A stretch of 64,000 nucleotides of DNA from Desulfatiglandales bacterium (GTDB lineage: Bacteria > Desulfobacterota > DSM-4660 > Desulfatiglandales > B25-G16): NCBI GenBank assembly GCA_035527895.1, contig DATKZQ010000199.1, positions 944 to 64,943 on the forward strand. The letters are read 5' to 3'. Shown piece after piece: positions 1-64,000 of the stretch (within the stretch, counting starts at the first letter, position 1; each line of letters starts with the position of its first letter). The notes under the pieces are model-generated. The model was given only the letters and a program-made list of their open reading frames with translations, was not told the origin of the DNA and did no database searches. Both the position numbers and the translations under genes were made by a program.

Positions 1-367
1 ACAGGTATAACGCGCTGCGAGATAAGCTGCACCCCTGGGCTCGGCAGATGCTTTTCTTACATCTGACGTGCCAATGGGGCGGAGCGAAGCGGAGTCCCGC
101 CTGCAAGACGGGATGTCAGCTTCATTGAGCGGATAGACGGCGCTCCGCGCTGAATAGACGCGAGATGAACAATCTCGCAGCACGATAGGCGGCGGTCCTT
201 TTACCTGATTCTGCCTTCTTCCTTGTTATTCCGCTCAACACTTTTATTCCGCACTAGCTGAGCGGGGCGCTTCGAGCGAAATCTGTTTGAGCATGGATCG
301 CATGGCGCGGCAAAACATCCGGATTCGGCTTCACCACCGGGCGGCGCGGAGCGCCGCCTATCGGATT

Positions 368-428
368 GGGTAACCGGCGGGAATGTAGCGCCAGCGGAAT
401 TACCGTCAGCTTGACCCAAATGTTAGCA
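368..428 (-). mobile_element. attC-like site (weak)
   Basis: GGGTAAC (368-374) ... GTTAGCA (422-428), ending 7 nt before the stop of 436..777. The internal palindrome GGTAACCGGCG / CGCCAGCGGAATTACC is off-centre, so the site is weak. Confidence 0.35.
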
Positions 429-435
429 GCTCTTT

Positions 436-777
436 CTATTTCAACCGATATAAGCCCACGTTCGGATTACCTGGTGCTACCAAATCTGTACCGTCCTTTA
501 GCATTACCTTCAACGAGGATGAGTCGAGGAACACTATTTCGATGTCAGGGAGCATCTCGGCAGCATCTGACACAACGCTGGCAGCGGCATAGTATTTGCC
601 CGACCCTTGCCCTGGCGTTCCGCGTTCTTTGATAAGCTGGTCTCTTATCTGTGATGGCAATTTTTCCAGAATTTGATGCGCGGTTAGATAAGAGCGACCG
701 TATCGAGGATCATTCAGGGTCCTCTTCAATACGGCTTTCACTTCTTCCTTAATATCGGTTGGCATAAGCTTAGGCAT
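436..777 (-). CDS. Hypothetical cassette protein (113 aa)
   Basis: Complete ORF between two attC-like sites, preceded by an AGGAGG-like RBS (CCTCCT at 783-789 on plus). I recognised no motif. Confidence 0.55.
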   Translation of the reverse strand: MPKLMPTDIKEEVKAVLKRTLNDPRYGRSYLTAHQILEKLPSQIRDQLIKERGTPGQGSGKYYAAASVVSDAAEMLPDIEIVFLDSSSLKVMLKDGTDLVAPGNPNVGLYRLK

Positions 778-815
778 GGTATCCTCCTTTGAATCACGCT
801 GCCTTCGTATCGACC

Positions 816-872
816 CTTGCGACGTTCTTCAGCCGCAGCAATAAGCTGTCGGCTGCAAGAGCCATGTTAGGT
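816..872 (-). mobile_element. attC-like site
   Basis: Degenerate left box TTGCGAC and right box GTTAGGT (866-872), 10 nt from the stop of 883..1881. Arms GTTCTTCAGCCGCAGC / GCTGTCGGCTGCAAGAGC pair with unpaired bases. The right half is almost identical to 5695-5724. Confidence 0.55.
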
Positions 873-882
873 TTAAGGGTAT

Positions 883-1881
883 CTATTGACTAATTGACTT
901 CGCTTCAAGATCAAGTATTTCTCGACTGTTTACGTTGAAAAAATGTCCACGCCTGATATTTCTCTGCTCGCCTGAGAAATTTCTGGCTAAAGAAACTCTA
1001 TAGCTTGCCCAATTGAAGAGCGAGACCTGGGAGACAATGGATTTTCTGTCTGCCGCCCAATTTACGGTGACTATATGCCCAAGGCGTCTCCTGCCTTCGA
1101 CTGGTTCATCTCCCAAGATTGGATTATCATCGACGCTCACAAAAGGATAGTCAGCCTTCTTGCCATAACGAATAAAGCTTCTCGATGGGTCAAAGGATTG
1201 ATGTAAAAGAAAATCCCTACCTTCCCAGTAGCCAAGGTAATTAAAAGCTATTTTTGCCACAGTTCGAAAAATGGCACTATCTATCAAAGTATCTACTTTA
1301 CAAAGCCAATCCTCTTTTGGATTTTCTGATGGACCTGCCTCACCCTGATATTCAAATTTAATCGCTTTTTCAGATAGAACCCGACGTGCGGTATCAACAT
1401 CAATACCAAAAGCTCTAATGGCTCTTGGGTGTTTCATATCAAATTCATTTTTATCTAGGTAACTTTTGTGTGGAATCTGATCTAATAGATAGTATTCGTA
1501 CTCTGACGGTTCATTTTTCAAGAAACCGATTTGAGGCACAGGTTTTATCACGACTTTATCCTGTTCTTTAGAATATTCCCGATAAGCATAAGCTCCTTTA
1601 CATTCGCCTTCTGCGATCTTGATTATCATCCTGCTTTGCTTACCAAGGGATTTGAATTCTTTCGGGCTTTTCAACGCAAATTCGAACCTAGATGCCCCCT
1701 CAAGCGTATCTCTGGCCATAACGATTTCAAGGTTGTCTCCGAAGTACTGATTGCAGTCGTCACACACTACATTCGCTAAGGTGAAATTGTTTGTAAACAA
1801 GCCAAAGGATTGAGGCATGACATGTTCAACTTTGGTAAATGCGGAGAGGGGTTTGTCCTCAACACAATAAACGCATTTCAT
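883..1881 (-). CDS. HNH-type zinc-finger nuclease-like protein with an uncharacterised C-terminal domain
   Basis: N-terminus reads CVYC...EHVMPQSFG...CDDCNQYFG, a CxxC...H...CxxC pattern typical of HNH/His-Me finger proteins. It is a single-ORF cassette between attC sites. Confidence 0.6.
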   Translation of the reverse strand: MKCVYCVEDKPLSAFTKVEHVMPQSFGLFTNNFTLANVVCDDCNQYFGDNLEIVMARDTLEGASRFEFALKSPKEFKSLGKQSRMIIKIAEGECKGAYAYREYSKEQDKVVIKPVPQIGFLKNEPSEYEYYLLDQIPHKSYLDKNEFDMKHPRAIRAFGIDVDTARRVLSEKAIKFEYQGEAGPSENPKEDWLCKVDTLIDSAIFRTVAKIAFNYLGYWEGRDFLLHQSFDPSRSFIRYGKKADYPFVSVDDNPILGDEPVEGRRRLGHIVTVNWAADRKSIVSQVSLFNWASYRVSLARNFSGEQRNIRRGHFFNVNSREILDLEAKSISQ

Positions 1882-1913
1882 TCGGATTAACCCACTTAAA
1901 CAAGATTATTGAA

Positions 1914-2002
1914 ACCTAACGCCCAGGGTAACCAGCCGCGCCAGTGACCGTGCCCCTAAGGCCGCCGAGCTCCTCGCGGTCTGGTTGACTCTGTCGTTAG
2001 GC
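1914..2002 (-). mobile_element. attC site (best example)
   Basis: ACCTAAC (1914-1920) ... GTTAGGC (1996-2002). On the minus strand these read GCCTAAC...GTTAGGT, a perfect RYYYAAC/GTTRRRY pair. Arms are CCCAGGGTAACCAGCCGCG / CGCGGTCTGGTTGACTCTG; length 89 bp. Confidence 0.8.
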
Positions 2003-2034
2003 TTAAAATATATTTCATTTCTGCCTGTTACATC

Positions 2035-2550
2035 TCACTGAGGCCTTTTTATATGAAATAAGCTAGGCAATCTAGCCTCGACACGCATTCTTAGATTTTC
2101 ATCCTTTTCTAGGTCGGCGAGAAATTTGTCTACAGCATCGTAAAAATCTCGTATGAATAGATCCACACCCAAAACCACTAGGTCAGGATGTTTCGCTGGA
2201 TCGTAAAAGTGGTTAAGGCAGTTTGGCTTGTATACAATTTTCTTGCATTTGTTTTTTCTACTCAAGTCAGACTCAGCCCCATACGTATGAACGATGCCAC
2301 ATCTTGCGCCATATAAGTCTTCTTCAGCGTATTGATATGGCTGTCCAAAGTCAGTTGTCATATATTTTTCAACCCAATTTTTGAAATCAAGCCTTTCAAC
2401 CTTTTGCTTTCCCTGTGGCATAGACAAGAACGCCATTGCATCCACAGCACAATAAGTCAGAAGTACAGCTCCAGTTGGTGCATTATTTTTCAAACAAACA
2501 TGAATATCATTGCCAATGCAATCAGCTATAACTTCTTTGAATAAATCCAT
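2035..2550 (-). CDS. Hypothetical cassette protein, possible HEPN-like RNase
   Basis: 171 aa. It contains ARCGIVHTYG, an R-x4-H segment in a predicted helical context. Otherwise unrecognised. Confidence 0.5.
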   Translation of the reverse strand: MDLFKEVIADCIGNDIHVCLKNNAPTGAVLLTYCAVDAMAFLSMPQGKQKVERLDFKNWVEKYMTTDFGQPYQYAEEDLYGARCGIVHTYGAESDLSRKNKCKKIVYKPNCLNHFYDPAKHPDLVVLGVDLFIRDFYDAVDKFLADLEKDENLRMRVEARLPSLFHIKRPQ

Positions 2551-2760
2551 TAATCATTTGCCCTCAACAGACAACACATTAGCATTCATGTCACAAAAGG
2601 CAATTAATATGCAGAAGAAATTCTACATATTCAGATGTTTTTGAGTTTCTACAGAATCTCGATGAAGAAACCCTTTCCCCTCAAACAACAAAACCCCACC
2701 TCTCTATGTGAGAAATAGGGGTCTTGATATTCAGTTCATGGCACCCTCGTTTTCTGCGAC

Positions 2761-2819
2761 AACCAACGTCGCAAATCAGCCGGCGCGACTAGTGATCGGC
2801 TGCATTTGCTTTGTTATGT
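2761..2819 (-). mobile_element. attC site
   Basis: AACCAAC ... GTTATGT (2813-2819), ending 1 nt before the stop codon at 2821. Arms GCAAATCAGCCG / CGGCTGCATTTGC carry one extra-helical G. Confidence 0.7.
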
Positions 2820-2820
2820 G

Positions 2821-3528
2821 CTATGTTTCCGATTCGGGATCGAACACATTCCATCCAAGGTATTTGCTTACAGTATCATATGTATAATCGAGTGACCCCA
2901 CTTCTGATAGCCCCTTACGCATGCAGTCAGACATGATGTGATGAAGAAAGAAATCGAGGCCATTTCCATCATGCTCAGAGAATTGAGTTTGTTTGTAAGG
3001 GCTTGACCATGTTTTAGAACCTTTAAGAGAATAAAACCCAACAAATCTCTTTGAATCCTCAAACAGTGATAAATCAGGATTCATAGGATCAACAACCAAG
3101 ACAAAATACCCGGAAGCCATACCGTCGGCTCCAAACATTCCATGTCGTTTAGATTCAACGTCTATAAGGGCATTAAAGTGTTTACTAAGCCGTTTCAAAT
3201 CATATTGGCTCTTGCACTCAACTACTTCAGATACGGACTCGCAGCAAACAATAACTGATGAATCTTCATTTACAGCCAGCCGAGGGAAGGTATTTTTATC
3301 ATAAACAAGGATATCTATTTGAGGGCTTATTTCATTTTGATTATTTGCTATTTGCCCAGTACCAACTGCAAAAGTTGAGGGCATATAATCTGTTAGTGTA
3401 CGACGTATGACATGCTCTATTGACGTCCCTTTGATGACAGAATTGTCTGAACCAACTCTTGCACGATCAGTCTGTGCAACCAAAGAATCACACAATCTTT
3501 TCAGATGTTCAGTCCAGAATCGATCCAT
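2821..3528 (-). CDS. DUF6602-like PD-(D/E)xK (restriction-endonuclease fold) protein
   Basis: The pattern KGTSIEHVIRRTLTDYMP...GQI...SPQIDILVYD...VVECKS resembles the G-x-E...S-x-Q-x-D...E-x-K layout I recall for DUF6602. Confidence 0.55.
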   Translation of the reverse strand: MDRFWTEHLKRLCDSLVAQTDRARVGSDNSVIKGTSIEHVIRRTLTDYMPSTFAVGTGQIANNQNEISPQIDILVYDKNTFPRLAVNEDSSVIVCCESVSEVVECKSQYDLKRLSKHFNALIDVESKRHGMFGADGMASGYFVLVVDPMNPDLSLFEDSKRFVGFYSLKGSKTWSSPYKQTQFSEHDGNGLDFFLHHIMSDCMRKGLSEVGSLDYTYDTVSKYLGWNVFDPESET

Positions 3529-3564
3529 ATCAATTATCTCGTCTAATCTGCTAAAAGTCTTCGC

Positions 3565-3621
3565 ACATAACGCAGAAATAACCCGCCGCTGTAAGCGGTC
3601 GGGTTGAGTGGGTGGTTAGAG
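3565..3621 (-). mobile_element. attC site
   Basis: ACATAAC (3565-3571) ... GTTAGAG (3615-3621). Arms AACCCGCCGC / GCGGTCGGGTT carry one unpaired T. The site lies between the start of 2821..3528 and the stop of 3632..3952. Confidence 0.7.
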
Positions 3622-3631
3622 AAATTACCTT

Positions 3632-3952
3632 TTAATTTGGAGATTTAAAGATGAATCCAATAATCATTATTATTGTTGCAACGATAGCCATAATTGCTGC
3701 TATCCATGCTGCTTTTTTTGCCGAACGCGCATCATCTCGCGCTGATAAAGCAATAAAATTAGCTTCTCGGGCAACTCTGATGCTTTCTGATTCTCGGTCT
3801 TCTTGCCGAGATAAAACATCTTCAGATTTGGAGGACTCCAATTGACGAAGCCATTCTTGGGCGTGTGCCCGTTTAGTCTTGTTGCTCCAAAGATTGGCGT
3901 TGAGATGCTCACGAACTTTTTCTTCCCCAAGCTCTTCACATTTTTGGAACAT
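3632..3952 (-). CDS. Small tail-anchored membrane protein (106 aa)
   Basis: Charged helical N-terminal part followed by a C-terminal hydrophobic helix AAWIAAIMAIVATIIMIIGFIF. Single-ORF cassette. Confidence 0.5.
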   Translation of the reverse strand: MFQKCEELGEEKVREHLNANLWSNKTKRAHAQEWLRQLESSKSEDVLSRQEDRESESIRVAREANFIALSARDDARSAKKAAWIAAIMAIVATIIMIIGFIFKSPN

Positions 3953-3983
3953 CTCATCTTAAGATATAGTCATAATCTTTTAC

Positions 3984-4054
3984 CCCTAACGCTGAGTTGA
4001 GACGCGGGAAACGCGCCAGCGTTTTCCCGTCGATACTCAAACGATTTGTTATAG
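3984..4054 (-). mobile_element. attC site
   Basis: CCCTAAC (3984-3990) ... GTTATAG (4048-4054), directly abutting the stop at 4055. Arms are GAGTTGAGACGCGGGAAACGC / GCGTTTTCCCGTCGATACTCAAAC. Confidence 0.75.
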
Positions 4055-5116
4055 TTAAAGTTTTTCTGGGCAAACCAGCTCGCCATTAACATCCAATATC
4101 TCATGTAAAACCAATCCAAAATAATTAACGAATCTTTTCAAAATAATATCGATTAAATGATCGAATTGGGATTCCTTATCAACGATAAAGGAATACTGTA
4201 AATTATCAGTTTGAACTGGGTATCCGTACAACGCACCTCTCGGATCTTTCTCCCTTGAATAAAGGATGGAATTACGAGTGTTTAAAATAGTGGTTGTCAA
4301 AGTCATATTTTTGAACTGCAAGCATTTAGTCCAAATGGTTTGTAGGGCTTCTATTTGCTTTGTTATTACTTGAGCAAGATGAGTATATTTGATAATTCGA
4401 GACGAACCGATTATATCGGGCTCCTTATTTTTAGCATGCTCTGTTATGTTATTAACAGATCCCTCAAGACAAAATAGAAACTCGCAATGGCCATTTCTAT
4501 ATATTGAGATTTTATGACCGTCACCTTCCTCCAAATTTTTTGTTTTAATGTTTGTTATTCCATTTTCATCAGGTCGAGTATCATATGCATTTAGTTGGGG
4601 GTTCCAGAAGCCATCACCTGGTAGATGAATACTGTTTAGAGTCTCTATTATGGCATCATCCAAGGGATGTATAGAGTCGTTATCAACGCGTAATGGTGTT
4701 AAGCTTGCCACAACCCAAATTTGAGATTTCGAAAAAGAAACCCAGGAATCATAAATCTTTTCTAGATACTGGGAATTATCAATTGGTTTGAATGAAAGAA
4801 CACCGCGTTCAAGTTGTTCAGAAACCCATTTTTCATGTTCTTCTTTAAGTTGATGCAGTTTTGAAGAGGGCCATGAGTCAGGTAATTTGTCTATTTCGGA
4901 ATGGTGGTTTGGACAAAGTAACATCAGGTTGGAATAGTCATCTCTTTTAGATAACAGCAGTGCGTCATTTCCTCTGGGGCCTTCTCTAGTGCGGCTAACA
5001 ATATGGGCAATTTCTCCGATGGTTTCGACCGAACCATCAGGAGATAGTTCAATCTTACAAATCGCGCACCTGTTAGCAGAACGTCCCCACAATAATTTAA
5101 TATCTTTAATGCGCAT
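4055..5116 (-). CDS. HNH endonuclease-domain protein with a large uncharacterised C-terminal domain
   Basis: CAICK...GEIAHIVSRTREGPRG...YSNLMLLCPNHHSEIDK is a clear HNH motif. The stop abuts the attC at 3984-4054. Confidence 0.75.
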   Translation of the reverse strand: MRIKDIKLLWGRSANRCAICKIELSPDGSVETIGEIAHIVSRTREGPRGNDALLLSKRDDYSNLMLLCPNHHSEIDKLPDSWPSSKLHQLKEEHEKWVSEQLERGVLSFKPIDNSQYLEKIYDSWVSFSKSQIWVVASLTPLRVDNDSIHPLDDAIIETLNSIHLPGDGFWNPQLNAYDTRPDENGITNIKTKNLEEGDGHKISIYRNGHCEFLFCLEGSVNNITEHAKNKEPDIIGSSRIIKYTHLAQVITKQIEALQTIWTKCLQFKNMTLTTTILNTRNSILYSREKDPRGALYGYPVQTDNLQYSFIVDKESQFDHLIDIILKRFVNYFGLVLHEILDVNGELVCPEKL

Positions 5117-5132
5117 GTGGAATAATTCCTTA

Positions 5133-5192
5133 ATATAACGAAAAACTCAGCCGCGCTGTTTCTTTGGCGTCGGCTGAAGTGGATGGTTAGGA
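5133..5192 (-). mobile_element. attC site
   Basis: ATATAAC (5133-5139) ... GTTAGGA (5186-5192). The TAA stop of 5187..5663 lies inside the GTTAGGA box. Arms are CTCAGCCGCGC / GCGTCGGCTGAAG. Confidence 0.7.
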
Positions 5193-5663
5193 AAAAAGAG
5201 ATTGAAGAACCTGTATCGCCATGTGGAGCCACTTCCTTGGATCACTTGAAAAGCCACTCTCTTCAAGCGTGCGAAGCTCCTGAAAACTCGGCTTCGCTTT
5301 TGCCTTTACCTCCGCCCAAGCCTTTGCAAACGACGGTTTAGATAGGTTGGATTTTATGCCATCACTCCAACTGCGCCAGGTTGCGAAGCTCACCCGACCG
5401 TTCATTCTCAGAAACACCTGCTCATTAGACAAGTCTATGTACTGGAATAGATGGGGAAAAGCCTTCTTAAAATCGTCTTCACTTAACTCCGTCCCGAGGT
5501 GTGCTTCAACTGGAATCGCACGCGTCAACTCTCTGTACTCTCTGGAAAGGTCATCTTCAAAATCCGTTCTGGCTTGCTGGGTATTCTTGTGGACCTGCCA
5601 AGCGGCGATGAGTACCGCTATGGCTGTACCTATTGACCCAATCGCTGACCAATCGAACTTCAT
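5187..5663 (-). CDS. N-terminally anchored membrane protein (158 aa)
   Basis: N-terminal TM helix AIGSIGTAIAVLIAAW followed by a helical soluble part. GGGAGG RBS upstream; the stop lies inside the attC box. Confidence 0.5.
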   Translation of the reverse strand: MKFDWSAIGSIGTAIAVLIAAWQVHKNTQQARTDFEDDLSREYRELTRAIPVEAHLGTELSEDDFKKAFPHLFQYIDLSNEQVFLRMNGRVSFATWRSWSDGIKSNLSKPSFAKAWAEVKAKAKPSFQELRTLEESGFSSDPRKWLHMAIQVLQSLFS

Positions 5664-5679
5664 TGCCTCCCTCGCTAAA

Positions 5680-5724
5680 GCCTAATGCAGCGATTAGCTG
5701 TCGGCTGCAAGAGCCGTGTTAGCA
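5680..5724 (-). mobile_element. attC-like site (short, degenerate)
   Basis: GCCTAAT ... GTTAGCA (5718-5724). It is only about 45 bp long. It shares AGCTGTCGGCTGCAAGAGCC-N-TGTTAG with the site at 816-872. The next ORF start (5663) is 16 nt away. Confidence 0.45.
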
Positions 5725-5747
5725 TGTCGATCTGCTCCACTCTTAGG

Positions 5748-7166
5748 CTATCCACAATTTGCTCTCACCTCCATGGCAAGGCGTGCTGCTGCGACTGTTG
5801 CCGGTACGTAATCGCCTCCGGCACCTCTGGCAACCTCCTTAACAACCTGAAGCTCTTTCGCCTCGCTTTCAAACTCCCAGTTCAGATGCACGCGAGAATT
5901 ATTGCGTTCCCACCAGACTTCAGAAGGTGTGAACATAAGAAGGATATCTATCCTCGGCCGTAAGAGATCAACAGCGTAACCCAGGTATTGCAGTGCGCCT
6001 TCCAGGTCCTCCAAACGCCGAATTAGCGAGTCATAGTCCGTTTGAGGGTCAGGACCGCGGAACAGTTCTTCATCGAGTTCCTGTAAGAATATATCCACTA
6101 CGGACGGCTCTTTTCTCAAGATCGGCTCCAAGTAGCCCCAAGGAGCACACGTGTAATGGTTCGGATAGATCGAGACATTCCCGGAACGCCGCTGAACGAC
6201 CACCCTGTCCTCCACATTACTATTATCCTTGGGAGGAAAGGTGATTGCCAAAACCGTAACCAATGGTCGCTTGCAATTCAAGAAGTTAAGCCTGTCGAAT
6301 TCTACCTCACCGTTTGAGAGCCAATCCTCTAGCAGATCCAGGTACGCCATCTCACAACAGCCAAAACAGTCCCTAAAAGGCCCTTCGCTGACCTCAATAC
6401 GGGGCGTTTGGTCGTCTGATGGTGTGAGTAAATCAGCCAGATTGGTCACGAAGAAAGTCGGTGCAAAACTTGCGGTGCGGAATCGCGCGATATAATCACC
6501 ACTTGCAATAGCTCTCACATCATCGAGCTTCTGCAGATTCTCTGTCGAGTGTTTAATAATGCCATCATCGAACTCTTTACATTTCTCTTTTTCTCCGATC
6601 GCTTTCAAATCGAGGATAAGCGTACTCCTTGCTGGTACCACGAAAAGAGGCCATTTATCATACGGTATGTGCCGCTTGTCCAAGGTGCCCCGGGCAGACT
6701 GCGTCAAATCATGGAAGAAGCCAGGAACATCAAGGTCATTTCTTGCTGATGGACCGTCCCACACTAGAGACGCTATATGAGCCGGGAATGGGAAAACCTT
6801 TCCGCTGTCCGCTGTGCTCCAATGAGACCATTCAACCCTTTCGGAGTGAGAACGTACGACTACCTCGGCGATAACCGCCTCCTGATCGAATCTACAACGA
6901 AGTTCGGTTGCCAAATTATTCAGTTTATTAATCTCGGAGACACACCCCTTTGGATCAGACCATTTTTCACCTGACAAGTCCATGTGCACCTCTATAATCA
7001 CAGAATCTTCGGGCTTGCCTTTGTAATACCCCTGGCAGTTGATGACCGTGTACTCGTCGATTCCCATTTGATTGGGGGCAAGTTGAATATCCTTAAGATT
7101 GATATCTCGGCCACTCATGGCCTTCGCCCCGACGAAGAAACGCACCGAAATCAAAATCTTACTCAT
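5748..7166 (-). CDS. Hypothetical protein (472 aa), no recognisable family
   Basis: Long uninterrupted ORF filling one cassette (attC 5680-5724 downstream, 7219-7346 upstream). I recognised no catalytic motif with confidence. Confidence 0.6.
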   Translation of the reverse strand: MSKILISVRFFVGAKAMSGRDINLKDIQLAPNQMGIDEYTVINCQGYYKGKPEDSVIIEVHMDLSGEKWSDPKGCVSEINKLNNLATELRCRFDQEAVIAEVVVRSHSERVEWSHWSTADSGKVFPFPAHIASLVWDGPSARNDLDVPGFFHDLTQSARGTLDKRHIPYDKWPLFVVPARSTLILDLKAIGEKEKCKEFDDGIIKHSTENLQKLDDVRAIASGDYIARFRTASFAPTFFVTNLADLLTPSDDQTPRIEVSEGPFRDCFGCCEMAYLDLLEDWLSNGEVEFDRLNFLNCKRPLVTVLAITFPPKDNSNVEDRVVVQRRSGNVSIYPNHYTCAPWGYLEPILRKEPSVVDIFLQELDEELFRGPDPQTDYDSLIRRLEDLEGALQYLGYAVDLLRPRIDILLMFTPSEVWWERNNSRVHLNWEFESEAKELQVVKEVARGAGGDYVPATVAAARLAMEVRANCG

Positions 7167-7218
7167 GCGGATGCTCCTTCTTTGCTTGGCCTCACTATTT
7201 GGGAGTTCCTATACGTCT

Positions 7219-7346
7219 GGCTAACGCCCACCATCACCAGTGGGCAGGGTTAATAGAGCGCTGTAAAATTGCAATCAAACAGAGTATTCGATAAGAGCTA
7301 TTAACCGCCGCGACCCTGCCCATCTGCGTGAATGGTGTTGTTATGC
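7219..7346 (-). mobile_element. attC site (long, 128 bp)
   Basis: GGCTAAC (7219-7225) ... GTTATGC (7340-7346). The stop of 7341..7886 lies inside the GTTATGC box. Long arms CACCATCACCAGTGGGCAGGGTTAATAGAGC / GCTATTAACCGCCGCGACCCTGCCCATCTGCGTGAATGGTG pair with bulges. Confidence 0.75.
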
Positions 7347-7886
7347 ATTGTCAAATAGTAGGGTTCCTGCCACTGCGAGTTCACACAACTTTGTTTGTAT
7401 TAATTCTACTAGCTGAATTGACAAAGCGAGGCTTTCAATTTCATGCCGCGTTATGACAATAAACTGGCGGCCTTCTGCTAATGCCGCGTTAATGACATCA
7501 TGTGCCGCTGTTCTATCAGCAGGATTCCCTGTTATGCCATTAGCAGCAACTAATATTCCAAAAGGCTGGGCTCTTCTTCGTAATTTTGAATCAAACCAAC
7601 CGACTTCCTCACTCCCTAAAGGTCGTGACCAATTCTTACATTCAGCCAGAATTATGTTTTGAAGAAAATACAAGCCATTGTGATGGCGTCTATTCCAGAA
7701 AGCAACATCAATTTCTTCGGATAAAAACTGATTTAGTGTGTTTCTTTTTGTAACTGTGATTCCAGGCACCTTCCCGAAAATGTAACAAATAAGATCTTCG
7801 AGAGCTCTGCCTTTTTCAGTAGTTGTTTGGGCATTGTCACCTGCAGCAAGAAATTGTTGAATTCGCTGTTGGGATATGAGAGCCAT
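7341..7886 (-). CDS. Mrr-like restriction endonuclease-domain protein (PD-(D/E)xK)
   Basis: KGRALEDLICYIFGKVPG...EEIDVAFWN...ILAECKNW matches the Mrr_cat-type layout G-x-x-x-E...D...E-x-K. Its start overlaps the stop of the upstream ORF (TAATG at 7884-7888). Confidence 0.7.
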   Translation of the reverse strand: MALISQQRIQQFLAAGDNAQTTTEKGRALEDLICYIFGKVPGITVTKRNTLNQFLSEEIDVAFWNRRHHNGLYFLQNIILAECKNWSRPLGSEEVGWFDSKLRRRAQPFGILVAANGITGNPADRTAAHDVINAALAEGRQFIVITRHEIESLALSIQLVELIQTKLCELAVAGTLLFDNA

Positions 7887-8779
7887 TATATCTCTCCCCC
7901 ATGTGCAATTATGTTCCTGCGTGTCCTTATTATGCCAGAAAAACTTTTTTCTTGGAGTTGTTCAATGAACTCTTCTAGTTGGAAAAAAATGATATTGAAC
8001 TGTTGTGCTGCAGTTTGAGCTTCAAATGATGGCAGTCCTTCCAAATATAGTACCAAGGCAGATCTTGAATTACTTTTATTCATGTAGCGGAGTAATTGAT
8101 CTGTAACCTTTTTAACCTGTGCAGCACTCTTAATGCTCCTTTTAATTTCAATTAAAATTGGGTTGCCAAATATTGAACTAAGATCGTCAGACCAAATAGC
8201 AAAATCGGCTCCAAGATCTGGTCTGTTTGATTGCTTGATTATTGAGATACCGCTCTCTTTCAGTATGTCACCCACAAAATTTTCGAGTTCGTACCCAGCG
8301 ATTTTAGGATCTAAGGATTTTAGCCTGTTTCTTAACTCAATTACTCCGAATCCGGCAGGTTTACCAACATGAGGAGGTTTCTTTAACTGTCGCTTTTTTG
8401 TTCTTTTGATCGGTGCGGCAAGCAACTGATCAACTGTAAATCCAAGAGCTTCGATGTTGTCTGCATCAATTTTTAGATAAAGAAAGCCTGCTAAATCGGA
8501 TGGGATTTTAAATTTCGGGGGGGCCAAGATAATTATCTGTTTTTTTTGGGCTACGGCCAGCCCTAATTCAAAGAAAATATTTCCATTTGGCAGATCGTCG
8601 TCGAAGACCGCGATAAAGAGATCTGCTTGTGAAATTAGTTTTGATATTTTTTCACTAATGCTTTCACCAGAAAATGGAATTTCGGATGGGTGAATATACT
8701 CCAGGCCTTTCTCGCTGAGTATCCTCTTTATTTTTAAAAGGTTGACTCCTGCTGGTGCTGAAATAAAGCAAGAAAGCAT
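7886..8779 (-). CDS. Fusion protein: N-terminal nucleoside 2-deoxyribosyltransferase-like/TIR-like Rossmannoid domain plus C-terminal Mrr-like PD-(D/E)xK nuclease domain
   Basis: The N-terminal part CFISAPAG...QADLFIAVFDDDLPNGNIFFELGLAVAQKKQIIIL resembles the NDT/TIR-like core. The C-terminal part YELENFVGDILKESG...GADFAIW...ILIEIKRS is an Mrr-type D...E-x-K motif. Confidence 0.55.
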   Translation of the reverse strand: MLSCFISAPAGVNLLKIKRILSEKGLEYIHPSEIPFSGESISEKISKLISQADLFIAVFDDDLPNGNIFFELGLAVAQKKQIIILAPPKFKIPSDLAGFLYLKIDADNIEALGFTVDQLLAAPIKRTKKRQLKKPPHVGKPAGFGVIELRNRLKSLDPKIAGYELENFVGDILKESGISIIKQSNRPDLGADFAIWSDDLSSIFGNPILIEIKRSIKSAAQVKKVTDQLLRYMNKSNSRSALVLYLEGLPSFEAQTAAQQFNIIFFQLEEFIEQLQEKSFSGIIRTRRNIIAHGGEI

Positions 8780-8807
8780 TTTAGTACTCCTTTATTATTT
8801 TGCGATG

Positions 8808-9503
8808 TTATGCATTCTCTTTTTTATCTGACTGATACTTCAATAAAGCATGCCTTAGATTTCTTACTTCTGCTACAAGGTAAGAGGTCTGGGTTGCAGT
8901 GGGGTCGTACTTTACGCCCCAAAAACCAAGGCTAAAATGTTCGAACTTACCTAAACCAGCTTCCAATCGGAAACTGGATACCCTCTTTAAACTCACGCCT
9001 GGTTCGGCCATATCAACTACAATATCACCAACTTGATATTGCCCTACGAGGAATTCGACCTCAAAAGATTGGCCTTTATTGATATGGGCTATTTCCAGGG
9101 TGGCAACGTTGTCCATTTTTTCTAAACTCAATTTTTTCCTATAAACGCCTAAATCTCCTATGTATCGGCCAACATATACCTTTGCATCATCGCCAAATCG
9201 AAAATACAATGTTATATTTTGAAGTTCAACGTTACCTGTATTACCAACCTTAATTCTTATCGTGCTAAGATCGGTTACTTGATTCGGACCCATAAAAACC
9301 TTTACAGGGACGCCAAAACCGGTCTCTAATTCCTCTTGGGTAGCATGAGATAATAAATTGCTTTCATTAACCAAAGACCAAATAATTTTCTTTTTCTTTT
9401 TGCTTATACGCTGAGTCAGAATTGTGAGCAAAACACCAAGCAAAAAAGTAACTCCCCAGCCTACAATTGTAATCCAGTCAGAGCTTTTTATATCAAAAGC
9501 CAT
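8808..9503 (-). CDS. Membrane-anchored protein with a beta-rich soluble domain (231 aa)
   Basis: One N-terminal TM helix (WITIVGWGVTFLLGVLLTILT) followed by KKKKK, which suggests a cytoplasmic C-terminal domain. GAGGG RBS. First gene of the three-gene unit. Confidence 0.55.
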   Translation of the reverse strand: MAFDIKSSDWITIVGWGVTFLLGVLLTILTQRISKKKKKIIWSLVNESNLLSHATQEELETGFGVPVKVFMGPNQVTDLSTIRIKVGNTGNVELQNITLYFRFGDDAKVYVGRYIGDLGVYRKKLSLEKMDNVATLEIAHINKGQSFEVEFLVGQYQVGDIVVDMAEPGVSLKRVSSFRLEAGLGKFEHFSLGFWGVKYDPTATQTSYLVAEVRNLRHALLKYQSDKKENA

Positions 9504-9975
9504 CTATACCCTCGTCATTTATGTGTTTGCATAACATTTACATATAAGGCAATTTTGCCTGATCCCAATATATCGGGATTGAACAAACAAACAGGCAAAT
9601 TTGCTTACTTTCAATATTCAACATAGTATTGTCTTTCTGATCGTAAAAAAACGATAAAATTGAAAATCTTACGGGCGCCCCGCTTTATGGCAAGAATAAC
9701 AATTTAAGCCACAAATTGTTTTGAAAATTGCGAGTCAAAAGCACACCTGGAGCCCTGTCAAAAAATCAAAAGAGTCAAACGGAGACTTGACCCTTTATCA
9801 AGCGAGAAGTAACGGGTGCGGAAAGGGAGGCGAAAACGAGGCCGAGCTGATGCGAGCGTCTGGGCCAAGCAGAAAAGGAGAACTTTTTTGGCAGGAGAGG
9901 TGTTTTTTCCCTTGACTCGCCCTTTAATGGTCGACCCCCATTTTAGATTTTTTAGGATTTTTTCAATTCTGCTAT

Positions 9976-10215
9976 TTATTCATCCCCACTTTCACTTTCC
10001 TCACTTCCGCCTCCACTTCTTTCACCCCTAGTTTCATCTTCAGAAAATGGATCAGGACGAGGAGTAGGAGGAGGATCAGGCCATGGTCGAGGTCTTTCCA
10101 GCTTTTCCGTCTTATCTATCTTGCGATCAGATTTTTCGACAAAGGATTCTATTTCCTCTATAATAATTGCAGCTCTCGATCTTTCTGGCTTTTCTTTGTC
10201 ATTATTTTCTGCCAT
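9976..10215 (-). CDS. Small acidic Pro-rich protein (79 aa)
   Basis: ORF lying 34 nt downstream of the SLATT-like gene on the same strand. Composition-biased (PRPWPDPPPTPRPDP and an acidic tail), so coding status is uncertain. Confidence 0.35.
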   Translation of the reverse strand: MAENNDKEKPERSRAAIIIEEIESFVEKSDRKIDKTEKLERPRPWPDPPPTPRPDPFSEDETRGERSGGGSEESESGDE

Positions 10216-10249
10216 AATTGTATTTCTCCTTATATTAATCTTAAGTCAA

Positions 10250-10726
10250 TTATAATCCTGTTGATTTTAAAACCTCATTATAACATTTTTCTAGCAACTT
10301 TGTTTTCACTGGCAAATCAGCCTCTTCTTTACTTGCTAGAACCTCCTTCTTTTTTGTATGTATAAATTCCTCTATTATTAGATCTTCACTTTTGCCATGA
10401 TTTAAAGAGAACCAAATGATTTCATAATCAATTTTAATTTGATGCCATTTTTGAGCCACGTTAGTTGTATTCTGTATCATTTTTGACCAATTTAGGATCG
10501 GAAGTGCAATAGCCATCAACGCTGAAATGCCGGATAATAATTTCCAAACAATTTGAATTTCACTCCATATATTCCAGCTTGCTACGGTTCCAGATGCCAT
10601 AATTCCTAAAAAAATCTTGTAGGCTTTTTCCCGTTGATTATAACGTCTCGCTAGGCTCGACCAATATCTGACATTCATATCAGCATCTAACTTCGAATCC
10701 CAAATATCTTTTTTCAATGAGTTCAT
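10250..10726 (-). CDS. Two-TM SLATT-like membrane effector candidate (158 aa)
   Basis: N-terminal RYWSSLARRYNQREKAYKIF is followed by two adjacent hydrophobic helices (IFLGIMASGTVASWNIW and WKLLSGISALMAIALPIL), then a helical tail. This layout resembles SLATT/DUF4231-type proteins. Confidence 0.45.
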   Translation of the reverse strand: MNSLKKDIWDSKLDADMNVRYWSSLARRYNQREKAYKIFLGIMASGTVASWNIWSEIQIVWKLLSGISALMAIALPILNWSKMIQNTTNVAQKWHQIKIDYEIIWFSLNHGKSEDLIIEEFIHTKKKEVLASKEEADLPVKTKLLEKCYNEVLKSTGL

Positions 10727-10757
10727 TTTTGGCCTCCTAATAAAAGCTCAGGAAAAG

Positions 10758-11134
10758 GGGACGTTGGTTCCAAAACGATTTAAAGATATTTCTCTACCTC
10801 TGGCAACTCATCAGAAACGGCTAATCGATTAGCAGCAGAAGTATTTATACCAAGAAAGCATGCGACATCCGCACAAGAATAACCCATTTTTTTACCGCTG
10901 TCTGACTCATAAGAGCCCAAGGGTAAACACTGAGGGCATCTGCCCCACAAAGAGCCCTCAAACGCTCAAGAGAATCCTCCCGAGCTTTGCTGTTGCTAAA
11001 TATCTTTACTCCACCAATGCCCAGACCCATCACATGATGTAAGGCACCGGGTGCATCAAGTCTTGGCTGTCTGGACATACAAAAAGCCTCACCCCTTTAT
11101 GCCATTTATCAAGTCGTTTTGGAACCTACGTCCC
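10758..11134. repeat. 21-nt inverted repeat pair flanking the transposase remnant
   Basis: GGGACGTTGGTTCCAAAACGA (10758-10778) is the reverse complement of TCGTTTTGGAACCTACGTCCC (11114-11134) with 1 mismatch. Confidence 0.8.
10845..11078 (-). pseudogene. Truncated IS200/RAYT-type (Y1) transposase fragment
   Basis: PRLDAPGALHHVMGLGIGGVKIFSNSKAREDSLERL...VYPWALMSQ matches the N-terminal third of REP-associated/IS200-like tyrosine transposases. The frame then decays and only 77 aa remain. Confidence 0.65.
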
Positions 11135-11161
11135 GTTTCATGTTACGTGTGCTTGTGCTCC

Positions 11162-12640
11162 TTATTGTCCATTGATCGATTCCATGATTTGCTTAAAACT
11201 CTCGACACCGGCTTCAAGGTTTTCGATGATCTCTTCAGCCAGCACATCCGGATCGGGGAGGTTATCCAGGTCGGCCAGGCTTTCGTCTCTGATCCAAAAA
11301 ATGTCCAGGCTGGTTTTGTCACGGGCCATGATCTCGTCATAGGTGAATTTTCGCCATCTCGCGTTGGGGTTGTCTTCTGTCCAGGTTTCTTGGCGTTTGT
11401 GCCGGTTTTCGGGATTGTAGCAGGCAATGAAATCCTTCAGGTCGTCATAAGTCATCTGGTTCTTCTTTTTGGTAAAATGGACATTTGTTCTAAAGTCATA
11501 AAACCAAACCTCTTTTGTCCACGGGTCCTTGCTGGCAGGCTTGTTTTCGAAAAAGATCACGTTGGCCTTGACCCCCTGGGCGTAAAATATGCCGGTGGGA
11601 AGCCTGAGAATGGTGTGCAGGTCGGTATTTTGAAGGAGTTTTTGTCGAACCGTTTCACCGGCTCCCCCTTCAAAGAGCACATTGTCCGGAACCACCACGG
11701 CCGCCTGGCCGGTGGTTTTGAGCATGGTGCGAACGTGCTGTACAAAATTGAGCTGCTTGTTGGAAGTGGTGGCCCAGAAGTCCTGCCGGTTGTATCGAAG
11801 ATCCTCCTTTTCCTGTTTGCCCTCTCCATTGGTGATGGTGATACTGCTTTTTTTACCGAATGGCGGATTGGTCAGGACATAGTCGTATCGGTCACCGGTA
11901 TCGGCAATCAGGGAATCATTGGGTGAAATGGTGGATTCACCGGTAATCTCCCCGATATTATGCAGAAACATGTTCATCAATGCCAGGCGGCGGGCATTGG
12001 CTACGATCTCGTTGCCGAAAAAGGTTTGATTCTTCAAAAAGATTTTCTGTCCCTTGTCCAGGTTGTAATTGTTTATTAAAAAATCATACGCCGCCAGAAA
12101 AAAACCACCTGTGCCGCAGGCAGGGTCGGCAATGGCTTTAGAAGGTTCGGGGCAGACACATTCGACCATGGCCCTGATCAGCGATCTTGGGGTAAAATAT
12201 TGTCCGGCGCCGCTTTTGACGTCTTCGGCATTTTTTTCAAGCAGGCCCTCGTAGATATCCCCCTTGACGTCCGCTCCCATCATGACCCAGTTTTCCGCAT
12301 CGATCATGTGAATAATCTTATAAAGCTTGGCCGGGTCCTGGATCTGGTTCTGAGATTTGACAAAAATCTGGCCGATCATGCCTTTCTGTTGGCCCAGTGC
12401 CCTGAGCAGCTTGATGTAATGGGATTCGAGTTCCGCCCCTTTTAGGGTTTTCAAGCTGCCCTAATTGTATTCAGCCGGGATGCCGACATCCTTTTTGTAA
12501 ATCCTGCTGTATTCATCGGCCATCTTGAGAAACAGCAAATAGGTAAGCTGCTCTAAATAATCGCCGTAACTGACGCCGTCATCCCGCAGAGTGTGACAGA
12601 AACTCCAGACTTTTGAAACGATGTTTGCGGTATTGTTCAT
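11162..12640 (-). pseudogene. hsdM: Type I R-M methyltransferase subunit HsdM, interrupted by one in-frame TAG (12461-12463)
   Basis: Carries the NPPFG motif (LTNPPFGKKS) and the AdoMet motif DPACGTGGF. The 59-codon N-terminal part (MNNTANIVSKVWSFCHTLRDDGVSYGDYLEQLTYLLFLKMADEY...) lies in the same frame upstream of the TAG. Its ATG overlaps the upstream stop (ATGA). Confidence 0.85.
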
Positions 12641-14085
12641 TTCGTTATTTTCTCTTTTGTTGAATAATATTTTTGTCTTGAGCTTGTCGGTTTCTCAGGA
12701 ATTGTCGGCTTCAAAATACCCTGTTTCAATAAAGGCTGGAGAATTGTTGCTCGAAAATGCTCTCGATGCTTCAGTCCCAGAAAGCCCATTATTTCAGAAG
12801 TTGATTTTGGGCTTCTACAAAACTCAATAATTTTTTCGCTCTTCTCGACCTGCTCGGCAACTTGCTCGGCAACTTGCTCGGCAACTTGCTCGGTGACTTC
12901 CGGGGTAACTTGCGGGCTAAGGGGGACGATGCATTTAAAAATATCTTCCTCTATCAGTTCAGGAGTCTTGCCATCGGAATAATGCCGGCAGTATTTAAAA
13001 AGATTTCTCACCCCGGAACCAAGCTCATCCGCGCGTCCGATTTCCTTGAAAAAACTGGCCATAACCGGGTTTTTGGGAAAGGGAGAAAAATTTGCGGGAT
13101 CGATCAATCCGTGTCCGTGGGGCTTGTTGCTGTTTTCAGCAAACAACCGGTTGGTTTCAATAATAAATTTTGCCGGGTAGGGATTTAGAAATTCACGGTG
13201 GATCAGCATGTTTGCAGCCACTTCCCTGAATATATGGTCTCTCAGGCTGATCCGCTGGTCTTTTTCCAGGAAGAATTTGTCCGGCAGATGTTTGGCCACA
13301 AATGCCATCAGGCGGTCATAACTCTCAATCAGGTTGGTCCGGATGTCATCGCGATCGTCGTACCTGTCTATGTTCTCCCGCCGAAGCAGAGCATCGGTGC
13401 GATGATGGGGCAGCACGGATAAAATGGCATTATCGTCTCCTAAAAGAAGGATTGCAGCTAGTGTAAAACCTTCCTTACCGCTTTGATAGTCCCTTTGAAA
13501 AAGCTGGGCGCTTTTGAGCAACTCGATATCCGACATACTGGCCCATGGATGCCCGGGTCTTTGATTGACAGCCAGCTTCCTTGCTTTGGCGATCAGGTCC
13601 GGGCGCAGGTTCTTCAAAGACACATAAGGATATGTACGATTTTCCGAATAGCTGGTCTGCTTTCGAATGTAAAGCTCTGTGACCAGATTGGTGTTGCTGG
13701 TGATATCAAGGTCTCCATCTTCATTGCGGTCATATATTTTACCATTGCAGCGGTGAACCTGGGAGCTTTCAGGGACAAAGAGGCGGATGATCCGTTTTCC
13801 TTGAATGGCCCAATTCTCGGGCGTCAGATAAAACGGCGGATTCAGCTTCTGAGGATTATTCAGGGCGGTTACAAGCTCGTTTTTGACCTGATCCACTGCT
13901 TCGGGGTCAATGCCCGTTATCTTTCCACTGTCACTCACACCAAGGAATAAATCTCCTCCATTGCGGTTTAAAAACGCGCAAATGCTTTCGAAAACATCTT
14001 TGCCCAGCTTATTCCGGCATTCTTTAAATTCGATGGAGATGCCTTCTCCTTTACGGATCTGATTTTTTATTCCGGCTTTGTTCAT
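12637..14085 (-). CDS. AlbA_2/Schlafen-like DNA-binding domain protein with RecG-like HATPase_c_4 and a C-terminal wHTH, embedded in the R-M operon
   Basis: N-terminus GEGISIEFKE...ICAFLNRNGGDLFLGV is the AlbA_2 signature. The central part is ANMLIHREF...GSGVRNLF. Both ends overlap neighbouring genes by ATGA. Confidence 0.65.
   Translation of the reverse strand: MNKAGIKNQIRKGEGISIEFKECRNKLGKDVFESICAFLNRNGGDLFLGVSDSGKITGIDPEAVDQVKNELVTALNNPQKLNPPFYLTPENWAIQGKRIIRLFVPESSQVHRCNGKIYDRNEDGDLDITSNTNLVTELYIRKQTSYSENRTYPYVSLKNLRPDLIAKARKLAVNQRPGHPWASMSDIELLKSAQLFQRDYQSGKEGFTLAAILLLGDDNAILSVLPHHRTDALLRRENIDRYDDRDDIRTNLIESYDRLMAFVAKHLPDKFFLEKDQRISLRDHIFREVAANMLIHREFLNPYPAKFIIETNRLFAENSNKPHGHGLIDPANFSPFPKNPVMASFFKEIGRADELGSGVRNLFKYCRHYSDGKTPELIEEDIFKCIVPLSPQVTPEVTEQVAEQVAEQVAEQVEKSEKIIEFCRSPKSTSEIMGFLGLKHREHFRATILQPLLKQGILKPTIPEKPTSSRQKYYSTKEKITK
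12850..12921 (-). repeat. In-frame 12-nt tandem repeat (6 units, 4 near-perfect)
   Basis: CTGCTCGGCAAC, TTGCTCGGCAAC x2, TTGCTCGGTGAC, then two decayed units. It encodes VTEQ(VAEQ)x3V inside 12637..14085. Confidence 0.85.
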
Positions 14086-15677
14086 TCTTTCTTCATCTTC
14101 TTTGATCGCGATTTTTCCCGACCTGTCGCAAGGGCTTTTTCAGCCTTGATTCGTTCCAGCAGCTTTTCAGCCGAGTTTTCACCGAAAATCAGCTCCGGGT
14201 GCTTTTTCCGCCATTCTCTTGTCAATTCTCCCTCAAATGCCTTCTTCAATATGCTCTGCCGCAGGGCTTCTGCTTTCTTAAAGCTGTCTTCAATGGTTTG
14301 TTCAATTTTGTCGCAGACGGACAGACGGGATTCGATTTCAGAGACGATAAAATTTATTTCCATTTTTGAACATAATGGTATCGGTATATTTGAAACATCT
14401 GCAAGCGAAAGGTTGGCTCTTGCGAAATCGACCTTTTTTGAATTGTAAAATTTGTTTGCGGAAGAAGTATTTAAAAATATAGAAATAAATTCTTTTAGGT
14501 TTTGGTCCGCAAGTCTTATGAGAGATACAGCTTGATTAATGTTCGCACTTAGTTCAAGAGCATAAATTGCCGCTCTGCCGATGGAAGCCCCAACAATATT
14601 TAGCAGGATATCTCCATTTTGGAGGACCGAATTTCTTTGTTTTAAGCTAAACGCATTTTCCAAATACTTTGGATTATCTATATCGATGTAATTGTTTCTT
14701 ATGTTTTCGCTTGTTATAAATAGAACTTGGGTAGGATCAGTAACATATTTAAATCCTTGCCACTTTGGAGAGGCCCCCTTTGTAATTAAATAAGATAAGT
14801 CTCCAAGTTTACACCACTCCCACTTCCTCGGCAGCTCCGGTAATTCTTTTAATTCTGTATCCGTAAGCGGCGGCAGTTCCTTTGGTCTTTTAGGTCTAGC
14901 GGGTTTCTTCTTGCCTTCTTTGTTTGCCAGTTCGCAGGCCTTTTCCCAATCTTCCACCTGTTTTTTATAATGCTTTTCACTCTCTTTCCGAATGCGCTCC
15001 AGAAGATTTTCCGCTGGTTCCGGCGGGTTTCCCGCCTGTATCTGTCGGGTGCGCCATTCTTTGCTGAACCTGCCTTCAAAGGCATATTTCAGCACGGCCT
15101 GGCGGTATGTTTTCAACTGTCCCCGGGCTTTTTTCAGGTTTTCGATGCCGTTATCCAGTTCAGAAAAGAGTTCCTCGATTTTGGCTACGATTTGGTTTTG
15201 TTCGGGTAGGGAGGGTAAAGGGAAAGGAAGCTTTCCAAATGCGGTGCCAGATATTTCACGAAAAGTTGTGCCCGAGGCTCTTTCTTCCGCAATATATTTG
15301 GCGGCCTTCAAATAGTAATATACATATTCATTAAATACACCTTGAGCTGGCACAAGACTCTTGAAACCTTGATTCGTACTTAGTGGCTGAGAACTGATAG
15401 CCACATATCCAATAGGTGCCCTTGAAGAGAAGTGAATGCTGCCTGCTGGCATTAGCTTCGCTGAACTTTTGGCAAGACCTTGATGCGTAAGGCTCTTAGC
15501 TCCTCTGGCGATAGTTTTTTTTGTGTAACCGGTAAGGTCGGCCGGTGAAATCCAGTTAATATCATCGCCCCAGTAAGACATCTCTTTGGTTGATGGTGTT
15601 CCACCTGAAACAATGTCGCCAAGAGATTTTATTTCTACCCATTTCCAGATTTGAGGTATGTTCCAGGGCTCCTTCAT
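14082..15677 (-). CDS. hsdS: Type I R-M specificity subunit HsdS (two target-recognition domains)
   Basis: Repeated TRD/conserved-helix architecture. GDIVSGGTPST...APIGYVAI...NQGF occurs in the first half, with an analogous second half and coiled-coil spacers. Confidence 0.85.
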   Translation of the reverse strand: MKEPWNIPQIWKWVEIKSLGDIVSGGTPSTKEMSYWGDDINWISPADLTGYTKKTIARGAKSLTHQGLAKSSAKLMPAGSIHFSSRAPIGYVAISSQPLSTNQGFKSLVPAQGVFNEYVYYYLKAAKYIAEERASGTTFREISGTAFGKLPFPLPSLPEQNQIVAKIEELFSELDNGIENLKKARGQLKTYRQAVLKYAFEGRFSKEWRTRQIQAGNPPEPAENLLERIRKESEKHYKKQVEDWEKACELANKEGKKKPARPKRPKELPPLTDTELKELPELPRKWEWCKLGDLSYLITKGASPKWQGFKYVTDPTQVLFITSENIRNNYIDIDNPKYLENAFSLKQRNSVLQNGDILLNIVGASIGRAAIYALELSANINQAVSLIRLADQNLKEFISIFLNTSSANKFYNSKKVDFARANLSLADVSNIPIPLCSKMEINFIVSEIESRLSVCDKIEQTIEDSFKKAEALRQSILKKAFEGELTREWRKKHPELIFGENSAEKLLERIKAEKALATGREKSRSKKMKKE

Positions 15678-18430
15678 TACGCCGCCAATGCCTCATTCAT
15701 TTCATCAATAATCCGATCCATGTCATCGCCGAACAACTGAAGCATTTTTCCAATGCCACCCTTGCCGTCAAAGGGGGCATAATCCAGATCATCCTTTTCA
15801 ATATGCACGGAACTGATGATGTGATCCTTGACCATGCGCAACCATGTCATCTGTTCCTCGGAGAATTTCAGGGGCCCGGCCTGTTTTTCAAACACCCATT
15901 TCTGAAAGTTTCGGTTGACCGTCTGTTCAAATGAGGTCAGCGTGTCATCGATGCCGGTGATACGTCTGATCAAGGAAACCAGTGCGGTGAGTTCGTTTTT
16001 CGGGGATTTGCCGTTCACCTTTTCCACCTGTTCGTATGCCTGCCAGACCCGCGCCGGGGCAAGTCGGGGCTTGTTCTGTTTTAGGGTTTCGAGCACCGCT
16101 TTGATCATGTCATAGGTGATATCTCTGCGGTTATACGGTTGGTTGTAAAAGATGGAAAGGGCCGTGATCTCATCCTTGTGAGCTTCCATAAAGGTTTTAA
16201 AATCCTCTATGGTTTCTTCCGCCTTTACCTTGGCCTGCTGATCCCATCCGGTGTATTGCAGCTCGTCGAGGTTGATGCCGTCGATAATCTGCTCATGGGA
16301 GGTGCGGACGTTTTCGATAAATTCGTTCAATTCACCGGTAAATGTGTCTCTGGCGCGGTTGATCAATTCTTTTTGGGCATCCTGCTTTTCATCCTCATCC
16401 GGCTCCGTATCCGGTGGCAGGTTGAACTTTTCCTTCGCAGTTTCAATAATTTTATCTGGATTATACGCGTCCAGCAGTTCATGAACCAGTTTATTGATAG
16501 TCTTTCCGTCCGACAATTGCTTCAATTTATTCCGTTCATCTTCCGTGATCTGTTTTTCCAGCCGGGCCAGGCGGCCTGCCAGCGACGTATAGGTGTCTTC
16601 ATCGGTTTGCCCCATCAACACCGCCTGGAGGAGATCTTTTAGGGGAACCGATTTTTTCCGCTCAAGGGGCCGGCTGTCAGTTTTGACGGACTTGCTGACC
16701 GCCACGGCATCAACGATAACAAATCCTGTTTTGCTGGTATGAACCGAAGGGGTAACCTTTTTCAGATCGTCATATCCCAGGGTGCGGGTCCCCCTGCCTT
16801 TCATCTGCTCAAAATAGTTCCTGGATCTGACATCCCGCATGAACACCAAGCATTCCAGGGGCTTGACATCCGTACCGGTGGCGATCATGTCAACGGTTAC
16901 GGCAATCCTGGGGTAATAATCATTGCGGAAAGACGCCAGCACGTATTTGGGATCTTCGTCCGCCTTGTATGTGACTTTTTTGCAAAACGCGTTTCCCTCG
17001 GCAAATTCTTCGCGCACGATGTTGATGATATCGTCGGCATGGCTGTCGGTCTTTGCAAAAATGAGCGTTTTGGGGACTTCCCCACGCCCGGGAAACATTT
17101 CCGGCAGATTATCCCGAAAGGCTTTGATCACATTTCTGATCTGGCTTGGGTTGACCACATCCCGGTCAAGGTCGTTTCCGTTGTATATCACTTCTTCATC
17201 GAGTTGCTCCCACCGCTTTTTACGGGTCAGGCGGTCCCGTTTATCCACCCATTGCTCGGCAACCAGTTTGCTGCCGTCTTTGGTGATCCTGGTTTCAATA
17301 AGATAGGTGTCAAATCCGACATTGACCCCGTCGGCCACTGCTTCTTCATGCCGGTATTCGCTGACCACGTTTTCATTGAAAAAGCCGAATGTCCGCTTAT
17401 CCGGAGTTGCGGTCAACCCGATGTAAAAGGCGTCAAAATAATCCAGTACCTGCTTCCACAGGTTGTAGATGGAGCGGTGACATTCATCGATCACGATGAA
17501 ATCAAAAAATTCGGGCGGGACGTTTTCATTGTATTCAACTTCCCGGGGTCGTCCCAACTCCCCGTATTCATGGGGATTGGTCTGTTCCGCGGTTTCATCG
17601 AGTTCTTCCCCCTTGAGGATGGAATACATCCGCTGGATGGTACTGATGCATACCTGACTGTCCGGCGGGACATATTTCGAGTTCAGCCTCCGGACGTTAT
17701 AAAGTTCCGTGAATTTCCGGTTGTCGTCACTCGGCGTATACCCCATGAACTCCTGTTCGGCCTGCTCCCCCAGGTTTTTGGTATCCACTAGGAACAGGAC
17801 GCGTTCGGCATCCGCAAAATTGAGCAGACGATAAATAGCAGTGATGGCGGTGAAGGTTTTTCCGCTGCCGGTTGCCATCTGGATCAAGGCACGTGGTCTG
17901 TTTTCCCTGAATGATTTTTCAAGATTGGTAATTGCTCTGATCTGGCAATCCCACAGCCCTTCAACAGGCAAATTGGGCAAATGCTGCAATCGCTGCCGCA
18001 GGCTGGTTTTCTGCCTTATCCTGTCTTTTAATGTTTTCGGATGGTGAAATGAAAAGACATGCCTTGCGCGGGGTTTGGGGTCCCGCAGATCGGTATACCG
18101 TGTTAATATGCCGGTGCTTTCATAAACAAACGGGAGCGGTCGGCTGTCTGCAAACCATTTCAGTTTGCTTTGGGCATAATATTCCGCCTGCTGTTCATGA
18201 ACGCTCAGGCGGTGACCTTCCTCTTCTTTTTTGGCTTCAATCACACCGATGGGTTCACGATCAACAAACAGGACATAATCAGCAGGACCGACATCGGTCT
18301 GATATTCACGAATCGCAAGCCCCGGGCCGAGGCTCCAGTTGATTGCATTCTTGTCAACAACCACCCAGCCGCACCGTTCGAGCATTTTGTCTATGTTGTC
18401 TCTAGCTTTTTGTTCGGGTGTTCTGTTCAT
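15677..18430 (-). CDS. hsdR: Type I restriction enzyme R subunit HsdR (EcoEI/EcoAI-like C-terminus)
   Basis: N-terminal nuclease region (ADYVLF...IGVIEAKK), Walker A ATGSGKT, DEAH-like VIDECHRS, helicase C motifs. The stop overlaps the hsdS start (TAATG). Confidence 0.9.
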   Translation of the reverse strand: MNRTPEQKARDNIDKMLERCGWVVVDKNAINWSLGPGLAIREYQTDVGPADYVLFVDREPIGVIEAKKEEEGHRLSVHEQQAEYYAQSKLKWFADSRPLPFVYESTGILTRYTDLRDPKPRARHVFSFHHPKTLKDRIRQKTSLRQRLQHLPNLPVEGLWDCQIRAITNLEKSFRENRPRALIQMATGSGKTFTAITAIYRLLNFADAERVLFLVDTKNLGEQAEQEFMGYTPSDDNRKFTELYNVRRLNSKYVPPDSQVCISTIQRMYSILKGEELDETAEQTNPHEYGELGRPREVEYNENVPPEFFDFIVIDECHRSIYNLWKQVLDYFDAFYIGLTATPDKRTFGFFNENVVSEYRHEEAVADGVNVGFDTYLIETRITKDGSKLVAEQWVDKRDRLTRKKRWEQLDEEVIYNGNDLDRDVVNPSQIRNVIKAFRDNLPEMFPGRGEVPKTLIFAKTDSHADDIINIVREEFAEGNAFCKKVTYKADEDPKYVLASFRNDYYPRIAVTVDMIATGTDVKPLECLVFMRDVRSRNYFEQMKGRGTRTLGYDDLKKVTPSVHTSKTGFVIVDAVAVSKSVKTDSRPLERKKSVPLKDLLQAVLMGQTDEDTYTSLAGRLARLEKQITEDERNKLKQLSDGKTINKLVHELLDAYNPDKIIETAKEKFNLPPDTEPDEDEKQDAQKELINRARDTFTGELNEFIENVRTSHEQIIDGINLDELQYTGWDQQAKVKAEETIEDFKTFMEAHKDEITALSIFYNQPYNRRDITYDMIKAVLETLKQNKPRLAPARVWQAYEQVEKVNGKSPKNELTALVSLIRRITGIDDTLTSFEQTVNRNFQKWVFEKQAGPLKFSEEQMTWLRMVKDHIISSVHIEKDDLDYAPFDGKGGIGKMLQLFGDDMDRIIDEMNEALAA

Positions 18431-18450
18431 GTTAAGATTTTCTCATTTTC

Positions 18451-18584
18451 TCATAACGCGGAGGTGAGGGGCCGGGCGGCATTTTGAGATAAAGCTTTCC
18501 GGCCCTTACTCATGCCCCTAAAAGAAGTACATGCGTTGAAACGACACCTGAATAGCCCGGTCCCTCTCTACCGCCTTGTTGTGC
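18451..18584 (-). mobile_element. attC site (134 bp) immediately upstream of hsdR
   Basis: TCATAAC (18451-18457) ... GTTGTGC (18578-18584). Arms are GCGGAGGTGAGGGGCCGGG / CCCGGTCCCTCTCTACCGC. The right box is 9 nt from the stop of 18594..19019, and the hsdR ATG lies 20 nt beyond the left box. Confidence 0.65.
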
Positions 18585-18593
18585 AGATCCACA

Positions 18594-19019
18594 TTATTGA
18601 TTCATCGTTCTTAGTAGATCGAGCCACACTTCTTGCTTCTGCTTTGACATGTTGCCCTTGATCTTTGTCAGTCCGAAGACGATCACTTGGTCGGCCTCGA
18701 TTGCAAGGTTTTTCTTATCCCGATATACATTGTCAATCTCATCCAACAATGCCTGTAAATTTCCCTTGCCAACAAAGTCCCTATACTTCGACTTACCAAG
18801 ATCGGCAATCTCTTGATGGTTGATACAGTCGATGTCTCGGAGTCCAACCAATATGCCTCGATATGCACCTTTAAGATATCCGGCCAAATAAAATACCTTT
18901 GAAGGCTTGTCTAAAGCTAACCATTTCGTACCATCAATGAGGAATGCTTCTTGCGCATATGCCGCATTGGTTACGAGGATTATTGACAACAGGACGAATA
19001 CGAAGGATAGACGTCTCAT
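18594..19019 (-). CDS. Secreted hypothetical protein (141 aa)
   Basis: Signal-peptide-like N-terminus MRRLSFVFVLLSIILVTNAAYAQ. Single ORF between two attC sites. Confidence 0.55.
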   Translation of the reverse strand: MRRLSFVFVLLSIILVTNAAYAQEAFLIDGTKWLALDKPSKVFYLAGYLKGAYRGILVGLRDIDCINHQEIADLGKSKYRDFVGKGNLQALLDEIDNVYRDKKNLAIEADQVIVFGLTKIKGNMSKQKQEVWLDLLRTMNQ

Positions 19020-19038
19020 AATTTGCTCCTATTCGTGT

Positions 19039-19092
19039 GCACAACGCAAAACTCACCAGCGGTTTACCGTCTGGTGGAGTGAATGGTTATAA
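19039..19092 (-). mobile_element. attC site
   Basis: GCACAAC (19039-19045) ... GTTATAA (19086-19092). Arms are CTCACCAGCGG / CCGTCTGGTGGAG. The ATG of 18594..19019 lies 20 nt beyond the left box. Confidence 0.65.
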
Positions 19093-19202
19093 GGAGGTGT
19101 ATTTTGTTTAAGATCGTCATTGATCGAAAACTCAACGAAGACCAAGTCAACGAGGTTGTTAAAAAAATCTCAAGAGATGTCGAAAAGAAAGTCCTTTACT
19201 GC

Positions 19203-19472
19203 CTATTGGGGAGGCCAGAGTTTAAAAAACCCGATAACGGCAATGACGAACCCAGCGACTGTGGCAGCACCAAGGATGATATTCAACCAAAACACTTTTT
19301 TTCCAAGGCGGTCACTGGATACTGCTGCCGATTCAATCGATTCTATTAGGGGATTCAAATTGAGTTCGAGTAATCTCATCATGATCCTATCCCGATACAG
19401 GGAACCTTGTTCCTCGTATCCAAGGGCGTTCAGTAAAATTTCTTTATTGGTTTCCGTGGAGTATTTAGGCAT
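19203..19472 (-). CDS. Small tail-anchored membrane protein (89 aa)
   Basis: C-terminal TM helix VFWLNIILGAATVAGFVIAVIGFF and a GGAGAA RBS-like sequence. It overlaps longer plus-strand ORFs that look spurious. Confidence 0.4.
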   Translation of the reverse strand: MPKYSTETNKEILLNALGYEEQGSLYRDRIMMRLLELNLNPLIESIESAAVSSDRLGKKVFWLNIILGAATVAGFVIAVIGFFKLWPPQ

Positions 19473-19976
19473 GGGTTCTCCTTATAACATTAATACTATA
19501 CTGCCGAAAAGGCGTAATTTTTTACGATTCCAAATCCAGAAGGCCGAATAAAGCACATAAATTCAATATCTTATTTTGCGGCTTTGTATTATAGGCGCAA
19601 ATGAATACGCCTTACAGTCCTTTTTATCAGCGGTGGTTGAGAGCAGGATTTCAGGTGTGAGCTGAGTATGCGATAGAGAGTGCGATGGTTCGTGCATCGC
19701 GTGATAAGGAGAAATGGAATCGCGGTTTCGCATGAGCTGTCATGCTGAAGTAGGATTCTGTTTTAAGTCAGCAGATTTCTACCATATTGCTGCGCTATAA
19801 GCAAGAAGGAAAGACCCGGCGGCTCTGCCGCCGGCAAGTTGGAAGTTCGAAAAGGCGAAATGAAGCTCCCTGCAGTAAACTGCAGGGTATCAAGCGGAAT
19901 TGCATGGAAATCCGATCTTTAACTTGGCTTCCTGACACCGCGCCTGCAACCAATCAGTCTAAGGTACAAATCTCCT

Positions 19977-20843
19977 TTAGACAAACCTTATCCTTGAAAC
20001 AATATCCAGGAAAAACTCCTGGGACCAGATGGACAGGGTCTCCGGATTCTTGACAAAAGGCTCCACCTCCTTGCGGGCCTGCTCTACATTGAGACTATTT
20101 ATCGCATGAATCAGCAGATCTTTAAACCGCTCCAATGTCAAAGGTGTATCTTCTTTCCAATCCCCGGTCTGTCGCATGCGTTGTTCAAGATGATAGAGGT
20201 GCAGCTCGGGATGATGGGCAGCATACCACACGAGATCATACCAGTCCCGGCCCTTAACCCTGCCTTTCCATCTTCGGCATAGAATGGCGTGCATTTTCCC
20301 CGCAAATAGGTCTGGAAGCACAAAGGCACGCACCGAAAAAGGAATGGGCTGCAAGAGGTAACGCGTCTGTGTAGCGAAACCCGATGGCGGGTCGGTATCC
20401 ACTTCCAGCTTTATCTTCAAAATCCGGCCCTTGGGAATCGCCTTAACTATCTCCTCACCTGTTTCGATAACGAGGAGTTGAGTCCGCGTATTTGCCTTGA
20501 GAAAGGCAGATTGTATAGGAGTCTGTGCTGCCTTGTCGATTTTTTCAATCTGTATATCAAAGCCAAAACCATTGATTTCCCTTTCGAGGAAGCCAGTAAA
20601 ACTCGTGATGTCAAAAGTGACTGAGGGCTCCAGTAGAGAAAAATCCATGTCTTCGGAAAATCGGTCTAATCCGTAAAGAACGCGCAAAGTGGTCCCGCCG
20701 TAGAAGGCCGCCTTTTCAAAAAGCTTGCTGCGCCAGAGTCCCAGCAGGGCTATATCTTGTAGGATTTCACGCAAGGCGTTTATGTAATCATTAAGCCCGC
20801 GGCATTCATATTTGGAAAGCATTCGGGCAATTGCTTCATGCAT
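19977..20843 (-). CDS. AbiEii/AbiGii-family nucleotidyltransferase toxin (type IV TA)
   Basis: LFEKAAFYGGTTLRVLYGLDRFSEDMDFSL is the typical AbiEii (DUF1814) N-terminal NTase motif. It lies directly downstream of an AbiEi-like gene. Confidence 0.8.
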   Translation of the reverse strand: MHEAIARMLSKYECRGLNDYINALREILQDIALLGLWRSKLFEKAAFYGGTTLRVLYGLDRFSEDMDFSLLEPSVTFDITSFTGFLEREINGFGFDIQIEKIDKAAQTPIQSAFLKANTRTQLLVIETGEEIVKAIPKGRILKIKLEVDTDPPSGFATQTRYLLQPIPFSVRAFVLPDLFAGKMHAILCRRWKGRVKGRDWYDLVWYAAHHPELHLYHLEQRMRQTGDWKEDTPLTLERFKDLLIHAINSLNVEQARKEVEPFVKNPETLSIWSQEFFLDIVSRIRFV

Positions 20844-20849
20844 GGTTGC

Positions 20850-21500
20850 CTACCTTTTTGCCTGGCGGTGGATGCGACGAACCAGTTCACTGAGCAGCCT
20901 GATTTTTCGAGACTGGTAGCGTTGCGCAATGGCATCAAGTTCCATCGGCTTTAGCTCCCGCAGTACTGCCAGATCTATCCGGAGATTTGTCTCAAGATAA
21001 TTGCTCAGTTCCTTTTGTGATTGAATTGCTATCCCCCAAACATCATAAAGCTTATCGGCCAATGCCTTTGCCGGCGTGGCCATTAGGAAAGCGCGGCCAT
21101 CACCGATTTCAATCTGGTCCATTCCCATGCGGAAGGCCTCAAGAGGGATCATGCGATAGGTGAAAAGGCCGACCGATGTGGCAAACCGGCGGGACCGACC
21201 CGTGGTCACGGAGGTCACAGCCTCAACTCGCTCCGGGATGAGACCATAATGCTGTAATGCATAATCTAACGATATATAAGACGGCCCGTAAATGAGATTG
21301 CCCAGAATCTCCCGCGAAAAAGGCCTGCGCCGGTATTCATTTCCAAAAACGTAGAGCCCCTTTTTGATCCTTATGATACTGCCCTTTCTCAGCAGATCGG
21401 AGATCTTGTCTCTGGGGCGTACATAGCTCTTGAGACAGTCCAGAAGGGTCTGGTAGTCGAACTCCTCTTGCGGGATTGCCTTTCTAATAGTCTGTATCAT
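20850..21500 (-). CDS. AbiEi-family antitoxin / transcriptional regulator
   Basis: N-terminal wHTH-like DKISDLLRKGSIIRIKKGLYVF plus a C-terminal AbiEi domain. There is a 6-nt gap to the toxin gene. Confidence 0.75.
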   Translation of the reverse strand: MIQTIRKAIPQEEFDYQTLLDCLKSYVRPRDKISDLLRKGSIIRIKKGLYVFGNEYRRRPFSREILGNLIYGPSYISLDYALQHYGLIPERVEAVTSVTTGRSRRFATSVGLFTYRMIPLEAFRMGMDQIEIGDGRAFLMATPAKALADKLYDVWGIAIQSQKELSNYLETNLRIDLAVLRELKPMELDAIAQRYQSRKIRLLSELVRRIHRQAKR

Positions 21501-21570
21501 TCGAATGAGTTTGTGTTTGTTTAGTGCTCGGCTCCGGAAGGTACCAAGTATGTGAAAATACCATTTTCCA

Positions 21571-21605
21571 GCATAGTATGTCGAGCAAATTTCGACATAC
21601 TATGC
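21571..21605. promoter_or_regulatory. Perfect 14-bp-arm palindrome upstream of abiEi (candidate operator)
   Basis: GCATAGTATGTCGA-gcaaatt-TCGACATACTATGC, located 71-105 nt upstream of the abiEi ATG. Confidence 0.45.
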
Positions 21606-21823
21606 AAAAAATCGAAAACATGGGAGTTAAAGTTGCTGCAGAGGATGATTTCCGAAAGAAATAACAATGAGAAGAGCACTGACAGTCACCGCATTATCCG
21701 GCCTTGTGCTACCTGCAATTAGAGCGTATCTTGAATGTTACGAGATGATTTTCAGACCTTTATTTCATCCATTCAGTTGCCCTTAACGTGCGCTGTATCA
21801 ATCGCTAAGGCTCCACCTGATCT

Positions 21824-22360
21824 CTATTTGCCCAAGAGAAGTATGTTAAGAAACTCGGTCGGCTCTATGGCAGTAACCGAATGATAGTCTTTTCCGTCGT
21901 GATAGATGAGATCACCTTCGTTGAGTTCATAATCCTTATTGCCGTACCTGAATATGTCTTTTCCTTTTATAATGTACGTGAGCTCAACCCCTTCGTTTTT
22001 ATGTTTGCTGATAAATTCGCCCTCCTCTGCCTTACCGAGGGTAACGGAAATATTCTCATCTAGAGCGCCCTTAGGAGCAAGGATTGTCAAATCCATCTTG
22101 TCGCTCTTGATCACGGGCTGCGCATCCCTTTTGATCAGAATGACCGATCGCTCCCCCGCCACAAATGAGGAGATGGGATAGTTTAGATGATAGGCTATCT
22201 CGGATAAAAGAGCTACCGAGGGGCTTACCTTGCCTGTTTCTATCCGGTGTATCGTTAGGAGAGTTACGCCCACCTTTTCAGCAAGCACCTTCATTGAAAG
22301 CCCAGCGTTCTTTCTTATCTCACGGATTTTGTTTCCTAGTTCTATTTGGCTATGTCTCAT
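21824..22360 (-). CDS. XRE-family HTH plus cupin-domain transcriptional regulator
   Basis: HTH_3-like LGNKIREIRKNAGLSMKVLAEKVGVTLLTIHRIETGK and a C-terminal cupin (GDLIYHDGKDYHS). Confidence 0.8.
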   Translation of the reverse strand: MRHSQIELGNKIREIRKNAGLSMKVLAEKVGVTLLTIHRIETGKVSPSVALLSEIAYHLNYPISSFVAGERSVILIKRDAQPVIKSDKMDLTILAPKGALDENISVTLGKAEEGEFISKHKNEGVELTYIIKGKDIFRYGNKDYELNEGDLIYHDGKDYHSVTAIEPTEFLNILLLGK

Positions 22361-22490
22361 AGCATAGTTAACCCTCTCGTATAAATCTTGAATCGTGCTA
22401 CGATATCCTCATCGCGCCGACTTCATTATCACCTTTACCTTGATGACTCACTCATTAATTTCACTTCTTTGCCTTTTCCCAAAGTCCAGG

Positions 22491-23036
22491 CTACCTGTCA
22501 ACACCAATATCGGCTGTCGGCTCCCCTTCATTCACTCTGAATTCCTGTATCTTTCTTGTTAGATGGACAACGAGCGATAATACAAAAGTGAGCCATCCTA
22601 ACCAAATAAACAACTGGGGTATCCATAATGGTGTCTGCATGATGGTAGATGAGAGCATATGTATTTGATAATTGCCATAACAGAATTTGAAGCTTTGCCA
22701 GAATAGTAGTCCGGCCACACAAATGGCAATTGAGGTCGTGACCGCCTCCAATACCTTTCGCGTTCTATATGACAAATACTTCACACCTGCGGTAACCGAA
22801 ACGTGGGCCCCCTTTCTAAGAGCGTATGAAAACGCCAAGAATCCCATGCCTACAAAAAGATAGCCGGAGTATTCTTCAACAAAGTGAAAGGGATAGTTGA
22901 ATAAATACCTAGATATTGTCCCCGGAACAATGAGGGCTAATAAAAGCACAAGGAATATCCCCCCTAATGTGATGCACATATTCTCCAGGAGCCTAATCAT
23001 TCTGAAAAGAAGGCCTATTTCATCTTTTGCTTTCAT
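22491..23036 (-). CDS. TRAP transporter small permease (DctQ family)
   Basis: Four hydrophobic helices and the DctQ-like RYLFNYPFHFVEEYSGYLF. I chose the start at the internal Met MKAKDE; the track ORF extends to 23078. Confidence 0.7.
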   Translation of the reverse strand: MKAKDEIGLLFRMIRLLENMCITLGGIFLVLLLALIVPGTISRYLFNYPFHFVEEYSGYLFVGMGFLAFSYALRKGAHVSVTAGVKYLSYRTRKVLEAVTTSIAICVAGLLFWQSFKFCYGNYQIHMLSSTIMQTPLWIPQLFIWLGWLTFVLSLVVHLTRKIQEFRVNEGEPTADIGVDR

Positions 23037-23093
23037 CTTGTCTGCTCGGTTTGCTTTTAATCTGCAATGCAGCTGCATGGGGTTGTGACGGGT

Positions 23094-24710
23094 TCATCGT
23101 CTCCTCAGCACCTTTGCTGATCTATTCCCCGTCGATCTACCCCTTTCTATTGCAAGCCCTCCGTTAACTAAAAGATATTCCACGCCTTCAGCGTACTGCC
23201 GCGGTTCCGTGTAGGTAGCTTTATCCGTGAATCGATCTAGATCAAACACCACTACGTCCGCTTTCATCCCTTCCTTGATGAACCCTCTATCAGCAAGTCC
23301 CAAAGTCGTAGAAGCAAGGCCTGTCATCTTATTGATAACCGACTCCAACTCAATCTGCTTTCCCTCTTTGTAGTATTTACTGATGACTTTCGGAAAAGTG
23401 CCCCAACTCCTGGGATGAAGGCTTATAGACTCAATTCTGCTCTCTTTGGATGAGTTAACTCCGTCTGCACCAATCATTGTGTAAGGCCACAGAAACGTTG
23501 CTAACGTGTCGTCTTCTGAATATATCCACTCCAATACCACAACCTTAAAGAGATCTTCCCCTTCATCCGCCAGCACATCGAGGAATGCCTCTTGCGGGTC
23601 CTTGCCCATCATATTGCCGATTTCAGTCAAACGTTTGCCTTTGAATTTAGAATTAGGGTCAGCCGGAACTGGTTCATTTCTAAACCAGAATTCATCCCAA
23701 TCAAGATGACTGAATTGGGATCTCATGTCCTTCAGAATCCGTGCTCGTTCACCCTTATCGGTCAACCGCCGGGTGGTCTCTTTTGTGCCTCCTTCAAATA
23801 CCCATGGGGGCAGCAGTGAAGCCAGAAAGGTCATAGCTGCCATGTATGGGTGAACGTCACAGGCTACGTTGAAACCCTCATCACGAGCCTTTTGCATCAT
23901 ATCGATAACCCGCTGGCTGACCCCGGTGTTAGGGAACTTGGGAGCTATGTGTGACACCTGAAGATCCACCCCCGTTGCCCTTGCAACGTCAAGCGCCTCC
24001 TGAAGGGACTCCACCAAAGTAGGACCTGCCCTGAGGGTATCACCTCTCAAATGTGAAGAATAGATTCCTCCTTTCTTAGCGACGATGGCACAGAGATCCT
24101 GCAGCTCTTGTGTAGTAGAATTTATGCCCGGAGGGTAGACTAGGCCTGAAGACATACCGAACGCCCCCTGTTTGAGAGCGTCCATGAGCAGGCGTCGCAT
24201 TTCCCCTTGCTCTTCCTTTGTCGGCTGTCGTGCGTCAAAACCCATCACTGCAATTCGTATAGATCCATGACCGACAAGTGGCACGACATTGACGCCAAGA
24301 CCGTCTTTTTCTAGCTCTCTCGCATAACCATCAAAATCTTCCCAATCTAATGAATGGGAATGATTATACCCAAGCCCCACAAGGTATGACTCCAGTAATA
24401 CCCTGTATTCGGCAACTACCGGATAACAAGACAGCCCGCAGTTCCCAAAAACCACTGTTGTTACCCCTTGATGCTGGGCGCTTGGTGCGTCTCGATCAAC
24501 CAAAAGGCTATAGTCGGAATGATCCTGCATATCGATGAAGCCAGGGGAAACAATGAGACCCGATGCGTCAATGACAGTAACACCGGGTGGCACGGTGAGG
24601 TGTTCCTGAATTTTCGATATTTCTTCACCTCTAATAGCAATATCTGATGCATATCGAGGATTCCCAGTACCGTCAATGATTGTACCGTATTTAATAATAA
24701 GGTCATACAT
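23094..24710 (-). CDS. N-acyl-D-amino-acid deacylase (D-aminoacylase)-family amidohydrolase
   Basis: YDLIIKYGTIIDGTG...IAIRGEEI...SPGFIDMQDHSD plus the family-typical C-terminal beta-barrel segment (ADVVVFD...GVEYLLVNG). Confidence 0.7.
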   Translation of the reverse strand: MYDLIIKYGTIIDGTGNPRYASDIAIRGEEISKIQEHLTVPPGVTVIDASGLIVSPGFIDMQDHSDYSLLVDRDAPSAQHQGVTTVVFGNCGLSCYPVVAEYRVLLESYLVGLGYNHSHSLDWEDFDGYARELEKDGLGVNVVPLVGHGSIRIAVMGFDARQPTKEEQGEMRRLLMDALKQGAFGMSSGLVYPPGINSTTQELQDLCAIVAKKGGIYSSHLRGDTLRAGPTLVESLQEALDVARATGVDLQVSHIAPKFPNTGVSQRVIDMMQKARDEGFNVACDVHPYMAAMTFLASLLPPWVFEGGTKETTRRLTDKGERARILKDMRSQFSHLDWDEFWFRNEPVPADPNSKFKGKRLTEIGNMMGKDPQEAFLDVLADEGEDLFKVVVLEWIYSEDDTLATFLWPYTMIGADGVNSSKESRIESISLHPRSWGTFPKVISKYYKEGKQIELESVINKMTGLASTTLGLADRGFIKEGMKADVVVFDLDRFTDKATYTEPRQYAEGVEYLLVNGGLAIERGRSTGNRSAKVLRRR

Positions 24711-24792
24711 TTGTGCTCCCCTTGGAAATTGAAGTTAATGATACGTCCTAATTCTTACGAATTCTCCTTACTTGAACTATATCAAGCTGGCA

Positions 24793-24835
24793 GCAAGTTT
24801 GGTGGGAGAAGCGGTCTTATGCCCACCAAACTTGC
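24793..24835 (-). other. Perfect 14-bp stem-loop between dctP and the downstream amidohydrolase gene
   Basis: GCAAGTTTGGTGGG-15 nt-CCCACCAAACTTGC, 34 nt downstream of the dctP stop. No U-tract follows. Confidence 0.6.
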
Positions 24836-24868
24836 TCGAAAGCCAAATGCATTGAATATAGGCATTCC

Positions 24869-25906
24869 CTATTTGTGAGTCTTCACCCAATTTTCATGAA
24901 ACGCTTCCATTTCGGCTAGTAGCTCCATTCCGCCCGGAAACGTTTTTGCCCACTTTACCCAGCAACCTTCCTTCATTCTCTCGCGAATCTGTTGTCTGAA
25001 AGCGGGCCCGACGGAGGCGACAGTGCAGCCGTATTTATCTGAGGCATCTTTGACAGCCATAGCGTCAATTTCATGCTGCCTTTTTCGTGCAAGCTCTTGA
25101 TACTCTACTGCAGCCTCACGGAGTTTTTCCTGCAAATCTGCAGGCAGTTCATTAAATGCAGATTTGCTGACCATAACGAACCAGCTGTTGCCCTGGCCAT
25201 AAGCGTGAGTCCTCGTGAGGAGCTTTGCCACCTCTACATTCTTGGCCATTACTTGACCAAAGGTGCTGCCTACGGCGCCATCAACTACCCCTCTTTGCAG
25301 GGCTGTGTAGACCTCGGCAAAAGGTATGGTAACCGGTGTGCCCCCCATGGTGGCAATCATATCGGCGCTTGTCTTGTTAAATACCCGTATCTTCTTACCT
25401 TTTAAGGAATCCATATTTTTGACGAGTACGTTCGCCAGGATTGCCTGGCCGGGAAATGGATAGCTTGCAAGTGGCATCATGTTGTAATCGTTAAAGAACT
25501 TGTCGTATACATCTTTCAGAACCGTGGTCATGAGGGCCTCTTCCTCTTCCGGATTATTGGAAAAGAATGGCATATCCGTTGCCCCCAGACGCGGATCTAT
25601 TCCCGCACAATACGCTCCAAGGACATCTCCCATCTGACATGCACCGGTTTTGAGAGCCCGTGGCATGTCAGGTCCCTGGAAAGGGTGTTGTCCGCCCACA
25701 TATAATGTCACCTTGATCTGCCCGTCGGTCTTCTTCTCGATGAGTGGTGGTAACTTGTCCATAGTGGGAGAGACGGCGAGATTATACGGGGAGTACCATT
25801 TCCATTGGTAGACTTTAGCTTCCGTGGTATCGGAAGCTGCCAAAAACGCTAGTAGCGCAAAACTCGCGATAATGATTGTTCTAATGCTTTGTCCTTTCTT
25901 TTTCAT
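24869..25906 (-). CDS. TRAP transporter substrate-binding protein (DctP family)
   Basis: Signal peptide (IIIASFALLAFLAAS) and DctP-like fold motifs. Start chosen at MKKKGQS, preceded by AAAGGAGG. Confidence 0.8.
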   Translation of the reverse strand: MKKKGQSIRTIIIASFALLAFLAASDTTEAKVYQWKWYSPYNLAVSPTMDKLPPLIEKKTDGQIKVTLYVGGQHPFQGPDMPRALKTGACQMGDVLGAYCAGIDPRLGATDMPFFSNNPEEEEALMTTVLKDVYDKFFNDYNMMPLASYPFPGQAILANVLVKNMDSLKGKKIRVFNKTSADMIATMGGTPVTIPFAEVYTALQRGVVDGAVGSTFGQVMAKNVEVAKLLTRTHAYGQGNSWFVMVSKSAFNELPADLQEKLREAAVEYQELARKRQHEIDAMAVKDASDKYGCTVASVGPAFRQQIRERMKEGCWVKWAKTFPGGMELLAEMEAFHENWVKTHK

Positions 25907-26053
25907 GATTATCCTCCTTTCATTAAATTCGTTTGTTATCAAGAGACAGTTTCGTTATTGCACGGTCTATATTTCACCTCCTTTCATGCGGCTCTAAAGT
26001 CACGTTCTGAACGATGGCCCATGGTTCAAGTTCTACGTGGCCTACCTCATATA

Positions 26054-27358
26054 TTAGAATGCCGTGAACATTTGTTGCGGCAACCAGATTGCTATTTCAG
26101 GAAAAGCATAGAGCAGTCCGGCTCCGACGAGTAACAGCACGATGAAGGGCAATGTGCCATACACAACCTCAGATAAGTTCTCGCCTGATACGCCTTGAAT
26201 AATGAAGAGAATCATCCCCACAGGGGGGGTAATTAATGCTATTTCACACATGAGCGTAACGATAACCCCAAACCACACTGAGTCAAAACCGAGGCTCATC
26301 ATGAGGGGATACGTGACGGGCAAAGTAAGAAGCGTCATTGATAGGGCGTCTATAAAACATCCCAGTACCAGGTACATGAAGACTATCGAAACAAAGACCA
26401 ACCCTCTGTGGATACCCGCAGAAGCAACAAATTCAGCAATCCTCGCCGGAATCCGCAAGTCAGACAAGGTCATAGACAGTATTTGAGTTCCCACAATAAT
26501 GAGGACCATCATGCCGTTGACAGTCACGGTTTCGACAATCGATTCCTTAAAGGCTATCCAGTGAAGTCTCCTGTATATTGCCGCTATTATGATCGCCCCA
26601 AAAGTCCCGAGGGCAGCTGCTTCCGTGGGGGTTGCCACACCAAGGTAAATAGTCCCCAAGACAAAGAAGATGAGTATTCCGACTGGTAGGATGTCCTTAA
26701 GGCCAAAAAGCATAGCCTTCGGATTGATTCTTTCCCTCCCCGGCGTTTTGCCAGGAGACAATACTGCGTTTAAAGCTATGTATGCCATGAAAAGGCCTGC
26801 GAACATTATGCCGGGGAAAATTCCAGCGATGAAAAGTTTACCGACCGATTCCCCAACCCACGCTCCGTAAACAATAAGGGGTATGCTCGGTGGGATCATG
26901 ATGCCCAATGTGCCGCCAGCTGCAATGCTGCCAAATATCATCCTTTTGTCATAATTCCTCTTTTTCAACTCCGGTATGGCAATCGGGCCCATGGTTGCAG
27001 CAGTGGCTAGGCTGGAGCCGGAGGATGCGGCAAAAATGGCGCAAGATAAGATATTCGTGTGAAGCAGGCCGCCTGGCAAGATACCAACCAAAGGCACAGC
27101 ACCTGTATAGAGCTTATCACCTAATCCACAGCGAAAGACTATATGCCCCATCAATATGAACAAGGGCATGGCTGTCCAAATGAAGCTATTGAGCACATTA
27201 AACTGCACCATTCCTATGATATCGAGACTCCCACCAATAAACAGAATATAGATGACAATGCCGACAGCTGCTATTGCCGGCCCAATCCACATGCCGCTCA
27301 GGAGAAACAAGGCCAGGAGGCTCAACATTAAAGCAGTAATGAGGACTAAGTTTTCCAT
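26054..27358 (-). CDS. TRAP transporter large permease (DctM family)
   Basis: 434-aa polytopic protein with typical DctM segments (SSGSSLATAATMG, GGTLGIMIPPS, GVATPTEAAALG). Confidence 0.85.
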   Translation of the reverse strand: MENLVLITALMLSLLALFLLSGMWIGPAIAAVGIVIYILFIGGSLDIIGMVQFNVLNSFIWTAMPLFILMGHIVFRCGLGDKLYTGAVPLVGILPGGLLHTNILSCAIFAASSGSSLATAATMGPIAIPELKKRNYDKRMIFGSIAAGGTLGIMIPPSIPLIVYGAWVGESVGKLFIAGIFPGIMFAGLFMAYIALNAVLSPGKTPGRERINPKAMLFGLKDILPVGILIFFVLGTIYLGVATPTEAAALGTFGAIIIAAIYRRLHWIAFKESIVETVTVNGMMVLIIVGTQILSMTLSDLRIPARIAEFVASAGIHRGLVFVSIVFMYLVLGCFIDALSMTLLTLPVTYPLMMSLGFDSVWFGVIVTLMCEIALITPPVGMILFIIQGVSGENLSEVVYGTLPFIVLLLVGAGLLYAFPEIAIWLPQQMFTAF

Positions 27359-27520
27359 AGTGCTAAACGACTCACATCTAGGATTTGACTCTTATACCGC
27401 CAAGAAAATCATATCTGGCGACAATATGAGTGTCTTTTTCCCCCGGATCTTCTCATTCCGGTTTGCCGCTTCTTGGTTTAGGTCTTTTAGCTCGTTGACA
27501 AGTATTCTTACCGGACTCCC

Positions 27521-28369
27521 TCATGGAGAAGACAAACCCAGTATTCTCATGGCGTTTTTATACAAAAACTTATCTTTCACGTCGTCTTTGAGCGGCAGCA
27601 GGTCCAGCTCTTTGACAACCCGTTCATGGGGAATAAGTGAATTCGTGGCAAAGAGGATTTGGTCTTGCAGGATGGAGTTTCCGTAGGTGAGAAAGAGCTC
27701 CCAGCCGGTGCCGGACCTGGAGATATACTTTGGCGATACGCCTCCTGTTTCGAGATAAACATTCGGATGCTTCCATGCCACCGCTATCATCTCGTTGACC
27801 CAGGGCCACCCTCCGTGATTGGCCACTATGGTGAGATCCGGAAAATCGCACGCAATTTCGTCGAGGTGCAGCGGGCGGCTGTAGTCGATTTTTTTATTCA
27901 CGGAAAAATTTATTGAGGAATGTATTGCGACGGGCATCTTGCTTTGCTGGCAATAATCATAAAGGGGGTAGAATTTCCTATCATTGGGATACAGCCCCTG
28001 AACCCATGGTTGCAGATTAAGCCCTTTCATGTTCCACTCATTGACATACCGGTCAAGATCTTTGACCGGGTCTTTTGAGGCTGAGGGATCTATGCCTGCA
28101 AAGCCGATGAGGTTGTCCGGGTGCTTTTGTACTAATTCGCCAACCGTCTTATTAAGCAGATGAACATCGCCGTAACTATACTCCGCATGAAGAACGGCCA
28201 GCGAAATCCCGCTTTGCTGCATGTTCTCCAGGAACTTCTCGAAGGGAAGGCTGCAAAGCCGCCTGAAATCGTAGAGTTCTTTGTACCGGTCCATGAAGGG
28301 GGGCATGGCATCATAACCGCCGGGAAAGAATTCTGGTCCCGTTCCAATGACGCGAAAGTCGATGATCAT
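27521..28369 (-). CDS. Amidohydrolase_2-family protein (ACMSD/LigW-type metal-dependent hydrolase/decarboxylase)
   Basis: 282 aa with IDFRV...HSSINF...ANHGGWPW...ETGG, the typical metal-ligand layout of amidohydrolase 2. Confidence 0.7.
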   Translation of the reverse strand: MIIDFRVIGTGPEFFPGGYDAMPPFMDRYKELYDFRRLCSLPFEKFLENMQQSGISLAVLHAEYSYGDVHLLNKTVGELVQKHPDNLIGFAGIDPSASKDPVKDLDRYVNEWNMKGLNLQPWVQGLYPNDRKFYPLYDYCQQSKMPVAIHSSINFSVNKKIDYSRPLHLDEIACDFPDLTIVANHGGWPWVNEMIAVAWKHPNVYLETGGVSPKYISRSGTGWELFLTYGNSILQDQILFATNSLIPHERVVKELDLLPLKDDVKDKFLYKNAMRILGLSSP

Positions 28370-28389
28370 GCAACTGCTCCTGTGTTTGG

Positions 28390-29970
28390 CTATCTACGAG
28401 TTTTGTTTTCCAACCGATCAAAGCAGCCTTCGGTAGGATCTGACTTTTCCTCTATGAGTCTCTGTTTCCGCACCCGTTCTGAGGGTGTTTTCGGTAAGCT
28501 CTCTCTGAACTCTAAGTACCGGGGAACCTTAAAGGCGGCCATGTTTTCTTCGCAAAACTCTATGATGTCTTCATAGGTAAGTTCCTCATTCGGTTTTAAG
28601 ACGATATAGGCCTTCGCCTCTTCTCCCCGTATTTTGTCCGGTACCGGAATAGTGGCAGCGTCCAGGATTTTGGGGTGGGTCATGAGTACATGTTCTATGG
28701 ATGCGGCCGATATATTTTCGCCCCCCCTTCGGATGATGTCCTTTTTTCTCCCCACAAAATGAAAATCGCCATCTTCATCCTGATAGCCGAGGTCTCCGGA
28801 GTGAAACCATCCCCCCCGAAAGGCTTTTTCCGTGGCCTCAGGGTCCTTGTAGTAGCCCTCCATCATGCCCTTGCCACGCTTAAGCACGATTTCACCGACC
28901 TCACCGCTCGGGAGTTCGACGTCATTATCATCCACGATTTTGGCTTCTCGGTAGTAGACGGGCCGCCCAATACATGCCGTGCCAACCTTCCGGTCCATAT
29001 CAGCCGTTACCGCAATATCGGCCGTTGTTTCAGTAGAGGCATAGATCTCATACACGGGAACGTTGAATCTCTCCTCCCAGGCCTTGTGTATACCTGGAGG
29101 AATACCGGATGTCTGAACCATACTCAAGTTGTGTTGTTTATCTAAATCGGAAGGGGGCATATTATAGAGAAAAGAGGTCATTGAGCCGATGCAGTAGAAG
29201 CAGGTTGTTTTGTAGTGCCTGATCTGATCCCAAAATTGGGAGGTGCTGAATCGTTCTGCAAAGATCAGCGTTGCGTTATGGATCATGACCATGATGGTGT
29301 TCCACTGTGGGTCCATGTAGTAGAAGGGCTGTGCCGTAAAGACGCGATCTTCGTCGGTAAGCTGAAATAACTTTCCCTGGATTTCCCCCAGGTTTAAGAA
29401 ATAATCCTGTGTAGCCATGCAGCCCTTGGGGTTTCCCGTCGTTCCCGACGTGTATATGATAACTGCAAGGTCGCCCTGGTGGATATCTACCGGTTTTAAA
29501 CCTGCCGGGCTTTCAAGCAGGTTTGAAAAGGGAATGGCGTTATCGACATCTGAATTATTAATGTTGATAATCCTGTCGAGCAAAGGGATTTCTTTTTGAA
29601 TCTTCCTTATTGTCTCAGCGTATTCATTTCAGGTGACCAATAATCTTGCTTCGGAATGGTTAAGGATATATTTGGTCTCCTCATCTACGAAACGACCATT
29701 AACCGGTACCATAACTGCACCGATCATATTCGCTGCCAGCCAGCAATAAGGAAATTCAAAACAGTTCGGCAGTAAAATGGCGACGTTATCCCCCTTTTTC
29801 ACACCGAGCGATAGAAATCCATTCGCCACTTTATTTACTGTTTGCAGAACGGTCTCATAAGTAGCCTCTTGATCCTTAAAGGTAAAGAGGGTCTTATCAG
29901 GAGTTAAACCCGCCGACTCTTCCAACAGTTCCCTTATGCTCTTGGCTTTCATCTCACTTATAACCATCAT
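28390..29970 (-). pseudogene. AMP-dependent synthetase/ligase (acyl-CoA synthetase) with one in-frame TGA (29629-29631)
   Basis: The N-terminal 113 aa and C-terminal 397 aa (IIYTSGTTGNPKG, YASTET, GWFHSGDLG, GRKKDIIRRGGENI) are in the same frame. They are separated only by ...LLVT-TGA-NEYAETIRK.... Confidence 0.8.
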
Positions 29971-30059
29971 TTTTTATCATTTTTTATAAAAACACTCTAA
30001 AAGTCAAGCGAAATTTATCAATTTATATAAATTTATTTCCGTGGGCACCTCAGCGCCCA

Positions 30060-30230
30060 GCTCTCAGGGGGGGATTCACCCTGTCACATTCCGCCTGGAG
30101 CCGACCCTGCAAAGCAGGGATTTAAAAGATTCACCCCCACCTAACCTCCCCCATCAAGGGGGAGGAGGTATGCGGTAGCCCTAAAGCGAGCTGCTGATAA
30201 TCATCAAGTTGAAGCTACTAAAAATGACAC
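30060..30230. repeat. Intergenic hairpin-module repeat, family A (copy 1)
   Basis: Contains CCCTGCAAAGCAGGG, CACCCCCACCTAACCTCCCCCATCAAGGGGGAGG (30133-30165) and ATCAAGTTGAAGC, homologous to 42290-42480. Confidence 0.75.
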
Positions 30231-30589
30231 CGATACTGAGTTCTGGTCTCAACGCTTGTTCAGGGCAGGGGAGCAGACCTCCTCATTAGCTAAATACGAA
30301 ACACTGTGGCGTTTTTATTGGAAGAGAATAGCGTGCCCACATAAATGGTCAGGCTTGAGGTAAGTCGGGCAAAAGAAATATGGCTGGCACGAGATCTAGG
30401 ATCTGCGCTTTGGTATGGGCGAGCTCTTTTAGTGGATTTTATTGATCTTATTTTCCTTTGCCTGTATAAGTGTAGTTCGTTTTTAGATGTTTTGTGTATG
30501 ACGAATTTCCCGTATTGTGACTGATCAGCAAAAGCCCCGGTTAATCCGGGGTCATTTGTAGGGCATATCAATCACAAAGGACTACTGTA

Positions 30590-31054
30590 ATGAGAAGAAA
30601 AGAACAGGAGATAACTGACAGAGCCGCAATTGAATCTATCATAGCAAAATCAACGGTATGCAGGCTCGCTTTATCAACAAACGATCGGCCTTACATCGTT
30701 CCCCTGTGCTTTGGGTATGAGGATAATGCCTTATATTTTCACGCGGCCCGGGAAGGAAAGAAGATAGATATACTCAAGAAAAACAGCAGGGTCTGCTTCG
30801 AGGTCGACTGCGACCATGAACTGGTGAGTAATGAGACTCCGTGCAAATGGAGCATGAAGTATCGCAGCGTTGTCGGAGTCGGGAAGGCTTCTTTAATAGA
30901 TGATCCTGAATCAAAGCGAAGGGCCCTGGATATTGTCATGCAGCATTACGCGGGCCGACCATCCGGTTATTCAGCAGCCAGCATGGAGAAAATACTCATC
31001 ATAAAGGTTGAGATAGAGAGCATGACGGGAAAGAGCTCGGGATGGCTTGAATGA
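30590..31054 (+). CDS. Pyridoxamine 5'-phosphate oxidase-family (flavin-binding, NimA-like) protein
   Basis: RRKEQEITDRAAIESII...VCRLAL...PYIVPLCFGY...LYFHAAREGKK is typical of the Pyridox_ox_2 family. Confidence 0.7.
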   Translation: MRRKEQEITDRAAIESIIAKSTVCRLALSTNDRPYIVPLCFGYEDNALYFHAAREGKKIDILKKNSRVCFEVDCDHELVSNETPCKWSMKYRSVVGVGKASLIDDPESKRRALDIVMQHYAGRPSGYSAASMEKILIIKVEIESMTGKSSGWLE

Positions 31055-31069
31055 ACACCTTGAAAAGAT

Positions 31070-31440
31070 CTTCGTGTATCTCTCACAGAGTACTCAAAGT
31101 CACAGAGCATGAAGATCTTCTTATGACACACAACAGATTGCTTACCATGCCCCTATGGGGGTGTTCAATCACGCAAGGCGGGATTGAATATGGGCAAAGT
31201 TTTCAAAGGAAAAAATGAATACATTCATATTTTTCCTTACGAACTTTCTCCCATAAAACGGTAAGCAATCGAATGCCTCATTACATAGCTCTGCGTACTC
31301 TGCGGGCTTGAGCGACCCTGAGCCTTGTGCTTTCGACCTGAGCTCAAGCCGAAGGGCTTGTCGAAGGGTCTAAGGGGAGCGGGCGAGAAAGCTATGAGTA
31401 CATCTTTTCACGAGTGTAGCTGAATTATACCATCCCGCGA
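31070..31440. repeat. Composite intergenic repeat region, family B, with internal inverted repeats
   Basis: CTCACAGAGTACTCAAAGTCACAGAGC pairs with the inverted GCTCTGCGTACTCTGCGGG, and ATTGCTTACC pairs with GGTAAGCAAT. A GC-rich tail GCTCAAGCCGAAGGGCTTGTCGAAGGG follows. Confidence 0.5.
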
Positions 31441-31515
31441 AGCCGGAGGGTTTTGAACATTGCTAAAAGGTATTCTCTGGTCAAGAATCACTTCGTATCT
31501 TTTTTGAGGTTTGGA

Positions 31516-31788
31516 ATGGACTTGAAGTTACTCTTAACGGTGTTCGGCACGGTGTTTATTGCCGAACTGGGAGATAAAACCCAGTTTGCCACACTCCTGT
31601 ATGCGGCCGGTCCCACAAACAGTAAGCTCACGGTGTTCCTCGGGGCAGCGCTCGCCCTGATTGTAGCATCGGGGATTGGTGTTGTGGCCGGCTCGTTCTT
31701 GGCACACTACCTGAACCCCAAGTACCTCTCGTGGATTGCTGGCCTCGGTTTCATCGCGGTGGGCATTTGGGTAATCATCAAAGCTTAG
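31516..31788 (+). CDS. UPF0016 (GDT1/TMEM165-like) membrane protein
   Basis: E-x-G-D-K-T signature (AELGDKTQ) in the first TM helix. Start chosen at MDLKLLL. Confidence 0.7.
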   Translation: MDLKLLLTVFGTVFIAELGDKTQFATLLYAAGPTNSKLTVFLGAALALIVASGIGVVAGSFLAHYLNPKYLSWIAGLGFIAVGIWVIIKA

Positions 31789-31897
31789 GGAAATGACGAG
31801 TAACAGCCGAAAACTAGGTACGGCGTGCCCAACCGGGCGACAGGCCTTTCAGCGGACCTTTTTTAAAGCCACATTTTTGTTTACAGGTAGCAGTTAG

Positions 31898-32080
31898 ATG
31901 AAACTCCTTTTTTGCTTACTAGGGTTGGTCCTCATAGTCGAGGGGCTCCCGTATCTGGCATTTCCGGATAAGATGAAAAAGTGGCTGCGGCAGGTACAGC
32001 AGGTGCCTGATAATCAGCTCAGGGCAGTCGGTTTTCTGGCCATGTGTTTGGGCCTGCTCTTAACGTATCTTTTCAGGTAG
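31898..32080 (+). CDS. DUF2065 (YjeT-like) small membrane protein
   Basis: 60 aa with two TM helices and the motif LIVEGLPYLAFP. Confidence 0.6.
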   Translation: MKLLFCLLGLVLIVEGLPYLAFPDKMKKWLRQVQQVPDNQLRAVGFLAMCLGLLLTYLFR

Positions 32081-32083
32081 GGC

Positions 32084-33142
32084 ATGTATCGCGTTGAGGA
32101 CTATGATTACGACCTGCCTGTCGAGTTGATCGCCCAGGTGCCTGCTCTGAGACGGGATGAGTCACGTCTCCTCTATGTGGAGCGCGGCGGTGAAGGGATT
32201 TCCGACCATCACTTCTATGACCTGCCCTCGCTGCTCAGGGCAGGCGACCTTCTGGTGGTAAACGATGCCGAGGTGGTACCTGCCCGGTTGTACGGTGAAA
32301 AGGAAACGGGTGGGCGAGTAGAAATTTTGGTCATCGATCACCCTGCCAGGCCTCTCAAGAGGGGGCAGGATAGACGCTGGTGCCTTGTAAAGGCATCAAA
32401 GAGGCCAAAAAGGGGATCGGCCATTGCCTTTTCGGATGGCCTCATGGGCATTGTCGAGACGCTCGGTGAAAACGGAAAAGCCTTGCTCAGATTTGAGGGG
32501 AAACACGGCCTTGACTACGTGTTGAAAAAAAGAGGTTGCCTTCCCCTACCCCCTTATATTAAAAGAGACAACAACGATAAAAGATCGGAGATAGATAGAG
32601 AACGATACCAGACCATATTCTCCCGTTATTCAGGGGCGGTGGCAGCGCCGACGGCCGGCCTTCATTTTACCCGCGATCTCCTCACGGCTTTACAATCCCG
32701 GGGAGTAACCATAGTGAGTATAACCCTCCTGGTTGGTCATGACACCTTTCGACCGGTGAGGGTGCAAGATATCAGGGAACATAACCTGGAAAGTGAGTCA
32801 TATACGGTAAGCCCCAATGCCGCCAGCACCATCCGGAGAGCCAAGATCGAGGGCAGAAGGGTTATCGCCGTTGGAACGACCGTTGTCAGGGCCCTGGAAA
32901 CCGTATCTCATGAGAAAGGAGCAATGACAGCTAATTCCGGGTCTACTGATCTTTTGATCTACCCGGGATTTGGTTTTCAGGCTATCGATGCACTGTTGAC
33001 GAATTTTCACCTGCCCCGGTCTTCGCTTCTTTTTCTGGTGGCGGCATTTGCCGGTCGTGAGCTGACCCTGAGGGCCTATCAATGGGCCATCGAAAAGAGG
33101 TACCGCTTTTACAGTTACGGCGATGCGATGCTGATAAGCTGA
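32084..33142 (+). CDS. queA: S-adenosylmethionine:tRNA ribosyltransferase-isomerase
   Basis: Y-D-Y-x-L-P-x-E-L-IAQ N-terminus, PLPPYIKR, GAVAAPTAGLHFT, GTT..R.LE, and the YRFYSYGDAMLI C-terminus. Confidence 0.9.
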   Translation: MYRVEDYDYDLPVELIAQVPALRRDESRLLYVERGGEGISDHHFYDLPSLLRAGDLLVVNDAEVVPARLYGEKETGGRVEILVIDHPARPLKRGQDRRWCLVKASKRPKRGSAIAFSDGLMGIVETLGENGKALLRFEGKHGLDYVLKKRGCLPLPPYIKRDNNDKRSEIDRERYQTIFSRYSGAVAAPTAGLHFTRDLLTALQSRGVTIVSITLLVGHDTFRPVRVQDIREHNLESESYTVSPNAASTIRRAKIEGRRVIAVGTTVVRALETVSHEKGAMTANSGSTDLLIYPGFGFQAIDALLTNFHLPRSSLLFLVAAFAGRELTLRAYQWAIEKRYRFYSYGDAMLIS

Positions 33143-33182
33143 TCCAGGCAGAAGGGACTGGCCGGTAAAGGAAAACCAAATC

Positions 33183-34325
33183 GTGGAATTCCGGATTCAG
33201 AAGCAAGATACGGGGAGCAGGGCGCGGGTTGGTGAAATTGTAACCAATCACGGAAGCTTTGAAACCCCCGTGTTCATGCCTGTTGGGACGGCAGGCGCAA
33301 TCAAGGGGGTGGCACCTGATGAAGCCAGGGATGCGGGAGCGGAAATAATCCTGGCAAATACGTATCATCTATACCTGAGGCCCGGCCATGAACTGATACG
33401 AAAGCTCGGGGGTCTCCATCGGTTCATGAACTGGTCAGGGCCAATACTGACTGATAGTGGAGGATTTCAGGTCTACAGCCTCTCGAGGCTCAGGACTATC
33501 TCAGAGGAAGGCGTTACCTTTCGGTCTCATATCGACGGCTCAACCCATTTCCTGAGCCCGGAAAAGGCAATGGAGATACAGGAGGCCCTGGGTTCGGACA
33601 TCGCCATGACCTTGGATGAGTGTGCACCTGCTGAGGCGGACCACGACTATATCCTGAAATCCGTAAAACTTACGGAGCAGTGGGCACGGCGATGCCGCGT
33701 TACCAAAAGGGATGACGGCCAGTCACTCTTCGGGATTGTTCAAGGAGGAACATACCCTGACCTGAGAGAGGTGAGTGCCAGAGGCCTTGTTGAGATGGAC
33801 TTTGACGGTTATGCCCTCGGGGGTCTGTCCGTAGGCGAAGACCGTGCCACGAGAGAACAGGTGATAGGAGTCACGAGGGAATTCTTGCCGGACGAAAAGC
33901 CGGTGTATCTGATGGGCGTGGGAACACCTGAAGACATTCTCGAGTCGGTGAAGCTGGGCGTGGATATGTTTGACTGTGTCTTGCCGACCCGGAATGCACG
34001 GAACGGCATGTTGTTTACCAAGCAGGGAAGGCTCGTGATAAAAAATACCCAGTACTCGGATGACAGCTCTGCAATCGAAGACGATTGTACGTGCTATACC
34101 TGCTCACATTATTCGAGGGCATACTTACGACACCTGTTCCTAACAAAAGAACTGCTTGCTTATCGGTTAAATACCATCCACAATCTCCATTACTATGCAA
34201 AGCTCATGGCGGGGATACGGATGGCGATACGGGAGGATGGGTTGGCTGATTTCAGCCGTGATTTTTACGCGGATAAGATACAGAATGTCGAAAAAGAGGG
34301 AGCCAAATCCCTACAAACTATCTAA
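33183..34325 (+). CDS. tgt: tRNA-guanine transglycosylase
   Basis: TPVFMPVGT, ILANTYHL, LTDSGGFQV, GGLSVGE, and the zinc site CxCxxC...H (CTCYTCSHYSRAYLRH). GTG start. Confidence 0.9.
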   Translation: MEFRIQKQDTGSRARVGEIVTNHGSFETPVFMPVGTAGAIKGVAPDEARDAGAEIILANTYHLYLRPGHELIRKLGGLHRFMNWSGPILTDSGGFQVYSLSRLRTISEEGVTFRSHIDGSTHFLSPEKAMEIQEALGSDIAMTLDECAPAEADHDYILKSVKLTEQWARRCRVTKRDDGQSLFGIVQGGTYPDLREVSARGLVEMDFDGYALGGLSVGEDRATREQVIGVTREFLPDEKPVYLMGVGTPEDILESVKLGVDMFDCVLPTRNARNGMLFTKQGRLVIKNTQYSDDSSAIEDDCTCYTCSHYSRAYLRHLFLTKELLAYRLNTIHNLHYYAKLMAGIRMAIREDGLADFSRDFYADKIQNVEKEGAKSLQTI

Positions 34326-34343
34326 CAAAAGGGAGGAAAATTC

Positions 34344-34682
34344 ATGTTTAATTTAGCTTACGCTATGGGTGCAGGCGGTGCCGGAGGGTCAGGAGGGTCA
34401 GGTGGTCTGGGTGCATTCTTACCATTGATCATTATCTTCGCCATCTTTTACTTTTTGCTGATCAGGCCCCAGCAAAAAAAATCCAAACAGCACAAGCAGC
34501 TCCTATCCGAGCTCAGAAAAGGAGATAAGGTAATCAGTTCAGGCGGTCTGCACGGCGTTATTACTGGTATGAGCGATGAGGTGCTGACCGTAGAGATATC
34601 TCCCAAAGTGAGGGTCAAGATCTCTCGAGGTTCCATATCAGGGGTGATCAGAAGGCCAGAGGCTCAAGTAAACAAGGAGTAA
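34344..34682 (+). CDS. yajC: Preprotein translocase subunit YajC
   Basis: Single TM helix followed by RPQQKK...L..GD.V.T.GG..G, positioned between tgt and secD. Confidence 0.85.
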   Translation: MFNLAYAMGAGGAGGSGGSGGLGAFLPLIIIFAIFYFLLIRPQQKKSKQHKQLLSELRKGDKVISSGGLHGVITGMSDEVLTVEISPKVRVKISRGSISGVIRRPEAQVNKE

Positions 34683-34685
34683 AAC

Positions 34686-36281
34686 GTGTCCAAGAAATTG
34701 CAGTGGCGGGGAATCCTCGTTTTTGTAGTGGTTGCTATCGCACTGATCTACCTGACGCCATCCATCAGTAAAACACTGCCCACGTGGTGGCCCAATATAC
34801 TGCCCGAGGAGAAGATCCGTCTCGGACTCGATCTAAAAGGCGGAATGCACCTGATCCTTGAGGTTCAGGCACAGAAGGCGGTGGACAGCCATCTCGATCG
34901 GATGGTTGAAGACATGAAAATCGGCCTCAGGAAGTCCAAGATCAGGTATCAGGAATTAAAACGAGGCGGCCCCGACAGGATTGCCCTCACCTTGCTGCGG
35001 CCTGAAGACAAAAAGGCAGCGGAATCAATGGTTGAAAAGGGCTTTTCCGACTTCATCGTGAAATCCGGGCCATTAGGAGGAGGTACCTTTACCTTGGAAT
35101 TGGTCCTTTCCGAACAGGCCCAGCAACATATCAAAAAGATGGCGGTAGATCAGGCGGTGGAAACCATTACCAACCGCATTGACCAGTTTGGCGTGGCCGA
35201 ACCAGATATCCGGCCGCAGGGTAGGGAGAGGATCCTGGTTCAGCTGCCAGGCATAAAGGACCCGAAGCGGGCTATCGACATTATTGGAAAAACAGCCCTT
35301 TTGGAGTTCAAGCTCGTAGATGAGGAAAACAGCCTGGAGGAGGCATTACGGGGAAACATGCCCCCTGGAGATGAGGTCCTTTACCAGATTACCGGCGAAC
35401 CGGGCAACCAAAAAAAGATCCCCTACCTGTTGAAGAGGCGGGCTGTTTTGACCGGAGAATATCTGACGGACGCCAGGGTTCAGATAGACACACAATATAA
35501 TGAGCCGTATGTCTCACTGTCGTTCGATTCTCGCGGCGCGCGGCTCTTTGAACAGATAACGGGGGCGAATATAAAGAAGCGACTGGCTATTGTGCTGGAC
35601 AATATGGTCAACAGCGCGCCTGTTATCCAGGATAGGATTGCAGGCGGAAGGGCTCAGATAACCGGCCGGTTCACCATGGAGGAGGCCAGGGATCTGGCCA
35701 TCGTCTTGAGGGCCGGTGCCCTGCCGGCGCCCGTCAAGATCATTGAAGAACGCACAGTCGGCCCCTCTCTGGGAAGGGACTCTATCGAGAAAGGGCTCAA
35801 GTCCATGATCATTGGTGGCCTGATCGTGATCCTCTTTATGGGCATCTACTACAAATTTGCAGGGGTACTGGCCGATTTGGCCCTCTTTTTGAATATCATC
35901 TTTATCGCCGCAGGCCTGGCATTCTTCGGCGCCACCCTTACCTTGCCGGGAATAGCAGGCGTTATTCTGATTATCGGTATGGCCGTCGATGCCAACGTAC
36001 TTATCTTCGAAAGGATACGGGAAGAGCTGCGATTAGGCAAGACGCCGCGGGCAGCAGTTGACGGCGGTTACAGCAAGGCGCTGGTGACCATCCTCGATGC
36101 CAACATCACTACCCTCATAGCTGCCCTGGTTCTCTTCCAGTTTGGAACGGGCGCTGTCAAGGGCTTTGCCGTAACCTTGAGTATCGGTATTATTGCCAGC
36201 CTTTTTACGGCCATATTTATCACCCGACTTATCTTCGACTATCTCATCATCGAACGGGGCATGAAAAAAATCAGCATTTAA
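34686..36281 (+). CDS. secD: Protein translocase subunit SecD
   Basis: LGLDLKGG, a large periplasmic loop, and C-terminal 6-TM region with GIAGVILIIGMAVDANVLIFERIREE. Confidence 0.9.
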   Translation: MSKKLQWRGILVFVVVAIALIYLTPSISKTLPTWWPNILPEEKIRLGLDLKGGMHLILEVQAQKAVDSHLDRMVEDMKIGLRKSKIRYQELKRGGPDRIALTLLRPEDKKAAESMVEKGFSDFIVKSGPLGGGTFTLELVLSEQAQQHIKKMAVDQAVETITNRIDQFGVAEPDIRPQGRERILVQLPGIKDPKRAIDIIGKTALLEFKLVDEENSLEEALRGNMPPGDEVLYQITGEPGNQKKIPYLLKRRAVLTGEYLTDARVQIDTQYNEPYVSLSFDSRGARLFEQITGANIKKRLAIVLDNMVNSAPVIQDRIAGGRAQITGRFTMEEARDLAIVLRAGALPAPVKIIEERTVGPSLGRDSIEKGLKSMIIGGLIVILFMGIYYKFAGVLADLALFLNIIFIAAGLAFFGATLTLPGIAGVILIIGMAVDANVLIFERIREELRLGKTPRAAVDGGYSKALVTILDANITTLIAALVLFQFGTGAVKGFAVTLSIGIIASLFTAIFITRLIFDYLIIERGMKKISI

Positions 36282-36296
36282 CGGAAAGAGCGTACT

Positions 36297-37376
36297 ATGC
36301 AATTCATTAAACCTGGCATCAACATTGATTTCATTGGGCGACGGAGGAAGGCTTTTTTCCTTTCTGGCAGCTTGATCTTGCTCACGATCATCCTCTTGCT
36401 CCTTCGGGGCGGACCTAATTATGGTGTGGATTTTGCCGGCGGCATACTGATTCAAGTACGCTTCAGTCAACCTACAGCACCAAACGCAATCCGTGACGCC
36501 CTAACATCAGTTGCGCTCGAAGGGAGCACCATCCAGGAGTTCGGAGAAAAAGGAAAGTCCGAGTACTTGATACGGGTGAACCAGGCCGATGTTGACCTGA
36601 GTGTCCTCTCCCGACAGGTGGAAGAATCCTTGCATTCCGTTTTCGGTGAAACCAATGTGGAACTCAGAAGGGTGGAGATGGTGGGGCCCAAGATCGGCAA
36701 AGACCTAAGAGAAAAGGCCCTCTTTGCCATCTTCTATGCGCTCCTTTTCATGGTTATCTATATCTCGGGCAGGTTCGAATACAAGTGGTTCATGAGTATT
36801 ATCATGGCAGCGTGTCTTGCCTTTGCAGTCTATACCATGTCTCTGCTTGGAATGAGTGTTATTTGGCTTATTGTTGTCGCCCTTCTCATTACCATTGGGC
36901 TCTGCTGGTTTTTGCGCCTGGAATATGCACTTGGTGCAATTATCGCGCTCTTTCACGACGTCATCATAACCCTGGGGGCCTTTGCCCTTACGAACCGGGA
37001 GATTGACTTACCTGTTGTAGCAGCTTTCCTTACTATCGTGGGCTACTCCCTGAATGATACCATTGTGGTATTCGATAGAATCAGAGAAAACTACCGACGC
37101 TACCGGCGCCGCGATTTTTCCGAGCTGATTAACCAGAGCATCAATGAGACCCTGAGCCGAACCCTTCTGACCTCCGTAACCACCCTCATTGTAGTGGCAG
37201 CTCTTTTCATCCTGGGCGGTGGTGTTATTCATGATTTCGCCTTTGCCCTCCTCGTCGGTATCATTGTCGGCACCTATTCCTCCATTTTCGTAGCAAGCCC
37301 CATTCTCCTTATGTGGAGCGGCCAGCCGGGAAAAGCGGGCACGGGCAGCCTAAAGAGACGAGGGAAAGGAAGCTAA
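36297..37376 (+). CDS. secF: Protein translocase subunit SecF
   Basis: NYGVDFAGG, and [17 protein letters not shown] in the TM domain. Confidence 0.9.
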
Positions 37377-39218
37377 TTGGCTGGAGAGAGACTGTCACGC
37401 CGAGAGAAGCGGAAACAAACGAGACGGACTATCGCTTTACTCCTCATTCTCTTGCTGTTCGTCCTTCTCTACCTTTCCATTGGCGGACTGGGAAGCGACT
37501 ATCTCAAGGTCTCACTCAAGGGCCTCCTTAATCCAGTCCCTGCGTTCAACTGCCTGTTAGTAGAACACAACGGAGAGAGAAAAGCGCTCACATCAGGCAA
37601 GACGCTTCAAGCTAATCCTTACGATACCCTCAAGCTCGTGAAGATCGACACCTCAATTCCTTTTAATCGGCATATAAGGCTCTTTTGTCAGGGTTTAGAC
37701 GTGTATGCCTTTCGAGATGAGATAGTCATCGCAAAACTGCTACCCGGTGAAGAACCTTTCCACCATTATAACTTCGTTATAGAAATCAAGTATAAGAATG
37801 ATAGTCTTGGCCACGTGGCTCTGACCGTCTCTCCTTCGCTAGACGATTGGCTGATGCAGGCAGACAAGATGATAGATCCTCAGAAAAGGATAACCTTTTT
37901 GAACAAAGCTGTTAAAGAGACAGGGGGTAATCTCCAGATCAAGATGAGGTTGGCGGATGAATATCTGGCGCTCAAGATATGGAACGAAGCGGCGCGTACC
38001 ATCGAGGATGTTATCAAAGAAAGAAAGGATGTGAGCCTTATGATAAGGCTTGCTGATGCTTACGAGAACCTACGCTATTACAACTCCCTCATCAGGACAT
38101 TGCAAAAGATCCTCGTGCAAGCGCCTGAGAACCTCGACGCGCGACTTCGCCTCGCCGAGGTTCTCGAAAAAAAGGGAAGGCTCAATGAGGCCGTTAAGCA
38201 ATATGAAATACTTTTGCCAAACCTTTCGCAGGCTGAACAAATCGTGGCCCTGAAGAATATGGGATACCTGTCATATCAGAGCGGCCAGAAAAAAGAGGCC
38301 CTCAAATGGTACCTCGAAGCAGCCAAACATGACAAAAACGACCCAAACCTCTATTACAATATCGGCTCTATCTACGATGAGCTCAAGCAGCCAAAGGAGG
38401 CTGAAGAATACCTGCGTCTGGCCATCAACCTGAAACAGGACGACATCGAAGGGAGGCTCAGGCTCGGACAGTCGCTGTTCAAAAAAGGAAAATTCGCAGA
38501 GGCCAAGGGGTACCTGCAGGAGGTTCTCACAAAAGACCCGGACCACCCTGAGGCCCTCACTATTTTGGCTCACATAGCTGAAAAGCAGGGCGACAAGAAA
38601 ACCTTGGGAGAGGTCTATGAAAGGATTCTGTCTCGTGAGCCCAAGAATACCACGATCCTCTTTAACCTCGGAGTTATGGAGGCGGAAAAAGGAAACCTGC
38701 AAAAGGCCCTCTCCTATTTCGAGAAACTGGTTGAGATCGATCCGAAAGACGTGCAGACAAGGGAATCGCTGTTCGATATCTATCAGAGACAGAAAAGGAA
38801 GGATCTTGCCTTTATTCAAGCAGAGCAGTTGGTCAAACTCGATCCGAAGAAGGTTTCTTACTATGGGTACATGTTCAACTATCTGCTGGATCAGTCTAAG
38901 TTTGATCAAGCGGCTCAATACATGAGCGCCGGTGTAAAGGCCAATCCCGAGAATCTGGAGCTACGAAAAAACCTCATCCTGGCCTACCTTAAACTGGGAA
39001 AAAATGACCTGGCAGCAAAGGAACTGGAAAAGGCCGTCACATTGAGGCCTTCAGACACAGATCTCCTGCACCAACTCGCTACCCTCAAAGAGGCCGCAGG
39101 CGATCTTGAGGCAGCTTTCGACTTATACAAGAAGATCCTCACCATATCCCCAGACGACGAAAAGGCCGAAGAGGCCTATCTCAAGCTGAGGTTTGAGCTC
39201 TTGAATAAGCGGAAATAG
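37377..39218 (+). CDS. Membrane-anchored tetratricopeptide-repeat protein
   Basis: TTG start directly after the secF stop. An N-terminal signal-anchor is followed by many TPR-like units (A...Y...AL...P.N). Confidence 0.7.
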   Translation: MAGERLSRREKRKQTRRTIALLLILLLFVLLYLSIGGLGSDYLKVSLKGLLNPVPAFNCLLVEHNGERKALTSGKTLQANPYDTLKLVKIDTSIPFNRHIRLFCQGLDVYAFRDEIVIAKLLPGEEPFHHYNFVIEIKYKNDSLGHVALTVSPSLDDWLMQADKMIDPQKRITFLNKAVKETGGNLQIKMRLADEYLALKIWNEAARTIEDVIKERKDVSLMIRLADAYENLRYYNSLIRTLQKILVQAPENLDARLRLAEVLEKKGRLNEAVKQYEILLPNLSQAEQIVALKNMGYLSYQSGQKKEALKWYLEAAKHDKNDPNLYYNIGSIYDELKQPKEAEEYLRLAINLKQDDIEGRLRLGQSLFKKGKFAEAKGYLQEVLTKDPDHPEALTILAHIAEKQGDKKTLGEVYERILSREPKNTTILFNLGVMEAEKGNLQKALSYFEKLVEIDPKDVQTRESLFDIYQRQKRKDLAFIQAEQLVKLDPKKVSYYGYMFNYLLDQSKFDQAAQYMSAGVKANPENLELRKNLILAYLKLGKNDLAAKELEKAVTLRPSDTDLLHQLATLKEAAGDLEAAFDLYKKILTISPDDEKAEEAYLKLRFELLNKRK

Positions 39219-39431
39219 GCTCGCTTACCCCTCCTCAGCTCCCCCCCGTTCCCCTCCATGCAATTTCAGCGGCATACCCAATACCTACTATGTCCATGAT
39301 TGGACATGATGCTTCGGTGTCTCATATCTCCCGAAGATGTGGTTTTTCAGCGCTCCAGGGAATCCGAAAACGGCGAGGATACCATTTAATTGAGTTGCAG
39401 GAAGCCGCCGTGCTAGGGCCGATGAATGGGC

Positions 39432-39447
39432 CGGTCCGAAAATTGCA
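39432..39447 (+). promoter_or_regulatory. Possible sigma-54 -24/-12 element
   Basis: CGGTCC-gaaaa-TTGCA has GG and GC at the canonical 12-nt offset. It lies about 100 nt upstream of the ATG at 39548, and only part of the -24 box matches. Confidence 0.2.
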
Positions 39448-39547
39448 TAACTGGTTGAGAATTGAACCAGAATATTGTATGTATAGTGTCGTAGCTTTAC
39501 CTTGTTCAAATAACACCTAATACAAGAGGATACCCCGGGAAATTCTC

Positions 39548-41068
39548 ATGGCGTCTTTTATCACCCTCAAAGGTATAGACCAGGCCATATCAAATCTCAA
39601 CTACCAAAACAAGAAATCACTGAAATACAGGCTTGTTACCGTCTTGCGGCAGTTTTACGAGGATGAAAGCTCAGTTGAATCCTTGCGGGGTATAGACGCC
39701 GATGAGCTCATCAAGGTGCTCTGGGGCACCGCGGATGATCCTGCAACAACAAAGGAAAAACGAAAGAACCTGAGGGGGATCAGATACTCTGTCAACGCCG
39801 GCCTAAAAACCCTTTATAGGGAAGGAAAGAACCCTGAGGGCATTATTATCGGGCCCACCAATGCCTTTGTGATGTCTGATGAGGCCAAAGACAGGGCCCT
39901 TAAGGCCTTGCTGGCGGACAAGATCAGTGCAGAAGGGCCAAATGCCGCTGGCGCGGGGCTCAATTACGGATTCCTGGGAGGGGACGCCGGGCCTAGCGAG
40001 GAGTTGATGAGAGATGAGGACATTCTCCAGGCCATTGAGGAGTTGGATGAAGACTACCCCGTAGGGGGTCTTGAAAAGGTAGAGATAGGTGACGACCTGG
40101 GGGAACGCACACTGGACGAAGACTTGGAAGAGATTGAAAGACCTCAGGAAGTGCAAGCCACGGGCAGGCCTCGTGGAGCCACAGAAAGAGCAGAATCAGA
40201 AGCTGAACAGGCCAGGGCGTTTGCCGAAGAAATGGAGAACGAGGAAGACCTGGGAGAAATCACCTTTGGTTCTGATGAAACCCAGTATCTCAGCGTTCAA
40301 GAGGATGGGGCATTGCCTCGGGATCCCCCTGAAGTTGACGCAGCAGGAGGAATCACAGGTTCAGAAGACACCATGGACGATGGGCGGGCACCATTGGAAC
40401 GGCCTGATGTCATGAGTACGGCCGATTCAGAGGAGAAGTCGCTTCAGGAAGAGACCCAAGGAGTGGATGCGTGGAGCGAGCCTGTTCAAAGCAAGACCAA
40501 AGGTAAATCTGAAGACGTCGGGATTGTTCGAATTGCTCGAGAAACAAGGCAACAGGAAGACCTGGGAGAGATCACCTTTGATTCTGATGAAACCCAGTAT
40601 CTGACTGTTCCCGATGGTGAAGCAATACCCGCAGATCTCGCTGAAGGTGACACAGCAGGAGGAATCACAGGTTCAGAAGACACCATGGACGATGGGCGGG
40701 CACCATTGGAACGGCCTGATTTCATGAGTACGGCCGATTCAGAGGAGAAGGCTGCTCGGCAAGAATACCCGGAAACCGATGCGCGGACAGGGGCATCCGG
40801 AAAGGTGGCAAAGAAAAAGGGATCTGCTTATGTTCCAAGACCTGGCAAAAAAGGTAAGCAGACTCTGAAACAGATGGAAGACGCCCTTGCTGAGAGACCC
40901 GATGATATCGATTTGCTCCGGCAGCTGGCTCAAGCCAGGGAAAGCTCAGGCGATCTGCAGACAGCCTTAAGCCTCTTTCAGAAGATCATTGACCTCTCCC
41001 CAGGAGAGGAGTCGGCGGAGGAAGCCTGTCTAAGGCTCAGCCTGAAACTACTGGATAAGAAACAGTAA
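39548..41068 (+). CDS. Acidic repeat-containing protein with a TPR-like C-terminal tail paralogous to that of 37377..39218
   Basis: Contains two 65-aa repeats. The C-terminus DLLRQLAQARESSGDLQTALSLFQKIIDLSPGEESAEEACLRLSLKLL aligns with DLLHQLATLKEAAGDLEAAFDLYKKILTISPDDEKAEEAYLKLRFELL. Confidence 0.65.
   Translation: MASFITLKGIDQAISNLNYQNKKSLKYRLVTVLRQFYEDESSVESLRGIDADELIKVLWGTADDPATTKEKRKNLRGIRYSVNAGLKTLYREGKNPEGIIIGPTNAFVMSDEAKDRALKALLADKISAEGPNAAGAGLNYGFLGGDAGPSEELMRDEDILQAIEELDEDYPVGGLEKVEIGDDLGERTLDEDLEEIERPQEVQATGRPRGATERAESEAEQARAFAEEMENEEDLGEITFGSDETQYLSVQEDGALPRDPPEVDAAGGITGSEDTMDDGRAPLERPDVMSTADSEEKSLQEETQGVDAWSEPVQSKTKGKSEDVGIVRIARETRQQEDLGEITFDSDETQYLTVPDGEAIPADLAEGDTAGGITGSEDTMDDGRAPLERPDFMSTADSEEKAARQEYPETDARTGASGKVAKKKGSAYVPRPGKKGKQTLKQMEDALAERPDDIDLLRQLAQARESSGDLQTALSLFQKIIDLSPGEESAEEACLRLSLKLLDKKQ
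40244..40750 (+). repeat. Two 195-bp in-frame direct repeats (40244-40438 and 40556-40750)
   Basis: EDLGEITF(G/D)SDETQYL...AGGITGSEDTMDDGRAPLERPD(V/F)MSTADSEEK occurs twice. The last ~97 nt are identical apart from 1 mismatch. Confidence 0.85.
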
Positions 41069-41447
41069 AATTCATATAACAGCGCTCATCTTAGCAAAAA
41101 GCGGTGAATCCGTTTGATGCGATTCTGCCAAGCTCCCTTCCCATGCATGGCACGCACCACAAGGCCTCATTCTTAATCCCCACCACTTTCACCGTTTTTA
41201 AATTGACTGAACCGCCTCCAACCACTATACCATGACCGTGCGGGATTACCCTGCGGCATGCGTGCGAGGAACCTGCCCTCTTATATGAACGTGAACAAAG
41301 CATTATCTCTCGTCAATCACATTTCGATAGCTTGCCGATGACATGGAAAATGGCTTTTGCGCTCCTTTTGGGGCTTAATACCGGCTACATGTTCTTGAAT
41401 ATTCCCCCGGCTCTCCTGCGTCTCGCGGTTCGGTCGCTGTGTCTTCC

Positions 41448-41894
41448 TTATTCTCTGGAAACGACAGCGATAACGTCTAACTCCACCAAGAACTCAGGTC
41501 TGGCAAGGGCGGCAGGTTGCATGAAGGTGCTGGCCGGCGGTTCATCAACGAGTCGAGGAGCGTGCTTCTGATAGTATTCTAGCTCTGTCTTCCGCATGAT
41601 CTGATAATCCTTCACGTCTTTGAGCAGGATAAGGGTCTTGATGATATTCTCCATGGAGCTGCCCACCTCCTCCAAGCCGGCTTTTACCTTATCCAGGCAC
41701 ACGATCATCTGATCCGCTATGGTGTCGGTCAGGCACGCGCCCGTCTTAGTATCCTGAGCGGTCATTCCCGACAAGAAGACTAGGTTGTCAACAACCACGG
41801 CTGAGGCGTATTTGGGGGTTCCCGGGTGCACATTTGGATACACCTGTTTTACACCGGCGATGTAGAACGGATAGTATTTAACTCGTTGGCTCAT
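41448..41894 (-). CDS. RidA/YjgF/L-PSP-family protein
   Basis: YASAVVVDNLVFLSGM...ENIIKTLILLKDV...VELDVIAV is the typical RidA fold pattern. Confidence 0.7.
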   Translation of the reverse strand: MSQRVKYYPFYIAGVKQVYPNVHPGTPKYASAVVVDNLVFLSGMTAQDTKTGACLTDTIADQMIVCLDKVKAGLEEVGSSMENIIKTLILLKDVKDYQIMRKTELEYYQKHAPRLVDEPPASTFMQPAALARPEFLVELDVIAVVSRE

Positions 41895-42289
41895 AGCTAT
41901 ACCTCCTGTTATATGTTTTATGGGTTACAGCCGTTAAGATAAAAACACCATAAGACGCTCTACCTCTCAGGTCCAGAGAAGGGACAGGCTTGTGGGACCT
42001 GCCTGCTTCCGGACTATGTGCCGAGGTGCACTCTGAAGAAAACAGGATCGAGAATCCCGATCCTCCTTACAGTTGACGTTTGACCAAGAGCTGTTCGGAA
42101 TTCCAGACGGAGACATCCCGGATGAAACGGTAGGTCTCATCCTATTGATGATAAGACAGCCACCCTTCCCTCTCAAAATAAAAGCACTGCGGGAAACAGT
42201 ACCCTGATCCGGTTCATCATTCTCCAATACTACGCGTAACGTGAGTTGCAATAATCACTATCTTCGTGGAGCCGTTTATGGGTGTCTTT

Positions 42290-42480
42290 ACTACGCTTGA
42301 TGAACCACCCTGCAGCAAGCTGCAGGGTATCCAATGTCAAAGTCCCCTCCCTTAATGGGAGGGGATAAAGGGGAGGGTGACCAAACACTTTATCACCCCC
42401 CCCTAACCTCCCCCATCAAGGGGGAGGCACTATGTCGTAACCCTGCGGCAAGCTGCAGGGAATTATCAAGTTGAAGCCCT
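42290..42480. repeat. Intergenic hairpin-module repeat, family A (copy 2)
   Basis: CCCTGCAGCAAGCTGCAGGG (42308-42327), CCCCTCCCTTAATGGGAGGGG, CACCCCCCCCTAACCTCCCCCATCAAGGGGGAGG (42394-42427), CCCTGCGGCAAGCTGCAGGG (42441-42460), ATCAAGTTGAAGC. A third fragment, CCCTGCAGTAAACTGCAGGG, is at 19868-19887. Confidence 0.75.
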
Positions 42481-42663
42481 CCGCCATGATCTTTCGGGGA
42501 GCCTGCCCTGAGTTCCCCGTTCAAAATCTTTTGCTGCTTTCAAAAATAGAGGTCGGTTAAAGAGATTCATCGATTTCAGCCTTAATACTTTAAAAAGTCT
42601 AAAAATTTCCAGCAAAACAAAAGAATATAGAGAAAATGAGCTCATCATGCTAAAAGAAAGGAG

Positions 42664-42692
42664 TTGACAGACATGGTGAATATCCATAATGA
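42664..42692 (+). promoter_or_regulatory. Sigma-70-like promoter with an overlapping AT palindrome (possible IclR operator)
   Basis: TTGACA-17 nt-TAATGA. The imperfect palindrome ATAATGATATCATATTAT overlaps the -10 element. Confidence 0.35.
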
Positions 42693-42721
42693 TATCATAT
42701 TATAATACCAAGTCTTGTATT

Positions 42722-43498
42722 ATGGAACAATCACCACAGAAAATCAACGCTATCCAAAAGGCCCTGGCAGTCCTTGCATCCTTTGCCCCTTACAACCAGG
42801 AGATGGGCACCGTTGAAATCAGCCAGAAGCTCGGCTTCCATAAAGCCACGGTCTCGCGAATCCTGCTTACCTTAACAAAGTGTGCCTTTCTCGAGCAGGA
42901 CCCCCAAACAAAGAAATTCAAGCTCGGAGCCTCTATTATGACGCTCGGGCTAGCGATTAACCATTCTCTCAAAACCAATCTGGTCCAAATGGCCAGACCA
43001 TACATTGATGAGCTGAGAGATACCCTTAAAGAGACTACCGTGTTGGAAGTGCTTTCCGGAAAGAGCACCTTTATCGCTTATGTCGCCGAAGGGCCCCAAC
43101 GGGTGCGTATAGCAGGCACCGTTGGAGACAGACTGCCGGTCCATTGTGCAGCTGGGGCCAAGGCCATACTCGCTTTCTCAGCGCGTGAGGTGAGGGACGA
43201 CCTCCTAAGCCAGGCAATGCCGCGCCTGACACCCAACACCATCACACATCCAAAAGAGCTTCGACGTCAGTTGGAACTCTTTCGGAGCCAAGGTTTTTCG
43301 TTTGAGAATGAGGAGATTGACATCGGCATGAGCGCTGTTGGAGCACCGGTATTTAACCACGAAAAAAGGCCGGTGGCTGCTGTGGTGGTAGCGGGACCCT
43401 CCCAGCGGATGACGTGGGCGAGTGATTCGCCCATTGTCCCTCCCTTGAGGGAGACGGCTGCTAAGATCACAGCGCAACTTTATTATGACGTACAATAA
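42722..43498 (+). CDS. IclR-family transcriptional regulator
   Basis: N-terminal wHTH (ALAVLASF...MGTVEISQKLGFHKATVSRIL) and a C-terminal IclR effector domain. Start chosen at MEQSPQK. Confidence 0.8.
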   Translation: MEQSPQKINAIQKALAVLASFAPYNQEMGTVEISQKLGFHKATVSRILLTLTKCAFLEQDPQTKKFKLGASIMTLGLAINHSLKTNLVQMARPYIDELRDTLKETTVLEVLSGKSTFIAYVAEGPQRVRIAGTVGDRLPVHCAAGAKAILAFSAREVRDDLLSQAMPRLTPNTITHPKELRRQLELFRSQGFSFENEEIDIGMSAVGAPVFNHEKRPVAAVVVAGPSQRMTWASDSPIVPPLRETAAKITAQLYYDVQ

Positions 43499-43513
43499 AT
43501 AAGGAGGAATGGC

Positions 43514-44296
43514 ATGAATTCAAAGGAAAACGGGTTGGAGTTCTATGACCTCAGCAATGAGTTCGGGGACAAGGCCCCTCTGTGGCCTTACTTCGAAGAC
43601 GTAAAGATCGAACGCGTCCATTATCATGCAAAGTCGCGAGTGCTTTCTCAGAAGATTACCACGGTCATGCACTGCACCACTCACACCGACGCCCCTGCTC
43701 ACGTTGTTGAGGGGACCCCCTTTATCGATGAGGTTCCATTGTCGTCGTTTTTTGGCAAGGCAGTTATCGTCTCTATTCCTAAGCAGAAATGGGAGATCAT
43801 CACGCCTGATGATCTGGAAAAGGCCGAGCCCAAGATTCAGAAGGGAGACATCGTCATCGTGAATACCGGTTGGCATAAGTACTACTCAGATAGCCAAAAG
43901 TATTTCTGTTACTCTCCCGGATTCTACAAGGAGGCCGGTGACTGGTTTGTCAAAAAAGGCGTCAAGGGTGTTGGAAGCGACACCCAGGCCTTGGACCATC
44001 CATTGGGCACGGCCATAGGCCCTCATGGAACGGGGCCCCTTCAGCCGTGGATCCTTGAAGAATATAAGAAAGAGACCGGCCACGAGGTGATAGAAGATTT
44101 CCCACTTTGGGAACCTAATCACCGAGCCATCCTCTCAAACGGTATCGTCGGATTCGAGAACGTGGGAGGGGAGATCGATGAGGTTACGGGCAAGCGGGTA
44201 ACCCTGGCTGCCTTTCCATGGCGCTGGGTGAAAGGAGATGGCTGTATTGTCAGAATGGTCGCCATCGTGGATACAACGGGCAAGTATCGCCTATAA
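43514..44296 (+). CDS. Cyclase-family (kynurenine-formamidase-like) metal hydrolase; candidate dihydrophloroglucinol cyclohydrolase
   Basis: HCTTHTDAPAH matches the H-x-G-T-H-x-D-x-P-x-H cyclase-family motif. The functional assignment rests on context only. Confidence 0.65.
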   Translation: MNSKENGLEFYDLSNEFGDKAPLWPYFEDVKIERVHYHAKSRVLSQKITTVMHCTTHTDAPAHVVEGTPFIDEVPLSSFFGKAVIVSIPKQKWEIITPDDLEKAEPKIQKGDIVIVNTGWHKYYSDSQKYFCYSPGFYKEAGDWFVKKGVKGVGSDTQALDHPLGTAIGPHGTGPLQPWILEEYKKETGHEVIEDFPLWEPNHRAILSNGIVGFENVGGEIDEVTGKRVTLAAFPWRWVKGDGCIVRMVAIVDTTGKYRL

Positions 44297-44313
44297 CTTA
44301 CAGGAGGGTCATC

Positions 44314-44664
44314 ATGAAAGTTACGAGATTTAGCGAGTGCAAGAAGTATAGCCCGCCGCAACACGACATAACCATACACTCCATGCATTTACAACACAGG
44401 GACATGGGGTGCACTGCCCCTTATTGGGTTGGTTGTTCATACTATCTCCCCGGGTCTCGTGCCGAAATGTCGGCGACGCCTCTGGAGAAGGTTTACGTTG
44501 TGCTGGATGGAGAACTGACCATTGAATTTGAGGGTGGTGAGATCGTGAAGCTCGGGAAAATGGACTCTATATTCATCGATAAAGACGAAACGCGTGAGGT
44601 CCGAAACGAAACCAATGCAGTGGCAACCATGCTGGTGGCGATGCCCTACCCACCTGCAAAATAG
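44314..44664 (+). CDS. Cupin-domain protein
   Basis: Start at MKVTRF after an AGGAGG RBS. Cupin_2-like VYVVLDGELTIEFEGGE...DSIFIDKDETREVRN. Confidence 0.6.
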   Translation: MKVTRFSECKKYSPPQHDITIHSMHLQHRDMGCTAPYWVGCSYYLPGSRAEMSATPLEKVYVVLDGELTIEFEGGEIVKLGKMDSIFIDKDETREVRNETNAVATMLVAMPYPPAK

Positions 44665-44782
44665 AGTATGCACCCGTAACTCACTTCGGAAAGCAGGGGC
44701 ATCATGCCCTGCCCTTCAGCACTATGGGGTTATCAACCCATAGTGCTGACAGAACACACAATCATTGAGAGAGGATAGAGCC

Positions 44783-45556
44783 ATGAAAAAACCGTATTCA
44801 CTGTTCGACGTAAGCGGTAAGGTTGCACTCATCACCGGGGCTACCGGAGGCTTCGGTCATACAGCATCATTAGGGCTGGCACAAGCCGGTGCGAAGATTA
44901 TGGCCACCGGGCGAACCAAGGAAACCCTTAAACCCTTGGTAGATGAAATAACCAAAGCCGGCGGCGTAGCCGCCTATTCCCCTGGCTCTCCAATTGATCA
45001 TGGCGATGTAAAGCGAGTAGTCAAGGATACTGTCAATGAATTCGGGGGCATCGATATCTTAATTACTGCGGCAGGTGTTAACAAACCAAATCCCATTGTT
45101 GAACAGCCCCTGGAAGAATGGGATATGATCATGGGCGCCAATGTCAAAGGGACTTGGCTGTACTGCAAAGAGGTCGGGAAGGTAATGATCGAGCAAGGGA
45201 GGGGCGGTAAGGTGATCCTTTTGGGATCGGCGCGCGGCGAGCTGGGCATGGCCAACTATACCGGATACAGCCCATCCAAAGGTGCGGTCCATCTTTTAGC
45301 AAAATCACTGGGATGCGAATGGGGCCAGTACGGTATTAATGTCAACGCTATCGCGCCCACAGTATTTCGGACGGCCTTGACACAATGGATGTTTGACGAT
45401 GATGCGTTCTACAAGAACTTCTTGAGACGCATCCCCATCGGGAGGTTGGGAGAGCCGGAGGATTTTATTGGGACGGTTATTTATCTGTCTTCAAAGGCAT
45501 CCGACTTTTTGACCGGGGCCATTATTTGCGCAGACGGCGGTTACACCGCAGGGTAG
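44783..45556 (+). CDS. SDR-family oxidoreductase; candidate phloroglucinol reductase
   Basis: TGATGGFG cofactor motif, NAAG-like ITAAG, and catalytic Y-x3-K (YSPSK). The assignment to phloroglucinol reductase is by context only. Confidence 0.7.
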   Translation: MKKPYSLFDVSGKVALITGATGGFGHTASLGLAQAGAKIMATGRTKETLKPLVDEITKAGGVAAYSPGSPIDHGDVKRVVKDTVNEFGGIDILITAAGVNKPNPIVEQPLEEWDMIMGANVKGTWLYCKEVGKVMIEQGRGGKVILLGSARGELGMANYTGYSPSKGAVHLLAKSLGCEWGQYGINVNAIAPTVFRTALTQWMFDDDAFYKNFLRRIPIGRLGEPEDFIGTVIYLSSKASDFLTGAIICADGGYTAG

Positions 45557-45564
45557 GGGGGCAT

Positions 45565-46509
45565 ATGTCTAAAATAGAAAATATTGCCGTCATCGGTGCT
45601 GGGCTGATGGGACATGGGATAGCCCAGGTTTTCGCCTGTTCCGGTCATCCTGTATGGCTTGTTGATACTGACGAAGGTATACTGAAACAGGCCAAAGGAC
45701 AGGTCGCCAAGAACCTGAGTCAGATGGTTCAACACGGCATCAATTTCAAGGACGACGTCACCAAAATTGTTGAGCGGATCAGCACTACCACAAAGTCAGC
45801 TCCTGCATGCGAAGGGTGTGATTTCGTCATAGAGGCCGTTTACGAAAATCTGGAGCTGAAGCAGCAGGTCTTTGCCGATCTCGACAGGTTCTGTCAAGGC
45901 GATACCATCCTGTGCAGCAATACTTCGGTTATAGCAATCACGGAAATTGCCGAAGGTGCGACAAGAAGAGAACGCATTGTGGGAACCCACTGGTGGAATC
46001 CGCCATACCTGATTCCCCTCGTCGAGGTTGTTCGTGCTCGAGATACTGCGGACTGGTGTATCGACGCAACCTATGATCTTCTCAAGCGAGTTGGCAAGCA
46101 CCCGGTGCGTGTTAACAAGGACGTTCCCGGATTTGTCGGAAACAGGTTACAGCATGCCCTCTGGCGAGAGGCATTTGCAATTGTCGATGATGAAATCTGT
46201 GACCCTGCAACCGTTGACGAGGTTATCCGCAAGGGTTTTGGTCTGCGCCTGCCTACTCTTGGCCCGGTCGAAAACGCCGATATGGTTGGTCTTGACCTCA
46301 CCCTAGCCATACATGACTACATTTTGAAATACTTGAACGCCAGCCCAACTCCTTCCACTACCCTTAGATCACGGGTGGAGCACAAGGATTTAGGTTTCAA
46401 GACCGGGAAAGGCTTTCAGAACTGGTCTGAGGCGCAAATCACTGCATCCAGACAGAGATTAACGAACTATCTCATGAAGGTAATGGCTGAGGAGATGAAC
46501 AGGACCTAG
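45565..46509 (+). CDS. 3-hydroxyacyl-CoA-dehydrogenase-family NAD-dependent dehydrogenase; candidate 3-hydroxy-5-oxohexanoate dehydrogenase
   Basis: IAVIGAGLMGHGIAQVF Rossmann motif, ...NTS..., HWWNPP, GFVGNRL. It is paired with a BKACE gene, as in other beta-keto-acid cleavage pathways. Confidence 0.7.
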   Translation: MSKIENIAVIGAGLMGHGIAQVFACSGHPVWLVDTDEGILKQAKGQVAKNLSQMVQHGINFKDDVTKIVERISTTTKSAPACEGCDFVIEAVYENLELKQQVFADLDRFCQGDTILCSNTSVIAITEIAEGATRRERIVGTHWWNPPYLIPLVEVVRARDTADWCIDATYDLLKRVGKHPVRVNKDVPGFVGNRLQHALWREAFAIVDDEICDPATVDEVIRKGFGLRLPTLGPVENADMVGLDLTLAIHDYILKYLNASPTPSTTLRSRVEHKDLGFKTGKGFQNWSEAQITASRQRLTNYLMKVMAEEMNRT

Positions 46510-46600
46510 AGTTTTTTTCCGATAACTCAGGCTAATGGATTCTTGCCGTTCATCCCTTTCACATTGGACTATTAGGACTCCCATTGGTAAAGGAGACTCT

Positions 46601-47428
46601 ATGGAAAAACTGATTATAACTGTTGCACCAACCGGGGCGTGGCCTACAAAAAAGGATACACCATATGTACCGACACAGCCCAAGGAGATCGCTGATGAGG
46701 TCTATAACTGCTGGAAAGCAGGCGCCTCAATAGCGCACATCCACGTAAGAGAAGACGATGAATCGGCTTCGATGAACTTTGAAAAATTCAAGGAGACAGT
46801 GGGGCTGATTCGGGAAAAGAAGGATTGCGATATTATTCTTAACCTGACAACCTCCGGAGGCATAGGGTTAACCGATGAAGAACGTATGAGGCCCTTTATG
46901 GAACTCAAACCGGAAATGGCCTCCTTTGATGCCGGAACCATGAACTGGCAGCATAGAACGGTGTTCGAAAATAGGCCCGATTTCTTGGAGAAATTGGCCC
47001 GGACCCAGAAAGAACACAATGTAAAGCCTGAACTCGAAATATTCGATGCCGGCATGTTATATAACACCCTCTATCTGGTGGAAAAAGGCTTCTTGGAATC
47101 CCCCCTCCACTATCAATTTTGTCTGGGAGTCCCGGGAGGCACTGCTGCCACTGTTGAGAACTTCATGCACATGAAGAGCATACTTCCGGATGGGGCTACC
47201 TTTTCGGCCTTTGCCGTAGGACGAATGCATCTGAGCATTCTCTTTATGACAATCGTTACCGGTGGACACATGCGGGTAGGAATGGAAGATAATGTGTATA
47301 TGGCCAAGGGTGTGCCGGCCAAATCGAATGTGGAATTCGTTGACAGGGTGCAGCGGATCGCCAGGGAGTTTCAGCGGGAGATCGCAACGCCAGCCGAGGC
47401 CCGTAAGATACTGGGATTAAAAGACTAG
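46601..47428 (+). CDS. BKACE (DUF849) beta-keto-acid cleavage enzyme; candidate triacetate acetoacetate-lyase
   Basis: LIITVAPTGAW...P.T..EIA......AGASI.H.H.R matches the 3-keto-5-aminohexanoate cleavage enzyme family signature. Confidence 0.7.
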   Translation: MEKLIITVAPTGAWPTKKDTPYVPTQPKEIADEVYNCWKAGASIAHIHVREDDESASMNFEKFKETVGLIREKKDCDIILNLTTSGGIGLTDEERMRPFMELKPEMASFDAGTMNWQHRTVFENRPDFLEKLARTQKEHNVKPELEIFDAGMLYNTLYLVEKGFLESPLHYQFCLGVPGGTAATVENFMHMKSILPDGATFSAFAVGRMHLSILFMTIVTGGHMRVGMEDNVYMAKGVPAKSNVEFVDRVQRIAREFQREIATPAEARKILGLKD

Positions 47429-47587
47429 AAGCTGCTCGTACCCTTAAAGGCGTCATTCATAACATGAAATGAGGTATGGGTAGAAGGTTGGGAGGCTGCC
47501 TGGATAGTACCCTGAGTATACCAACAACCACTGTCATAATTAAAGCGAGGGCTTTATGAGACCTAAGAAAAATGGTTGGAGGTGAAG

Positions 47588-50500
47588 ATGAAATACGTTT
47601 TAGGCCGTCTGCTTCATAACGTTCTATTCCTTTTTTCCAAGACTTCTCGTCTGTCTTCTTTCGTGACAGTCACGGCCGATCAAGTTCTGACGTTCTTGTG
47701 TAGATCACGAACCCTCTCCAGGTACTTAGGTTCCCTAATCTTGTGGGTCGTGGCCCTTCTGATCAGGGTTTCAGCAATGCTACATCCCGCTTTTAAGGAA
47801 CGCCTCAGAGAAAAAAACTTTACCGCTCAGATCAAAACCAATGACCGTGCCTTGGCGAGATCCTACACCTTTGAAGACGGAAAGCTCATTTCCCGCCCAG
47901 GCATCCACCCCAACCCGGATGTGACCATTACCTACCGGAGTGCCGGTTTGGTCGTCAAGTTGGTCGTCCCTTGGAGGGATCAACTGGAACAGGTCAATGC
48001 CATGAAAAATTTTCAACTTGGCCTGGAAGGTCCTGATGAGTTAACCATGTGGTTCATGGAAACTCTGAGCCTTATGCTGTCGGCGGGTCTGGAGTATGGA
48101 ACGGCCGCTGGAAACGGAGTTAAAAGGTATACGAGCAACACCAACGGCGGGCCGGTCTTCGTGTACGTGAAGGACGGCAAGATCGTACGCATCACCCCCA
48201 TTGAATTCGATGAGAGTGACGCTCAGCCCTGGACCATTGAGGCCAGGGGGAAAAGCTTTACCCCTCCCCGCAGAACAACGGTCTCCCCCCATACGCTAGC
48301 CTGGAAATCGATGGTCTATTCACCGGACCGGCTGCTCTATCCCATGAAACGGATCGATTTCGACCCTAACGGCGAACGAAATTGCCAGAACAGGGGGATA
48401 TCCGGATATGAACGGGTCAGCTGGGATGAGGCAACGGATCTTGTTGCTAACGAGATCAAGCGAGTGAAAAGGGACTTTGGCCCAGGTGCCATTATGAATG
48501 GCAGTGGGTCTCACCATACCTGGGGTATTTTAGGCTACTGGTTGAGCGCAAGGCTCCGCTTTTTTAACTCTATCGGCTTTACGCCCGTCGTCCATAATCC
48601 CGACAGCTGGGAGGGGTGGTACTGGGGTGCCATGCATCACTGGGGTTACAGCATGCGTCTCGGCGCTCCTGAATCCTACGGCACCGTCGAGGACTCCCTC
48701 AAGAATTGCGAAATGGTGGTGTTCTGGTCCAGCGATCCGGAGGCAACGAGCGGGGTATACGGTGCATTTGAAGGGACCGTGCGCCGCCAATGGCTTAAGG
48801 AACTGGGAATCACAATGGTACATATCGATCCATTCTACAATCATACGGCGGCTTTGCTCGGCGGCAAGTGGTTGGCCCCCAGGCCGGCAACGGGCAATGC
48901 CCTGGCCCTTGCCATCGCCTATGTCTGGATCACCGAAGACCTCTATGACAAGGAATATGTGGCACAGCGGACCCTCGGGTTTGACAAATGGAAGGACTAT
49001 ATCCTGGGCAAGGAAGACGGCATGCCAAAAACGCCGGAGTGGCAGGAACAGGAGGCAGGCATCCCTGCAAAAGACGTCAGGGCTTTGGCTCGAGAGTGGG
49101 GAACAAAAAGGACCTACCTGGCTGCAGGAGGGATAACCGGTTTTGGCAGCGCCTGCCGGTGTGCAACCGGAAATGAGTGGGCCCGGTCAATGGTTTGCCT
49201 GATGGCCATGCAGGGCTTGGGGAAACCGGGCGTCAATATGGGGGGCATGCAGCAGGGGACTCCTGTGGACACCAGTTTCTTCTTTCCGGGCTATGCAGAG
49301 GGTGGACTATCCGGCGACATAGAGGGTACGGCGCTGGCCGTCAATATGTACCAGAGGATGCCTCAGCTCGCTACGGTAAATACCGTTTATCAGCGGGTCC
49401 CACGGCTGCGTATTCCCGAAGCGATCCTGGACGGCAGCACCTTTGGCTATCCCACCGACTCCAAGACTATTGAAGGCCAGTTCTTGAAGTTTGATTATCC
49501 TGCCCCAGGCAATGCGCCAATCAAGATGTACTACAAGTATGGGGGCTCTCATTTCGGCACCATGAGCGAGACAAACCGTTACGTCAAGGCGTACCGCTCC
49601 CCCAATCTGGAGTTTGCAGTGAATCAGTCCATCTGGTTTGAAGGCGAGGCCAAGTTTGCCGATATCCTCTTGCCTGCCTGTACCAGTTTCGAGCGCTGGG
49701 ATATCAGCGAATTCGCCAACTGCGGCGGCTATATACAGCACAGCTTCAACCAATGCAATCATCGGGTCATGGTTATGCAGCACAAGTGTATCGAGCCCTT
49801 AGGGGAGTCGAAGTCGGACTTCCAGATCTTCCTGGAGGTTGCCAAAAAGCTGGGGCTCGGGGCTCCCTTTTCCGAAGGGGTGACTGAATTAGACTGGTGT
49901 AAACGGCTGTTCGACGCCACCGATCTGCCCACGGTCATTTCATGGAAACAGTTCCTTAAGAAGGGCTACTACGTCGTCCCCTCTCCCAAGCAGGAGTTCA
50001 GGGATCCGGTATCCTTTCGATGGTACGCTGAAGACCGGCCCAAGGACACACCGGAGCTGGCACCCCTGCCGGCGGATTACACTGAACAATTCGGCAAGGG
50101 ACTCCAGACCCAATCGGGCAAGATAGAGTTCGAATGCTCGAGCCTGAAACGGTTTGACCCGAATGACCCGGAGCGACCCACCATGACCAAGTATATTCCC
50201 TCGTGGGAGGGTCACCATACTACCGAGCTCTACGAAAAGTACCCGCTCCAGTTGATTTCTCCCCATCCCCGGTTCAGCTTTCACACCATGGGGGATGCCA
50301 AGGACAGTGTCATTAACGATGTGAAAGACCACCGGGTGTTGATAGACGGGTACTACTACTGGATCGTGCGGATCAACTCCAAAGACGCCCAAGCGCGGGC
50401 CATCAGGGAGAACGACCTGGTCAAGGTCTTCAACGACCGGGGGGCGGTCATCTGCACCGCCCAGGTCACCGAACGGGTCCCGCCGGGAACGGTGCACTCG

Positions 50501-50677
50501 TATGAATCGTCTGCCATCTACGATCCAGTCGGAGAACCCGGTCATTCCGCCGACCGGGGCGGGTGCATCAACCAGTTGACCCCGAGCAGGATGATGATTA
50601 AACAATCCCACAGCATGGCCGCCAACTCCTGCCTCGTGGAGATCAGAACGTGGGAGGGAGAGGAGGGGATTGCATGA
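47588..50677 (+). CDS. Pyrogallol-phloroglucinol transhydroxylase large-subunit-like molybdopterin enzyme with an N-terminal TM plus SCP2-like extension
   Basis: From [20 protein letters not shown] onward it aligns along its length with the paralogue at 51964..54546 ([58 protein letters not shown]). The first ~165 aa have hydrophobic helices and FTAQIKT...YTFEDGKL...PDVTITY...[15 protein letters not shown] follows GGAGGTG. Confidence 0.8.
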
Positions 50678-51510
50678 AAAAGTGGAACCTCATCATCGAT
50701 ATCGAGAAATGCGAGGACTGCAACAACTGCTTTCTGTCCTGCAAGGATGAACACGTGGACAATGCGTTTCAAGGCTACACAGCCCCCCAGGTGAAACACG
50801 GCCACCGGTGGGTGAATATCATGCGCAAGGAGCGGGGCCAGTTCCCCCAGATCGATGTGGCCTATCTGCCCGTCTTCTGCATGCACTGTGACAACGCCCC
50901 GTGCATCACGGCAGCAAAGGATGGCGCCGTGTACAAGCGAGACGACGGAATCGTGATCATCGACCCGGTAAAGGCGCAGGGTCAAAAGCACCTGGTGGAT
51001 GCCTGCCCTTATGGTGCCATCTGGTGGAATGAGGAGCACACTCTCCCCCAGAAGTGCACCCTCTGTGCCCACCTGTTGGATCAGGGCTGGAAGGAGCCAC
51101 GGTGTGTACAGGCCTGCCCCACCGGGGCCTTACGCATCGTCAAGGTCGAGGATGGGGAGATGCAGGAAATAGTCAAATCCGAAACCCTTGAAATCCTCCA
51201 TCCGGAGTACAACACCAGACCCCGTGTCTACTACAAGAACCTCTTTCGGTATACCCACTGCTTCATCGCCGGAAGCGTTGCCGTTGAAAAAGACGGCGTC
51301 AGCGACTGTGCCCAGGATGCCGCCGTGTCCCTGATCAAGGACTCGGAGAAAAGACAGACCACAACCGATACCTTTGGGGATTTTAGATTCGATGGTCTTC
51401 CGGAGAACAGCGGCACGTACCGTGTGGAGATCACCTATGAGGACCGAACGATGAAGACCCTTGCGGTGGAGGTAGACAAGAGCGTGAGCCTGGGCACGGT
51501 GTGGGTGTAA
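50674..51510 (+). CDS. Transhydroxylase small-subunit-like 4Fe-4S protein with a C-terminal beta-sandwich domain
   Basis: Cys clusters [20 protein letters not shown] and CTLCAHL...CVQACP. The C-terminal ~90 aa resemble a carboxypeptidase-regulatory-type fold. ATGA overlap with the alpha gene. Confidence 0.8.
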
Positions 51511-51615
51511 GGATCCCTAAACAGAAACTTTCGTAACACTTTAGCTCTTTGAAAAGGTGGGGCTCCTGTCCATTTGCTGATGCCCGGTGGCTATTCGTAA
51601 CCGAACCCAGGGGAC

Positions 51616-51798
51616 CGAGCATGGAGATATCTTTTTTTGCTCTGCCCTCTAAACAAGGCCCCGTACAGGGCCGTTTCAAACCGGCACACCGCCCCATAAG
51701 CCTTAGCACTAAGGTTGCAGCCTGTGTGCGCCGTTTTGAAACGCCCACTGCTCTGAACGATGGGAGGACAGAGACAAAAAAAGATATCCCCATGCTCG
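51616..51798. repeat. 183-bp long imperfect palindrome (MITE-like or structured RNA) between the two transhydroxylase pairs
   Basis: CGAGCATGGAGATATCTTTTTTTGCTCTGCCCTC... at the left pairs with ...GAGGACAGAGACAAAAAAAGATATCCCCATGCTCG at the right. An inner pairing is CGTTTCAAACCGGCACAC / GTGCGCCGTTTTGAAACG. Confidence 0.7.
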
Positions 51799-51963
51799 TG
51801 TTAAGATTAATTTCAAAGAGGTAAAGTGTTACAAACTTCCAAATATCCTACACTTGGTGGGCTGGCACTGCAGGACATGCCGCCTGGTCGGCAAAAAAAA
51901 GGAGGCTTGATATGAACACGAGAACGCCTCTGAACAAATGCTCTATTGAATAGGGGATGGGAC

Positions 51964-54546
51964 ATGGGAAAGGTAGAAAAGCTAACCAATGGCACAACAG
52001 GCGGGCCTGTGTTTGTCTACGTTCAGGACGGCAGAATAATGCGCATCACCCCCATGGAATTCGACAAAAGCGATGCTCCCTCTTGGGTAATCGAAGCAAG
52101 GGGTAAAAGGTTCTCTCCACCTCGAAAGACCACTCTCGCTCCCTACTCATTTGCCTGGCGTTCCTTAGTCTACTCGCCCAAGAGACTGCTTCACCCTCTC
52201 AAGCGCGTCGATTTTGATCCTGGCGGAAAACGAAACTGTACCAAGAGAGGAGAATCAGGATACGAGCGAATCAGCTGGGACGAGGCCGCGGATATTGTCA
52301 CCTCCGAAATCAAACGAATTAAGCGGGAGTATGGCCCGGCTGCTATCTTGAGCACCGCAAGTTCTCACCATCTGTGGGGACACCTGGGCTACCGTCACAG
52401 CGCCTATTTTAGGTTCATGAACCTCGTAGGCTACACCTACGCGGATCATAATCCCGATAGCTGGGAGGGGTGGCACTGGGGAGGCATGCACCAATGGGGA
52501 TTTAGCCACCGGCTGGGCATTCCCGAGCAGTATGATCTGTTGGAGGACGCGCTCAAGCATGCAGAAATGATCGTATTCTGGTCGAGCGACCCTGAGACTA
52601 CCCATGGAATCTATTCTGCATTTGAAAGTACCTGTCGCCGTCGATGGCTAAAGGATTTGGGAGTCAAGATGGTTTTTATCGACCCGTTTTATAATCACAC
52701 GGCCGGCATGTATGCAGACAAATGGTTTGCCCCGAGACCGGATACTGGTAATGCCATGGCCTGTGCCATCGCATTTGTGTGGATAACGGAAGATCTTTAC
52801 GACAAAGCCTATGTTGAGAGCAGAACGATCGGTTTTGACATGTGGAAGGACTACATCCTGGGCAAGGAAGACGGCATACCCAAGACGCCTGAGTGGGCAG
52901 AAGAAGAAAGCACCATCCCTGCTAGAGAAATCAAAGCCCTGGCTAGAGAATGGGCCTCCAAGAAGACCATGCTGGCTGCAGGCGGCCTCGGAGGCTGGGG
53001 AGGTGCGTGTAGGTCCGCAACGGGAACAGATTGGGCCCGCCTTATGATCAGTTTGGCAGCAATGCAGGGCTTAGGAAAACCGGGCAGTAACATCTGGGGA
53101 ACAACCCAGGGAGCGCCCCACAACTCAGATTTTCTCTTTCCTGGCTATACCGAGGGAGGGATGTCTGGCGACGTGGACAACTCAGCAGCCGGTTTTCGTT
53201 GGGTCTACCGCATGCACAGAAAGCCCACCCGTTCGAATATTAACACCCCTATGGGCCAGCACATCCCCAGACTCAAGATCCCGGAATGCATTCTAGACGG
53301 TAAGTTCCAGTGGCGAGGAAAGGGATTCTGTGGTCAATCAATCGAGGCCCAGTTCCATAAATACAAATACCCGGCGGACGGGTATCCGGAGATTCAGATG
53401 TACTACCGATACGGTGGCTCTTTTATCGGCACCATGAATGAAACCAATCGGTATGTGAGGGCCTACAGGACCGAAAGACTGCCCTTTGCGGTAAACCAGT
53501 CCATCTGGTTTGAAGGTGAGGCCAAGTTTGCCGACATCATTCTGCCCGCATGCACCAACTTTGAGCGGTGGGATATTAGCGAATTCGCCGGCTGTCATGG
53601 ATATATTCCTGATAGCACCTCTCAGGTCAACCATAGGGTCATCACCTTGCAGAAAAAATGCATTGAACCATTGGGAGAATCGAAATCAGATTACGAGATC
53701 TTCACCTTCTTGGCTAAGAAATTAGGGTTCTCAGAGGTTTACACCGAAGGCGGCCTGAGCGAACTCGATTGGGCGAAGAGGATGTTTGACGCAAGCGATC
53801 TGCCCGATTATATCTCGTGGGATGATTTTTTCGAGAAGGGCTATTTTGTGGTTCCCATGCCGGATGACTACAAGGCAACGCCGGCCCTGAGATGGTTTGC
53901 CGAGGACAGGAAAAGGGACACACCAGACTGGGGACCTCATCCCGAATGCCAGGAAGAATTCGGTAAGGGCCTTCAGACAACCTCAGGGCTTATCGAGTTT
54001 GAGTCTTCCAGCCTCAGGAAATTCGACCCAGGCGATGAGGAGCGGCCCCTCATACCCAAATACATCCCCTCCTGGGAGGGGCACCATACCGCCAGGCTCT
54101 ACAGCAAGTACCCGTTGCAGTTGATATCTCCCCATCCCCGGTTCAGCTTCCACACCATGGGTGATGCCAAGGAGAGCTGGGTAAATGAGATTAAGGACCA
54201 TCGGGTCTTAAAGGAAGACGGCTATTACTACTGGATCATACGGATTAACTCGAAGGATGCCAAAGAGCGGGGAATCAAAGAGAACGATCTGGTCAAGGTA
54301 TTCAATGACCGGGGCGCTGTGATCTGCGCAGCCCAGGTCACCGAACGGGTTCCTCCTGGCACGGTTCACTCCTATGAGTCCAGTGCAGACTATGATCCTA
54401 TGGGTAAACCGGGAGAATCAACGGATCGAAATGGATGTATCAATCTGCTAACGCCAAGCCGTTACATAACGAAAAATTCCTGCGGCCAGGCACCGAACTC
54501 ATGTCTCGTACAAATAGAAAAATGGAAGGGGGAGAGCAGAAAATGA
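51964..54546 (+). CDS. Pyrogallol-phloroglucinol transhydroxylase large subunit-like molybdopterin enzyme (AthL-like, canonical length)
   Basis: [30 protein letters not shown]..., [44 protein letters not shown]. This closely matches my recollection of the Pelobacter acidigallici alpha subunit. Confidence 0.85.
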   Translation: MGKVEKLTNGTTGGPVFVYVQDGRIMRITPMEFDKSDAPSWVIEARGKRFSPPRKTTLAPYSFAWRSLVYSPKRLLHPLKRVDFDPGGKRNCTKRGESGYERISWDEAADIVTSEIKRIKREYGPAAILSTASSHHLWGHLGYRHSAYFRFMNLVGYTYADHNPDSWEGWHWGGMHQWGFSHRLGIPEQYDLLEDALKHAEMIVFWSSDPETTHGIYSAFESTCRRRWLKDLGVKMVFIDPFYNHTAGMYADKWFAPRPDTGNAMACAIAFVWITEDLYDKAYVESRTIGFDMWKDYILGKEDGIPKTPEWAEEESTIPAREIKALAREWASKKTMLAAGGLGGWGGACRSATGTDWARLMISLAAMQGLGKPGSNIWGTTQGAPHNSDFLFPGYTEGGMSGDVDNSAAGFRWVYRMHRKPTRSNINTPMGQHIPRLKIPECILDGKFQWRGKGFCGQSIEAQFHKYKYPADGYPEIQMYYRYGGSFIGTMNETNRYVRAYRTERLPFAVNQSIWFEGEAKFADIILPACTNFERWDISEFAGCHGYIPDSTSQVNHRVITLQKKCIEPLGESKSDYEIFTFLAKKLGFSEVYTEGGLSELDWAKRMFDASDLPDYISWDDFFEKGYFVVPMPDDYKATPALRWFAEDRKRDTPDWGPHPECQEEFGKGLQTTSGLIEFESSSLRKFDPGDEERPLIPKYIPSWEGHHTARLYSKYPLQLISPHPRFSFHTMGDAKESWVNEIKDHRVLKEDGYYYWIIRINSKDAKERGIKENDLVKVFNDRGAVICAAQVTERVPPGTVHSYESSADYDPMGKPGESTDRNGCINLLTPSRYITKNSCGQAPNSCLVQIEKWKGESRK

Positions 54547-55379
54547 AAAAGTGGAATCTGGTCATCGATATAGCAAAATGTCACGATTGCAATAACTGTT
54601 TTCTCTCCTGTAAGGATGAATACGTGGGTAATGATTTCCCGCCTTTCTCCGTGCCCCAACCCAACCATGGCCACCGATGGATGAATATCATGCGCAAAGA
54701 GAGGGGCCAATACCCTAAGGTGGACGTTGCCTATCTGCCCATCCCGTGCATGCACTGCGATGATGCCCCGTGTATCAAAAAATCAAAAGACGGGACAGTG
54801 TATAAAAGAGATGACGGCATCGTCATTATTGACCCGGAAAAGGCAAAAGGCCAGAAGGATATCCTTGCTACCTGTCCCTATGGTGCTATCTGGTGGAACG
54901 AGGAGAAGGCGGTGCCGCAAAAGTGCACACTGTGTGCCCATCTGCTCGATGAGGGGTGGAAAGAGCCCCGGTGTGTTCAGGCCTGTCCCACCGGGGCCCT
55001 CCGCATTGTTCATGTCGAGGACGCTGAGATGCAGCGAATCATCGAATCTGAGAATCTTGAGGTCCTGCATCCCGAGTATAAGACAAGGCCCCGTGTATGT
55101 TACAAGAATCTGTACCGCTACACCACCTGTCTCATTGCGGGCAGTGTGGCCATAAGGGATACAGATGAGTGTGCCGAGGGGGCTGCAGTATCACTAAACA
55201 AGGGCTCAAAGAAGACAATCGCAGAGGCCGTGACTAATAACTATGGGGACTTCAAATTCGATGGTCTCGATGAGGATGGTGGCGCCTACAGCCTCGACAT
55301 CTCTTACAAAGACCGGCCAAAGAAGACCATTAAGTTAGAGCTCAAGACCAGTGTTAATGTGGGGACCATTCTTCTGTAG
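54543..55379 (+). CDS. Transhydroxylase small subunit-like 4Fe-4S protein (BthL-like)
   Basis: Paralogue of 50674..51510 (MKKWNL(V/I)[17 protein letters not shown]...). ATGA overlap with the alpha gene. Confidence 0.85.
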   Translation: MKKWNLVIDIAKCHDCNNCFLSCKDEYVGNDFPPFSVPQPNHGHRWMNIMRKERGQYPKVDVAYLPIPCMHCDDAPCIKKSKDGTVYKRDDGIVIIDPEKAKGQKDILATCPYGAIWWNEEKAVPQKCTLCAHLLDEGWKEPRCVQACPTGALRIVHVEDAEMQRIIESENLEVLHPEYKTRPRVCYKNLYRYTTCLIAGSVAIRDTDECAEGAAVSLNKGSKKTIAEAVTNNYGDFKFDGLDEDGGAYSLDISYKDRPKKTIKLELKTSVNVGTILL

Positions 55380-55652
55380 CTCTCAGCAAGGCGCGCTGGC
55401 CCAGAGGTAGCGCCACAGGCAAGGTGTCTTGCTCTAAGGCATTGGGATTTTCGGCATTGACATTTATTTAGGCCCGGTCTGGCGCGACAGAACAGGATCA
55501 TGCTCTTGCCATCATAACACTATGATCGCAGAACGTATTGAATTGAACCATTGTACATCGGATCTGGGCCAGAGATTTTAGTATTTGAATTTGGGATTTC
55601 TATTCATGCCTCTTCGATTTGAGATGAAACTTCATTAGATGTGTCAGCACGG

Positions 55653-56351
55653 CTAACATCTCCTCACCAGCTCGTGAAGATATTCCATATCAATCTTGAC
55701 AAGTCCATCGAGAATCAGCAAAAAACCTCGATAGAAATCTGTCCACGCATCTTTTTGTGCCTGGGAACAGAACTCCCCAACCCAGCTTCCCAGGTGTTCT
55801 GTGAGAAACTGTTCTTCAGCGGCGACCGTTCTACTCACATCAACTGCAGATGCCCACTGTTCCTGCTCACGTCGACATAGATTTCTCATAAAATCGAGCT
55901 CAACGCACAGGTAGTCCGCAGTCTCGAGAACTGTTTCATCTGGCAACAAGCCAGCCTTTCTATAGAATTTTTTGACTTCAAGAACCGACGCCCCTCTCCC
56001 TTTCCCGTACCTGTACACTCCCTCGTAGGGAGGCCTGAGGTTCGTATTGCTCGTTCCCCTGAGGATTCTGGTTCTGTCCACAGACAACTCAGCGAGAACC
56101 TCTTCATCGGGCTTGGTTCCAACAGCAGCGCAATATGACTTGACATGGTCAACGCCGGATTTGAATCGTGATCTGTCCCATTCGTAGAAGCTATCGAGTA
56201 ATTCATCAAGGCCATTGCCCTTTATCCGAATCAGGAGATCTTCATCCGGAAGGCTGCTGAAGACCCCCACGAGCGAACCGTACGCCTCGGCCCTCCTTTC
56301 GGCCACGTGTGCCATTGTTTCCCTATCCTTAAACGGCTTCTTTCCGGGCAT
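55653..56351 (-). CDS. TorD/DmsD-family molybdoenzyme chaperone
   Basis: LRPPYEGVY...ADYLCVELDFMRNL is the typical TorD-like motif. It is the last gene of the Mo-enzyme operon. Confidence 0.65.
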   Translation of the reverse strand: MPGKKPFKDRETMAHVAERRAEAYGSLVGVFSSLPDEDLLIRIKGNGLDELLDSFYEWDRSRFKSGVDHVKSYCAAVGTKPDEEVLAELSVDRTRILRGTSNTNLRPPYEGVYRYGKGRGASVLEVKKFYRKAGLLPDETVLETADYLCVELDFMRNLCRREQEQWASAVDVSRTVAAEEQFLTEHLGSWVGEFCSQAQKDAWTDFYRGFLLILDGLVKIDMEYLHELVRRC

Positions 56352-56352
56352 C

Positions 56353-57393
56353 CTATCCCCCTCCCACCAGCGTCTTCAGGTAGATGATTCCCGAACTTAA
56401 CCACACGCATGCTGCCAAACTGCCGAGGACCAGCATCCACTCTGCCGCGGTTGGTTTATAGACAGGCTTCTCATCGAATTGGCTGTAAGGGAACGGCACG
56501 GTTGGACTCATCTGGTACTGCCTCATCACGTGAGACTTCTCCAGAAAAACGGCCACAAGGATGAGAACCGAGGCAAGGGCCGGAAGAAACGTATTCTGGG
56601 GACTGAGAATCTGGGTCGCTATGAGGATCAGGAGGATGAACGTATCCAAGAAGAGAATCTTCCTGTCAACCTCGCTCCCCGTACTGGTCAGAGATGCAAT
56701 ATATGATCCGGCGATGGGAATCAGTGCGAGGATCGTCAGGATGAGAAGAATCCCGGCCAGATTGCTTTCTTTCATCCCCGTTGCCAGGGCGATCAGGGTC
56801 ACCAGGGCCATTCCGCCCCAGAGGCTCTGGGCCAAGGTATCAAGACCAAGAAAGGGTTGGGATCTGAATCCTGCTCCCACCCTCGATAGGAAAAAGAGCG
56901 TGTGTATCATCACATAGGCCAGTGCCGCAATGAGGCACAAAACGGACCATACGGTCGCAAGCAGCCCGCCATTGTGTATGATCCCAGTGAGAAAGATCAG
57001 GTTTAACACACCGCACAACGAGAGCATGAAGAAATCCCAGGTCATGGGTGACGCGAAATTTTTACCGGTCAAGATCTTCATGCCCCGAAAGGGCTTCCCC
57101 AGATCAGCACCGATCAAGGCCCCTGCGCATATAAGGCAGCTCAGTGATACTGCTGCTCCAATTTCTACGAGACGCCGAACTGCCTCTATCTCAAAGAGCG
57201 TGGCCACTGCCACAAACACGAGGATGCCGCCAGCCAGGGCCGATAGGTAAAAGAATCCTTGTATATAGAGGCCCCAGTTGAAGGTGTCGTGAAGGGCTGT
57301 CGTTGTCAGCCCCCACCGCAGCTGCTTGAGAAATACAAGCCCAGCTATCACGGAGAGTAAAACCGTTACCGTAATCAGTATCCAATACAGCAT
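56353..57393 (-). CDS. NrfD/PsrC-family integral membrane quinone-interacting subunit
   Basis: About 8-10 TM helices, positioned after the FeS subunit. Start chosen at MLYWILI after a GAGGAGGG RBS; the track ORF extends to 57477. Confidence 0.7.
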   Translation of the reverse strand: MLYWILITVTVLLSVIAGLVFLKQLRWGLTTTALHDTFNWGLYIQGFFYLSALAGGILVFVAVATLFEIEAVRRLVEIGAAVSLSCLICAGALIGADLGKPFRGMKILTGKNFASPMTWDFFMLSLCGVLNLIFLTGIIHNGGLLATVWSVLCLIAALAYVMIHTLFFLSRVGAGFRSQPFLGLDTLAQSLWGGMALVTLIALATGMKESNLAGILLILTILALIPIAGSYIASLTSTGSEVDRKILFLDTFILLILIATQILSPQNTFLPALASVLILVAVFLEKSHVMRQYQMSPTVPFPYSQFDEKPVYKPTAAEWMLVLGSLAACVWLSSGIIYLKTLVGGG

Positions 57394-57403
57394 ATAGCCC
57401 TCC

Positions 57404-58009
57404 TCAGCCCTTAACGTAATAGACCGAAGGTTGCGTGCCAAGTTCCTCCCGAAATCGGGTGCCCCTGTGATCGGCAATCAGCCGAGAGACCTCGCTCTCC
57501 GGATCATCCAGATCCCCAAAATATCGCGCCTGCGCTGGACATGCCACCACGCAGGCGGGCAATTGTCCTTCCTCCAGTCTCTGGAGGCAGAAATCACACT
57601 TGACCACGGTCCCCTTCTCAAAGTCCTTCTGTTTGAGGATTTCATAGGGTGTTGGCACGTGACCCGGGTAGTAATTCCTGATGTCCCAGAGAAACTGCCT
57701 GCTCTCGTACGGGCATGCCACCACGCAGGCCCTGCACCCGATACACTTGTCCTGGTCTATGAGCACAATTCCATCCTCACGCTTATACGTAGCACCTGTC
57801 GGGCAGACCTTGAGACATGCCGGATCCTGACAGTGCATGCAAAGGATAGGCAAGAATTTCATCTTTGCAGTCGGATATTTTCCAACCTCATATTTCTTGA
57901 CCTTATTATACAACACCCCTGCGGGTGTTCCATGTTCCGCTCGGCAGGCGACGGTACAGGTACCACATCCTACACAGCGCGAGAGGTCGATTACCATCGC
58001 GTATCTCAT
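57404..58009 (-). CDS. 4Fe-4S ferredoxin-type subunit (PsrB/DmsB-like)
   Basis: Four Cys groups: CVGCGTCTVAC, CMHCQDPAC..CP, CIGCRACVVACP, CDFC...C..CP. ATGA overlap with the catalytic subunit gene. Confidence 0.85.
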   Translation of the reverse strand: MRYAMVIDLSRCVGCGTCTVACRAEHGTPAGVLYNKVKKYEVGKYPTAKMKFLPILCMHCQDPACLKVCPTGATYKREDGIVLIDQDKCIGCRACVVACPYESRQFLWDIRNYYPGHVPTPYEILKQKDFEKGTVVKCDFCLQRLEEGQLPACVVACPAQARYFGDLDDPESEVSRLIADHRGTRFREELGTQPSVYYVKG

Positions 58010-60687
58010 TTACGTAGCTCCTTCTTGTACAGCTTCACACGTGGGGCACTGTCCTGGCCTCCACTCACTCCATCAAAGGTCTTCTCGTCTAAAGAAAGCA
58101 ATGTGTTAAAGTTCGGTCCTATTCTGTTCAACGGGTTTGACTGTAGGGTACCCAAACCGTAATTACCTGAAATACCCACAGCGTCTGGGTGGAAAAGCTC
58201 AGATACGCGCACCTTTCCCTCAATCTTGCCGTACCGTGACTCCACAATGACCATATCTCCATCCTTGATATTCTTCCTTTGCGCTGTAACCGGGTTTAAA
58301 CAAATAACGGCCTCATAGGGATCCTTGGAATAGAGTTCCGCAAGCCACGGGTTCCCGGCCACATTACCGGCATCACTCGAGTAGTAGGGCGTCTTCCAGT
58401 TTATGGCCCATAAGTCGAATTCCTCGGGTGCCCTGAATTCCGGTGTTTCCACCCAGTGCGGTACCGGACGATACAGGTCGAAGACATAATCCATATCATC
58501 GACGCCGGGGAAGGATATATTGTGTTTAAGAAGGTTCGCGCGCAACTCATCGCCTACCTTTTTTAAGCCCAGGAAATAGAAGGGGTGTCTCGTTTTATCG
58601 TCGGGGAAATAATAATAGTTGTAAAACTCTTTCCGCGGTTTCCAATAGGCTATGTATCCTTTCTCCTTGAGATCTTTCAAGCCTTTACCGCCACTGTAGG
58701 GCCAGCCCCTGATCTGTCTGTCGACGATCTCTTCCAGGGTGTATTTCCTGTTGATATCGAGCTTATATTCCCCATTCATGTTCAACCCATCGGACTTATC
58801 AACCCAATCGATGTTGTTATTCAGGTGATCATACAGCCCACCCTCGCCACACAGGATACCCAGACGCTCCGCCAGTTCCGCGAAGATTTCGTCAACGTGT
58901 TTGGTATTGAAAATCGGCGGGACCGGTTCCCGTAGCTGAATCATTTTGAGCCCATTTACCTCGTCATCGATGGATTGATGTTGCGGGTAAAAGGCAGCAA
59001 CACGGAATCGCTCCAGGGCGCTGTGCTCAGGCAGGAGCACATCCGAGAGAATGGCAGGCTCATCCATATGCAGGGCAATGGATACCACAAACGGTATCTT
59101 CTTAAAGCCCTCAACGTATGCGTGGGGTTGAGCATTCATTTTAATGGGATTGCCCCCAACCGAGATATAGGCCTCGATACGGTAGTCAAGATAGTATTTT
59201 TCGGGGTCCAGAATCGACTTGATGGCAATATGGGGAGCCGTATGCTGGTGCGGATAGAACTCCGCCAAGCCGATATGATCAGGGGGAAATTTGAAGGGCT
59301 TCGGAATCGCCTCATAGGCAGGCTTCACGGTTCCGTCCTCATCAGGTCCCATGATCGGGCCTCTGAAGCTGCAACTCAGACACCCGCCTGGTACCTCGAT
59401 GTTGCCGACCAGCATGTTGATAATCTTGCCGGTAAGATCAGCATAGGTTCCACCCCTCCGGTTTGTCACATTTCGCTCGGTGTTCAGGGACACGGGCCGG
59501 AAGGGAAACGTGAACCCATCGATTTCAATGGTGCTCCCAATCCGCGCGTGTGCGACAAACTCCCGTGCAATCCGCCTAATCGTTCCAGCAGGCACCGTGC
59601 AGATTTCCTCTGCCCATTCCGGAGTGTACGTGGTGAACTCTTCTCGAACCACGTCAAAACCAGTCCGGCATTCGACGCCATCTACCGTGAAGGTGCCGGT
59701 GAGGGCGATGTCCTTGAACCGGGCATCGAACGATTTGGCCTTGTTCTCCTCTGGGTCCCACATGAGTGGCTTCCCCGTCTCTTGATCTCTGCAATAATCA
59801 CCATCAGGCGCAATCAGATAGGGCGCGTTTGTGCGATTCTTGAGAAACCACATATCATACTCTTTGATATCGGAGAGCATGACATGGGCCATGGCAAGCA
59901 AAAATGCCAGGTCTGAGCCGGGACGGATGGGAACCCATTCCCCCTTCGAGGCCTCATACGAACCACGGGGGTCTACGACAACCAACTTCATTCCACGCTC
60001 CATTGCCCTGGCAAACTTGCGCGTTCCCGGTGCGGTTGCAAAGTTAGGGCCGAGTGAACGGCCTAAGGTGATGTGATATTGGCAATACTCCAAATCTACA
60101 ATAGCAACCGGATAACCGGCATGGACCAGTCCTGACGGATAGTGAACCGTACAGAGTGCCCCATGAGAGCCTATTTCATTGGGTGTCCCAAAGGCCTGTC
60201 CAAAAGGCAGTCTCAGCATCGTATCTCTCTCGCCCCACCCTTCGCATATTACCAGGCCTCTCTGGTCTTTCTCCCTCACCTTTCTCAAACGCTCAGCCAC
60301 TATATCCAGGGCCTCATCCCAGGTTACTTCCTTCCACATAGGATCGACATCCAAACCCTTCTCGGGATTCGTACGGACCATGGGGGTCTTTATGCGGTAC
60401 GGGTTGTACATACCCATGAGTTCCGATTTACCCCGTGGACAAAGGCTCCCATAATTGGGAGGGGCTTCCGGATTTCCTTCTGTCTTGACTACGATTCCAT
60501 CTTCCAGATACACTAAAGTCGCACAGTCACCTTGCATACACGCTCGGCACAATCCATACAGGACTTGCCGTTTTCCTTCTTCTTCAGGATCAACGGGCTT
60601 CCACTGGTATGGTGAGAGCTCGAACATATTCTGTTTTGCCTCACGTTTTTTAGATTTGCGCACATGTTCAATAAACCTTTTGAGCAT
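58006..60687 (-). CDS. Molybdopterin oxidoreductase catalytic subunit (DMSO-reductase superfamily, Psr/Phs-like), no Tat leader seen
   Basis: N-terminal FeS motif CRACMQGDC...CPRG, followed by MopB and C-terminal molybdopterin-binding barrel segments. Start chosen at MLKRF, 9 nt after AGGAGG; the track ORF extends to 60762. Confidence 0.8.
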   Translation of the reverse strand: MLKRFIEHVRKSKKREAKQNMFELSPYQWKPVDPEEEGKRQVLYGLCRACMQGDCATLVYLEDGIVVKTEGNPEAPPNYGSLCPRGKSELMGMYNPYRIKTPMVRTNPEKGLDVDPMWKEVTWDEALDIVAERLRKVREKDQRGLVICEGWGERDTMLRLPFGQAFGTPNEIGSHGALCTVHYPSGLVHAGYPVAIVDLEYCQYHITLGRSLGPNFATAPGTRKFARAMERGMKLVVVDPRGSYEASKGEWVPIRPGSDLAFLLAMAHVMLSDIKEYDMWFLKNRTNAPYLIAPDGDYCRDQETGKPLMWDPEENKAKSFDARFKDIALTGTFTVDGVECRTGFDVVREEFTTYTPEWAEEICTVPAGTIRRIAREFVAHARIGSTIEIDGFTFPFRPVSLNTERNVTNRRGGTYADLTGKIINMLVGNIEVPGGCLSCSFRGPIMGPDEDGTVKPAYEAIPKPFKFPPDHIGLAEFYPHQHTAPHIAIKSILDPEKYYLDYRIEAYISVGGNPIKMNAQPHAYVEGFKKIPFVVSIALHMDEPAILSDVLLPEHSALERFRVAAFYPQHQSIDDEVNGLKMIQLREPVPPIFNTKHVDEIFAELAERLGILCGEGGLYDHLNNNIDWVDKSDGLNMNGEYKLDINRKYTLEEIVDRQIRGWPYSGGKGLKDLKEKGYIAYWKPRKEFYNYYYFPDDKTRHPFYFLGLKKVGDELRANLLKHNISFPGVDDMDYVFDLYRPVPHWVETPEFRAPEEFDLWAINWKTPYYSSDAGNVAGNPWLAELYSKDPYEAVICLNPVTAQRKNIKDGDMVIVESRYGKIEGKVRVSELFHPDAVGISGNYGLGTLQSNPLNRIGPNFNTLLSLDEKTFDGVSGGQDSAPRVKLYKKELRK

Positions 60688-61062
60688 CAATCGCATCCTC
60701 CTATGCACATGTAGAGCCACATCCTCCCTCTCCCCTTGCACCATTTCCACTGATGGTCTCATTGGAGATGAAAGGTGGAGGGCGGGAGGAAGTAGAATAT
60801 TCTTGGGTCTATGTTCCTAGACGAAAAAGAGCTAAGAATTATTACAATTAACTGATTTCAAAATAACTATCCCTTTCCAGATGTCAATCCAGAAAGCACC
60901 CCGGCGGCCTTGTATTCCCATGCCTTTGAGGGCAAGCGGTACCGCAGTTGCAGGGACGACAAAAAGATCTTACCTTGTCGGTGCAATCGGAGCGAAACCA
61001 CCGTACTGTTTCGCCACCAACGCCTTTGCAGCCCCCCACTCGCAAATGGCAACCGCCAGCCT

Positions 61063-61257
61063 TTATCCCACGGCCACCTTCCACCAGAGCTCCAAGGTGC
61101 TGGCTCCCTCCGGACAGTCTTTCAGGCAGGCCCCACAGAGCCAGCATTCCTCCGGATAGGCTACGAAAACCTCTTTGTCCTTACCGATACCGAAGATATC
61201 GCCGGGGCAAATGCCGTAACATACCCGGCAGTTGTCGCATACTTCCTTATTGATTAC
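61063..61257 (-). pseudogene. 2x[4Fe-4S] ferredoxin-like reading frame with no canonical start (remnant)
   Basis: The frame reads VINKEVCDNCRVCYGICP...ECWLCGACLKDCPEG...*. The same frame is open upstream to a TAA with no ATG/GTG/TTG. It is not in the ORF track. Confidence 0.4.
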
Positions 61258-61496
61258 TCTCTTTGATAGAGCCAGAAAGGCAACCCTTCTCCGAGGTGAA
61301 CAAGCACAAACTTCAAGCCCAGATACCTGTTGAACAGACCGTTATAGATCGGGGGCATTGCGTGCAGGCATGTCTCATCACCAACGCCCAAGCGCGGCCC
61401 GGCCAACGGAAAACTATAGTCCGCGCATGGCTTCAGCATAGACGGCGATGGCCACGTGAGGTGAAGGTATATGAGCACATCGAGCCTCTCAGCCAT
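61254..61496 (-). pseudogene. Truncated amidohydrolase_2 fragment
   Basis: ...PLAGPRLGVGDET...LKFVLVHLGEGLPFWL aligns with ...ALAGAPFGFGVET...LKVILGHLGEGLPFIL of 63500..64000. Both the N- and C-terminal parts are missing. Confidence 0.65.
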
Positions 61497-61555
61497 TTCG
61501 AATATCGGCCAGTATCTCTCGTCATCACTTCACCAATATGCGAAAATTAGAGACC

Positions 61556-62857
61556 TTAAAAACCCATCCTGCCGGGCAACCACGTTGCCAGAGAAGGAAA
61601 AAGCATTATCAATGCCAGGCCAAGCATAAGCAAGAAAAGAAAAGGCAGGGACCCGCCAACAATATCCTTCATGGTAATGCCTTTGACAGTCCCCTTAAGT
61701 ATGAACAAATTCAGGCCAACAGGAGGGGTAATCATCCCCATTTCCACATTGATAGTGACCACGATTCCAAACCATACCGGATCAAACCCGAGCTGGGTTA
61801 CAATCGGGAAAATGATCGGAAGGGAGATGACCATAATGGCCATCGGGTCGAGCAGGCACCCCATTCCCAACAGGATAAGGTTGACCATGATCATGACGGC
61901 CCATTTTGATACGTTCCATGAGGCAATTGCCTCTGTAATGTATTGCGGTATGGTCAGACTTGACAGCAAAAAGGCCAAAACATTCCCACCAATGACCAGA
62001 AACATGATCATGGCAGTCACCGCAACGGTGCGCAGCAAGGCACCGTGTATGGCCTTTATGGTGAGCCGTCGATAAAACAGGGCAATTACAATAGCAAGGG
62101 TTGCACCAATGGCAGCCGATTCGGTTGGTGTTGCAATACCGGCATAGATGGTCCCTATTATGCTTATGGCCAGAATGACAAAGGCCCATACCCGTTTGAG
62201 AGAGGAAAACCTTTGCCCCCAGCTTACGCCTTTTGTTCTGGGCGCCAGCTGAGGTCGTATTTTCACGGCAATCGCAACGGCAAGGGATAAGATCAGCGCC
62301 AGGATGATGCCCGGAATGACCCCGGCAATGAAAAGCTTTCCGATAGATACCTCGGTAATAACACCGTAGATAATCATGGTAATGCTGGGAGGTATCAGAA
62401 TACCCAGGGTGCCGCCTACGGCAATTGACCCTACCGCCAATTTTCTATTATAGCCCCGCTTTATCATCTCCGGAATAGCCACCAGGCCTACCGTTGCTGC
62501 CGTCGCCGGACTTGAGCCGCTAATTGCAGCAAAACCGGTGCACGTGGCAATGCTGCTAATGGCCAATCCCCCGGGCAGCCAACTGAGCCAGTTATGGGCT
62601 GCCGTATAAATATCATCACCGACACCTGAGAATGACACTACCTCAGCCATGAGGATAAACAGCGGCAATGTTATCATAAAGAGATTTGTGCCGGTGGTTG
62701 CCGCAACCTCGGCGATCTGGTAGAGCGTACCAATATCCAAAAGGGCCAGTATGCCGGCAGCTCCCAGAAATCCCAAACAGAATGATATGGGCGTTCCAAG
62801 ACCCAGCAGGATTATCAAGACAATAATCAGGATAATTGAGATGAAACCAATGCTCAT
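61556..62857 (-). CDS. TRAP transporter large permease (DctM family), second copy
   Basis: 433-aa polytopic protein with SGSSPATAATVG, GGTLGILIPPS and GIATPTESAAIG. Confidence 0.85.
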   Translation of the reverse strand: MSIGFISIILIIVLIILLGLGTPISFCLGFLGAAGILALLDIGTLYQIAEVAATTGTNLFMITLPLFILMAEVVSFSGVGDDIYTAAHNWLSWLPGGLAISSIATCTGFAAISGSSPATAATVGLVAIPEMIKRGYNRKLAVGSIAVGGTLGILIPPSITMIIYGVITEVSIGKLFIAGVIPGIILALILSLAVAIAVKIRPQLAPRTKGVSWGQRFSSLKRVWAFVILAISIIGTIYAGIATPTESAAIGATLAIVIALFYRRLTIKAIHGALLRTVAVTAMIMFLVIGGNVLAFLLSSLTIPQYITEAIASWNVSKWAVMIMVNLILLGMGCLLDPMAIMVISLPIIFPIVTQLGFDPVWFGIVVTINVEMGMITPPVGLNLFILKGTVKGITMKDIVGGSLPFLFLLMLGLALIMLFPSLATWLPGRMGF

Positions 62858-62864
62858 AGCTGAC

Positions 62865-63389
62865 TTATCCCTTTTCTGTCTCTTTCTCCGGGGTTACATC
62901 TCTAAACTTCAGGGCAGCATCGCACAGGAACGTAACGACCAGTAAAAAAGACCCGAACACCATGACAACATAGATGTATGCATAGGGCGCGTTAAGCATG
63001 GTGGGTGATGTCCACTTCTCCTTGAAGGCATACCAGGTCATCTCCGAGGTCTCCCAGAGGAGCACGAAGCTGAAGATCATGGCAAATATGGCAGTGGCAA
63101 GGTTAATAATACGGATTGATTTGTCATTGAATCGATCCACCAGGAAGGTAACCCGAATATGCATCCCTTCTTGTAAGGCATAGGCGGTCCCCAGGAAGAT
63201 AATGTAGAGAAAAAGATATGTTGTTATCTCCGTAACCCAGATGCTCGGCCTATTAAAGAAATACCTGAGGATTACGTCCACGAAGATAGAAAAGGTTACG
63301 AATAGGAGGACTAAACCTGATAACGTCGCACATATAACGTTTAGCTTCTTGATCTTATCGTACACGGAGGAAAGGTTGCTTGTTCTCAT
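62865..63389 (-). CDS. TRAP transporter small permease (DctQ family), second copy
   Basis: 174 aa with 4 TM helices, RYFFNRPSIWVTEITTYLF, immediately upstream of dctM. Confidence 0.75.
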   Translation of the reverse strand: MRTSNLSSVYDKIKKLNVICATLSGLVLLFVTFSIFVDVILRYFFNRPSIWVTEITTYLFLYIIFLGTAYALQEGMHIRVTFLVDRFNDKSIRIINLATAIFAMIFSFVLLWETSEMTWYAFKEKWTSPTMLNAPYAYIYVVMVFGSFLLVVTFLCDAALKFRDVTPEKETEKG

Positions 63390-63499
63390 TATCAGCCCTG
63401 CCTACTAGATTTCTGATAATCGGGGACAAGGGGTCTATCGCGACCCCCCCCCGACCATACACGCCATTCGCTCATTGTTTCGTGACTATTGCAAAAAGC

Positions 63500-64000
63500 C
63501 TAAACCTCGATACCAATCTGGACTGCGTTCAGAGAATAGACTTTGTCTTTATCCCCCTGAGATATGGGCAAGCCTTTCAAGAATTCCATGCATTCCTCCG
63601 CGTCCTCATAGGGATAGTCTGTACCCAGCAGGATTCTATCGATGCCCAACGCCTGATAGGTGCACATAAAGGCTGGCTCAAAATAGTTTCCGCTGGTAGT
63701 CACAAATACGTTGTTTTTCAGATACTCGCTCGGCCTTTTCTTAAGCTGCGGCAGAGCCCCCGGATCGGCCTTGAAATGAGGCCTGACATAGGGGAAGTCA
63801 ATGCGCTGCAAAATAAAGGGCAACCCCTCACCAAGATGCCCCAGAATGACCTTCAAATTCGGAAATGCGTCAAAGACACCGCTGAGCACCAGTCGCATCA
63901 TGGTCATGGCCGTTTCGACGCCGAATCCAAAGGGAGCCCCTGCCAGGGCGAACCCGTATGTCCTCATCTGCTGGAAGCTCGGAATGGTCGGATGCAGATA
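63500..64000 (-). CDS. Amidohydrolase_2-family protein, 5' end outside the window
   Basis: The frame stays open to the window edge (YLHPTIPSFQQMRTYG...). GHLGEGLPF and LGTDYPYE are typical of the family. Confidence 0.7.
   Translation of the reverse strand, partial: YLHPTIPSFQQMRTYGFALAGAPFGFGVETAMTMMRLVLSGVFDAFPNLKVILGHLGEGLPFILQRIDFPYVRPHFKADPGALPQLKKRPSEYLKNNVFVTTSGNYFEPAFMCTYQALGIDRILLGTDYPYEDAEECMEFLKGLPISQGDKDKVYSLNAVQIGIEV

Follow-up and report, generated by a model that had tools for sequence, protein, structure and literature searches.

The window (the whole stretch of 64,000 nucleotides that was analysed) very probably carries, at positions 1–9706, the remnant of a chromosomal integron whose integrase has been lost, with at least 11–12 minus-strand cassettes each ending in an attC site (Table 1, array A). 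The chromosomal context was given by the neighbouring genes secDF, yajC, tgt and queA, and the surrounding region also holds a type I restriction-modification system and AbiE. The first-pass annotation had described GC-rich imperfect palindromes between co-oriented, AT-rich minus-strand ORFs, and both observations held: the palindromes measure 45–134 bp and the intergenic gaps of the array have a G+C content of 0.48–0.66, against 0.37–0.49 for the ORFs and 0.505 for the rest of the window. Every attC site had, as its upstream neighbour, either an ORF of the minus strand or a cassette without a gene. The attC criterion used was a length of 57–141 bp and a location downstream (3') of a promoterless ORF with the same orientation; the sites of the window ranged from 54 to 134 bp (45 bp for the truncated s8), and the maximum spacing between detected sites of array A was about 2 kb. 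The ends nnnTAAC and GTTAnnn previously reported for the plus strand were found in most sites, but the R' box deviated in s1, s2 and s8. As for the GTT box, which had been said to abut or contain the stop codon of the preceding ORF, it contains it at 5186–5192, 7340–7346 and 8807–8813 and abuts it at 2813–2819 and 4048–4054; elsewhere both are 7–32 nt apart.

The sites were searched with R1, a covariance model purpose-built as a stand-in for that of IntegronFinder and trained solely on 19 class 1 attC bottom strands from plasmid records. Its E-values are rough because it is our own model with a shortened calibration; the default attC cut-off of IntegronFinder is E < 1 (PMC4889954). R1 identified 11 sites in the window, all on the plus strand, nine of them in 5–7346 and two in 18451–19092, which puts the palindromes far outside chance expectation. 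Ten sites, on this single strand, reached E < 1, s1 and s9 clearing the threshold weakly, and s2 (E 2), s8 and s10 failed. The attC identity proposed for the palindromes was supported by the model in eight of the ten full ones in 1–7346, and the two that failed, s2 and s8, are visibly eroded. The only additional matches in the window were the opposite strand of s3 and another one at E 5. When applied to eight class 1 plasmid loci, R1 recovered true attC sites only, with zero false positives at E ≤ 1. Finally, in the remaining 42 kb, approximately, of the window nothing convincing was detected by R1 and no copies of the palindromes were found by BLAST, indicating that they are not a dispersed REP family.

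In attC sites, the R box is followed by an unpaired spacer of 5–6 nt and an L box of 3 bp, and bulges are present on the R''/L'' arm only, at base 16 and, after a 6-bp stem, as a T at position 23 or 24 (PMC5027507). Folds and alignments of the window sites gave this canonical geometry, with all bulges on the R''/L'' arm, in agreement with the attC architecture with unpaired bases initially suggested. The extrahelical bases were G16/T23 in s1, s3, s5 and s13 (the layout of s3 being ACCTAAC ... [T23] CTGGTT [G16] ACT CTGTC GTTAGGC), C16/T23 in s0 and s4, A16/T23 in s7, C17/T24 in s2 and T16/T20/T24 in s12, and s6 and s9 had three bulges each, the last one being a T. The helix formed by the L box and the stem (helix 2) was 96% paired, with compensatory changes in six of its nine pairs, against 26–42% pairing in slid controls. 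Ends of the form nnnnAAC...GTTnnnn were present in 10 of the 12 full sites. The R' boxes of s2 and s8 are mutated, and the s0/s1 boxes showed a compensated TATC/GATA variant. The strict RYYYAAC/GTTRRRY pattern was often relaxed in the window, as it also was in the class 1 seed sites.

Table 1. Features of the cassette arrays and of the attI-like platform in the window. Bits and E-values are those of R1.
Feature	Positions	Strand	Characteristics
Array A
attC s0	5..138	+	R' GTATAAC, R'' GATAGAC; 18.9 bits, E 0.024; 6-bp stem between the bulges
Gene-less cassette(s), one or two	139..361	-	No gene called in any assembly
attC s1	356..428	+	R' GCCTATC, R'' GTTAGCA; 15.6 bits, E 0.17; stem 4/6 paired
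113 aa ORF	436..777	-	No family match
attC s2	814..872	+	Eroded R' CCCTTGC, R'' GTTAGGT; 11.3 bits, E 2; 6-bp stem
332 aa ORF	883..1881	-	N-terminal HNH_5 nuclease (PF14279, E 6.6e-9); weak PtuB-like PADLOC matches
attC s3	1914..2002	+	25.9 bits (+) vs 11 (-); textbook fold
171 aa orphan ORF	2035..2550	-	210-nt leader 2551–2760; terminator-like hairpin 2720–2694
attC s4	2761..2819	+	30.1 bits, E 3.8e-5
235 aa ORF	2821..3528	-	DUF6602 / PD-(D/E)xK, NucC-like nuclease domain (PF20247, E 3e-19)
attC s5	3565..3621	+	22.7 bits
106 aa ORF	3632..3952	-	Hydrophobic stretch at C-terminus
attC s6	3984..4054	+	27.1 bits; 92.5% identical copy in L102
353 aa ORF	4055..5116	-	N-terminal HNH_2 nuclease (PF13391); C-terminal part without assignment
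attC s7	5133..5192	+	26.4 bits; stop codon of 158 aa ORF inside R''
158 aa orphan ORF	5187..5663	-	TM segment at N-terminus
attC s8	5680..5724	+	Truncated, 5' arm deleted; R' GCCTAAT; 6.5 bits (fails)
472 aa orphan ORF	5748..7166	-	No match in Pfam, NCBIfam or PDB
attC s9	7219..7346	+	Long, three bulged bases; 15.3 bits, E 0.19 (filters off)
Two-gene cassette	7341..8779	-	297 aa TIR + Mrr_cat fusion overlapping 181 aa Mrr-like protein
s10	8807..8813	+	R'' box alone, GTTATGC, with stop codon; remaining attC deleted
231 aa orphan ORF, first cassette	8808..9503	-	TM segment at N-terminus
s11	9529..9535	+	Junction of cassette and putative attI, GCATAA↓C; R' box, no hairpin beyond
attI-like platform, former intI upstream region	9536..9685		Two GGCAA(A/T)TTTGC repeats
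intI start remnant	9686..9706	+	ATG GCA AGA ATA ACA ATT TAA, 7 codons
Array B
attC s12	18451..18584	+	20.4 bits, E 0.01
141 aa cassette ORF	18594..19019	-	Signal-peptide-like N-terminus
attC s13	19039..19092	+	28.9 bits, E 7.7e-5
89 aa cassette ORF	19203..19472	-	One of the two cassettes of array B
s14	19482..19488	+	First junction TTATAA↓C; no hairpin beyond

The relation between consecutive sites also supported the cassette organization. When R'' was reverse-complemented, it matched R' of the site that comes next at 38 of 48 variable positions, with five perfect 6-mers, against 23 of 48 and no perfect 6-mers for the R' box of its own site (p < 5e-6; none of 200,000 permutations reached the observed value). 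Such shifted complementarity marks cassettes that were cut at AA↓C. In addition, three related metagenome contigs (L057, L058 and L176) contain single cassettes of the window at 87–93% identity among different neighbours, and the homology breaks off at the R box or within 1–2 nt of the crossover in R'. The 353 aa cassette recurs in this way in L058, and the 472 aa cassette has a 91.7% identical copy in L057, where the counterpart of s8 is intact (32.2 bits with R1). A fourth contig, L178, is 98.6% identical to the window and changes to another cassette at the s9 crossover. The deletion at s10 fuses two cassettes and is shared by L178; in L176, the same cassette has an R'' followed by a complete palindrome. 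The attC type of s2 also occurs in true integrons: s2 has the 3' arm of a widespread type (the s2 type), whose core was found in 117 metagenome contigs, some of them bearing a bona fide IntI (426 bits on TIGR02249 in L093, cut-off 265).

To the right of the first cassette, an alignment of four loci at s11 showed divergence ahead of TAAC and conservation starting with the base that follows it. Among the window, L053, L136, L135 and L179, this conservation continues for about 150 nt until the ATG of N-terminal fragments of intI. Region 9536–9685 is 83% identical to L136 and L135 and 89% to L179, in which it adjoins intI fragments whose top NCBIfam match is TIGR02249 (integron integrase), and 9686–9706 aligns with the ATG TCA AGG AAG... 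start of these fragments, the similarity after the ATG spanning about 20 nt only. All 34 relatives found of that intI type are truncated (51–102 aa), and no complete integron bearing this attI turned up among them. From its position and its homology to regions beside intI fragments, 9536–9685 is putatively the surviving attI; as shown by homology, the candidate divergent intI starting at 9686 was deleted after its first few codons. The earlier prediction that intI should be located at higher coordinates was borne out, since the start codon of intI, preceded by the attI-like platform, lies directly right of the first cassette. The statement that no intI exists up to 64 kb was likewise confirmed, as tblastn returned nothing for IntI1 or for a 45%-identical environmental IntI (L093) and Pfam annotation of the large ORFs of the window gave no tyrosine recombinase. 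A search for Pc yielded a weak consensus match at 9693–9666 that is not conserved in L053, and no convincing cassette promoters were found in the window; expression would presumably come from a promoter of the attI region or from cassette-internal ones.

The original interpretation as a CALIN-like array was supported, but the description had to be extended: the retention of an attI-like platform and of the intI start codon indicates a decayed chromosomal integron, with two arrays and three degenerate attC sites. Its extent, noted as 368–9535, was right at the junction 9529–9535 where array A ends. However, array A is wider on the left, where it passes beyond the window edge (at least one further cassette, of 262 aa, is present there in L001), and a second array is located at 18451–19488. 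Array B, separated from array A by 8.9 kb and lying past the type I restriction-modification island, has two sites 455 bp apart; the R' box of s13, GCACAAC, is the exact complement of s12 R'', and s14 is that of s13 R''. A sedentary chromosomal integron was taken to be a chromosomal element with homogeneous attC which either exceeds 19 attC sites or occurs in every genome of the species; at least 12 sites were counted here in an array cut by the contig end, and they are heterogeneous. Their sequences are mutually unrelated, s2 and s8 excepted.

According to the established mechanism of integrons, which the sequence fits, the integrase would have cut the folded bottom strand (the plus strand of the window) at the A↓C step in R', and circular cassettes would have been inserted successively at the attI site, now 9536–9685. 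Deletion of intI may then have left an array without cassette mobility of its own. Erosion has reached s2 in its R' box, s8 in its 5' arm and s10 in everything except R'', and an integrase supplied in trans could still act on the sites left intact and excise them.

Seven cassette ORFs gave no match at all in family searches, and the recognisable domains are mostly nucleases: two HNH, one PD-(D/E)xK and one TIR-Mrr with an Mrr-like partner. The 235 aa protein matched PD_DExK (4e-24) and NucC (5e-13) in PADLOC. The 353 aa protein matched PDC-M68A (8e-28) and SAVED_HNH (3.5e-26), in both cases over its N-terminal 100 aa, approximately, which resemble the HNH heads of SAVED-HNH/CBASS effectors. 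In the two-gene cassette, the 297 aa protein has a TIR domain of the CAP12/Pycsar type (PF10137, 1e-8) and an Mrr_cat domain (PF04471, 7e-8), and PF04471 was below cut-off in the 181 aa one; in PADLOC the cassette matched PDC-S02. The likely role of these nuclease cassettes is that of small genes for phage defence or abortive infection. The defence role that the first-pass annotation recorded for integron cassettes is predicted here only from matches to effector-type and nuclease domains in Pfam and PADLOC; no cassette matched a complete named PADLOC system. In the gene-less region, a 17-nt inverted repeat pairs 132–148 with 345–361, with a third copy at 188–200, and the s1 R' box is complementary to an R'' variant, GATAG(A/G)C. 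Read as bottom strand, s0 is the site of a gene-less cassette, which precedes it.

A more speculative reading, which we regard as doubtful, is that the array is still live, its cassettes being rearranged in trans by an integron integrase whose gene lies at another place in the genome or in another member of the community, and that it acts as a reservoir of compact single-gene anti-phage nucleases. An enzyme of the L093/L116 kind would be a candidate, given that its integrons also have attC of the s2 type. If the array were live, the TIR-Mrr and Mrr pair, the HNH protein with a C-terminal domain lacking assignment and the 472 aa orphan would be new defence systems.

Three other explanations were considered. 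It is unlikely that the integron, functionally intact, was split by a rearrangement just inside the 5' end of intI which moved the integrase elsewhere in the genome, from where it would serve the array in trans. Half of CALINs are in IntI-encoding replicons and rearrangement is a recognised origin of them (PMC4889954), three assemblies (window, L053 and L055) have different sequences to the right of the platform, and a contig of the same sample series, L116, combines this s2-type attC with an intact IntI; against this, all relatives of the window's intI type are truncated and there is no intI fragment in the 64 kb. The single cassette swap between L178 and the window would agree with this explanation, but the three eroded attC sites fit disuse, and the platform sequences of L116, with its intact IntI, and of L093 differ from that of the window. 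Even less probable is that the arrays were never beside an integrase, the cassettes having been inserted in trans at secondary genomic sites (attG, consensus GWT) and then accumulated. Integration by IntI at places other than att sites has been documented and put forward as an origin of small CALINs (bioRxiv 10.1101/2022.09.11.507474), and the R' box of array B at 19482–19488 does adjoin sequence without recognisable attI or intI trace. However, this explanation is already contradicted for array A, since the right side of its junction is homologous to the region abutting intI fragments in four other loci and the start codon of intI is kept.

The probability that the palindromes are REP-type (REP/BIME) repeats or intrinsic terminators between convergently evolving small genes, foreign to any integron, is negligible: GC-rich hairpins do sit after stop codons, but dispersed copies and model matches are absent from the roughly 42 kb outside the arrays, no sequence resembles another save for s2 and s8, most are not followed by a T-tract, the bulges are one-sided at fixed positions, and neither the shifted complementarity nor the crossover-bounded homology would be explained. 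A 77-aa ORF at 10845–11078 presumably resembles the N-terminus of an IS200/RAYT-type transposase, which would favour REP repeats, but Pfam did not confirm a transposase fragment in this ORF.

Comparison of the decayed integron with known systems situates it among the CALINs, defined as clusters of attC without an integron integrase, with two or more attC of the same strand at spacings below 4 kb (PMC4889954). Like these, it has at least two same-strand sites at such distances, no nearby intI and a chromosomal location, and its cassettes are mostly without database homologues and include no antibiotic-resistance genes. Unlike in most CALINs, ten or more sites are detectable in array A (more than 10 occur in only 6.6% of CALINs) and an attI-like region and the intI start are kept, recognisable intI pseudogenes being near only 5% of CALINs (PMC4889954). 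It differs from a complete integron in the absence of a functional intI, that is, a TIGR02249-type tyrosine recombinase with the IntI-specific insertion. In the chromosomal integrons of Xanthomonas, intI inactivation is lineage-specific (bioRxiv 10.1101/2025.06.18.660453, citing also Gillings et al.). As in that genus, an ancestral chromosomal platform would have lost intI via stop codons or deletions across the lineage, with arrays frozen after the loss and differing between lineages. However, the organism is different and comes from sediment or soil metagenomes, the platform sequence is also different and its right flank assembly-variable, and the deletion takes almost the whole intI. With respect to the superintegron of Vibrio cholerae, the array is much shorter and lacks an integrase, and its attC are heterogeneous, only s2 and s8 being alike, in contrast to the near-identical VCRs; nevertheless, s12 has bulges at 16, 20 and 24 as VCR2 (PMC5027507), and the long sites (128–134 bp) have branched terminal structures as VCRs do. 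Finally, defence cassettes have been described as BRiCs in mobile integrons (bioRxiv 10.1101/2024.07.02.601719) and chromosomal integrons as defence 'biobanks' (PMC12614218). For the window cassettes a defence role is predicted from matches to effector-type domains, none being a whole named PADLOC system, but they are similarly small, mostly single-gene, with nuclease or TIR domains, and near a type I restriction-modification system and AbiE. The kind of element is already known, and its stock here is made up mostly of nuclease-type and family-less genes.

Between the window's left edge and position 9503 all called genes lie on the minus strand, and the ORFs of this cassette array (array A, 1-9535) are AT-rich, with a GC content of 0.37-0.49 versus 0.505 in the 22-64 kb region. 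The gaps between these ORFs are imperfect palindromes of 45-134 bp with a GC content of 0.48-0.66, most of which open on the plus strand with nnnTAAC and close with GTTAnnn; three left-hand boxes are deviant. The first-pass annotation had described palindromic gaps with TAAC/GTTA boxes between co-oriented AT-rich minus-strand ORFs, and box reads, GC values and gene calls proved this accurate. In exact-protein look-ups the same locus was recovered with 100% identity over up to 11.9 kb in several assemblies and, as a consequence, the window is not a chimera. Assemblies reaching its left end all stop about 80-140 nt past the gene of the 262-aa cassette, where no attC was detected (12686-12824 of comparison locus L001, left of the window); these breaks suggest a repeat or a strain-variable continuation of the array. 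No convincing Pc was identified by a consensus promoter scan. The leader of the 171-aa cassette is unusually long and carries a terminator-like hairpin directly after attC site s4; it could harbour a promoter internal to the cassette, or encode a small RNA.

Coordinates of the features in the window (s-numbers, attC sites or junctions from left to right; base and position numbers, extrahelical bases)
Feature	Position	Strand	Detail
attC s0	5-138	+	R1 match; C16/T23
attC s1	356-428	+	R1 match; G16/T23; left-hand box GCCTATC at 356
attC s2	814-872	+	R1 match; C17/T24; left-hand box CCCTTGC at 814
attC s3	1914-2002	+	R1 match
attC s4	2761-2819	+	R1 match; C16/T23
attC s5	3565-3621	+	R1 match; G16/T23
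attC s6	3984-4054	+	R1 match
attC s7	5133-5192	+	R1 match; A16/T23
attC s8	5680-5724		left-hand box GCCTAAT at 5680
attC s9	7219-7346	+	R1 match
R'' box (s10)	8807-8813		
R' box ending first cassette	9529-9535		GCATAA|C
attC s12	18451-18584	+	R1 match; T16/T20/T24
attC s13	19039-19092	+	R1 match; G16/T23
GATAG(A/G)CGGCG(C/G)TCC copies	132-148, 188-200, 345-361		two direct, one inverted
Gene-less cassette	139-361		
Leader of 171-aa cassette	2551-2760		210 nt
Hairpin in this leader	2720-2694	-	terminator-like
Putative attI and intI-upstream platform	9536-9685		
intI start remnant	9686-9706		ATG GCA AGA ATA ACA ATT TAA
Hairpin	9769-9796	-	terminator-like; 12-bp stem and T-run
77-aa ORF	10845-11078		MSRQPRLDAPGALHHVMG...
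Type I R-M operon	11162-18430	-	
hsdM	11162-12454	-	two ORFs in assemblies (59 aa HsdM_N and 430 aa)
Schlafen/AlbA_2 and Fic-like_C gene	12637-14085		482 aa
hsdS	14082-15677	-	
hsdR	15677-18430	-	
Array B	18451-19488		two cassettes
AbiE pair	19977-21500		AbiEii toxin 288 aa; AbiEi-like antitoxin 216 aa
32-nt stretches with palindrome	19860-19892, 42300-42331		CCCTGCAG...CTGCAGGG

An Rfam scan gave no match, Rfam having no attC family. A covariance model (R1) was therefore constructed from class 1 integrons found in plasmid records via the IntI1 protein: 16 annotated arrays were read, and 19 different attC sites were cut out as bottom strands and aligned (A1). The pairing imposed was the textbook one (R box, L box and 6-bp stem, with two extrahelical columns left unpaired), and no window sequence was included in the training set. 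R1 was run unfiltered over the whole window and gave 13 matches at E<=10. Eleven were on the plus strand; of the other two, one was the 1914 site read on its opposite strand (11 versus 25.9 bits) and one a match at E 5. With this model of our own, ten window sites passed at E<1, which is the default cut-off of IntegronFinder (PMC4889954), in agreement with the attC architecture proposed from the sequence. In eight plasmid loci used as control, all matches at E<=1 were true attC sites, non-seed sites among them. The possibility, raised at the outset, that the palindromes belong to a genome-wide REP family was dismissed, since BLAST found no copies of them elsewhere in the window apart from the mutual likeness of s2 and s8.

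On an attC site's bottom strand, R' (5'-RYYYAAC) pairs with R'' (GTTRRRY-3'), an L box is present and the central spacer of 5-6 nt is unpaired; extrahelical bases are confined to the L'' arm, the first at position 16 (usually G) and the last a T at 23 or 24, with a 6-bp stem between them (PMC5027507). Site s3, ACCTAAC-GCCCAG-GGT-AACCAG ... [T]CTGGTT[G]ACT-CTGTC-GTTAGGC, fits this layout exactly. Like s0 and s4, the seed sites of blaVIM-2 and cmlA1 have a C at position 16, and s12 shows the three-bulge pattern described for VCR2. In the alignment of window hits, which was fitted to R1 and is thus biased towards the structure, L box and stem were 96% paired with compensatory changes in 6 of 9 pairs, and pairing fell to 26-42% when the partner columns were slid as a control. 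Every bulge is on the arm with the higher coordinates. Therefore, the plus strand is the bottom strand and the cassettes are read on the minus strand, in agreement with ORF orientation.

Integron recombination cuts between bases A and C of R', so that the outer six bases of R' are those of the neighbouring cassette, and R'' is expected to complement the R' that the next upstream site carries instead of the R' of its own site. In this shifted register 38 of 48 matches were obtained over four variable positions, with five perfect 6-mers; same-site pairing gave 23 of 48 and no perfect 6-mer, and none of 200,000 permutations reached 38. The shift also accounts for the poor pairing seen within sites at the outer three R-box pairs. 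Next to the gene-less cassette, the odd pair GATAG(A/G)C / GCCTATC is likewise compensated in this register. REP or terminator models do not predict such shifted complementarity. Around this cassette, copies of GATAG(A/G)CGGCG(C/G)TCC, three in all, extend the R boxes, adding 10 nt.

Near relatives of single cassette proteins were found within other arrays. In L057 the 472-aa cassette is 91.7% identical over window 7225-5687, from R' of s9 to R' of s8, and has other neighbours than in the window. Homology to the 353-aa cassette in L058 (93% identical) extends over 5140-3984, from R' of s7 to R' of s6, and the 231-aa cassette (87% identical, homology 9536-8807) is set in another array in L176. 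The NCBI MAG locus L178 is 98.6% identical to window 8964-7222 and changes to a different cassette inside the R' box of s9. These breaks indicate that cassettes were exchanged at the canonical crossover and, judging from the identity of L178, one exchange was between very close relatives. In L057 (700-860) the stretch upstream of the 472-aa cassette lacks attC and holds GTGTTACATAG as three direct repeats instead, which may be the attI of a different type of integron.

Exact copies of the s2/s8-type attC core (CTCTTGCAGCCGACAGCTnATnGCTG, 24 bases) were found, one per contig, in 117 JGI metagenome contigs from many sediment metagenomes (L059-L138 among them). The 80 of these that were fetched gave 113 R1 matches, strand-consistent within each locus. 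Other sites in the arrays sharing this attC differ. Several contigs encode integron integrases, such as the full-length one of L093 (426 bits on TIGR02249, cut-off 265), and others carry fragments; a partial integrase is present in L116, a contig whose sample series also yielded one copy of the window locus. This attC, common to more than 100 sediment contigs with and without integrases, points to a common cassette pool. L116 also holds an attC (1513-1572) scoring 68.7 bits with R1, equal to clinical aadA-type sites, and its IntI is only 45% identical to IntI1 (sediment or soil integron).

No integrase had been seen up to 64 kb, and this was confirmed: tblastn of the 64 kb with IntI1 gave a best E of 0.5, an environmental IntI (45% identical to IntI1) gave no match, and Pfam detected no tyrosine recombinase among all large ORFs of the window. 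The R' box at which the first cassette terminates has no hairpin on its far side. Over window 9532-9659, identity is 83% with L136 and L135 and 89% with L179, and the four-way alignment is divergent before TAAC and conserved from the following base on. The conserved stretch of about 150 nt reaches the ATG that opens an N-terminal intI fragment, which in L136 starts MSRKILDD... and has an integron integrase as best NCBIfam match. From this alignment we conclude that the stretch right of the first cassette is a putative attI and intI-upstream platform, in which the attI function itself is inferred, and that intI was probably deleted from the window down to its start codon, nothing more of the gene being kept than the short remnant.

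The DNA right of this platform differs in three assemblies. The window has two small ORFs here, together with a possible transposase fragment and the type I R-M operon; L053 (1-3770) has an NYN gene at the position and in the orientation expected for intI, followed by four more cassette-like genes with attC hits (one of them at 32.4 bits); and in L055 (1-1175, from an NCBI MAG) an HpcH/HpaI aldolase gene follows. This may reflect differences between strains, the presence of a second locus, or rearrangements. A terminator-like hairpin lies exactly where L053 homology ends; window and L053 are only 91% identical over about 9620-9790, with a 32-nt indel, versus 99.97% in the array itself. The 77-aa ORF presumably resembles the N-terminus of IS200/RAYT-type Y1 transposases, for which it is a candidate, and had no Pfam match at E<=0.01. 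Within the R-M operon a Schlafen/AlbA_2 gene is placed between hsdS and hsdM, and hsdM may be frameshifted. The hsdR start lies 20 nt after the R' box of s12; a giant cassette comprising the operon, as this spacing might suggest, was unsupported, 9536-11200 containing neither R'' GTTATGA nor attC.

Beyond the R-M island, the R''/R' boxes of the two-cassette array B match perfectly in the shifted register (GCACAAC, TTATAAC). Its flank (19489-19976) showed no similarity to the platform and is not a second copy of it. At its first junction no trace of attI or intI could be recognised, so this small array may have arisen by insertion at a secondary site; cassettes can insert outside att (bioRxiv 10.1101/2022.09.11.507474). 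An AbiE pair lies directly right of array B (Pfam E 1e-32 for the toxin, a weak hit for the antitoxin). A 32-nt stretch that contains a palindrome is found twice, at 87.5% identity and 22 kb apart; it may represent a small dispersed repeat with no relation to attC sites. Around the arrays lie chromosomal genes with housekeeping and catabolic functions (secDF, yajC, tgt, queA, TRAP transporters and molybdoenzymes).

Among the cassette proteins, that of 332 aa has an HNH_5 domain, that of 235 aa a DUF6602 / PD-(D/E)xK NucC-like domain and that of 353 aa an HNH_2 domain like the heads of SAVED-HNH effectors; a 297-aa TIR and Mrr fusion overlaps an Mrr-like partner of 181 aa. The proteins of 113, 171, 106, 158, 472, 231, 141, 89 and 262 aa had no significant match, and seven cassette proteins remained without any in relaxed Pfam, NCBIfam and PDB searches. 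Because the type I R-M system, the Schlafen/AlbA gene and AbiE adjoin the arrays, 1-21.5 kb reads as a defence island. Defence genes are documented in integron cassettes (bioRxiv 10.1101/2024.07.02.601719; PMC12614218), and we infer that those described here might serve in defence.

Single attC sites are eroding. For the 472-aa cassette, L057 has an intact attC (32.2 bits, R1), versus the window, where the 5' arm of the site is deleted (s8); s2 has lost AAC; and the complete palindrome that follows the 231-aa cassette in L176 is reduced in the window and L178 to the R'' box, so that this cassette is fused to the TIR-Mrr one. By their sequences, 3 of about 14 boundaries (s2, s8 and s10) appear dead, as would be expected of sites that no integrase maintains.

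The initial reading of a cassette array without intI, that is, a CALIN, is thus borne out by the attC model, the R''/R' shift, the exchange at the crossover and the lack of intI. Arrays A and B are genuine integron cassette arrays without integrase and, by published definition, two CALINs, the larger of which (array A) is very probably what decay has left of a complete chromosomal integron. It offers a clear and well-delimited case of chromosomal integron decay in an uncultured sediment or soil bacterium, with the integrase probably deleted down to its start codon, a putative attI region retained and individual attC sites eroding; close relatives still differ by whole cassettes. Its value lies in this example and in about a dozen precisely delimited candidate cassettes, mostly orphans or nuclease fusions, that could be cloned directly into phage-defence screens; no new mechanism is involved and the current understanding of integrons is unchanged.

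Relatives of this integrase type form 34 protein clusters (P0039-P0072), all of 51-102 aa and limited to the SAM-like domain (PF13495) found at the N-terminus of integron-type integrases; a collection of 5.8 billion proteins yielded no member of the clade in full length. A functional "mini-integrase" family of 70-77 aa was judged unlikely because in the orthologous loci L136 (fragment 5542-5751) and L179 (8001-8219), which share the same right flank, the nonsense codons are different, homology extends beyond the stops, and of the codon differences 14 are non-synonymous and 8 synonymous, the conserved YCDW motif being affected as well. The short intI relatives are most likely pseudogenes of a lineage-wide intI decay, as described for Xanthomonas (bioRxiv 10.1101/2025.06.18.660453).

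Follow-up and report, generated by a model that had tools for sequence, protein, structure and literature searches.

A widespread, unnamed gene pair encoding an NDT/TIR-like and Mrr-type nuclease fusion and a second PD-(D/E)xK protein, a candidate anti-phage defence carried in one of two fused integron cassettes

In SPARTA-like short pAgo systems a TIR domain and an Mrr-type nuclease are combined in one effector, and recognition of nucleic acid is proposed to trigger its NADase activity (PMC9097488). Defence genes are also found as cassettes of both mobile and sedentary integrons (bioRxiv 10.1101/2024.07.02.601719). Here we describe a locus in a 64,000-nucleotide stretch of a Desulfatiglandales contig (DATKZQ010000199.1; the whole stretch is referred to as the window) that touches on both themes, with three co-directional genes, a, b and c, in an array of integron cassettes (Table 1). 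The protein encoded by gene b unites a TIR-type domain with an Mrr-type nuclease domain, as do the (Mrr-)TIR-APAZ proteins of short pAgo systems; no Argonaute neighbour recurs near b, and neither b nor c has an APAZ match.

The b protein also resembles the PF10137-type TIR effectors (Cap12/TIR-STING of CBASS and PycTIR of Pycsar) in matching this family above the cut-off and in having a conserved glutamate in a ...FELG motif, and its N-terminal domain matches the structures of PycTIR (8jsj, by profile search) and SfSTING/Cap12 (7un8, by profile and fold searches). It differs from them in that it lacks both a cyclase partner and a sensor of the STING or cNMP-binding type, a PD-(D/E)xK domain being fused instead, and in that the b family matches NDT-type enzymes equally well. 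The pair formed by b and c belongs to neither CBASS nor Pycsar, as no cyclase recurs near it and b is without a STING, SAVED or cNMP-binding domain; nor does it belong to Thoeris, as c alone recurs next to b and has no SLOG or Macro domain.

The best PDB matches of b, by sequence and by fold, are among the NDT, DNPH1 and BcmB/MilB enzymes (2a0k at 1.7e-6; 4jen, 8rpt and 7o62 at about 1e-5), whose nucleophile-type glutamate aligns with that of b in the FE(L/V)G motif. These enzymes have D-x-G-T before the glutamate where b has N-G-N-I, and b differs further in scoring below the curated Pfam cut-offs, in having no metabolic context, in its fusion to a nuclease, and in its occurrence in defence islands. 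With Mrr and the Type IV enzymes, both b and c share the Mrr_cat-type PD-(D/E)xK core and its D..ExK site, but here the activity would be divided between two polypeptides, with an N-glycosidase-type domain attached; the Mrr_N winged-helix domain has no Pfam match in b or c, and a protein with both Mrr_N and Mrr_cat is present at a locus discussed below, L128. Among the PADLOC candidates, the C-terminal third of PDC-S02 is matched by the C-terminal domain of b (1.7e-8) and weakly by some c homologues, and PDC-S35 is matched weakly by the N-terminal domain of b; both are uncharacterised single-gene candidates, the matches are partial and at the level of domains, and the c protein of the window matches neither. 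As in other integron cassettes, b and c have a 3' attC with R'' and R' boxes and G|TT breakpoints, and lie in a co-oriented array of short, nuclease-rich cassettes; the locus differs in being a fusion of two cassettes, in its CALIN-like array, and in that b-c is frequent outside integrons too.

Table 1. Features of the fused-cassette locus, with positions numbered along the window.
Feature	Positions	Strand	Description
attC of cassette b-c	7219..7346	-	R'' GCATAAC 7346-7340; R' GTTAGCC 7225-7219
Gene c	7341..7886	-	181 aa; stand-alone predicted PD-(D/E)xK protein, coupled to b
Gene b	7886..8779	-	297-aa ORF
b C-terminal domain	7889..8344	-	Predicted PD-(D/E)xK, Mrr_cat-type; D192, E211-x-K213, C-terminal RRNxxxHG motif
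b linker, aa 123-145	8345..8413	-	K/R-rich, predicted disordered
b N-terminal domain, aa 1-122	8414..8779	-	Predicted NDT/TIR-like Rossmannoid N-glycosidase domain; catalytic-type Glu71 in NIFFELG
RBS of b, AAGGAG	8787..8792	-	Inside conserved cassette leader; read from sequence
Remnant R'' box, GCATAAC	8807..8813	-	Relic of the lost attC of cassette a; holds the stop codon of a
Gene a	8808..9503	-	231 aa; N-terminal TM helix, K-rich stretch, beta-rich domain
R'-type box, GTTATGC	9529..9535	-	5' recombination boundary of cassette a; comparative breakpoint
Non-coding stretch upstream of a	9536..9796	-	Common to window and L003

A first-pass annotation, made from the letters of the window, had listed the three co-directional genes with a number of motifs and peptide strings and had named the attC site and the GTTATGC box as boundaries, and all of these are present. 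The GTTATGC box is read on the minus strand, from 9535 to 9529, and is one position off the GTTRRRY consensus. Three contexts, that of the window and L003, that of L040 and that of the integrase/attI side of L128, are similar on the 3' side of TGTTATGC and part exactly at its 5' side. At the other end, the R'' box of the attC includes the stop codon of c, the folded DNA of the site has a free energy of -23.9 kcal/mol (z = -3.19; none of 200 shuffles folds as stably), and the site is kept with its cassette in L120, L121 and L040; likeness stops at its G|TT, and beyond GCGTT there are three unrelated downstream cassettes. Because the comparative breakpoints coincide exactly with both boxes, these are genuine recombination boundaries and not chance matches. 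Both marks of an integron cassette, a 3' attC with a hairpin and G|TT boundaries with differing neighbours, are thus found here.

Similar attC-like sites lie behind most ORFs from 1 to 19 kb of the window, and upstream the array is flanked by a TRAP transporter and an HTH-cupin gene. A scan of array-flanking ORFs, a subset of those in the 64 kb, revealed no integrase, and the array is therefore CALIN-like; the intI and attI of a complete integron were not seen beside it among these ORFs. A strict scan by regular expression and folding, which required complementarity of the R'' and R' boxes at 6 or more of 7 positions, recovered two of the sites visible by eye and equally many matches in housekeeping DNA, and was replaced by comparative breakpoints and folding of each site. 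A generic inverted-repeat finder did not detect the attC sites, and an Rfam scan of the window gave no matches.

The region from 7219 to 9535 had been described in the first-pass annotation as one cassette-sized unit, overlooking the R'' remnant at the a|b junction, directly after which comes the leader of b. In L128, the homologue of a ends in ...ATGCATAAC and is followed by a complete attC hairpin (z = -3.38); it is there the first cassette, with its own attC, beside a divergent integron-type integrase of 452 aa with Phage_int_SAM_4 and Phage_integrase domains. In L121-L123, an attC ending in ...CATTATGC precedes b and is followed by the same leader, ...AAAGGAGTACTAAAATG, as in the window, and this leader is also conserved in L040. 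Because of the remnant and the separate attC sites of a and of b-c in these relatives, we read the region as two integron cassettes, one with a and one with b and c, fused through the loss of an attC; hairpin slippage or an aberrant integrase event can be conjectured as the route of that loss.

Gene a begins with MAFDIKSSDWITIVGWGVTFLLGVLLTILTQRISKKKKK, which gives a single N-terminal hydrophobic helix followed by KKKKK, and has no convincing match in Pfam, PADLOC, NCBIfam, PHROG or PDB; its family has just 24 clusters, with a mean column identity of 62%. Its homologues stand alone, in varied contexts and with their own attC, in L125, L127, L128 and L138. It adjoins b only where b is at least 97% identical, in copies of the same lineage (L001-L004 and L040), is not found with the relatives of b at 92%, 64%, 56% and 33% identity, and is missing from at least 100 b-c loci. 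Gene a is an independent cassette gene outside the conserved pair, and the proposal that the trio is a conserved system fails, because only copies nearly identical to this locus have a beside b. Upstream of a, the window and L003 are alike to about 9790 and diverge beyond, and the non-coding stretch contains an imperfect hairpin at about 9545-9605 (z = -3.55), a weak sigma-70-like site (9693-9666) and a terminator-like hairpin (9796-9769). It may be a candidate promoter region for a-b-c; in promoter and terminator scans around the unit, matches were no commoner than in shuffles.

Genes b and c overlap as had been noted, the stop codon of b and the start codon of c having one base in common (7886) within ATAATG. 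In 96 of the 102 related loci the gene immediately downstream of b is c-like, the junction being in most cases an overlap of 1 or 4 nt, and no further recurrent neighbour of b besides c was found in these loci. The hosts include Planctomycetota, Actinomycetota, Proteobacteria, Bacillus and Calothrix, and searches that began with distant homologues of c led to the same pairing in Bacillus cereus, Calothrix and an archaeon-labelled MAG; b-c pairs are also present on Agrobacterium and Sphingomonas plasmids, and many copies are chromosomal, outside integrons and beside defence systems. An NDT/TIR-like gene in L128 (6765-7466) was considered as a homologue of b and rejected, as it shares just the N-terminal domain, at 25% identity, and is in a separate cassette.

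Clustered at the 50% level, the b family numbers 727 representatives with E <= 1e-30. The mean pairwise identity is 31% for b versus 48% for c, so that b evolves faster, and the N-terminal domain of b co-varies with c (Spearman 0.56); both features would fit interacting partners under an arms race. The first-pass annotation had allowed that its three-gene proposal would fall if the genes never co-occurred elsewhere, and here the trio divides: a does not recur with the others in more distant relatives, and b and c do. The coupling of b and c and their location within an integron cassette hold, by the overlap and the attC, with the cassette being b-c and not a-b-c, and this second cassette, with its attC, appears to be the real functional unit, a translationally coupled two-gene module found across bacterial phyla, mostly among defence genes.

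The N-terminal domain of b matches the Pfam family CAP12-PCTIR_TIR (PF10137) at aa 16-105 with 35.5 bits (cut-off 24.7), and the window protein matches the nucleoside 2-deoxyribosyltransferase family PF05014 with 24.2 bits, under the cut-off of 28.8; all of its NDT families are below their Pfam cut-offs. Among 30 members of the b family, 28 match NDT (sub-threshold), 17 match TIR_2, and 16 match PF10137 (counted at E <= 1e-3). The Foldseek matches of the domain include BcmB, DNPH1 and NDT as well as the TIR domains of SARM1, TIR-1 and SfSTING, with E about 1e-5 to 1e-4. E71 is kept in 58 and G73 in 61 of 62 non-redundant b-c pairs, and E71 is invariant in alignment A1. The domain lies midway between NDT-type N-glycosidases and TIR NADases, with a conserved catalytic-type glutamate, and because it scores as well against NDT, DNPH1 and BcmB as against TIR domains, NAD+, dNMP and a base in DNA are all candidate substrates.

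The linker of b, KRTKKRQLKKPPHVGKP, has a pLDDT below 50 at residues 125-138 and leads to a C-terminal domain that matches Mrr_cat with 33.1 bits (cut-off 21) at aa 160-273. The residues D192, W196 and D198 are kept in all 62 pairs, R288 in 60, H293 in 58, and E211 in 55. K213 is kept in 48 of the pairs and replaced in the other 14 (nine of them with Arg), and because of these replacements in the ExK the nuclease domain of b may serve just for binding or as a scaffold. That b fuses an NDT/TIR-like domain to an Mrr-type PD-(D/E)xK domain, as the first-pass annotation had proposed, is upheld by the Pfam, fold and family matches.

The c protein has a weak match to Mrr_cat (17.2 bits, below the cut-off of 21), and most of its homologues carry PF04471. 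Profile search and the structural model (pLDDT 89.4) give a helical N-terminal segment and a nuclease core, the best Foldseek match is the restriction endonuclease EcoT38I, and D60, E82 and K84 are invariant in 62 of 62 pairs. Its invariant D..ExK site, the PF04471 matches of its homologues and its restriction endonuclease fold all argue that c is the second PD-(D/E)xK protein that had been predicted, a small one that evolves much slower than b, and its alignment with the nuclease domain of b (hhalign 80.5%) indicates that it is a distant paralogue of that domain.

The unit itself contains no methyltransferase, SIR2 or ATPase gene, as had been stated, but the defence-type genes of the window include a Type I R-M system 1.7 kb upstream, a Schlafen/AlbA_2 gene, AbiE and HNH genes. 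Elsewhere, the B. cereus pair adjoins Gabija GajA/GajB, the Agrobacterium pair adjoins a DUF1837 and DEAD-helicase pair and an NTase-HEPN gene, and some pairs are beside Gabija, Hachiman-like or R-M genes. A qualitative PADLOC scan of 119 flanking ORFs, with no control set, gave matches to MADS, AriA, MkoA, PglW and kinase models. PADLOC-DB 2.0.0 (2023) contains no named defence system that b or c matches, in line with the earlier judgement: there is no full-length model match, b has partial matches (PDC-S02, PDC-S35, PycTIR and ThsB), and the a and c proteins of the window have none. We found no description of the b-c pair in the literature that was searched, where 'Mrr-TIR' is used just for the APAZ fusions of short pAgo systems, and the pair may already be named in catalogues later than PADLOC-DB 2.0.0. 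We regard b-c as a widespread unnamed pair and a credible candidate for anti-phage defence.

We infer roles for b and c in defence, complex formation, and NADase and nuclease activity. In the reading that we favour, with a probability of about 0.55, the locus is two fused cassettes with b-c as a coupled defence module that cleaves NAD+ or a nucleotide. The nuclease-fold domains of b and c would bring the two proteins together as a hetero-oligomer able to recognise the DNA of an invading phage, and c would cleave this DNA; assembly on the DNA would unite the N-terminal domains of b, leading to N-glycosidic cleavage of NAD+ or a nucleotide and the shutdown of the infected cell. An unlikely alternative is a Type IV-like, modification-dependent restriction in which the NDT/DNPH1-like domain of b stands in for the Mrr_N reader, recognising or excising a hypermodified pyrimidine (e.g. 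hydroxymethyl-C or -U) in phage DNA or the nucleotide pool, with cleavage by a PD-(D/E)xK heteromer of b and c and neither NAD+ depletion nor abortive infection. In its favour, (hydroxymethyl)pyrimidine nucleotides are the substrates of the enzymes that the N-terminal domain matches best, namely BcmB CMP N-glycosidase (4jen), DNPH1 (a 5-hydroxymethyl-dUMP hydrolase) and MilB-type hydrolases; among Pfam families NDT has the most matching members, both nuclease domains are of the type of Mrr, a modification-dependent enzyme, and a few c homologues weakly match methyl-directed REase models. Against this, the sole family above a curated cut-off for the N-terminal domain of the window protein is the Cap12/PycTIR TIR, its beta-A F-I-S and DD...N-I-x-F-E-L-G resemble those of PF10137-type TIRs, the scores of the NDT and TIR groups are too close together to choose between them, and we know of no NDT-like reader domain in characterised Type IV enzymes. 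A bolder proposal, which we consider rather unlikely, is that b and c form a new class of immune nuclease, in which the NDT/DNPH1-like N-glycosidase domain takes over from a classical reader domain, senses or destroys the hypermodified pyrimidines of phages, within DNA or the nucleotide pool, and is coupled to a heteromeric Mrr-type nuclease.

It is doubtful that the pair is instead an addiction module, akin to toxin-antitoxin (TA) systems, which would serve mainly to stabilise the plasmid or cassette array and would have no phage sensing of its own; one partner would be a toxic nuclease or NADase and the other would neutralise it. The two genes overlap tightly, they are carried in integron cassettes and on plasmids, PIN and AbiE gene cassettes are nearby, and TA cassettes are known from long sedentary cassette arrays; however, both proteins exceed typical type II TA partners in size, neither has a DNA-binding, antitoxin-type domain, the catalytic residues are kept in both, and there are the many chromosomal copies beside defence systems, and TA-like behaviour and defence can in any case coexist. 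We think it improbable that a, b and c form the single three-component system of the first-pass annotation, with the membrane protein a as sensor or effector. In this lineage the three genes share a strand, at spacings of 28 nt (a to b) and -1 nt (b to c), no attC separates them and they are probably co-transcribed, their order is kept in L001-L004 and L040, and the a homologue in L128 is also near Mrr-type and NDT/TIR-like genes, though these are in separate cassettes. The scar of a lost attC at the junction, the absence of a even beside a 92% identical b, the a homologues without b-c, and the 24 clusters of a versus at least 727 of b all speak against it, and by distribution the model is largely refuted. 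Thoeris- or CBASS-like signalling, with the TIR-like domain of b making a nucleotide second messenger that activates c, is very improbable. TIR-type domains do make cADPR-isomer signals in Thoeris (PMC13243611), and the N-terminal domain weakly matches ThsB and PycTIR models, but no domain that would sense a ligand (SLOG, Macro, SAVED, STING or cNMP-binding) is recognisable in c, no cyclase or ThsA-like gene recurs nearby, and b itself already has a nuclease-fold domain.

If b and c do protect, they would constitute a compact, unnamed two-gene system of about 1.4 kb, phylogenetically broad and with at least 727 clusters at 50%. The N-terminal domain of b, falling as it does between NDT-type nucleotide hydrolases and TIR NADases, is a useful test case both for the origin of TIR-type immune effectors from nucleotide-metabolising enzymes and for the triggering of a TIR-type effector without a signalling partner. 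The locus also provides a clean case, from nature, of attC loss fusing two integron cassettes; such fusion is one route for unrelated genes into a single mobile, co-expressed unit, and at the same time a trap for guilt-by-association predictions of multi-gene systems. Should the reading with hypermodified pyrimidines be true, the pair, spread by integron cassettes, would link Type IV restriction mechanistically with both DNA-glycosylase defence and TIR-type effectors.

The three ORFs a, b and c are co-directional on the minus strand, as the first-pass annotation had reported, and every peptide motif it quoted is found in the translations; the overlap of b and c is also seen, with the stop codon of b and the start of c sharing the sequence ATAATG. 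The same annotation proposed that the three act together as a candidate three-gene defence system, and here the conserved unit is instead the pair b and c. A total of 112 b loci were gathered from genome and metagenome collections, and in 96 of the 102 with room for a downstream gene there is a c-like ORF immediately 3' of b, with a -4 or -1 overlap at the junction in most; no recurrent neighbour of b other than c is present among the collected loci. Co-occurrence extends to b with c and not to a, which among these loci is found only in L001–L004 and L040, and whose family is small (24 clusters) with members lacking b-c in four further contexts.

The b family comprises about 63 clusters in a word-indexed search and 727 representatives at the 50% clustering level in an exhaustive profile search (E <= 1e-30), nearly all of them about 300 aa long and matching end to end. 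Among the b-c hosts are Planctomycetota, then Streptomyces, Lentzea, Amycolatopsis and Solirubrobacterales, as well as Blastochloris, Cereibacter and Pararhizobium, and also Rheinheimera, Gilvimarinus and Haliea. Searching with c gives 654 matches, the best 120 of which are all at least 57% identical; the distant homologues sampled (Bacillus cereus, Calothrix and an archaeon-labelled MAG) all have an overlapping b-like gene of 300–310 aa on the 5' side, as do copies on Agrobacterium and Sphingomonas plasmids, which are annotated just as 'restriction endonuclease', 'hypothetical protein' or 'nucleoside 2-deoxyribosyltransferase'. The Streptomyces okerensis chromosome has identical b-like copies near both ends (L034, ~77–88 kb; L035, 7.319–7.330 Mb), a placement that looks like terminal inverted repeats; because they match b over residues 5–258 only and have no c on the 3' side, these copies are probably decaying. 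Four longer b homologues (P0046, P0240, P0285 and P0371; 472–593 aa) have an N-terminal extension of 170–300 aa before the full b architecture, which suggests an extra fused domain in some lineages.

Features of the window (all on the minus strand)
Feature	Coordinates	Remarks
gene a	8808..9503	231 aa; N-terminal single hydrophobic helix, then KKKKK
gene b	7886..8779	297 aa
gene c	7341..7886	181 aa
attC 3' of c	7219-7346	R'' GCATAAC (holds c stop codon), R' GTTAGCC
GTTATGC box	9535-9529	5' of a
472-aa protein	5748-7166	cassette directly downstream of b-c
attC-like site	1914-2002	array 1-19100
attC-like site	about 2760-2820	array 1-19100
attC-like site	3529-3631	array 1-19100
attC-like site	3965-4051	array 1-19100
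attC-like site	5117-5186	array 1-19100
attC-like site	18445-18583	array 1-19100
attC-like site	about 19030-19080	array 1-19100
hsdM	11162-12454	Type I R-M operon 11162-18430
Schlafen/AlbA_2 + Fic-like_C gene	12637-14085	482 aa; between hsdS and hsdM
hsdS	14082-15677	Type I R-M operon
hsdR	15677-18430	Type I R-M operon
AbiEii toxin / AbiEi antitoxin pair	19977-21500	upstream array end, beside HTH-cupin gene and TRAP transporter

From 1 to ~21.5 kb all genes of the window are on the minus strand, and the region looks like a defence island, with two HNH nucleases, a DUF6602 protein, the 472-aa protein, the trio, a Type I R-M system and an AbiEii/AbiEi pair, followed by housekeeping genes (TRAP transporter, queA, tgt and secDF). 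Between 1 and 19 kb, attC-like hairpins occupy most of the gaps between genes; they begin at or within the stop codon of the gene before (..TAAC) and close with GTTRRRY-like boxes. No integrase was found among the window ORFs scanned, so the array is an attC cluster without an integrase (CALIN-type). Its cassettes are nuclease-rich, encoding HNH_5, DUF6602 and HNH_2 proteins together with several without assignment, and the 472-aa protein, with no match in Pfam or PHROGs, is kept with the trio in L001–L004 only. The hsdM gene is interrupted, with an in-frame TAG closing a 59-aa HsdM_N piece (about 12461–12640) and a TTG opening the 430-aa rest, and may be a pseudogene or expressed by readthrough. 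Between a 158-aa ORF (10250–10726) and hsdM, 28-nt inverted repeats (89% complementary) surround 329 nt in a MITE-like or long hairpin element (10754–11138). Further along, an AMP-binding enzyme gene (28390–29970, minus strand) falls into two ORFs, an N-terminal one of 113 aa (29629–29970) and one of 397 aa (28390–29583), probably through a frameshift or as a pseudogene.

The attC downstream of c and the box upstream of a are both present as first annotated. Folded as single-stranded DNA, the attC is more stable than 200 of 200 shuffles (z = -3.19), and it is kept in relatives at 92% and 97% identity, with the likeness ending at the G/TT point of R'; the gene that follows encodes the 472-aa protein in the window, a DUF4365 protein in locus L120 and, in L040, a 461-aa protein, and the three are unrelated. 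On the 5' side of a, three contexts (the window with L003; L040, where b is 97% identical; and the integrase/attI side of L128) differ up to TGTTATGC and are alike from exactly there on. Judged by these sequence comparisons, the cassette boundaries 5' of a and 3' of c are real. In L003 (3132–4178) the upstream neighbours (NYN, DUF188 and Fer4) of a near-identical a-b-c array are wholly different from those in the window, and ~260 nt of non-coding DNA 5' of the GTTATGC box (window 9536–9796) is common to both; this stretch starts at a terminator-like hairpin (9796–9769) and may be a cassette that lacks an ORF or a leader that carries a promoter.

The region within these boundaries was initially described as one cassette. 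In L121–L123 (b 92% identical) an SNase-like cassette, so labelled by eye from the sequence with no tool match, is followed by an attC ending ...CATTATGC, the leader ACGAAAAAATCCAAAGGAGTACTAAAATG and b; in L124 (b 64% identical) a strong attC hairpin (z = -7.6) lies immediately 5' of b, and the relatives' contigs in this group often end ~150 nt 5' of b. In L128 an a homologue (81% identical) is the first cassette next to a divergent integrase with Phage_int_SAM_4 and Phage_integrase domains, and its 3' end, ...ATGCATAAC, is followed by a complete attC. The 3' end of a in the window (8813–8807) and L040 is likewise ...ATGCATAAC, with the b leader directly after, so the attC of a is gone save for its R'' box. 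With this remnant between a and b, and separate attC sites in relatives, the trio unit is, as read from sequence, a fusion of two cassettes, a and b-c; the fusion is recent, since it is not present in relatives at 92% identity, and the membrane protein a is a hitch-hiker carried in by it. We note that the L128 integron (3396–7466) has the window's domain types again, but each in a separate cassette, with the 452-aa integrase followed by the a homologue, a canonical Mrr_N + Mrr_cat enzyme, and an NDT/TIR-like protein that differs from b (N-domains 25% identical).

Gene a has no convincing match in Pfam, PADLOC, NCBIfam, PHROGs or PDB sequences. In Pfam, b matches the Cap12/Pycsar TIR domain PF10137 (aa 16–105; 35.5 bits, threshold 24.7) and Mrr_cat (aa 160–273; 33.1 bits, threshold 21), and three NDT families all under curated thresholds. 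Its predicted model (pLDDT 80.5) has two domains and a disordered K/R-rich linker. In a fold search and a PDB profile search two sets of proteins match the N-domain with similar strength (E ~1e-5 to 1e-4), one of BcmB CMP N-glycosidase, DNPH1 and NDTs, and the other of the TIR domains of SARM1, TIR-1, RPP1 and SfSTING/Cap12; these comparable matches make the N-domain a clade of its own, intermediate between NDT and TIR families. The 'NDT/TIR-like' label given at first pass is accurate, with NDT matched by 28 of 30 family members, TIR_2 by 17 and PF10137 by 16. The FELG Glu, which corresponds to the nucleophile of NDT and DNPH1 and to the catalytic Glu of TIR NADases, is kept in 58 of 62 non-redundant b-c pairs. 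The C-terminus is Mrr-type, as initially proposed: D192, W196 and D198 are present in all 62 pairs, E211 in 55, and K213 is Lys in 48 and Arg in a further nine; conservation extends to an RRNxxxHG motif at the C-terminal end.

Protein c, described earlier as a second Mrr-like nuclease, matches Mrr_cat weakly (17.2 bits, threshold 21), and its model (pLDDT 89.4) is closest in fold to the restriction endonuclease EcoT38I, then to the Mrr-like N-domain of RPB5; D60, E82 and K84 are invariant (62/62 pairs), bearing that description out. It aligns with the C-domain of b (hhalign 80.5%, E = 1.3e-5) with the catalytic residues in register. Mean pairwise identity is 0.31 for b and 0.48 for c, indicating faster evolution of b, and distances of the b N-domain and c are correlated (Spearman 0.56).

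By its genomic context, that in the window included, the module of b and c is a candidate for anti-phage defence. In Bacillus cereus (L129/L130, 1–5537) a Gabija GajA/GajB-like pair (AAA_15/OLD-TOPRIM and UvrD helicase) is directly 5' of b-c, and on Agrobacterium tumefaciens plasmid pAtH25_79a (L136) b-c adjoins a Hachiman-like pair (DUF1837 and DEAD-helicase) and an NTase-HEPN gene. Deaminase, DUF4365 and HNH cassettes adjoin close relatives, and 119 flanking ORFs, for which there is no control set, include matches to MADS, PARIS AriA, Mokosh MkoA and PglW models. In the scheme we favour, b and c would form a hetero-oligomer via their nuclease folds and recognise invading DNA, which c would cut, and the assembly would switch on the putative N-glycosidase domain of b against NAD+ or a nucleotide. 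As the main alternative, the pair would be a Type IV-like enzyme whose NDT/DNPH1-like domain recognises hypermodified pyrimidines or takes them out. Simple addiction, or signalling of the Thoeris kind, is less likely; the pair fails membership of Thoeris on a defining partner or domain, as it does for CBASS/Pycsar, SPARTA and Mrr proper.

The earlier view that no named system matches holds against PADLOC-DB 2.0.0 (2023), where no model covers full-length b and none is matched by a or c of the window, and against full-text literature searches, which describe the b+c pair nowhere; the pair is apparently unnamed so far. The fusions that come closest to it are those of Mrr, TIR and APAZ in short Argonaute systems (PMC9097488). 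The b+c module is a new and widespread combination of known defence-type domains, one of many defence candidates, and its unusual N-domain could prove mechanistically novel.

Follow-up and report, generated by a model that had tools for sequence, protein, structure and literature searches.

The window analysed here is a 64,000-nucleotide stretch of a Desulfatiglandales bacterium genome (contig DATKZQ010000199.1) in which two alpha/beta gene pairs related to the polyphenol-degrading pyrogallol-phloroglucinol transhydroxylase AthLS of Pelobacter acidigallici lie in tandem. The first large subunit, alpha1, is encoded by a single uninterrupted frame of 1029 amino acids (47588-50677, plus strand) and carries an N-terminal extension, for which structure prediction points to a sterol carrier protein 2 (SCP2) fold. 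The features of the locus are as follows.

42689..47428, plus strand: upstream phloroglucinol-pathway genes (Pfam)
47578..47582, plus strand: Shine-Dalgarno sequence GGAGG with a 5-nt spacer to the ATG at 47588, read from the sequence
47588..47707, plus strand: lineage-specific N-terminal segment, alpha1 residues 1-40, two predicted helices
47708..48082, plus strand: predicted SCP2-fold domain, alpha1 residues 41-165 (AF2, Foldseek, hhalign)
47726..47782, plus strand: hydrophobic stretch, alpha1 residues 47-65, inside SCP2 helix A
47858..47860, plus strand: codon of Arg91, the sole invariant residue of the domain in a 78-sequence alignment (A3), present in fused and stand-alone homologues
48083..48148, plus strand: linker, alpha1 residues 166-187, with a conserved G-x-G-V-x-R-Y motif before the AthL-like core
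48149..50677, plus strand: A1-type AthL-like Mo-bisPGD core and stop codon (Pfam; comparison with 4v4c_A)
50674..51510, plus strand: beta1, with Fe-S dicluster domains and a C-terminal CarboxypepD_reg-like beta-sandwich (Pfam, ORF list)
51964..55379, plus strand: alpha2/beta2, a canonical A2-type pair in tandem and without the extension; alpha2 occupies 51964-54546

The beta1 gene (Pfam Fer4_11, E 2e-26; CarboxypepD_reg, E 3e-7) is closely coupled to alpha1, its ATG overlapping the alpha1 stop codon in the sequence ATGA. The upstream block encodes an IclR regulator, a DPGC-like cyclase, a cupin, a PGR-like SDR, a TfD-like 3-hydroxyacyl-CoA dehydrogenase and a TAL-like BKACE; the enzymes of the anaerobic phloroglucinol pathway have been described (PMC10470551). 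Scans of positions 47200-48300 for Rfam families (such as the Moco riboswitch), promoters and terminators gave no match.

The extension and the core share one reading frame

When alpha1 was compared with AthL (4v4c_A), the first aligned query residue was 178, matched to AthL residue 4, and the extension therefore measures about 177 residues; the Pfam family AhtL-like_1st begins slightly further on, at residue 188. A preliminary description had put the extension at about 165 residues, which is near enough, and the alpha1 peptides quoted there are present in the translation. Its statement that neither a stop codon nor an internal ribosome-binding site interrupts the junction also holds. The remaining two plus-strand frames contain 11 and 7 stops over the extension, the frame itself is single, and the only strong Shine-Dalgarno sequence precedes 47588. 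Residues 64-194 include 10 candidate start codons in the same frame, none of which has a strong one: nine lack any match, and the TTG at residue 121 has a match of 4 nt.

At the protein level the extension is 45-65% identical across 15 word-matched homologues, a degree of conservation far beyond chance. Its profile detects 695 clusters (50% identity) at E<=1e-3, of which 386 are found at E<=1e-10. Residues 1-40, with the same start, are shared by the nearest relatives alone (L001, L002, P0166, P0167 and P0192), and AF2 models them with low to moderate confidence (block-mean pLDDT 52-88).

The in-frame fusion of the extension to the alpha1 core is thus almost certainly real. An artefact, be it a wrong start, an overlooked stop or frameshift, or non-coding sequence open by chance, is hardly credible, even though for one homologue, from Paraburkholderia PGU19, PGAP set the start further downstream and a few broken copies exist in databases. 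Those broken copies trace to an inserted IS element, a Trp codon that reads TGA in a 9x assembly, or multiple frameshifts. Conservation of the protein across phyla, fusion at every complete locus (see below), the strong Shine-Dalgarno sequence at 47588 and a confident AF2 fold all count against an artefact, and we consider that explanation effectively refuted already.

The extension is predicted to adopt an SCP2 fold

Modelled by AF2 with a 78-sequence alignment, the alpha1 extension reached a pLDDT of 86.9 and a pTM of 0.77; a deep alignment was required, as prediction from the single sequence was unusable (pLDDT 39.6). The model contains helices at residues 41-65 (helix A), 67-73, 119-126, 132-140 and 150-165 (C-terminal) and strands at 78-84, 90-96, 99-104, 112-116 and 144-147. 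This order of N-terminal helices, five-stranded sheet and C-terminal helix agrees with the SCP2 fold. The best 36 Foldseek matches in the PDB are all SCP2-fold domains, with probabilities of 0.99-1.00 and E values down to 8e-6. They comprise alkylsulfatase C-terminal domains, UbiJ and sterol carrier proteins, and several, such as those of the alkylsulfatases SdsA1 and Pisa1, are themselves SCP2 domains fused to an enzyme. Confidence was lower over the linker (166-187) than in the SCP2-fold part.

Sequence methods detect the relationship faintly. An hhalign comparison of the extension with human SCP2 gave the correct register at E 0.0027 and a probability of 11%, and stand-alone relatives matched nearly the full Pfam SCP2 profile at E 0.004-0.04 with 15-18 bits, below the cutoff of 21.3 bits. 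Neither Pfam SCP2 (PF02036) nor Alkyl_sulf_C matched alpha1 above the curated threshold, and Pfam and NCBIfam scans of residues 1-181 returned no model other than a sub-threshold PKD match. A search of the extension profile against PDB sequences produced a single fasciclin match at E 0.029, which we rejected as spurious.

Judged from the model and its structural matches, residues from about 41 to 165 of alpha1 very probably adopt the SCP2 fold. The likeness to an SCP2 domain noted in the preliminary description is thereby borne out by the kind of structure prediction it called for. We also found no paper describing an SCP2 domain fused to a transhydroxylase-like large subunit, in keeping with its remark that such an architecture had not been seen described.

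The module is not confined to alpha1-like proteins, since it also occurs stand-alone and in fusions with dehydrogenases. Besides Arg91, residues Asp86, Ser102 and Trp155/Phe156 are conserved in both the fused and the genuinely stand-alone homologues; Gln81, Lys140, Phe142 and Asp150 are conserved in the fused forms only. The genomic surroundings of one genuine stand-alone homologue (P0162) were uninformative.

The fusion marks a subfamily with an altered pocket

The rest of alpha1 is a typical member of the AthL family, with Pfam domains AhtL-like_1st at residues 188-242 (E 1e-33), Molybdopterin at 248-754 (9e-28) and Molydop_binding at 887-1015 (3e-16). Over the core it is 55.7% identical to 4v4c_A (1115.7 bits, E=0). 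Its neighbour alpha2 is closer (63.2% identity, 1299.7 bits) and collinear with AthL from residue 1.

From the 2004 structure of AthL we take His144, Asp174, Ser175 (the Mo ligand) and Tyr404 to be catalytic and Arg153, His154 and Trp354 to line the pocket. All four catalytic residues are kept in alpha1 (AthL numbering throughout), whereas in the pocket Arg153 is replaced by Trp, His154 by Leu and Trp354 by Phe; Tyr157 of AthL is Arg in alpha1. The same division holds among A1-type proteins, the relatives of alpha1. His144, Ser175 and Tyr404 are found in 85/85 sequences and Asp174 in 83/85, while 83 of the 85 have Tyr or Trp at position 153, 84 have Leu or Ile at position 154, and most (78/85) carry Phe, His or Leu at position 354. 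By comparison, alpha2 and the A2-type proteins retain Arg153, His154 and Trp354. Tyr152 and Trp176, like the four catalytic residues, are conserved in both types.

The extension segregates with these differences, being present in 84/84 A1-type genes and 0/64 A2-type genes, a split from which one would expect the domain to have had a single origin. Each of the 67 complete species-representative loci, which span several phyla, joins it in frame to a core of about 980 amino acids, and the best 120 full-length database matches measure 970-1030 amino acids, save one protein of 846 amino acids from a 2.7-kb contig. Carriers belong to Desulfobacterota, Dehalococcoidia, Bacillota, Acidobacteriota, marine Rhodospirillales, and Beta- and Alphaproteobacteria; Burkholderia stagnalis, Paraburkholderia, Ensifer canadensis, Cupriavidus oxalaticus and Salipiger abyssi are in culture. 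The A1-type proteins very likely form a distinct paralogous subfamily, of which the SCP2 fusion is a signature rather than a one-off variant, and which co-exists with the canonical AthL type, exemplified by alpha2, but differs from it.

A natural split into a separate SCP2 gene and a core, the alternative that the preliminary description had proposed to look for in other genomes, was sought among the relatives with no convincing case. The four candidates were rejected: one has a TGA at the conserved linker Trp codon in a 9x assembly (L166), one has several frameshifts (L168), one is a remnant only (L167), and the copy in Sinorhizobium terangae is interrupted by an IS-element-like insertion of ~1.5 kb.

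Of the 71 A1-seeded loci with a matched core, 60 have a beta gene after the fused alpha gene. In other genomes A1-type genes adjoin phloroglucinol-pathway genes, either singly or in tandem with A2, and A2-type genes do likewise. In five cultured proteobacteria the fused enzyme gene is found alongside genes for FAH-family hydrolases and an OmpW- or FadL-type channel, with VOC-family, TetR and acyl-CoA synthetase genes in most of these loci. We do not regard the VOC/FAH/acyl-CoA synthetase/OmpW-FadL context as a property of the subfamily, for it was seen only in the copies on proteobacterial megaplasmids and not at the other loci. Two loci considered as resorcinol clusters (L054 and L040) turned out not to be such clusters.

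The hydrophobic helix is probably part of the SCP2 fold

The preliminary description had read the N-terminus as a transmembrane segment and the enzyme as membrane-tethered; its further idea of ligand shuttling is conjectural. A hydrophobic helix does exist at residues 47-65: on a simplified scale that gives all positions equal weight its hydrophobicity adds up to -0.01 kcal/mol, its KD value is 2.24, and standard predictors would probably call it transmembrane, which lends an anchor some likelihood in this particular lineage. It coincides, however, with helix A of the SCP2 fold, and 84 of 120 close homologues have an amphipathic helix in the equivalent place. We conclude that it is probably SCP2 helix A, without a conserved role as a transmembrane anchor. 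A signal peptide at residues 39-69 was also rejected, since across all relatives this helix corresponds by homology to SCP2 helix A, and the alpha1 N-terminus contains no twin-arginine motif.

We think it unlikely that the helix, with those preceding it, is a true membrane anchor from which the SCP2 domain shuttles a ligand out of the bilayer. The hydrophobicity of residues 47-65 would fit such an anchor, as would the 18 of 120 close homologues in which the helix is equally hydrophobic and an additional N-terminal segment is present, the amphipathic character of residues 3-22 (muH about 0.5), and the reported membrane association of resorcinol hydroxylase, a related activity, in Azoarcus anaerobius. 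Yet the family median for the equivalent helix is +7.75 kcal/mol, and AF2 packs residues 41-70 within the SCP2 fold at a block-mean pLDDT of 95-96. The net charge, +6 over residues 1-46 and +2 after the helix, favours an N-in/C-out orientation, which would put an enzyme already loaded with its Mo and Fe-S cofactors on the outside of the cell although it has no Tat signal, and so argues against spanning. Beside the alpha1/beta1 pair, moreover, no membrane subunit is encoded. The flanking charges, the family median and the predicted packing thus all speak against a membrane tether. The helix, together with the lineage-specific amphipathic residues 1-40, may nevertheless make peripheral contact with a membrane.

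A possible role in ligand capture

We propose that the SCP2 module would serve as a built-in pocket that binds a small aromatic compound, one that is reactive or dissolves poorly. This cargo would be the substrate, or possibly the hydroxyl-donor co-substrate, and the module would capture it and then hand it to the Mo site, whose A1-type pocket has lost Arg153, His154 and Trp354 for aromatic or aliphatic residues while keeping the catalytic ones. At the present locus the product of alpha1beta1 would most likely be phloroglucinol, or a precursor completed by alpha2beta2, which PGR, DPGC, TfD and TAL, encoded immediately upstream, would then consume. That the module acts in ligand capture or presentation on a paralogous transhydroxylase or hydroxylase feeding the phloroglucinol pathway has, in our estimate, about an even chance of being correct.

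Several observations touch on the nature of a ligand. OmpW- and FadL-type proteins are outer-membrane channels for hydrophobic compounds, and the presence of their genes near the fused enzyme in the five cultured proteobacteria favours a hydrophobic one. The simple trihydroxybenzenes expected for the phloroglucinol pathway are water-soluble, which speaks against a carrier of the lipid type, and the conserved polar residues Arg91, Asp86 and Lys140 would be unusual in a plain lipid pocket.

Two other functions of the domain have to be weighed. It might bind an isoprenoid quinone, in the manner of UbiJ/UbiT, and so couple the quinone pool to the Fe-S chain in the beta subunit, which otherwise stands idle; the A1-type enzymes would then catalyse a net hydroxylation or dehydroxylation instead of a redox-neutral transhydroxylation. 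The UbiJ-SCP2 structures 6h6p, 6h6o and 6h6n are among the best fold matches (E 2e-5 to 8e-5), the A1-type pocket is unlike that of a transhydroxylase, and no further electron-transfer partner is encoded next to the alpha/beta pairs in the window or at the proteobacterial loci. We nonetheless hold this to be improbable. Similarity to UbiJ/UbiT does not extend beyond the fold, the alkylsulfatase domains score slightly better, and Arg91 and Asp86 are not obviously related to quinones. The domain also sits at the N-terminus of alpha and need not lie near the distal Fe-S cluster.

It is similarly doubtful that the domain is purely structural, serving docking, oligomerisation or, as an intramolecular chaperone, Mo-bisPGD insertion without any small molecule. 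Conservation of Gln81, Lys140, Phe142 and Asp150 in the fused forms only is what an interdomain interface would produce, and no TorD-like chaperone gene lies within the plus-strand operon. But canonical AthL matures without such a domain, SCP2 folds bind ligands wherever they have been studied, and the residues common to fused, stand-alone and dehydrogenase-fused homologues suggest an intrinsic function that travels with the module.

A bolder reading would make the module a built-in carrier of a membrane quinone or of a labile tetrahydroxybenzene co-substrate, and alpha1beta1 a self-sufficient, possibly quinone-coupled hydroxylase working at the membrane surface. We consider this a long shot. 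If true, it would provide a function for the orphan Fe-S chain of AthL-like enzymes and account for membrane-associated hydroxylase activities of the resorcinol type that lack a membrane subunit.

No structure other than that of Pelobacter AthLS is known for the AthL family, and the annotation of all relatives is modelled on it. A large share of the entries named "pyrogallol hydroxytransferase large subunit" or "molybdopterin-dependent oxidoreductase" appear to belong to a distinct paralog class, with an added domain of probable SCP2 fold outside the Pfam and NCBIfam models and an altered substrate pocket. This class occurs in anoxic sediments, subsurface Dehalococcoidia, marine Rhodospirillales and soil proteobacteria, and is often encoded next to the anaerobic phloroglucinol pathway, which was defined recently and forms a main funnel for carbon from tannins and flavonoids. 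Identifying the ligand of the domain would define a second entry into this funnel and correct a systematic annotation error, and might also account for the Fe-S chain and the co-substrate supply of AthL-like enzymes. Cultured, tractable hosts make the A1-type enzyme accessible to experiment.

Comparison with known systems

The best structural matches of the alpha1 domain are the alkylsulfatases SdsA1 (2CFU), Pisa1 (2YHE/4AXH) and YjcS (4PDX), at E 8e-6 to 7e-4 and an rmsd of about 2.7-3.2 A over about 90 residues. As in alpha1, the SCP2 module of these enzymes is covalently fused to the catalytic domain, and it recruits hydrophobic substrates. Their fusion, however, is C-terminal and on a hydrolase of the metallo-beta-lactamase fold, while that of alpha1 is N-terminal, and sequence similarity to the alpha1 extension is undetectable.

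UbiJ and UbiT (UbiJ-SCP2 structures 6H6N/6H6O/6H6P) share with alpha1 an SCP2 fold whose N-terminal helix is hydrophobic or amphipathic. Their ligands are isoprenoid lipids with an aromatic head group, which they offer to enzymes at the surface of the membrane. Unlike the alpha1 domain, they are accessory proteins that are not fused to a redox enzyme, and their sequences have no detectable similarity to the extension.

RhL and PgtL form one branch of the DMSO-reductase superfamily (PMC10100899). The resorcinol hydroxylase RhLS of Azoarcus/Aromatoleum anaerobium belongs, like alpha1 and related AthL-family hydroxylases, to this RhL/PgtL branch, although its context is the hydroxyhydroquinone and hydroxybenzoquinone pathway and that of alpha1 is the phloroglucinol pathway. 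A homologue search with the proteobacterial extension profile returned short fragments only, with no Aromatoleum or Thauera entry. In an abstract of 2007 Darley and colleagues reportedly described the resorcinol hydroxylase activity of Azoarcus anaerobius as membrane-associated; RhLS is not known to have a membrane subunit.

The closest relative of known structure is AthL/AthS of P. acidigallici (PDB 4V4C-4V4E; EC 1.97.1.2), which catalyses the redox-neutral transfer of a hydroxyl group from 1,2,3,5-tetrahydroxybenzene to pyrogallol. AthL has the same three Pfam domains as alpha1, with the 55.7% core identity given above, and the two systems share a beta partner with Fe-S domains and a C-terminal beta-sandwich as well as a linkage to the phloroglucinol pathway. 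They differ in the pocket, where Arg153, His154, Trp354 and Tyr157 of AthL correspond to Trp, Leu, Phe and Arg in alpha1, and in length, the canonical large subunit of about 875 amino acids lacking the 177 extra residues. The preliminary description was therefore right that the Pelobacter enzyme has no such domain, its alignment starting only at alpha1 residue 178. The counterpart of AthL in the window is alpha2, and alpha1 falls in a separate paralog clade.

Reading frame and boundary of the extension

The first transhydroxylase-like large subunit (alpha1) is encoded as follows:

47588-50677, + strand: alpha1, a single unbroken frame of 1029 aa counted from its ATG
47578-47582, + strand: Shine-Dalgarno sequence GGAGG, with a 5-nt spacer to the alpha1 ATG at 47588

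In a phmmer search of PDB sequences, alpha1 residues 178-1026 aligned with residues 4-871 of AthL, the large subunit of the Pelobacter acidigallici transhydroxylase AthLS (4v4c_A; E=0, 1115.7 bits), and the Pfam domains of alpha1 begin at residue 188 (AhtL-like_1st 188-242, Molybdopterin 248-754, Molydop_binding 887-1015). The neighbouring large subunit alpha2 (51964-54546) aligned with AthL from residue 1 (1299.7 bits). Therefore, some 177 residues precede the homologous core of alpha1, slightly more than the ~165 estimated in the preliminary description. As had also been proposed there, the frame passes from extension into core without a stop codon and without an internal ribosome-binding site: ten in-frame codons in the stretch 64-194 could serve as starts, of which nine lack any Shine-Dalgarno match and the tenth, the TTG of residue 121, matches over just 4 nt. 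The remaining two forward frames over the extension contain 11 and 7 stops. Residues 1-181 had no match in Pfam-A or NCBIfam, and Rfam, promoter and terminator scans of 47200-48300 gave nothing relevant.

Conservation of the fusion

Fifteen proteins retrieved by a word-indexed search with residues 1-185 share the extension at 45-65% identity and continue directly into the first, AhtL-like domain. With a profile built from the extension only (alignment A2), 695 clusters of 50% identity were matched at E<=1e-3, of which 386 reached E<=1e-10 and 76 reached E<=1e-30. Across GTDB, sampled at one genome per species, 157 loci encode a relative of the extension; 80 were fetched, and in all 67 that were uncut by a contig end the extension was in frame with 962-1029 further residues. 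The best 120 full-length database matches were 970-1030 aa long, except for one 846-aa protein on a 2.7-kb contig; their annotations read "molybdopterin-dependent oxidoreductase", "pyrogallol hydroxytransferase large subunit" or "TMAO reductase" and nothing more specific, and no Pfam domain is recorded for the N-terminus of any of them. The closest relatives (loci L001 and L002, proteins P0166 and P0167) have the same start and first 40 residues as alpha1, and their codon differences over 177 codons are 15-16 synonymous versus 18-19 non-synonymous. Together, the conserved fusion, the shared start and first 40 residues, and the pattern of codon differences rule out for practical purposes an artefact such as a wrong start, a missed stop or a frameshift.

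The few "split" copies that we found are damaged rather than natural. On plasmid pCB3126_1 of Sinorhizobium terangae (L163), extension (6088-6492) and core (8001-10544) are separated by an IS-like insert of ~1.5 kb, whose translated tail looks transposase-like by eye and which disrupts the copy close to the domain boundary. L168 carries multiple frameshifts and L167 is a remnant. L166 (5001-5369 / 5385-7958), from a 9x assembly, has TGA at a conserved linker Trp codon (…TTVG*KAGTDMGNG…) with an ATG 16 nt downstream, reflecting either an assembly error or an uncommon case of a naturally divided gene, with a separate SCP2 protein and AthL-like core. In Paraburkholderia sp. PGU19 (L165, 10094-12982), the RefSeq start lies ~30 codons inside the SCP2 domain, a mis-annotation arising because that domain is unmodelled, and the true start is overlapped by a "hypothetical protein" annotated on the other strand.

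Fold and spread of the module

AlphaFold2 gave a pLDDT of only 39.6 from the single sequence, and a mean pLDDT of 86.9 with pTM 0.77 from the 78-sequence alignment A3. The latter model has helices at 41-65, 67-73, 119-126, 132-140 and 150-165, and strands at 78-84, 90-96, 99-104, 112-116 and 144-147. All 36 best Foldseek matches in the PDB were SCP2-fold domains. Among them were the SCP2-like domains at the C-termini of three alkylsulfatases, Pisa1, SdsA1 and YjcS (E from 8e-6), UbiJ-SCP2 (2e-5), AF1534, TT1886, and sterol carrier proteins of insect, rabbit, human and yeast. When A3 was compared as a profile with human SCP2 (query identical to 1qnd_A over 123/123 residues), the strands fell one by one into the expected register (E 0.0027, probability only 11%), and stand-alone relatives of the extension gave sub-threshold Pfam SCP2 matches across nearly the whole profile (E 0.004-0.04). 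Taken together, the model, the structural matches, the register and the Pfam matches confirm, at the level of predicted fold, the SCP2-like character first suggested by eye; by sequence, the extension is a new SCP2 subfamily without a curated model.

This subfamily is a mobile module reaching beyond Mo enzymes, because genuine stand-alone genes of ~120 aa exist (P0162 on a 40-kb contig, L169 5001-5372, in an uninformative context), as do N-terminal fusions to NAD_binding_2 (beta-hydroxyacid dehydrogenase-type) enzymes (P0114, P0118; L172). Further homologues listed with the stand-alone or dehydrogenase-fused forms are P0144-P0146, P0150 and P0161. Leu52, Leu73, Asp86, Gly90, invariant Arg91, Gly98, Ser102, Gly105, Asp111, Ala138, Gly148 and Trp155/Phe156 are kept in fused and stand-alone forms, and Arg91 with Asp86 hint that the ligand has a head group that is polar or anionic, unlike a plain lipid. 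Gln81, Lys140, Phe142 and Asp150, conserved in fused forms only, may contribute to an interface between the module and the Mo core.

Membrane association

The preliminary description took the hydrophobic helix for a transmembrane tether. Indeed, residues 47-65 sum to ~0 kcal/mol on a simplified biological hydrophobicity scale (hydrophobicity score KD 2.24), are the sole such segment in 1029 residues, and would probably be called transmembrane by standard predictors. However, this segment is SCP2 helix A, an internal fold element in all relatives (block-mean pLDDT 95-96 across 41-70), and the equivalent helix is amphipathic in the family, e.g. FSIILFGLEKIMKYAARKYP, the median for 78 sequences being +7.75 kcal/mol; of the 120 nearest homologues, 84 have a clearly amphipathic helix, 18 an intermediate one and 18 one as hydrophobic as in alpha1. 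Moreover, net charge is +6 in residues 1-46 versus +2 after the helix, which by the positive-inside rule would export the SCP2 domain together with the cofactor-loaded Mo-bisPGD/Fe-S enzyme, and alpha1 has no twin-arginine motif. We therefore consider a true transmembrane tether unlikely in alpha1 and a conserved one not plausible. Since residues 3-22 form an amphipathic helix (hydrophobic moment ~0.5), a peripheral, in-plane membrane contact is plausible in the sub-lineage of alpha1.

Two types of large subunit

We assembled one set of loci seeded by the extension (genome contigs) and another seeded by alpha2 (metagenome contigs), and typed AthL-like frames of at least 820 aa as A1 or A2 by their higher score to the alpha1 core or to alpha2. 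The extension was present in 84/84 A1-type genes versus 0/64 A2-type genes. Identity to AthL is 63.2% for alpha2 and 55.7% for the alpha1 core (alpha1-alpha2, 65.2%). alpha2 is of the canonical AthL type, and its core sequence places alpha1 in the AthL-like branch of the DMSO-reductase superfamily.

For residue comparison, the AthL sequence was read from the printed alignment with 4v4c_A. His144, Asp174, Ser175, Tyr404, Tyr152, Trp176 and Tyr560 are kept in both types. In A1-type proteins Arg153 becomes Tyr or Trp (83/85), His154 becomes Leu or Ile (84/85), Trp354 mostly Phe, His or Leu (78/85), and Tyr157 various residues, most often Arg, His or Ala. At positions 153-154-354, Trp-Leu-Phe is found in the clade of alpha1, and Tyr-Leu/Ile-His in most members of the proteobacterial and Rhodospirillales clade, which is more distant. 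This pattern of conservation is computed. With the catalytic and pocket roles that the 2004 AthL structure paper reportedly gives to these residues, A1-type enzymes keep the machinery for Mo-mediated hydroxyl chemistry intact, in a pocket that is systematically different and less basic.

Marine Rhodospirillales carry at least three extension-bearing paralogs per genome (L047, L022 and L069 in one Arabian Sea MAG; L058, L061 and L066 in SI053_bin63). These paralogs suggest a substrate-diversified family in the ocean water column, unconnected to phloroglucinol genes.

Genomic setting

Two gene sets flank the transhydroxylase-like pairs:

42689-47428, + strand: complete-looking gene set for anaerobic phloroglucinol degradation, directly upstream of both pairs
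55653-60762 and 61556-63389, - strand: TorD-like chaperone, NrfD-like anchor, 4Fe-4S subunit and 918-aa Psr/Phs-like catalytic subunit (Fe4S4 domain), then TRAP transporter (DctQ/DctM)

The upstream set comprises an IclR regulator, a DPGC-like cyclase, a small cupin, a PGR-like SDR, a TfD-like 3-hydroxyacyl-CoA dehydrogenase and a TAL-like BKACE. In Clostridium scatologenes, enzymes of these families are dihydrophloroglucinol cyclohydrolase, phloroglucinol reductase, (S)-3-hydroxy-5-oxohexanoate dehydrogenase and triacetate acetoacetate-lyase (PMC10470551). The 117-aa cupin also occurs beside A1-type genes in marine Rhodospirillales loci without the rest of the pathway.

The order is alpha1, beta1, alpha2, beta2, where beta denotes the Fe-S partner. 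In both pairs the beta start lies inside the alpha stop (ATGA; 50674-50677 and 54543-54546), suggesting translational coupling, and ~450 bp (51511-51963) separate beta1 from alpha2. A beta gene follows the fused alpha in 60 of 71 A1-seeded loci holding a matched core. Both types occur beside phloroglucinol-pathway genes elsewhere: A1 alone (L001-L004, L008, L012), A2 alone (L098, L099, L107, L128 and others), or both in tandem as in the window (L085, L089, L093, L096, L111, L130, L136).

The divergent minus-strand set encodes a membrane-bound Mo-oxidoreductase, perhaps one more enzyme that transforms polyphenols; in L081 and L127, alpha2beta2 is likewise followed by TorD-like and NrfD-like genes.

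In cultured proteobacteria the fused enzyme resides on megaplasmids or chromids. All five hosts examined in detail (Burkholderia stagnalis, Paraburkholderia sp. PGU19, Ensifer canadensis, Salipiger abyssi and Sinorhizobium, the last with a broken copy) have nearby a gene of the fumarylacetoacetate-hydrolase family and one for an outer-membrane channel of OmpW or FadL type, and in most of them genes for VOC-family proteins, TetR and acyl-CoA synthetase also occur. Such surroundings suggest that the substrate is a hydrophobic aromatic compound; they are lineage-specific and were not seen among the other loci.

Proposed function and comparison with known systems

In conclusion, a paralogous transhydroxylase-like Mo subunit carries a conserved SCP2-fold module, covalently fused at its N-terminus, and the alpha1beta1 pair is embedded in a phloroglucinol catabolic operon. 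The fusion is real, widespread and apparently undescribed: full-text searches found no description of the architecture in a limited collection, where absence is not proof. Its cultured hosts offer a clear experimental path.

SCP2 domains bind and present ligands when fused to alkylsulfatases, peroxisomal thiolase and MFE-2, and within the Ubi metabolon. By analogy, the module of alpha1 might bind an aromatic small molecule of low solubility or stability and present it to the Mo site, a reading to which we give an even chance. The product of alpha1beta1 would be phloroglucinol, or an intermediate completed by alpha2beta2, passed to the pathway encoded upstream. The main weakness of ligand presentation is that simple trihydroxybenzenes are soluble and seemingly need no carrier. 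It is improbable that the module is instead a quinone-binding coupler giving the Fe-S chain an acceptor, and we hold a purely structural or maturation role to be equally doubtful.

Resorcinol hydroxylase RhL is said to be membrane-associated. Hydroxyhydroquinone fermentation by Pelobacter massiliensis reportedly proceeds through sequential transhydroxylations, a scheme that the two-paralog tandem would fit. Compared with canonical AthLS, alpha1 differs both in its pocket residues and in its extended N-terminus, and we therefore do not class it as a strict pyrogallol-phloroglucinol transhydroxylase; alpha2 is one.
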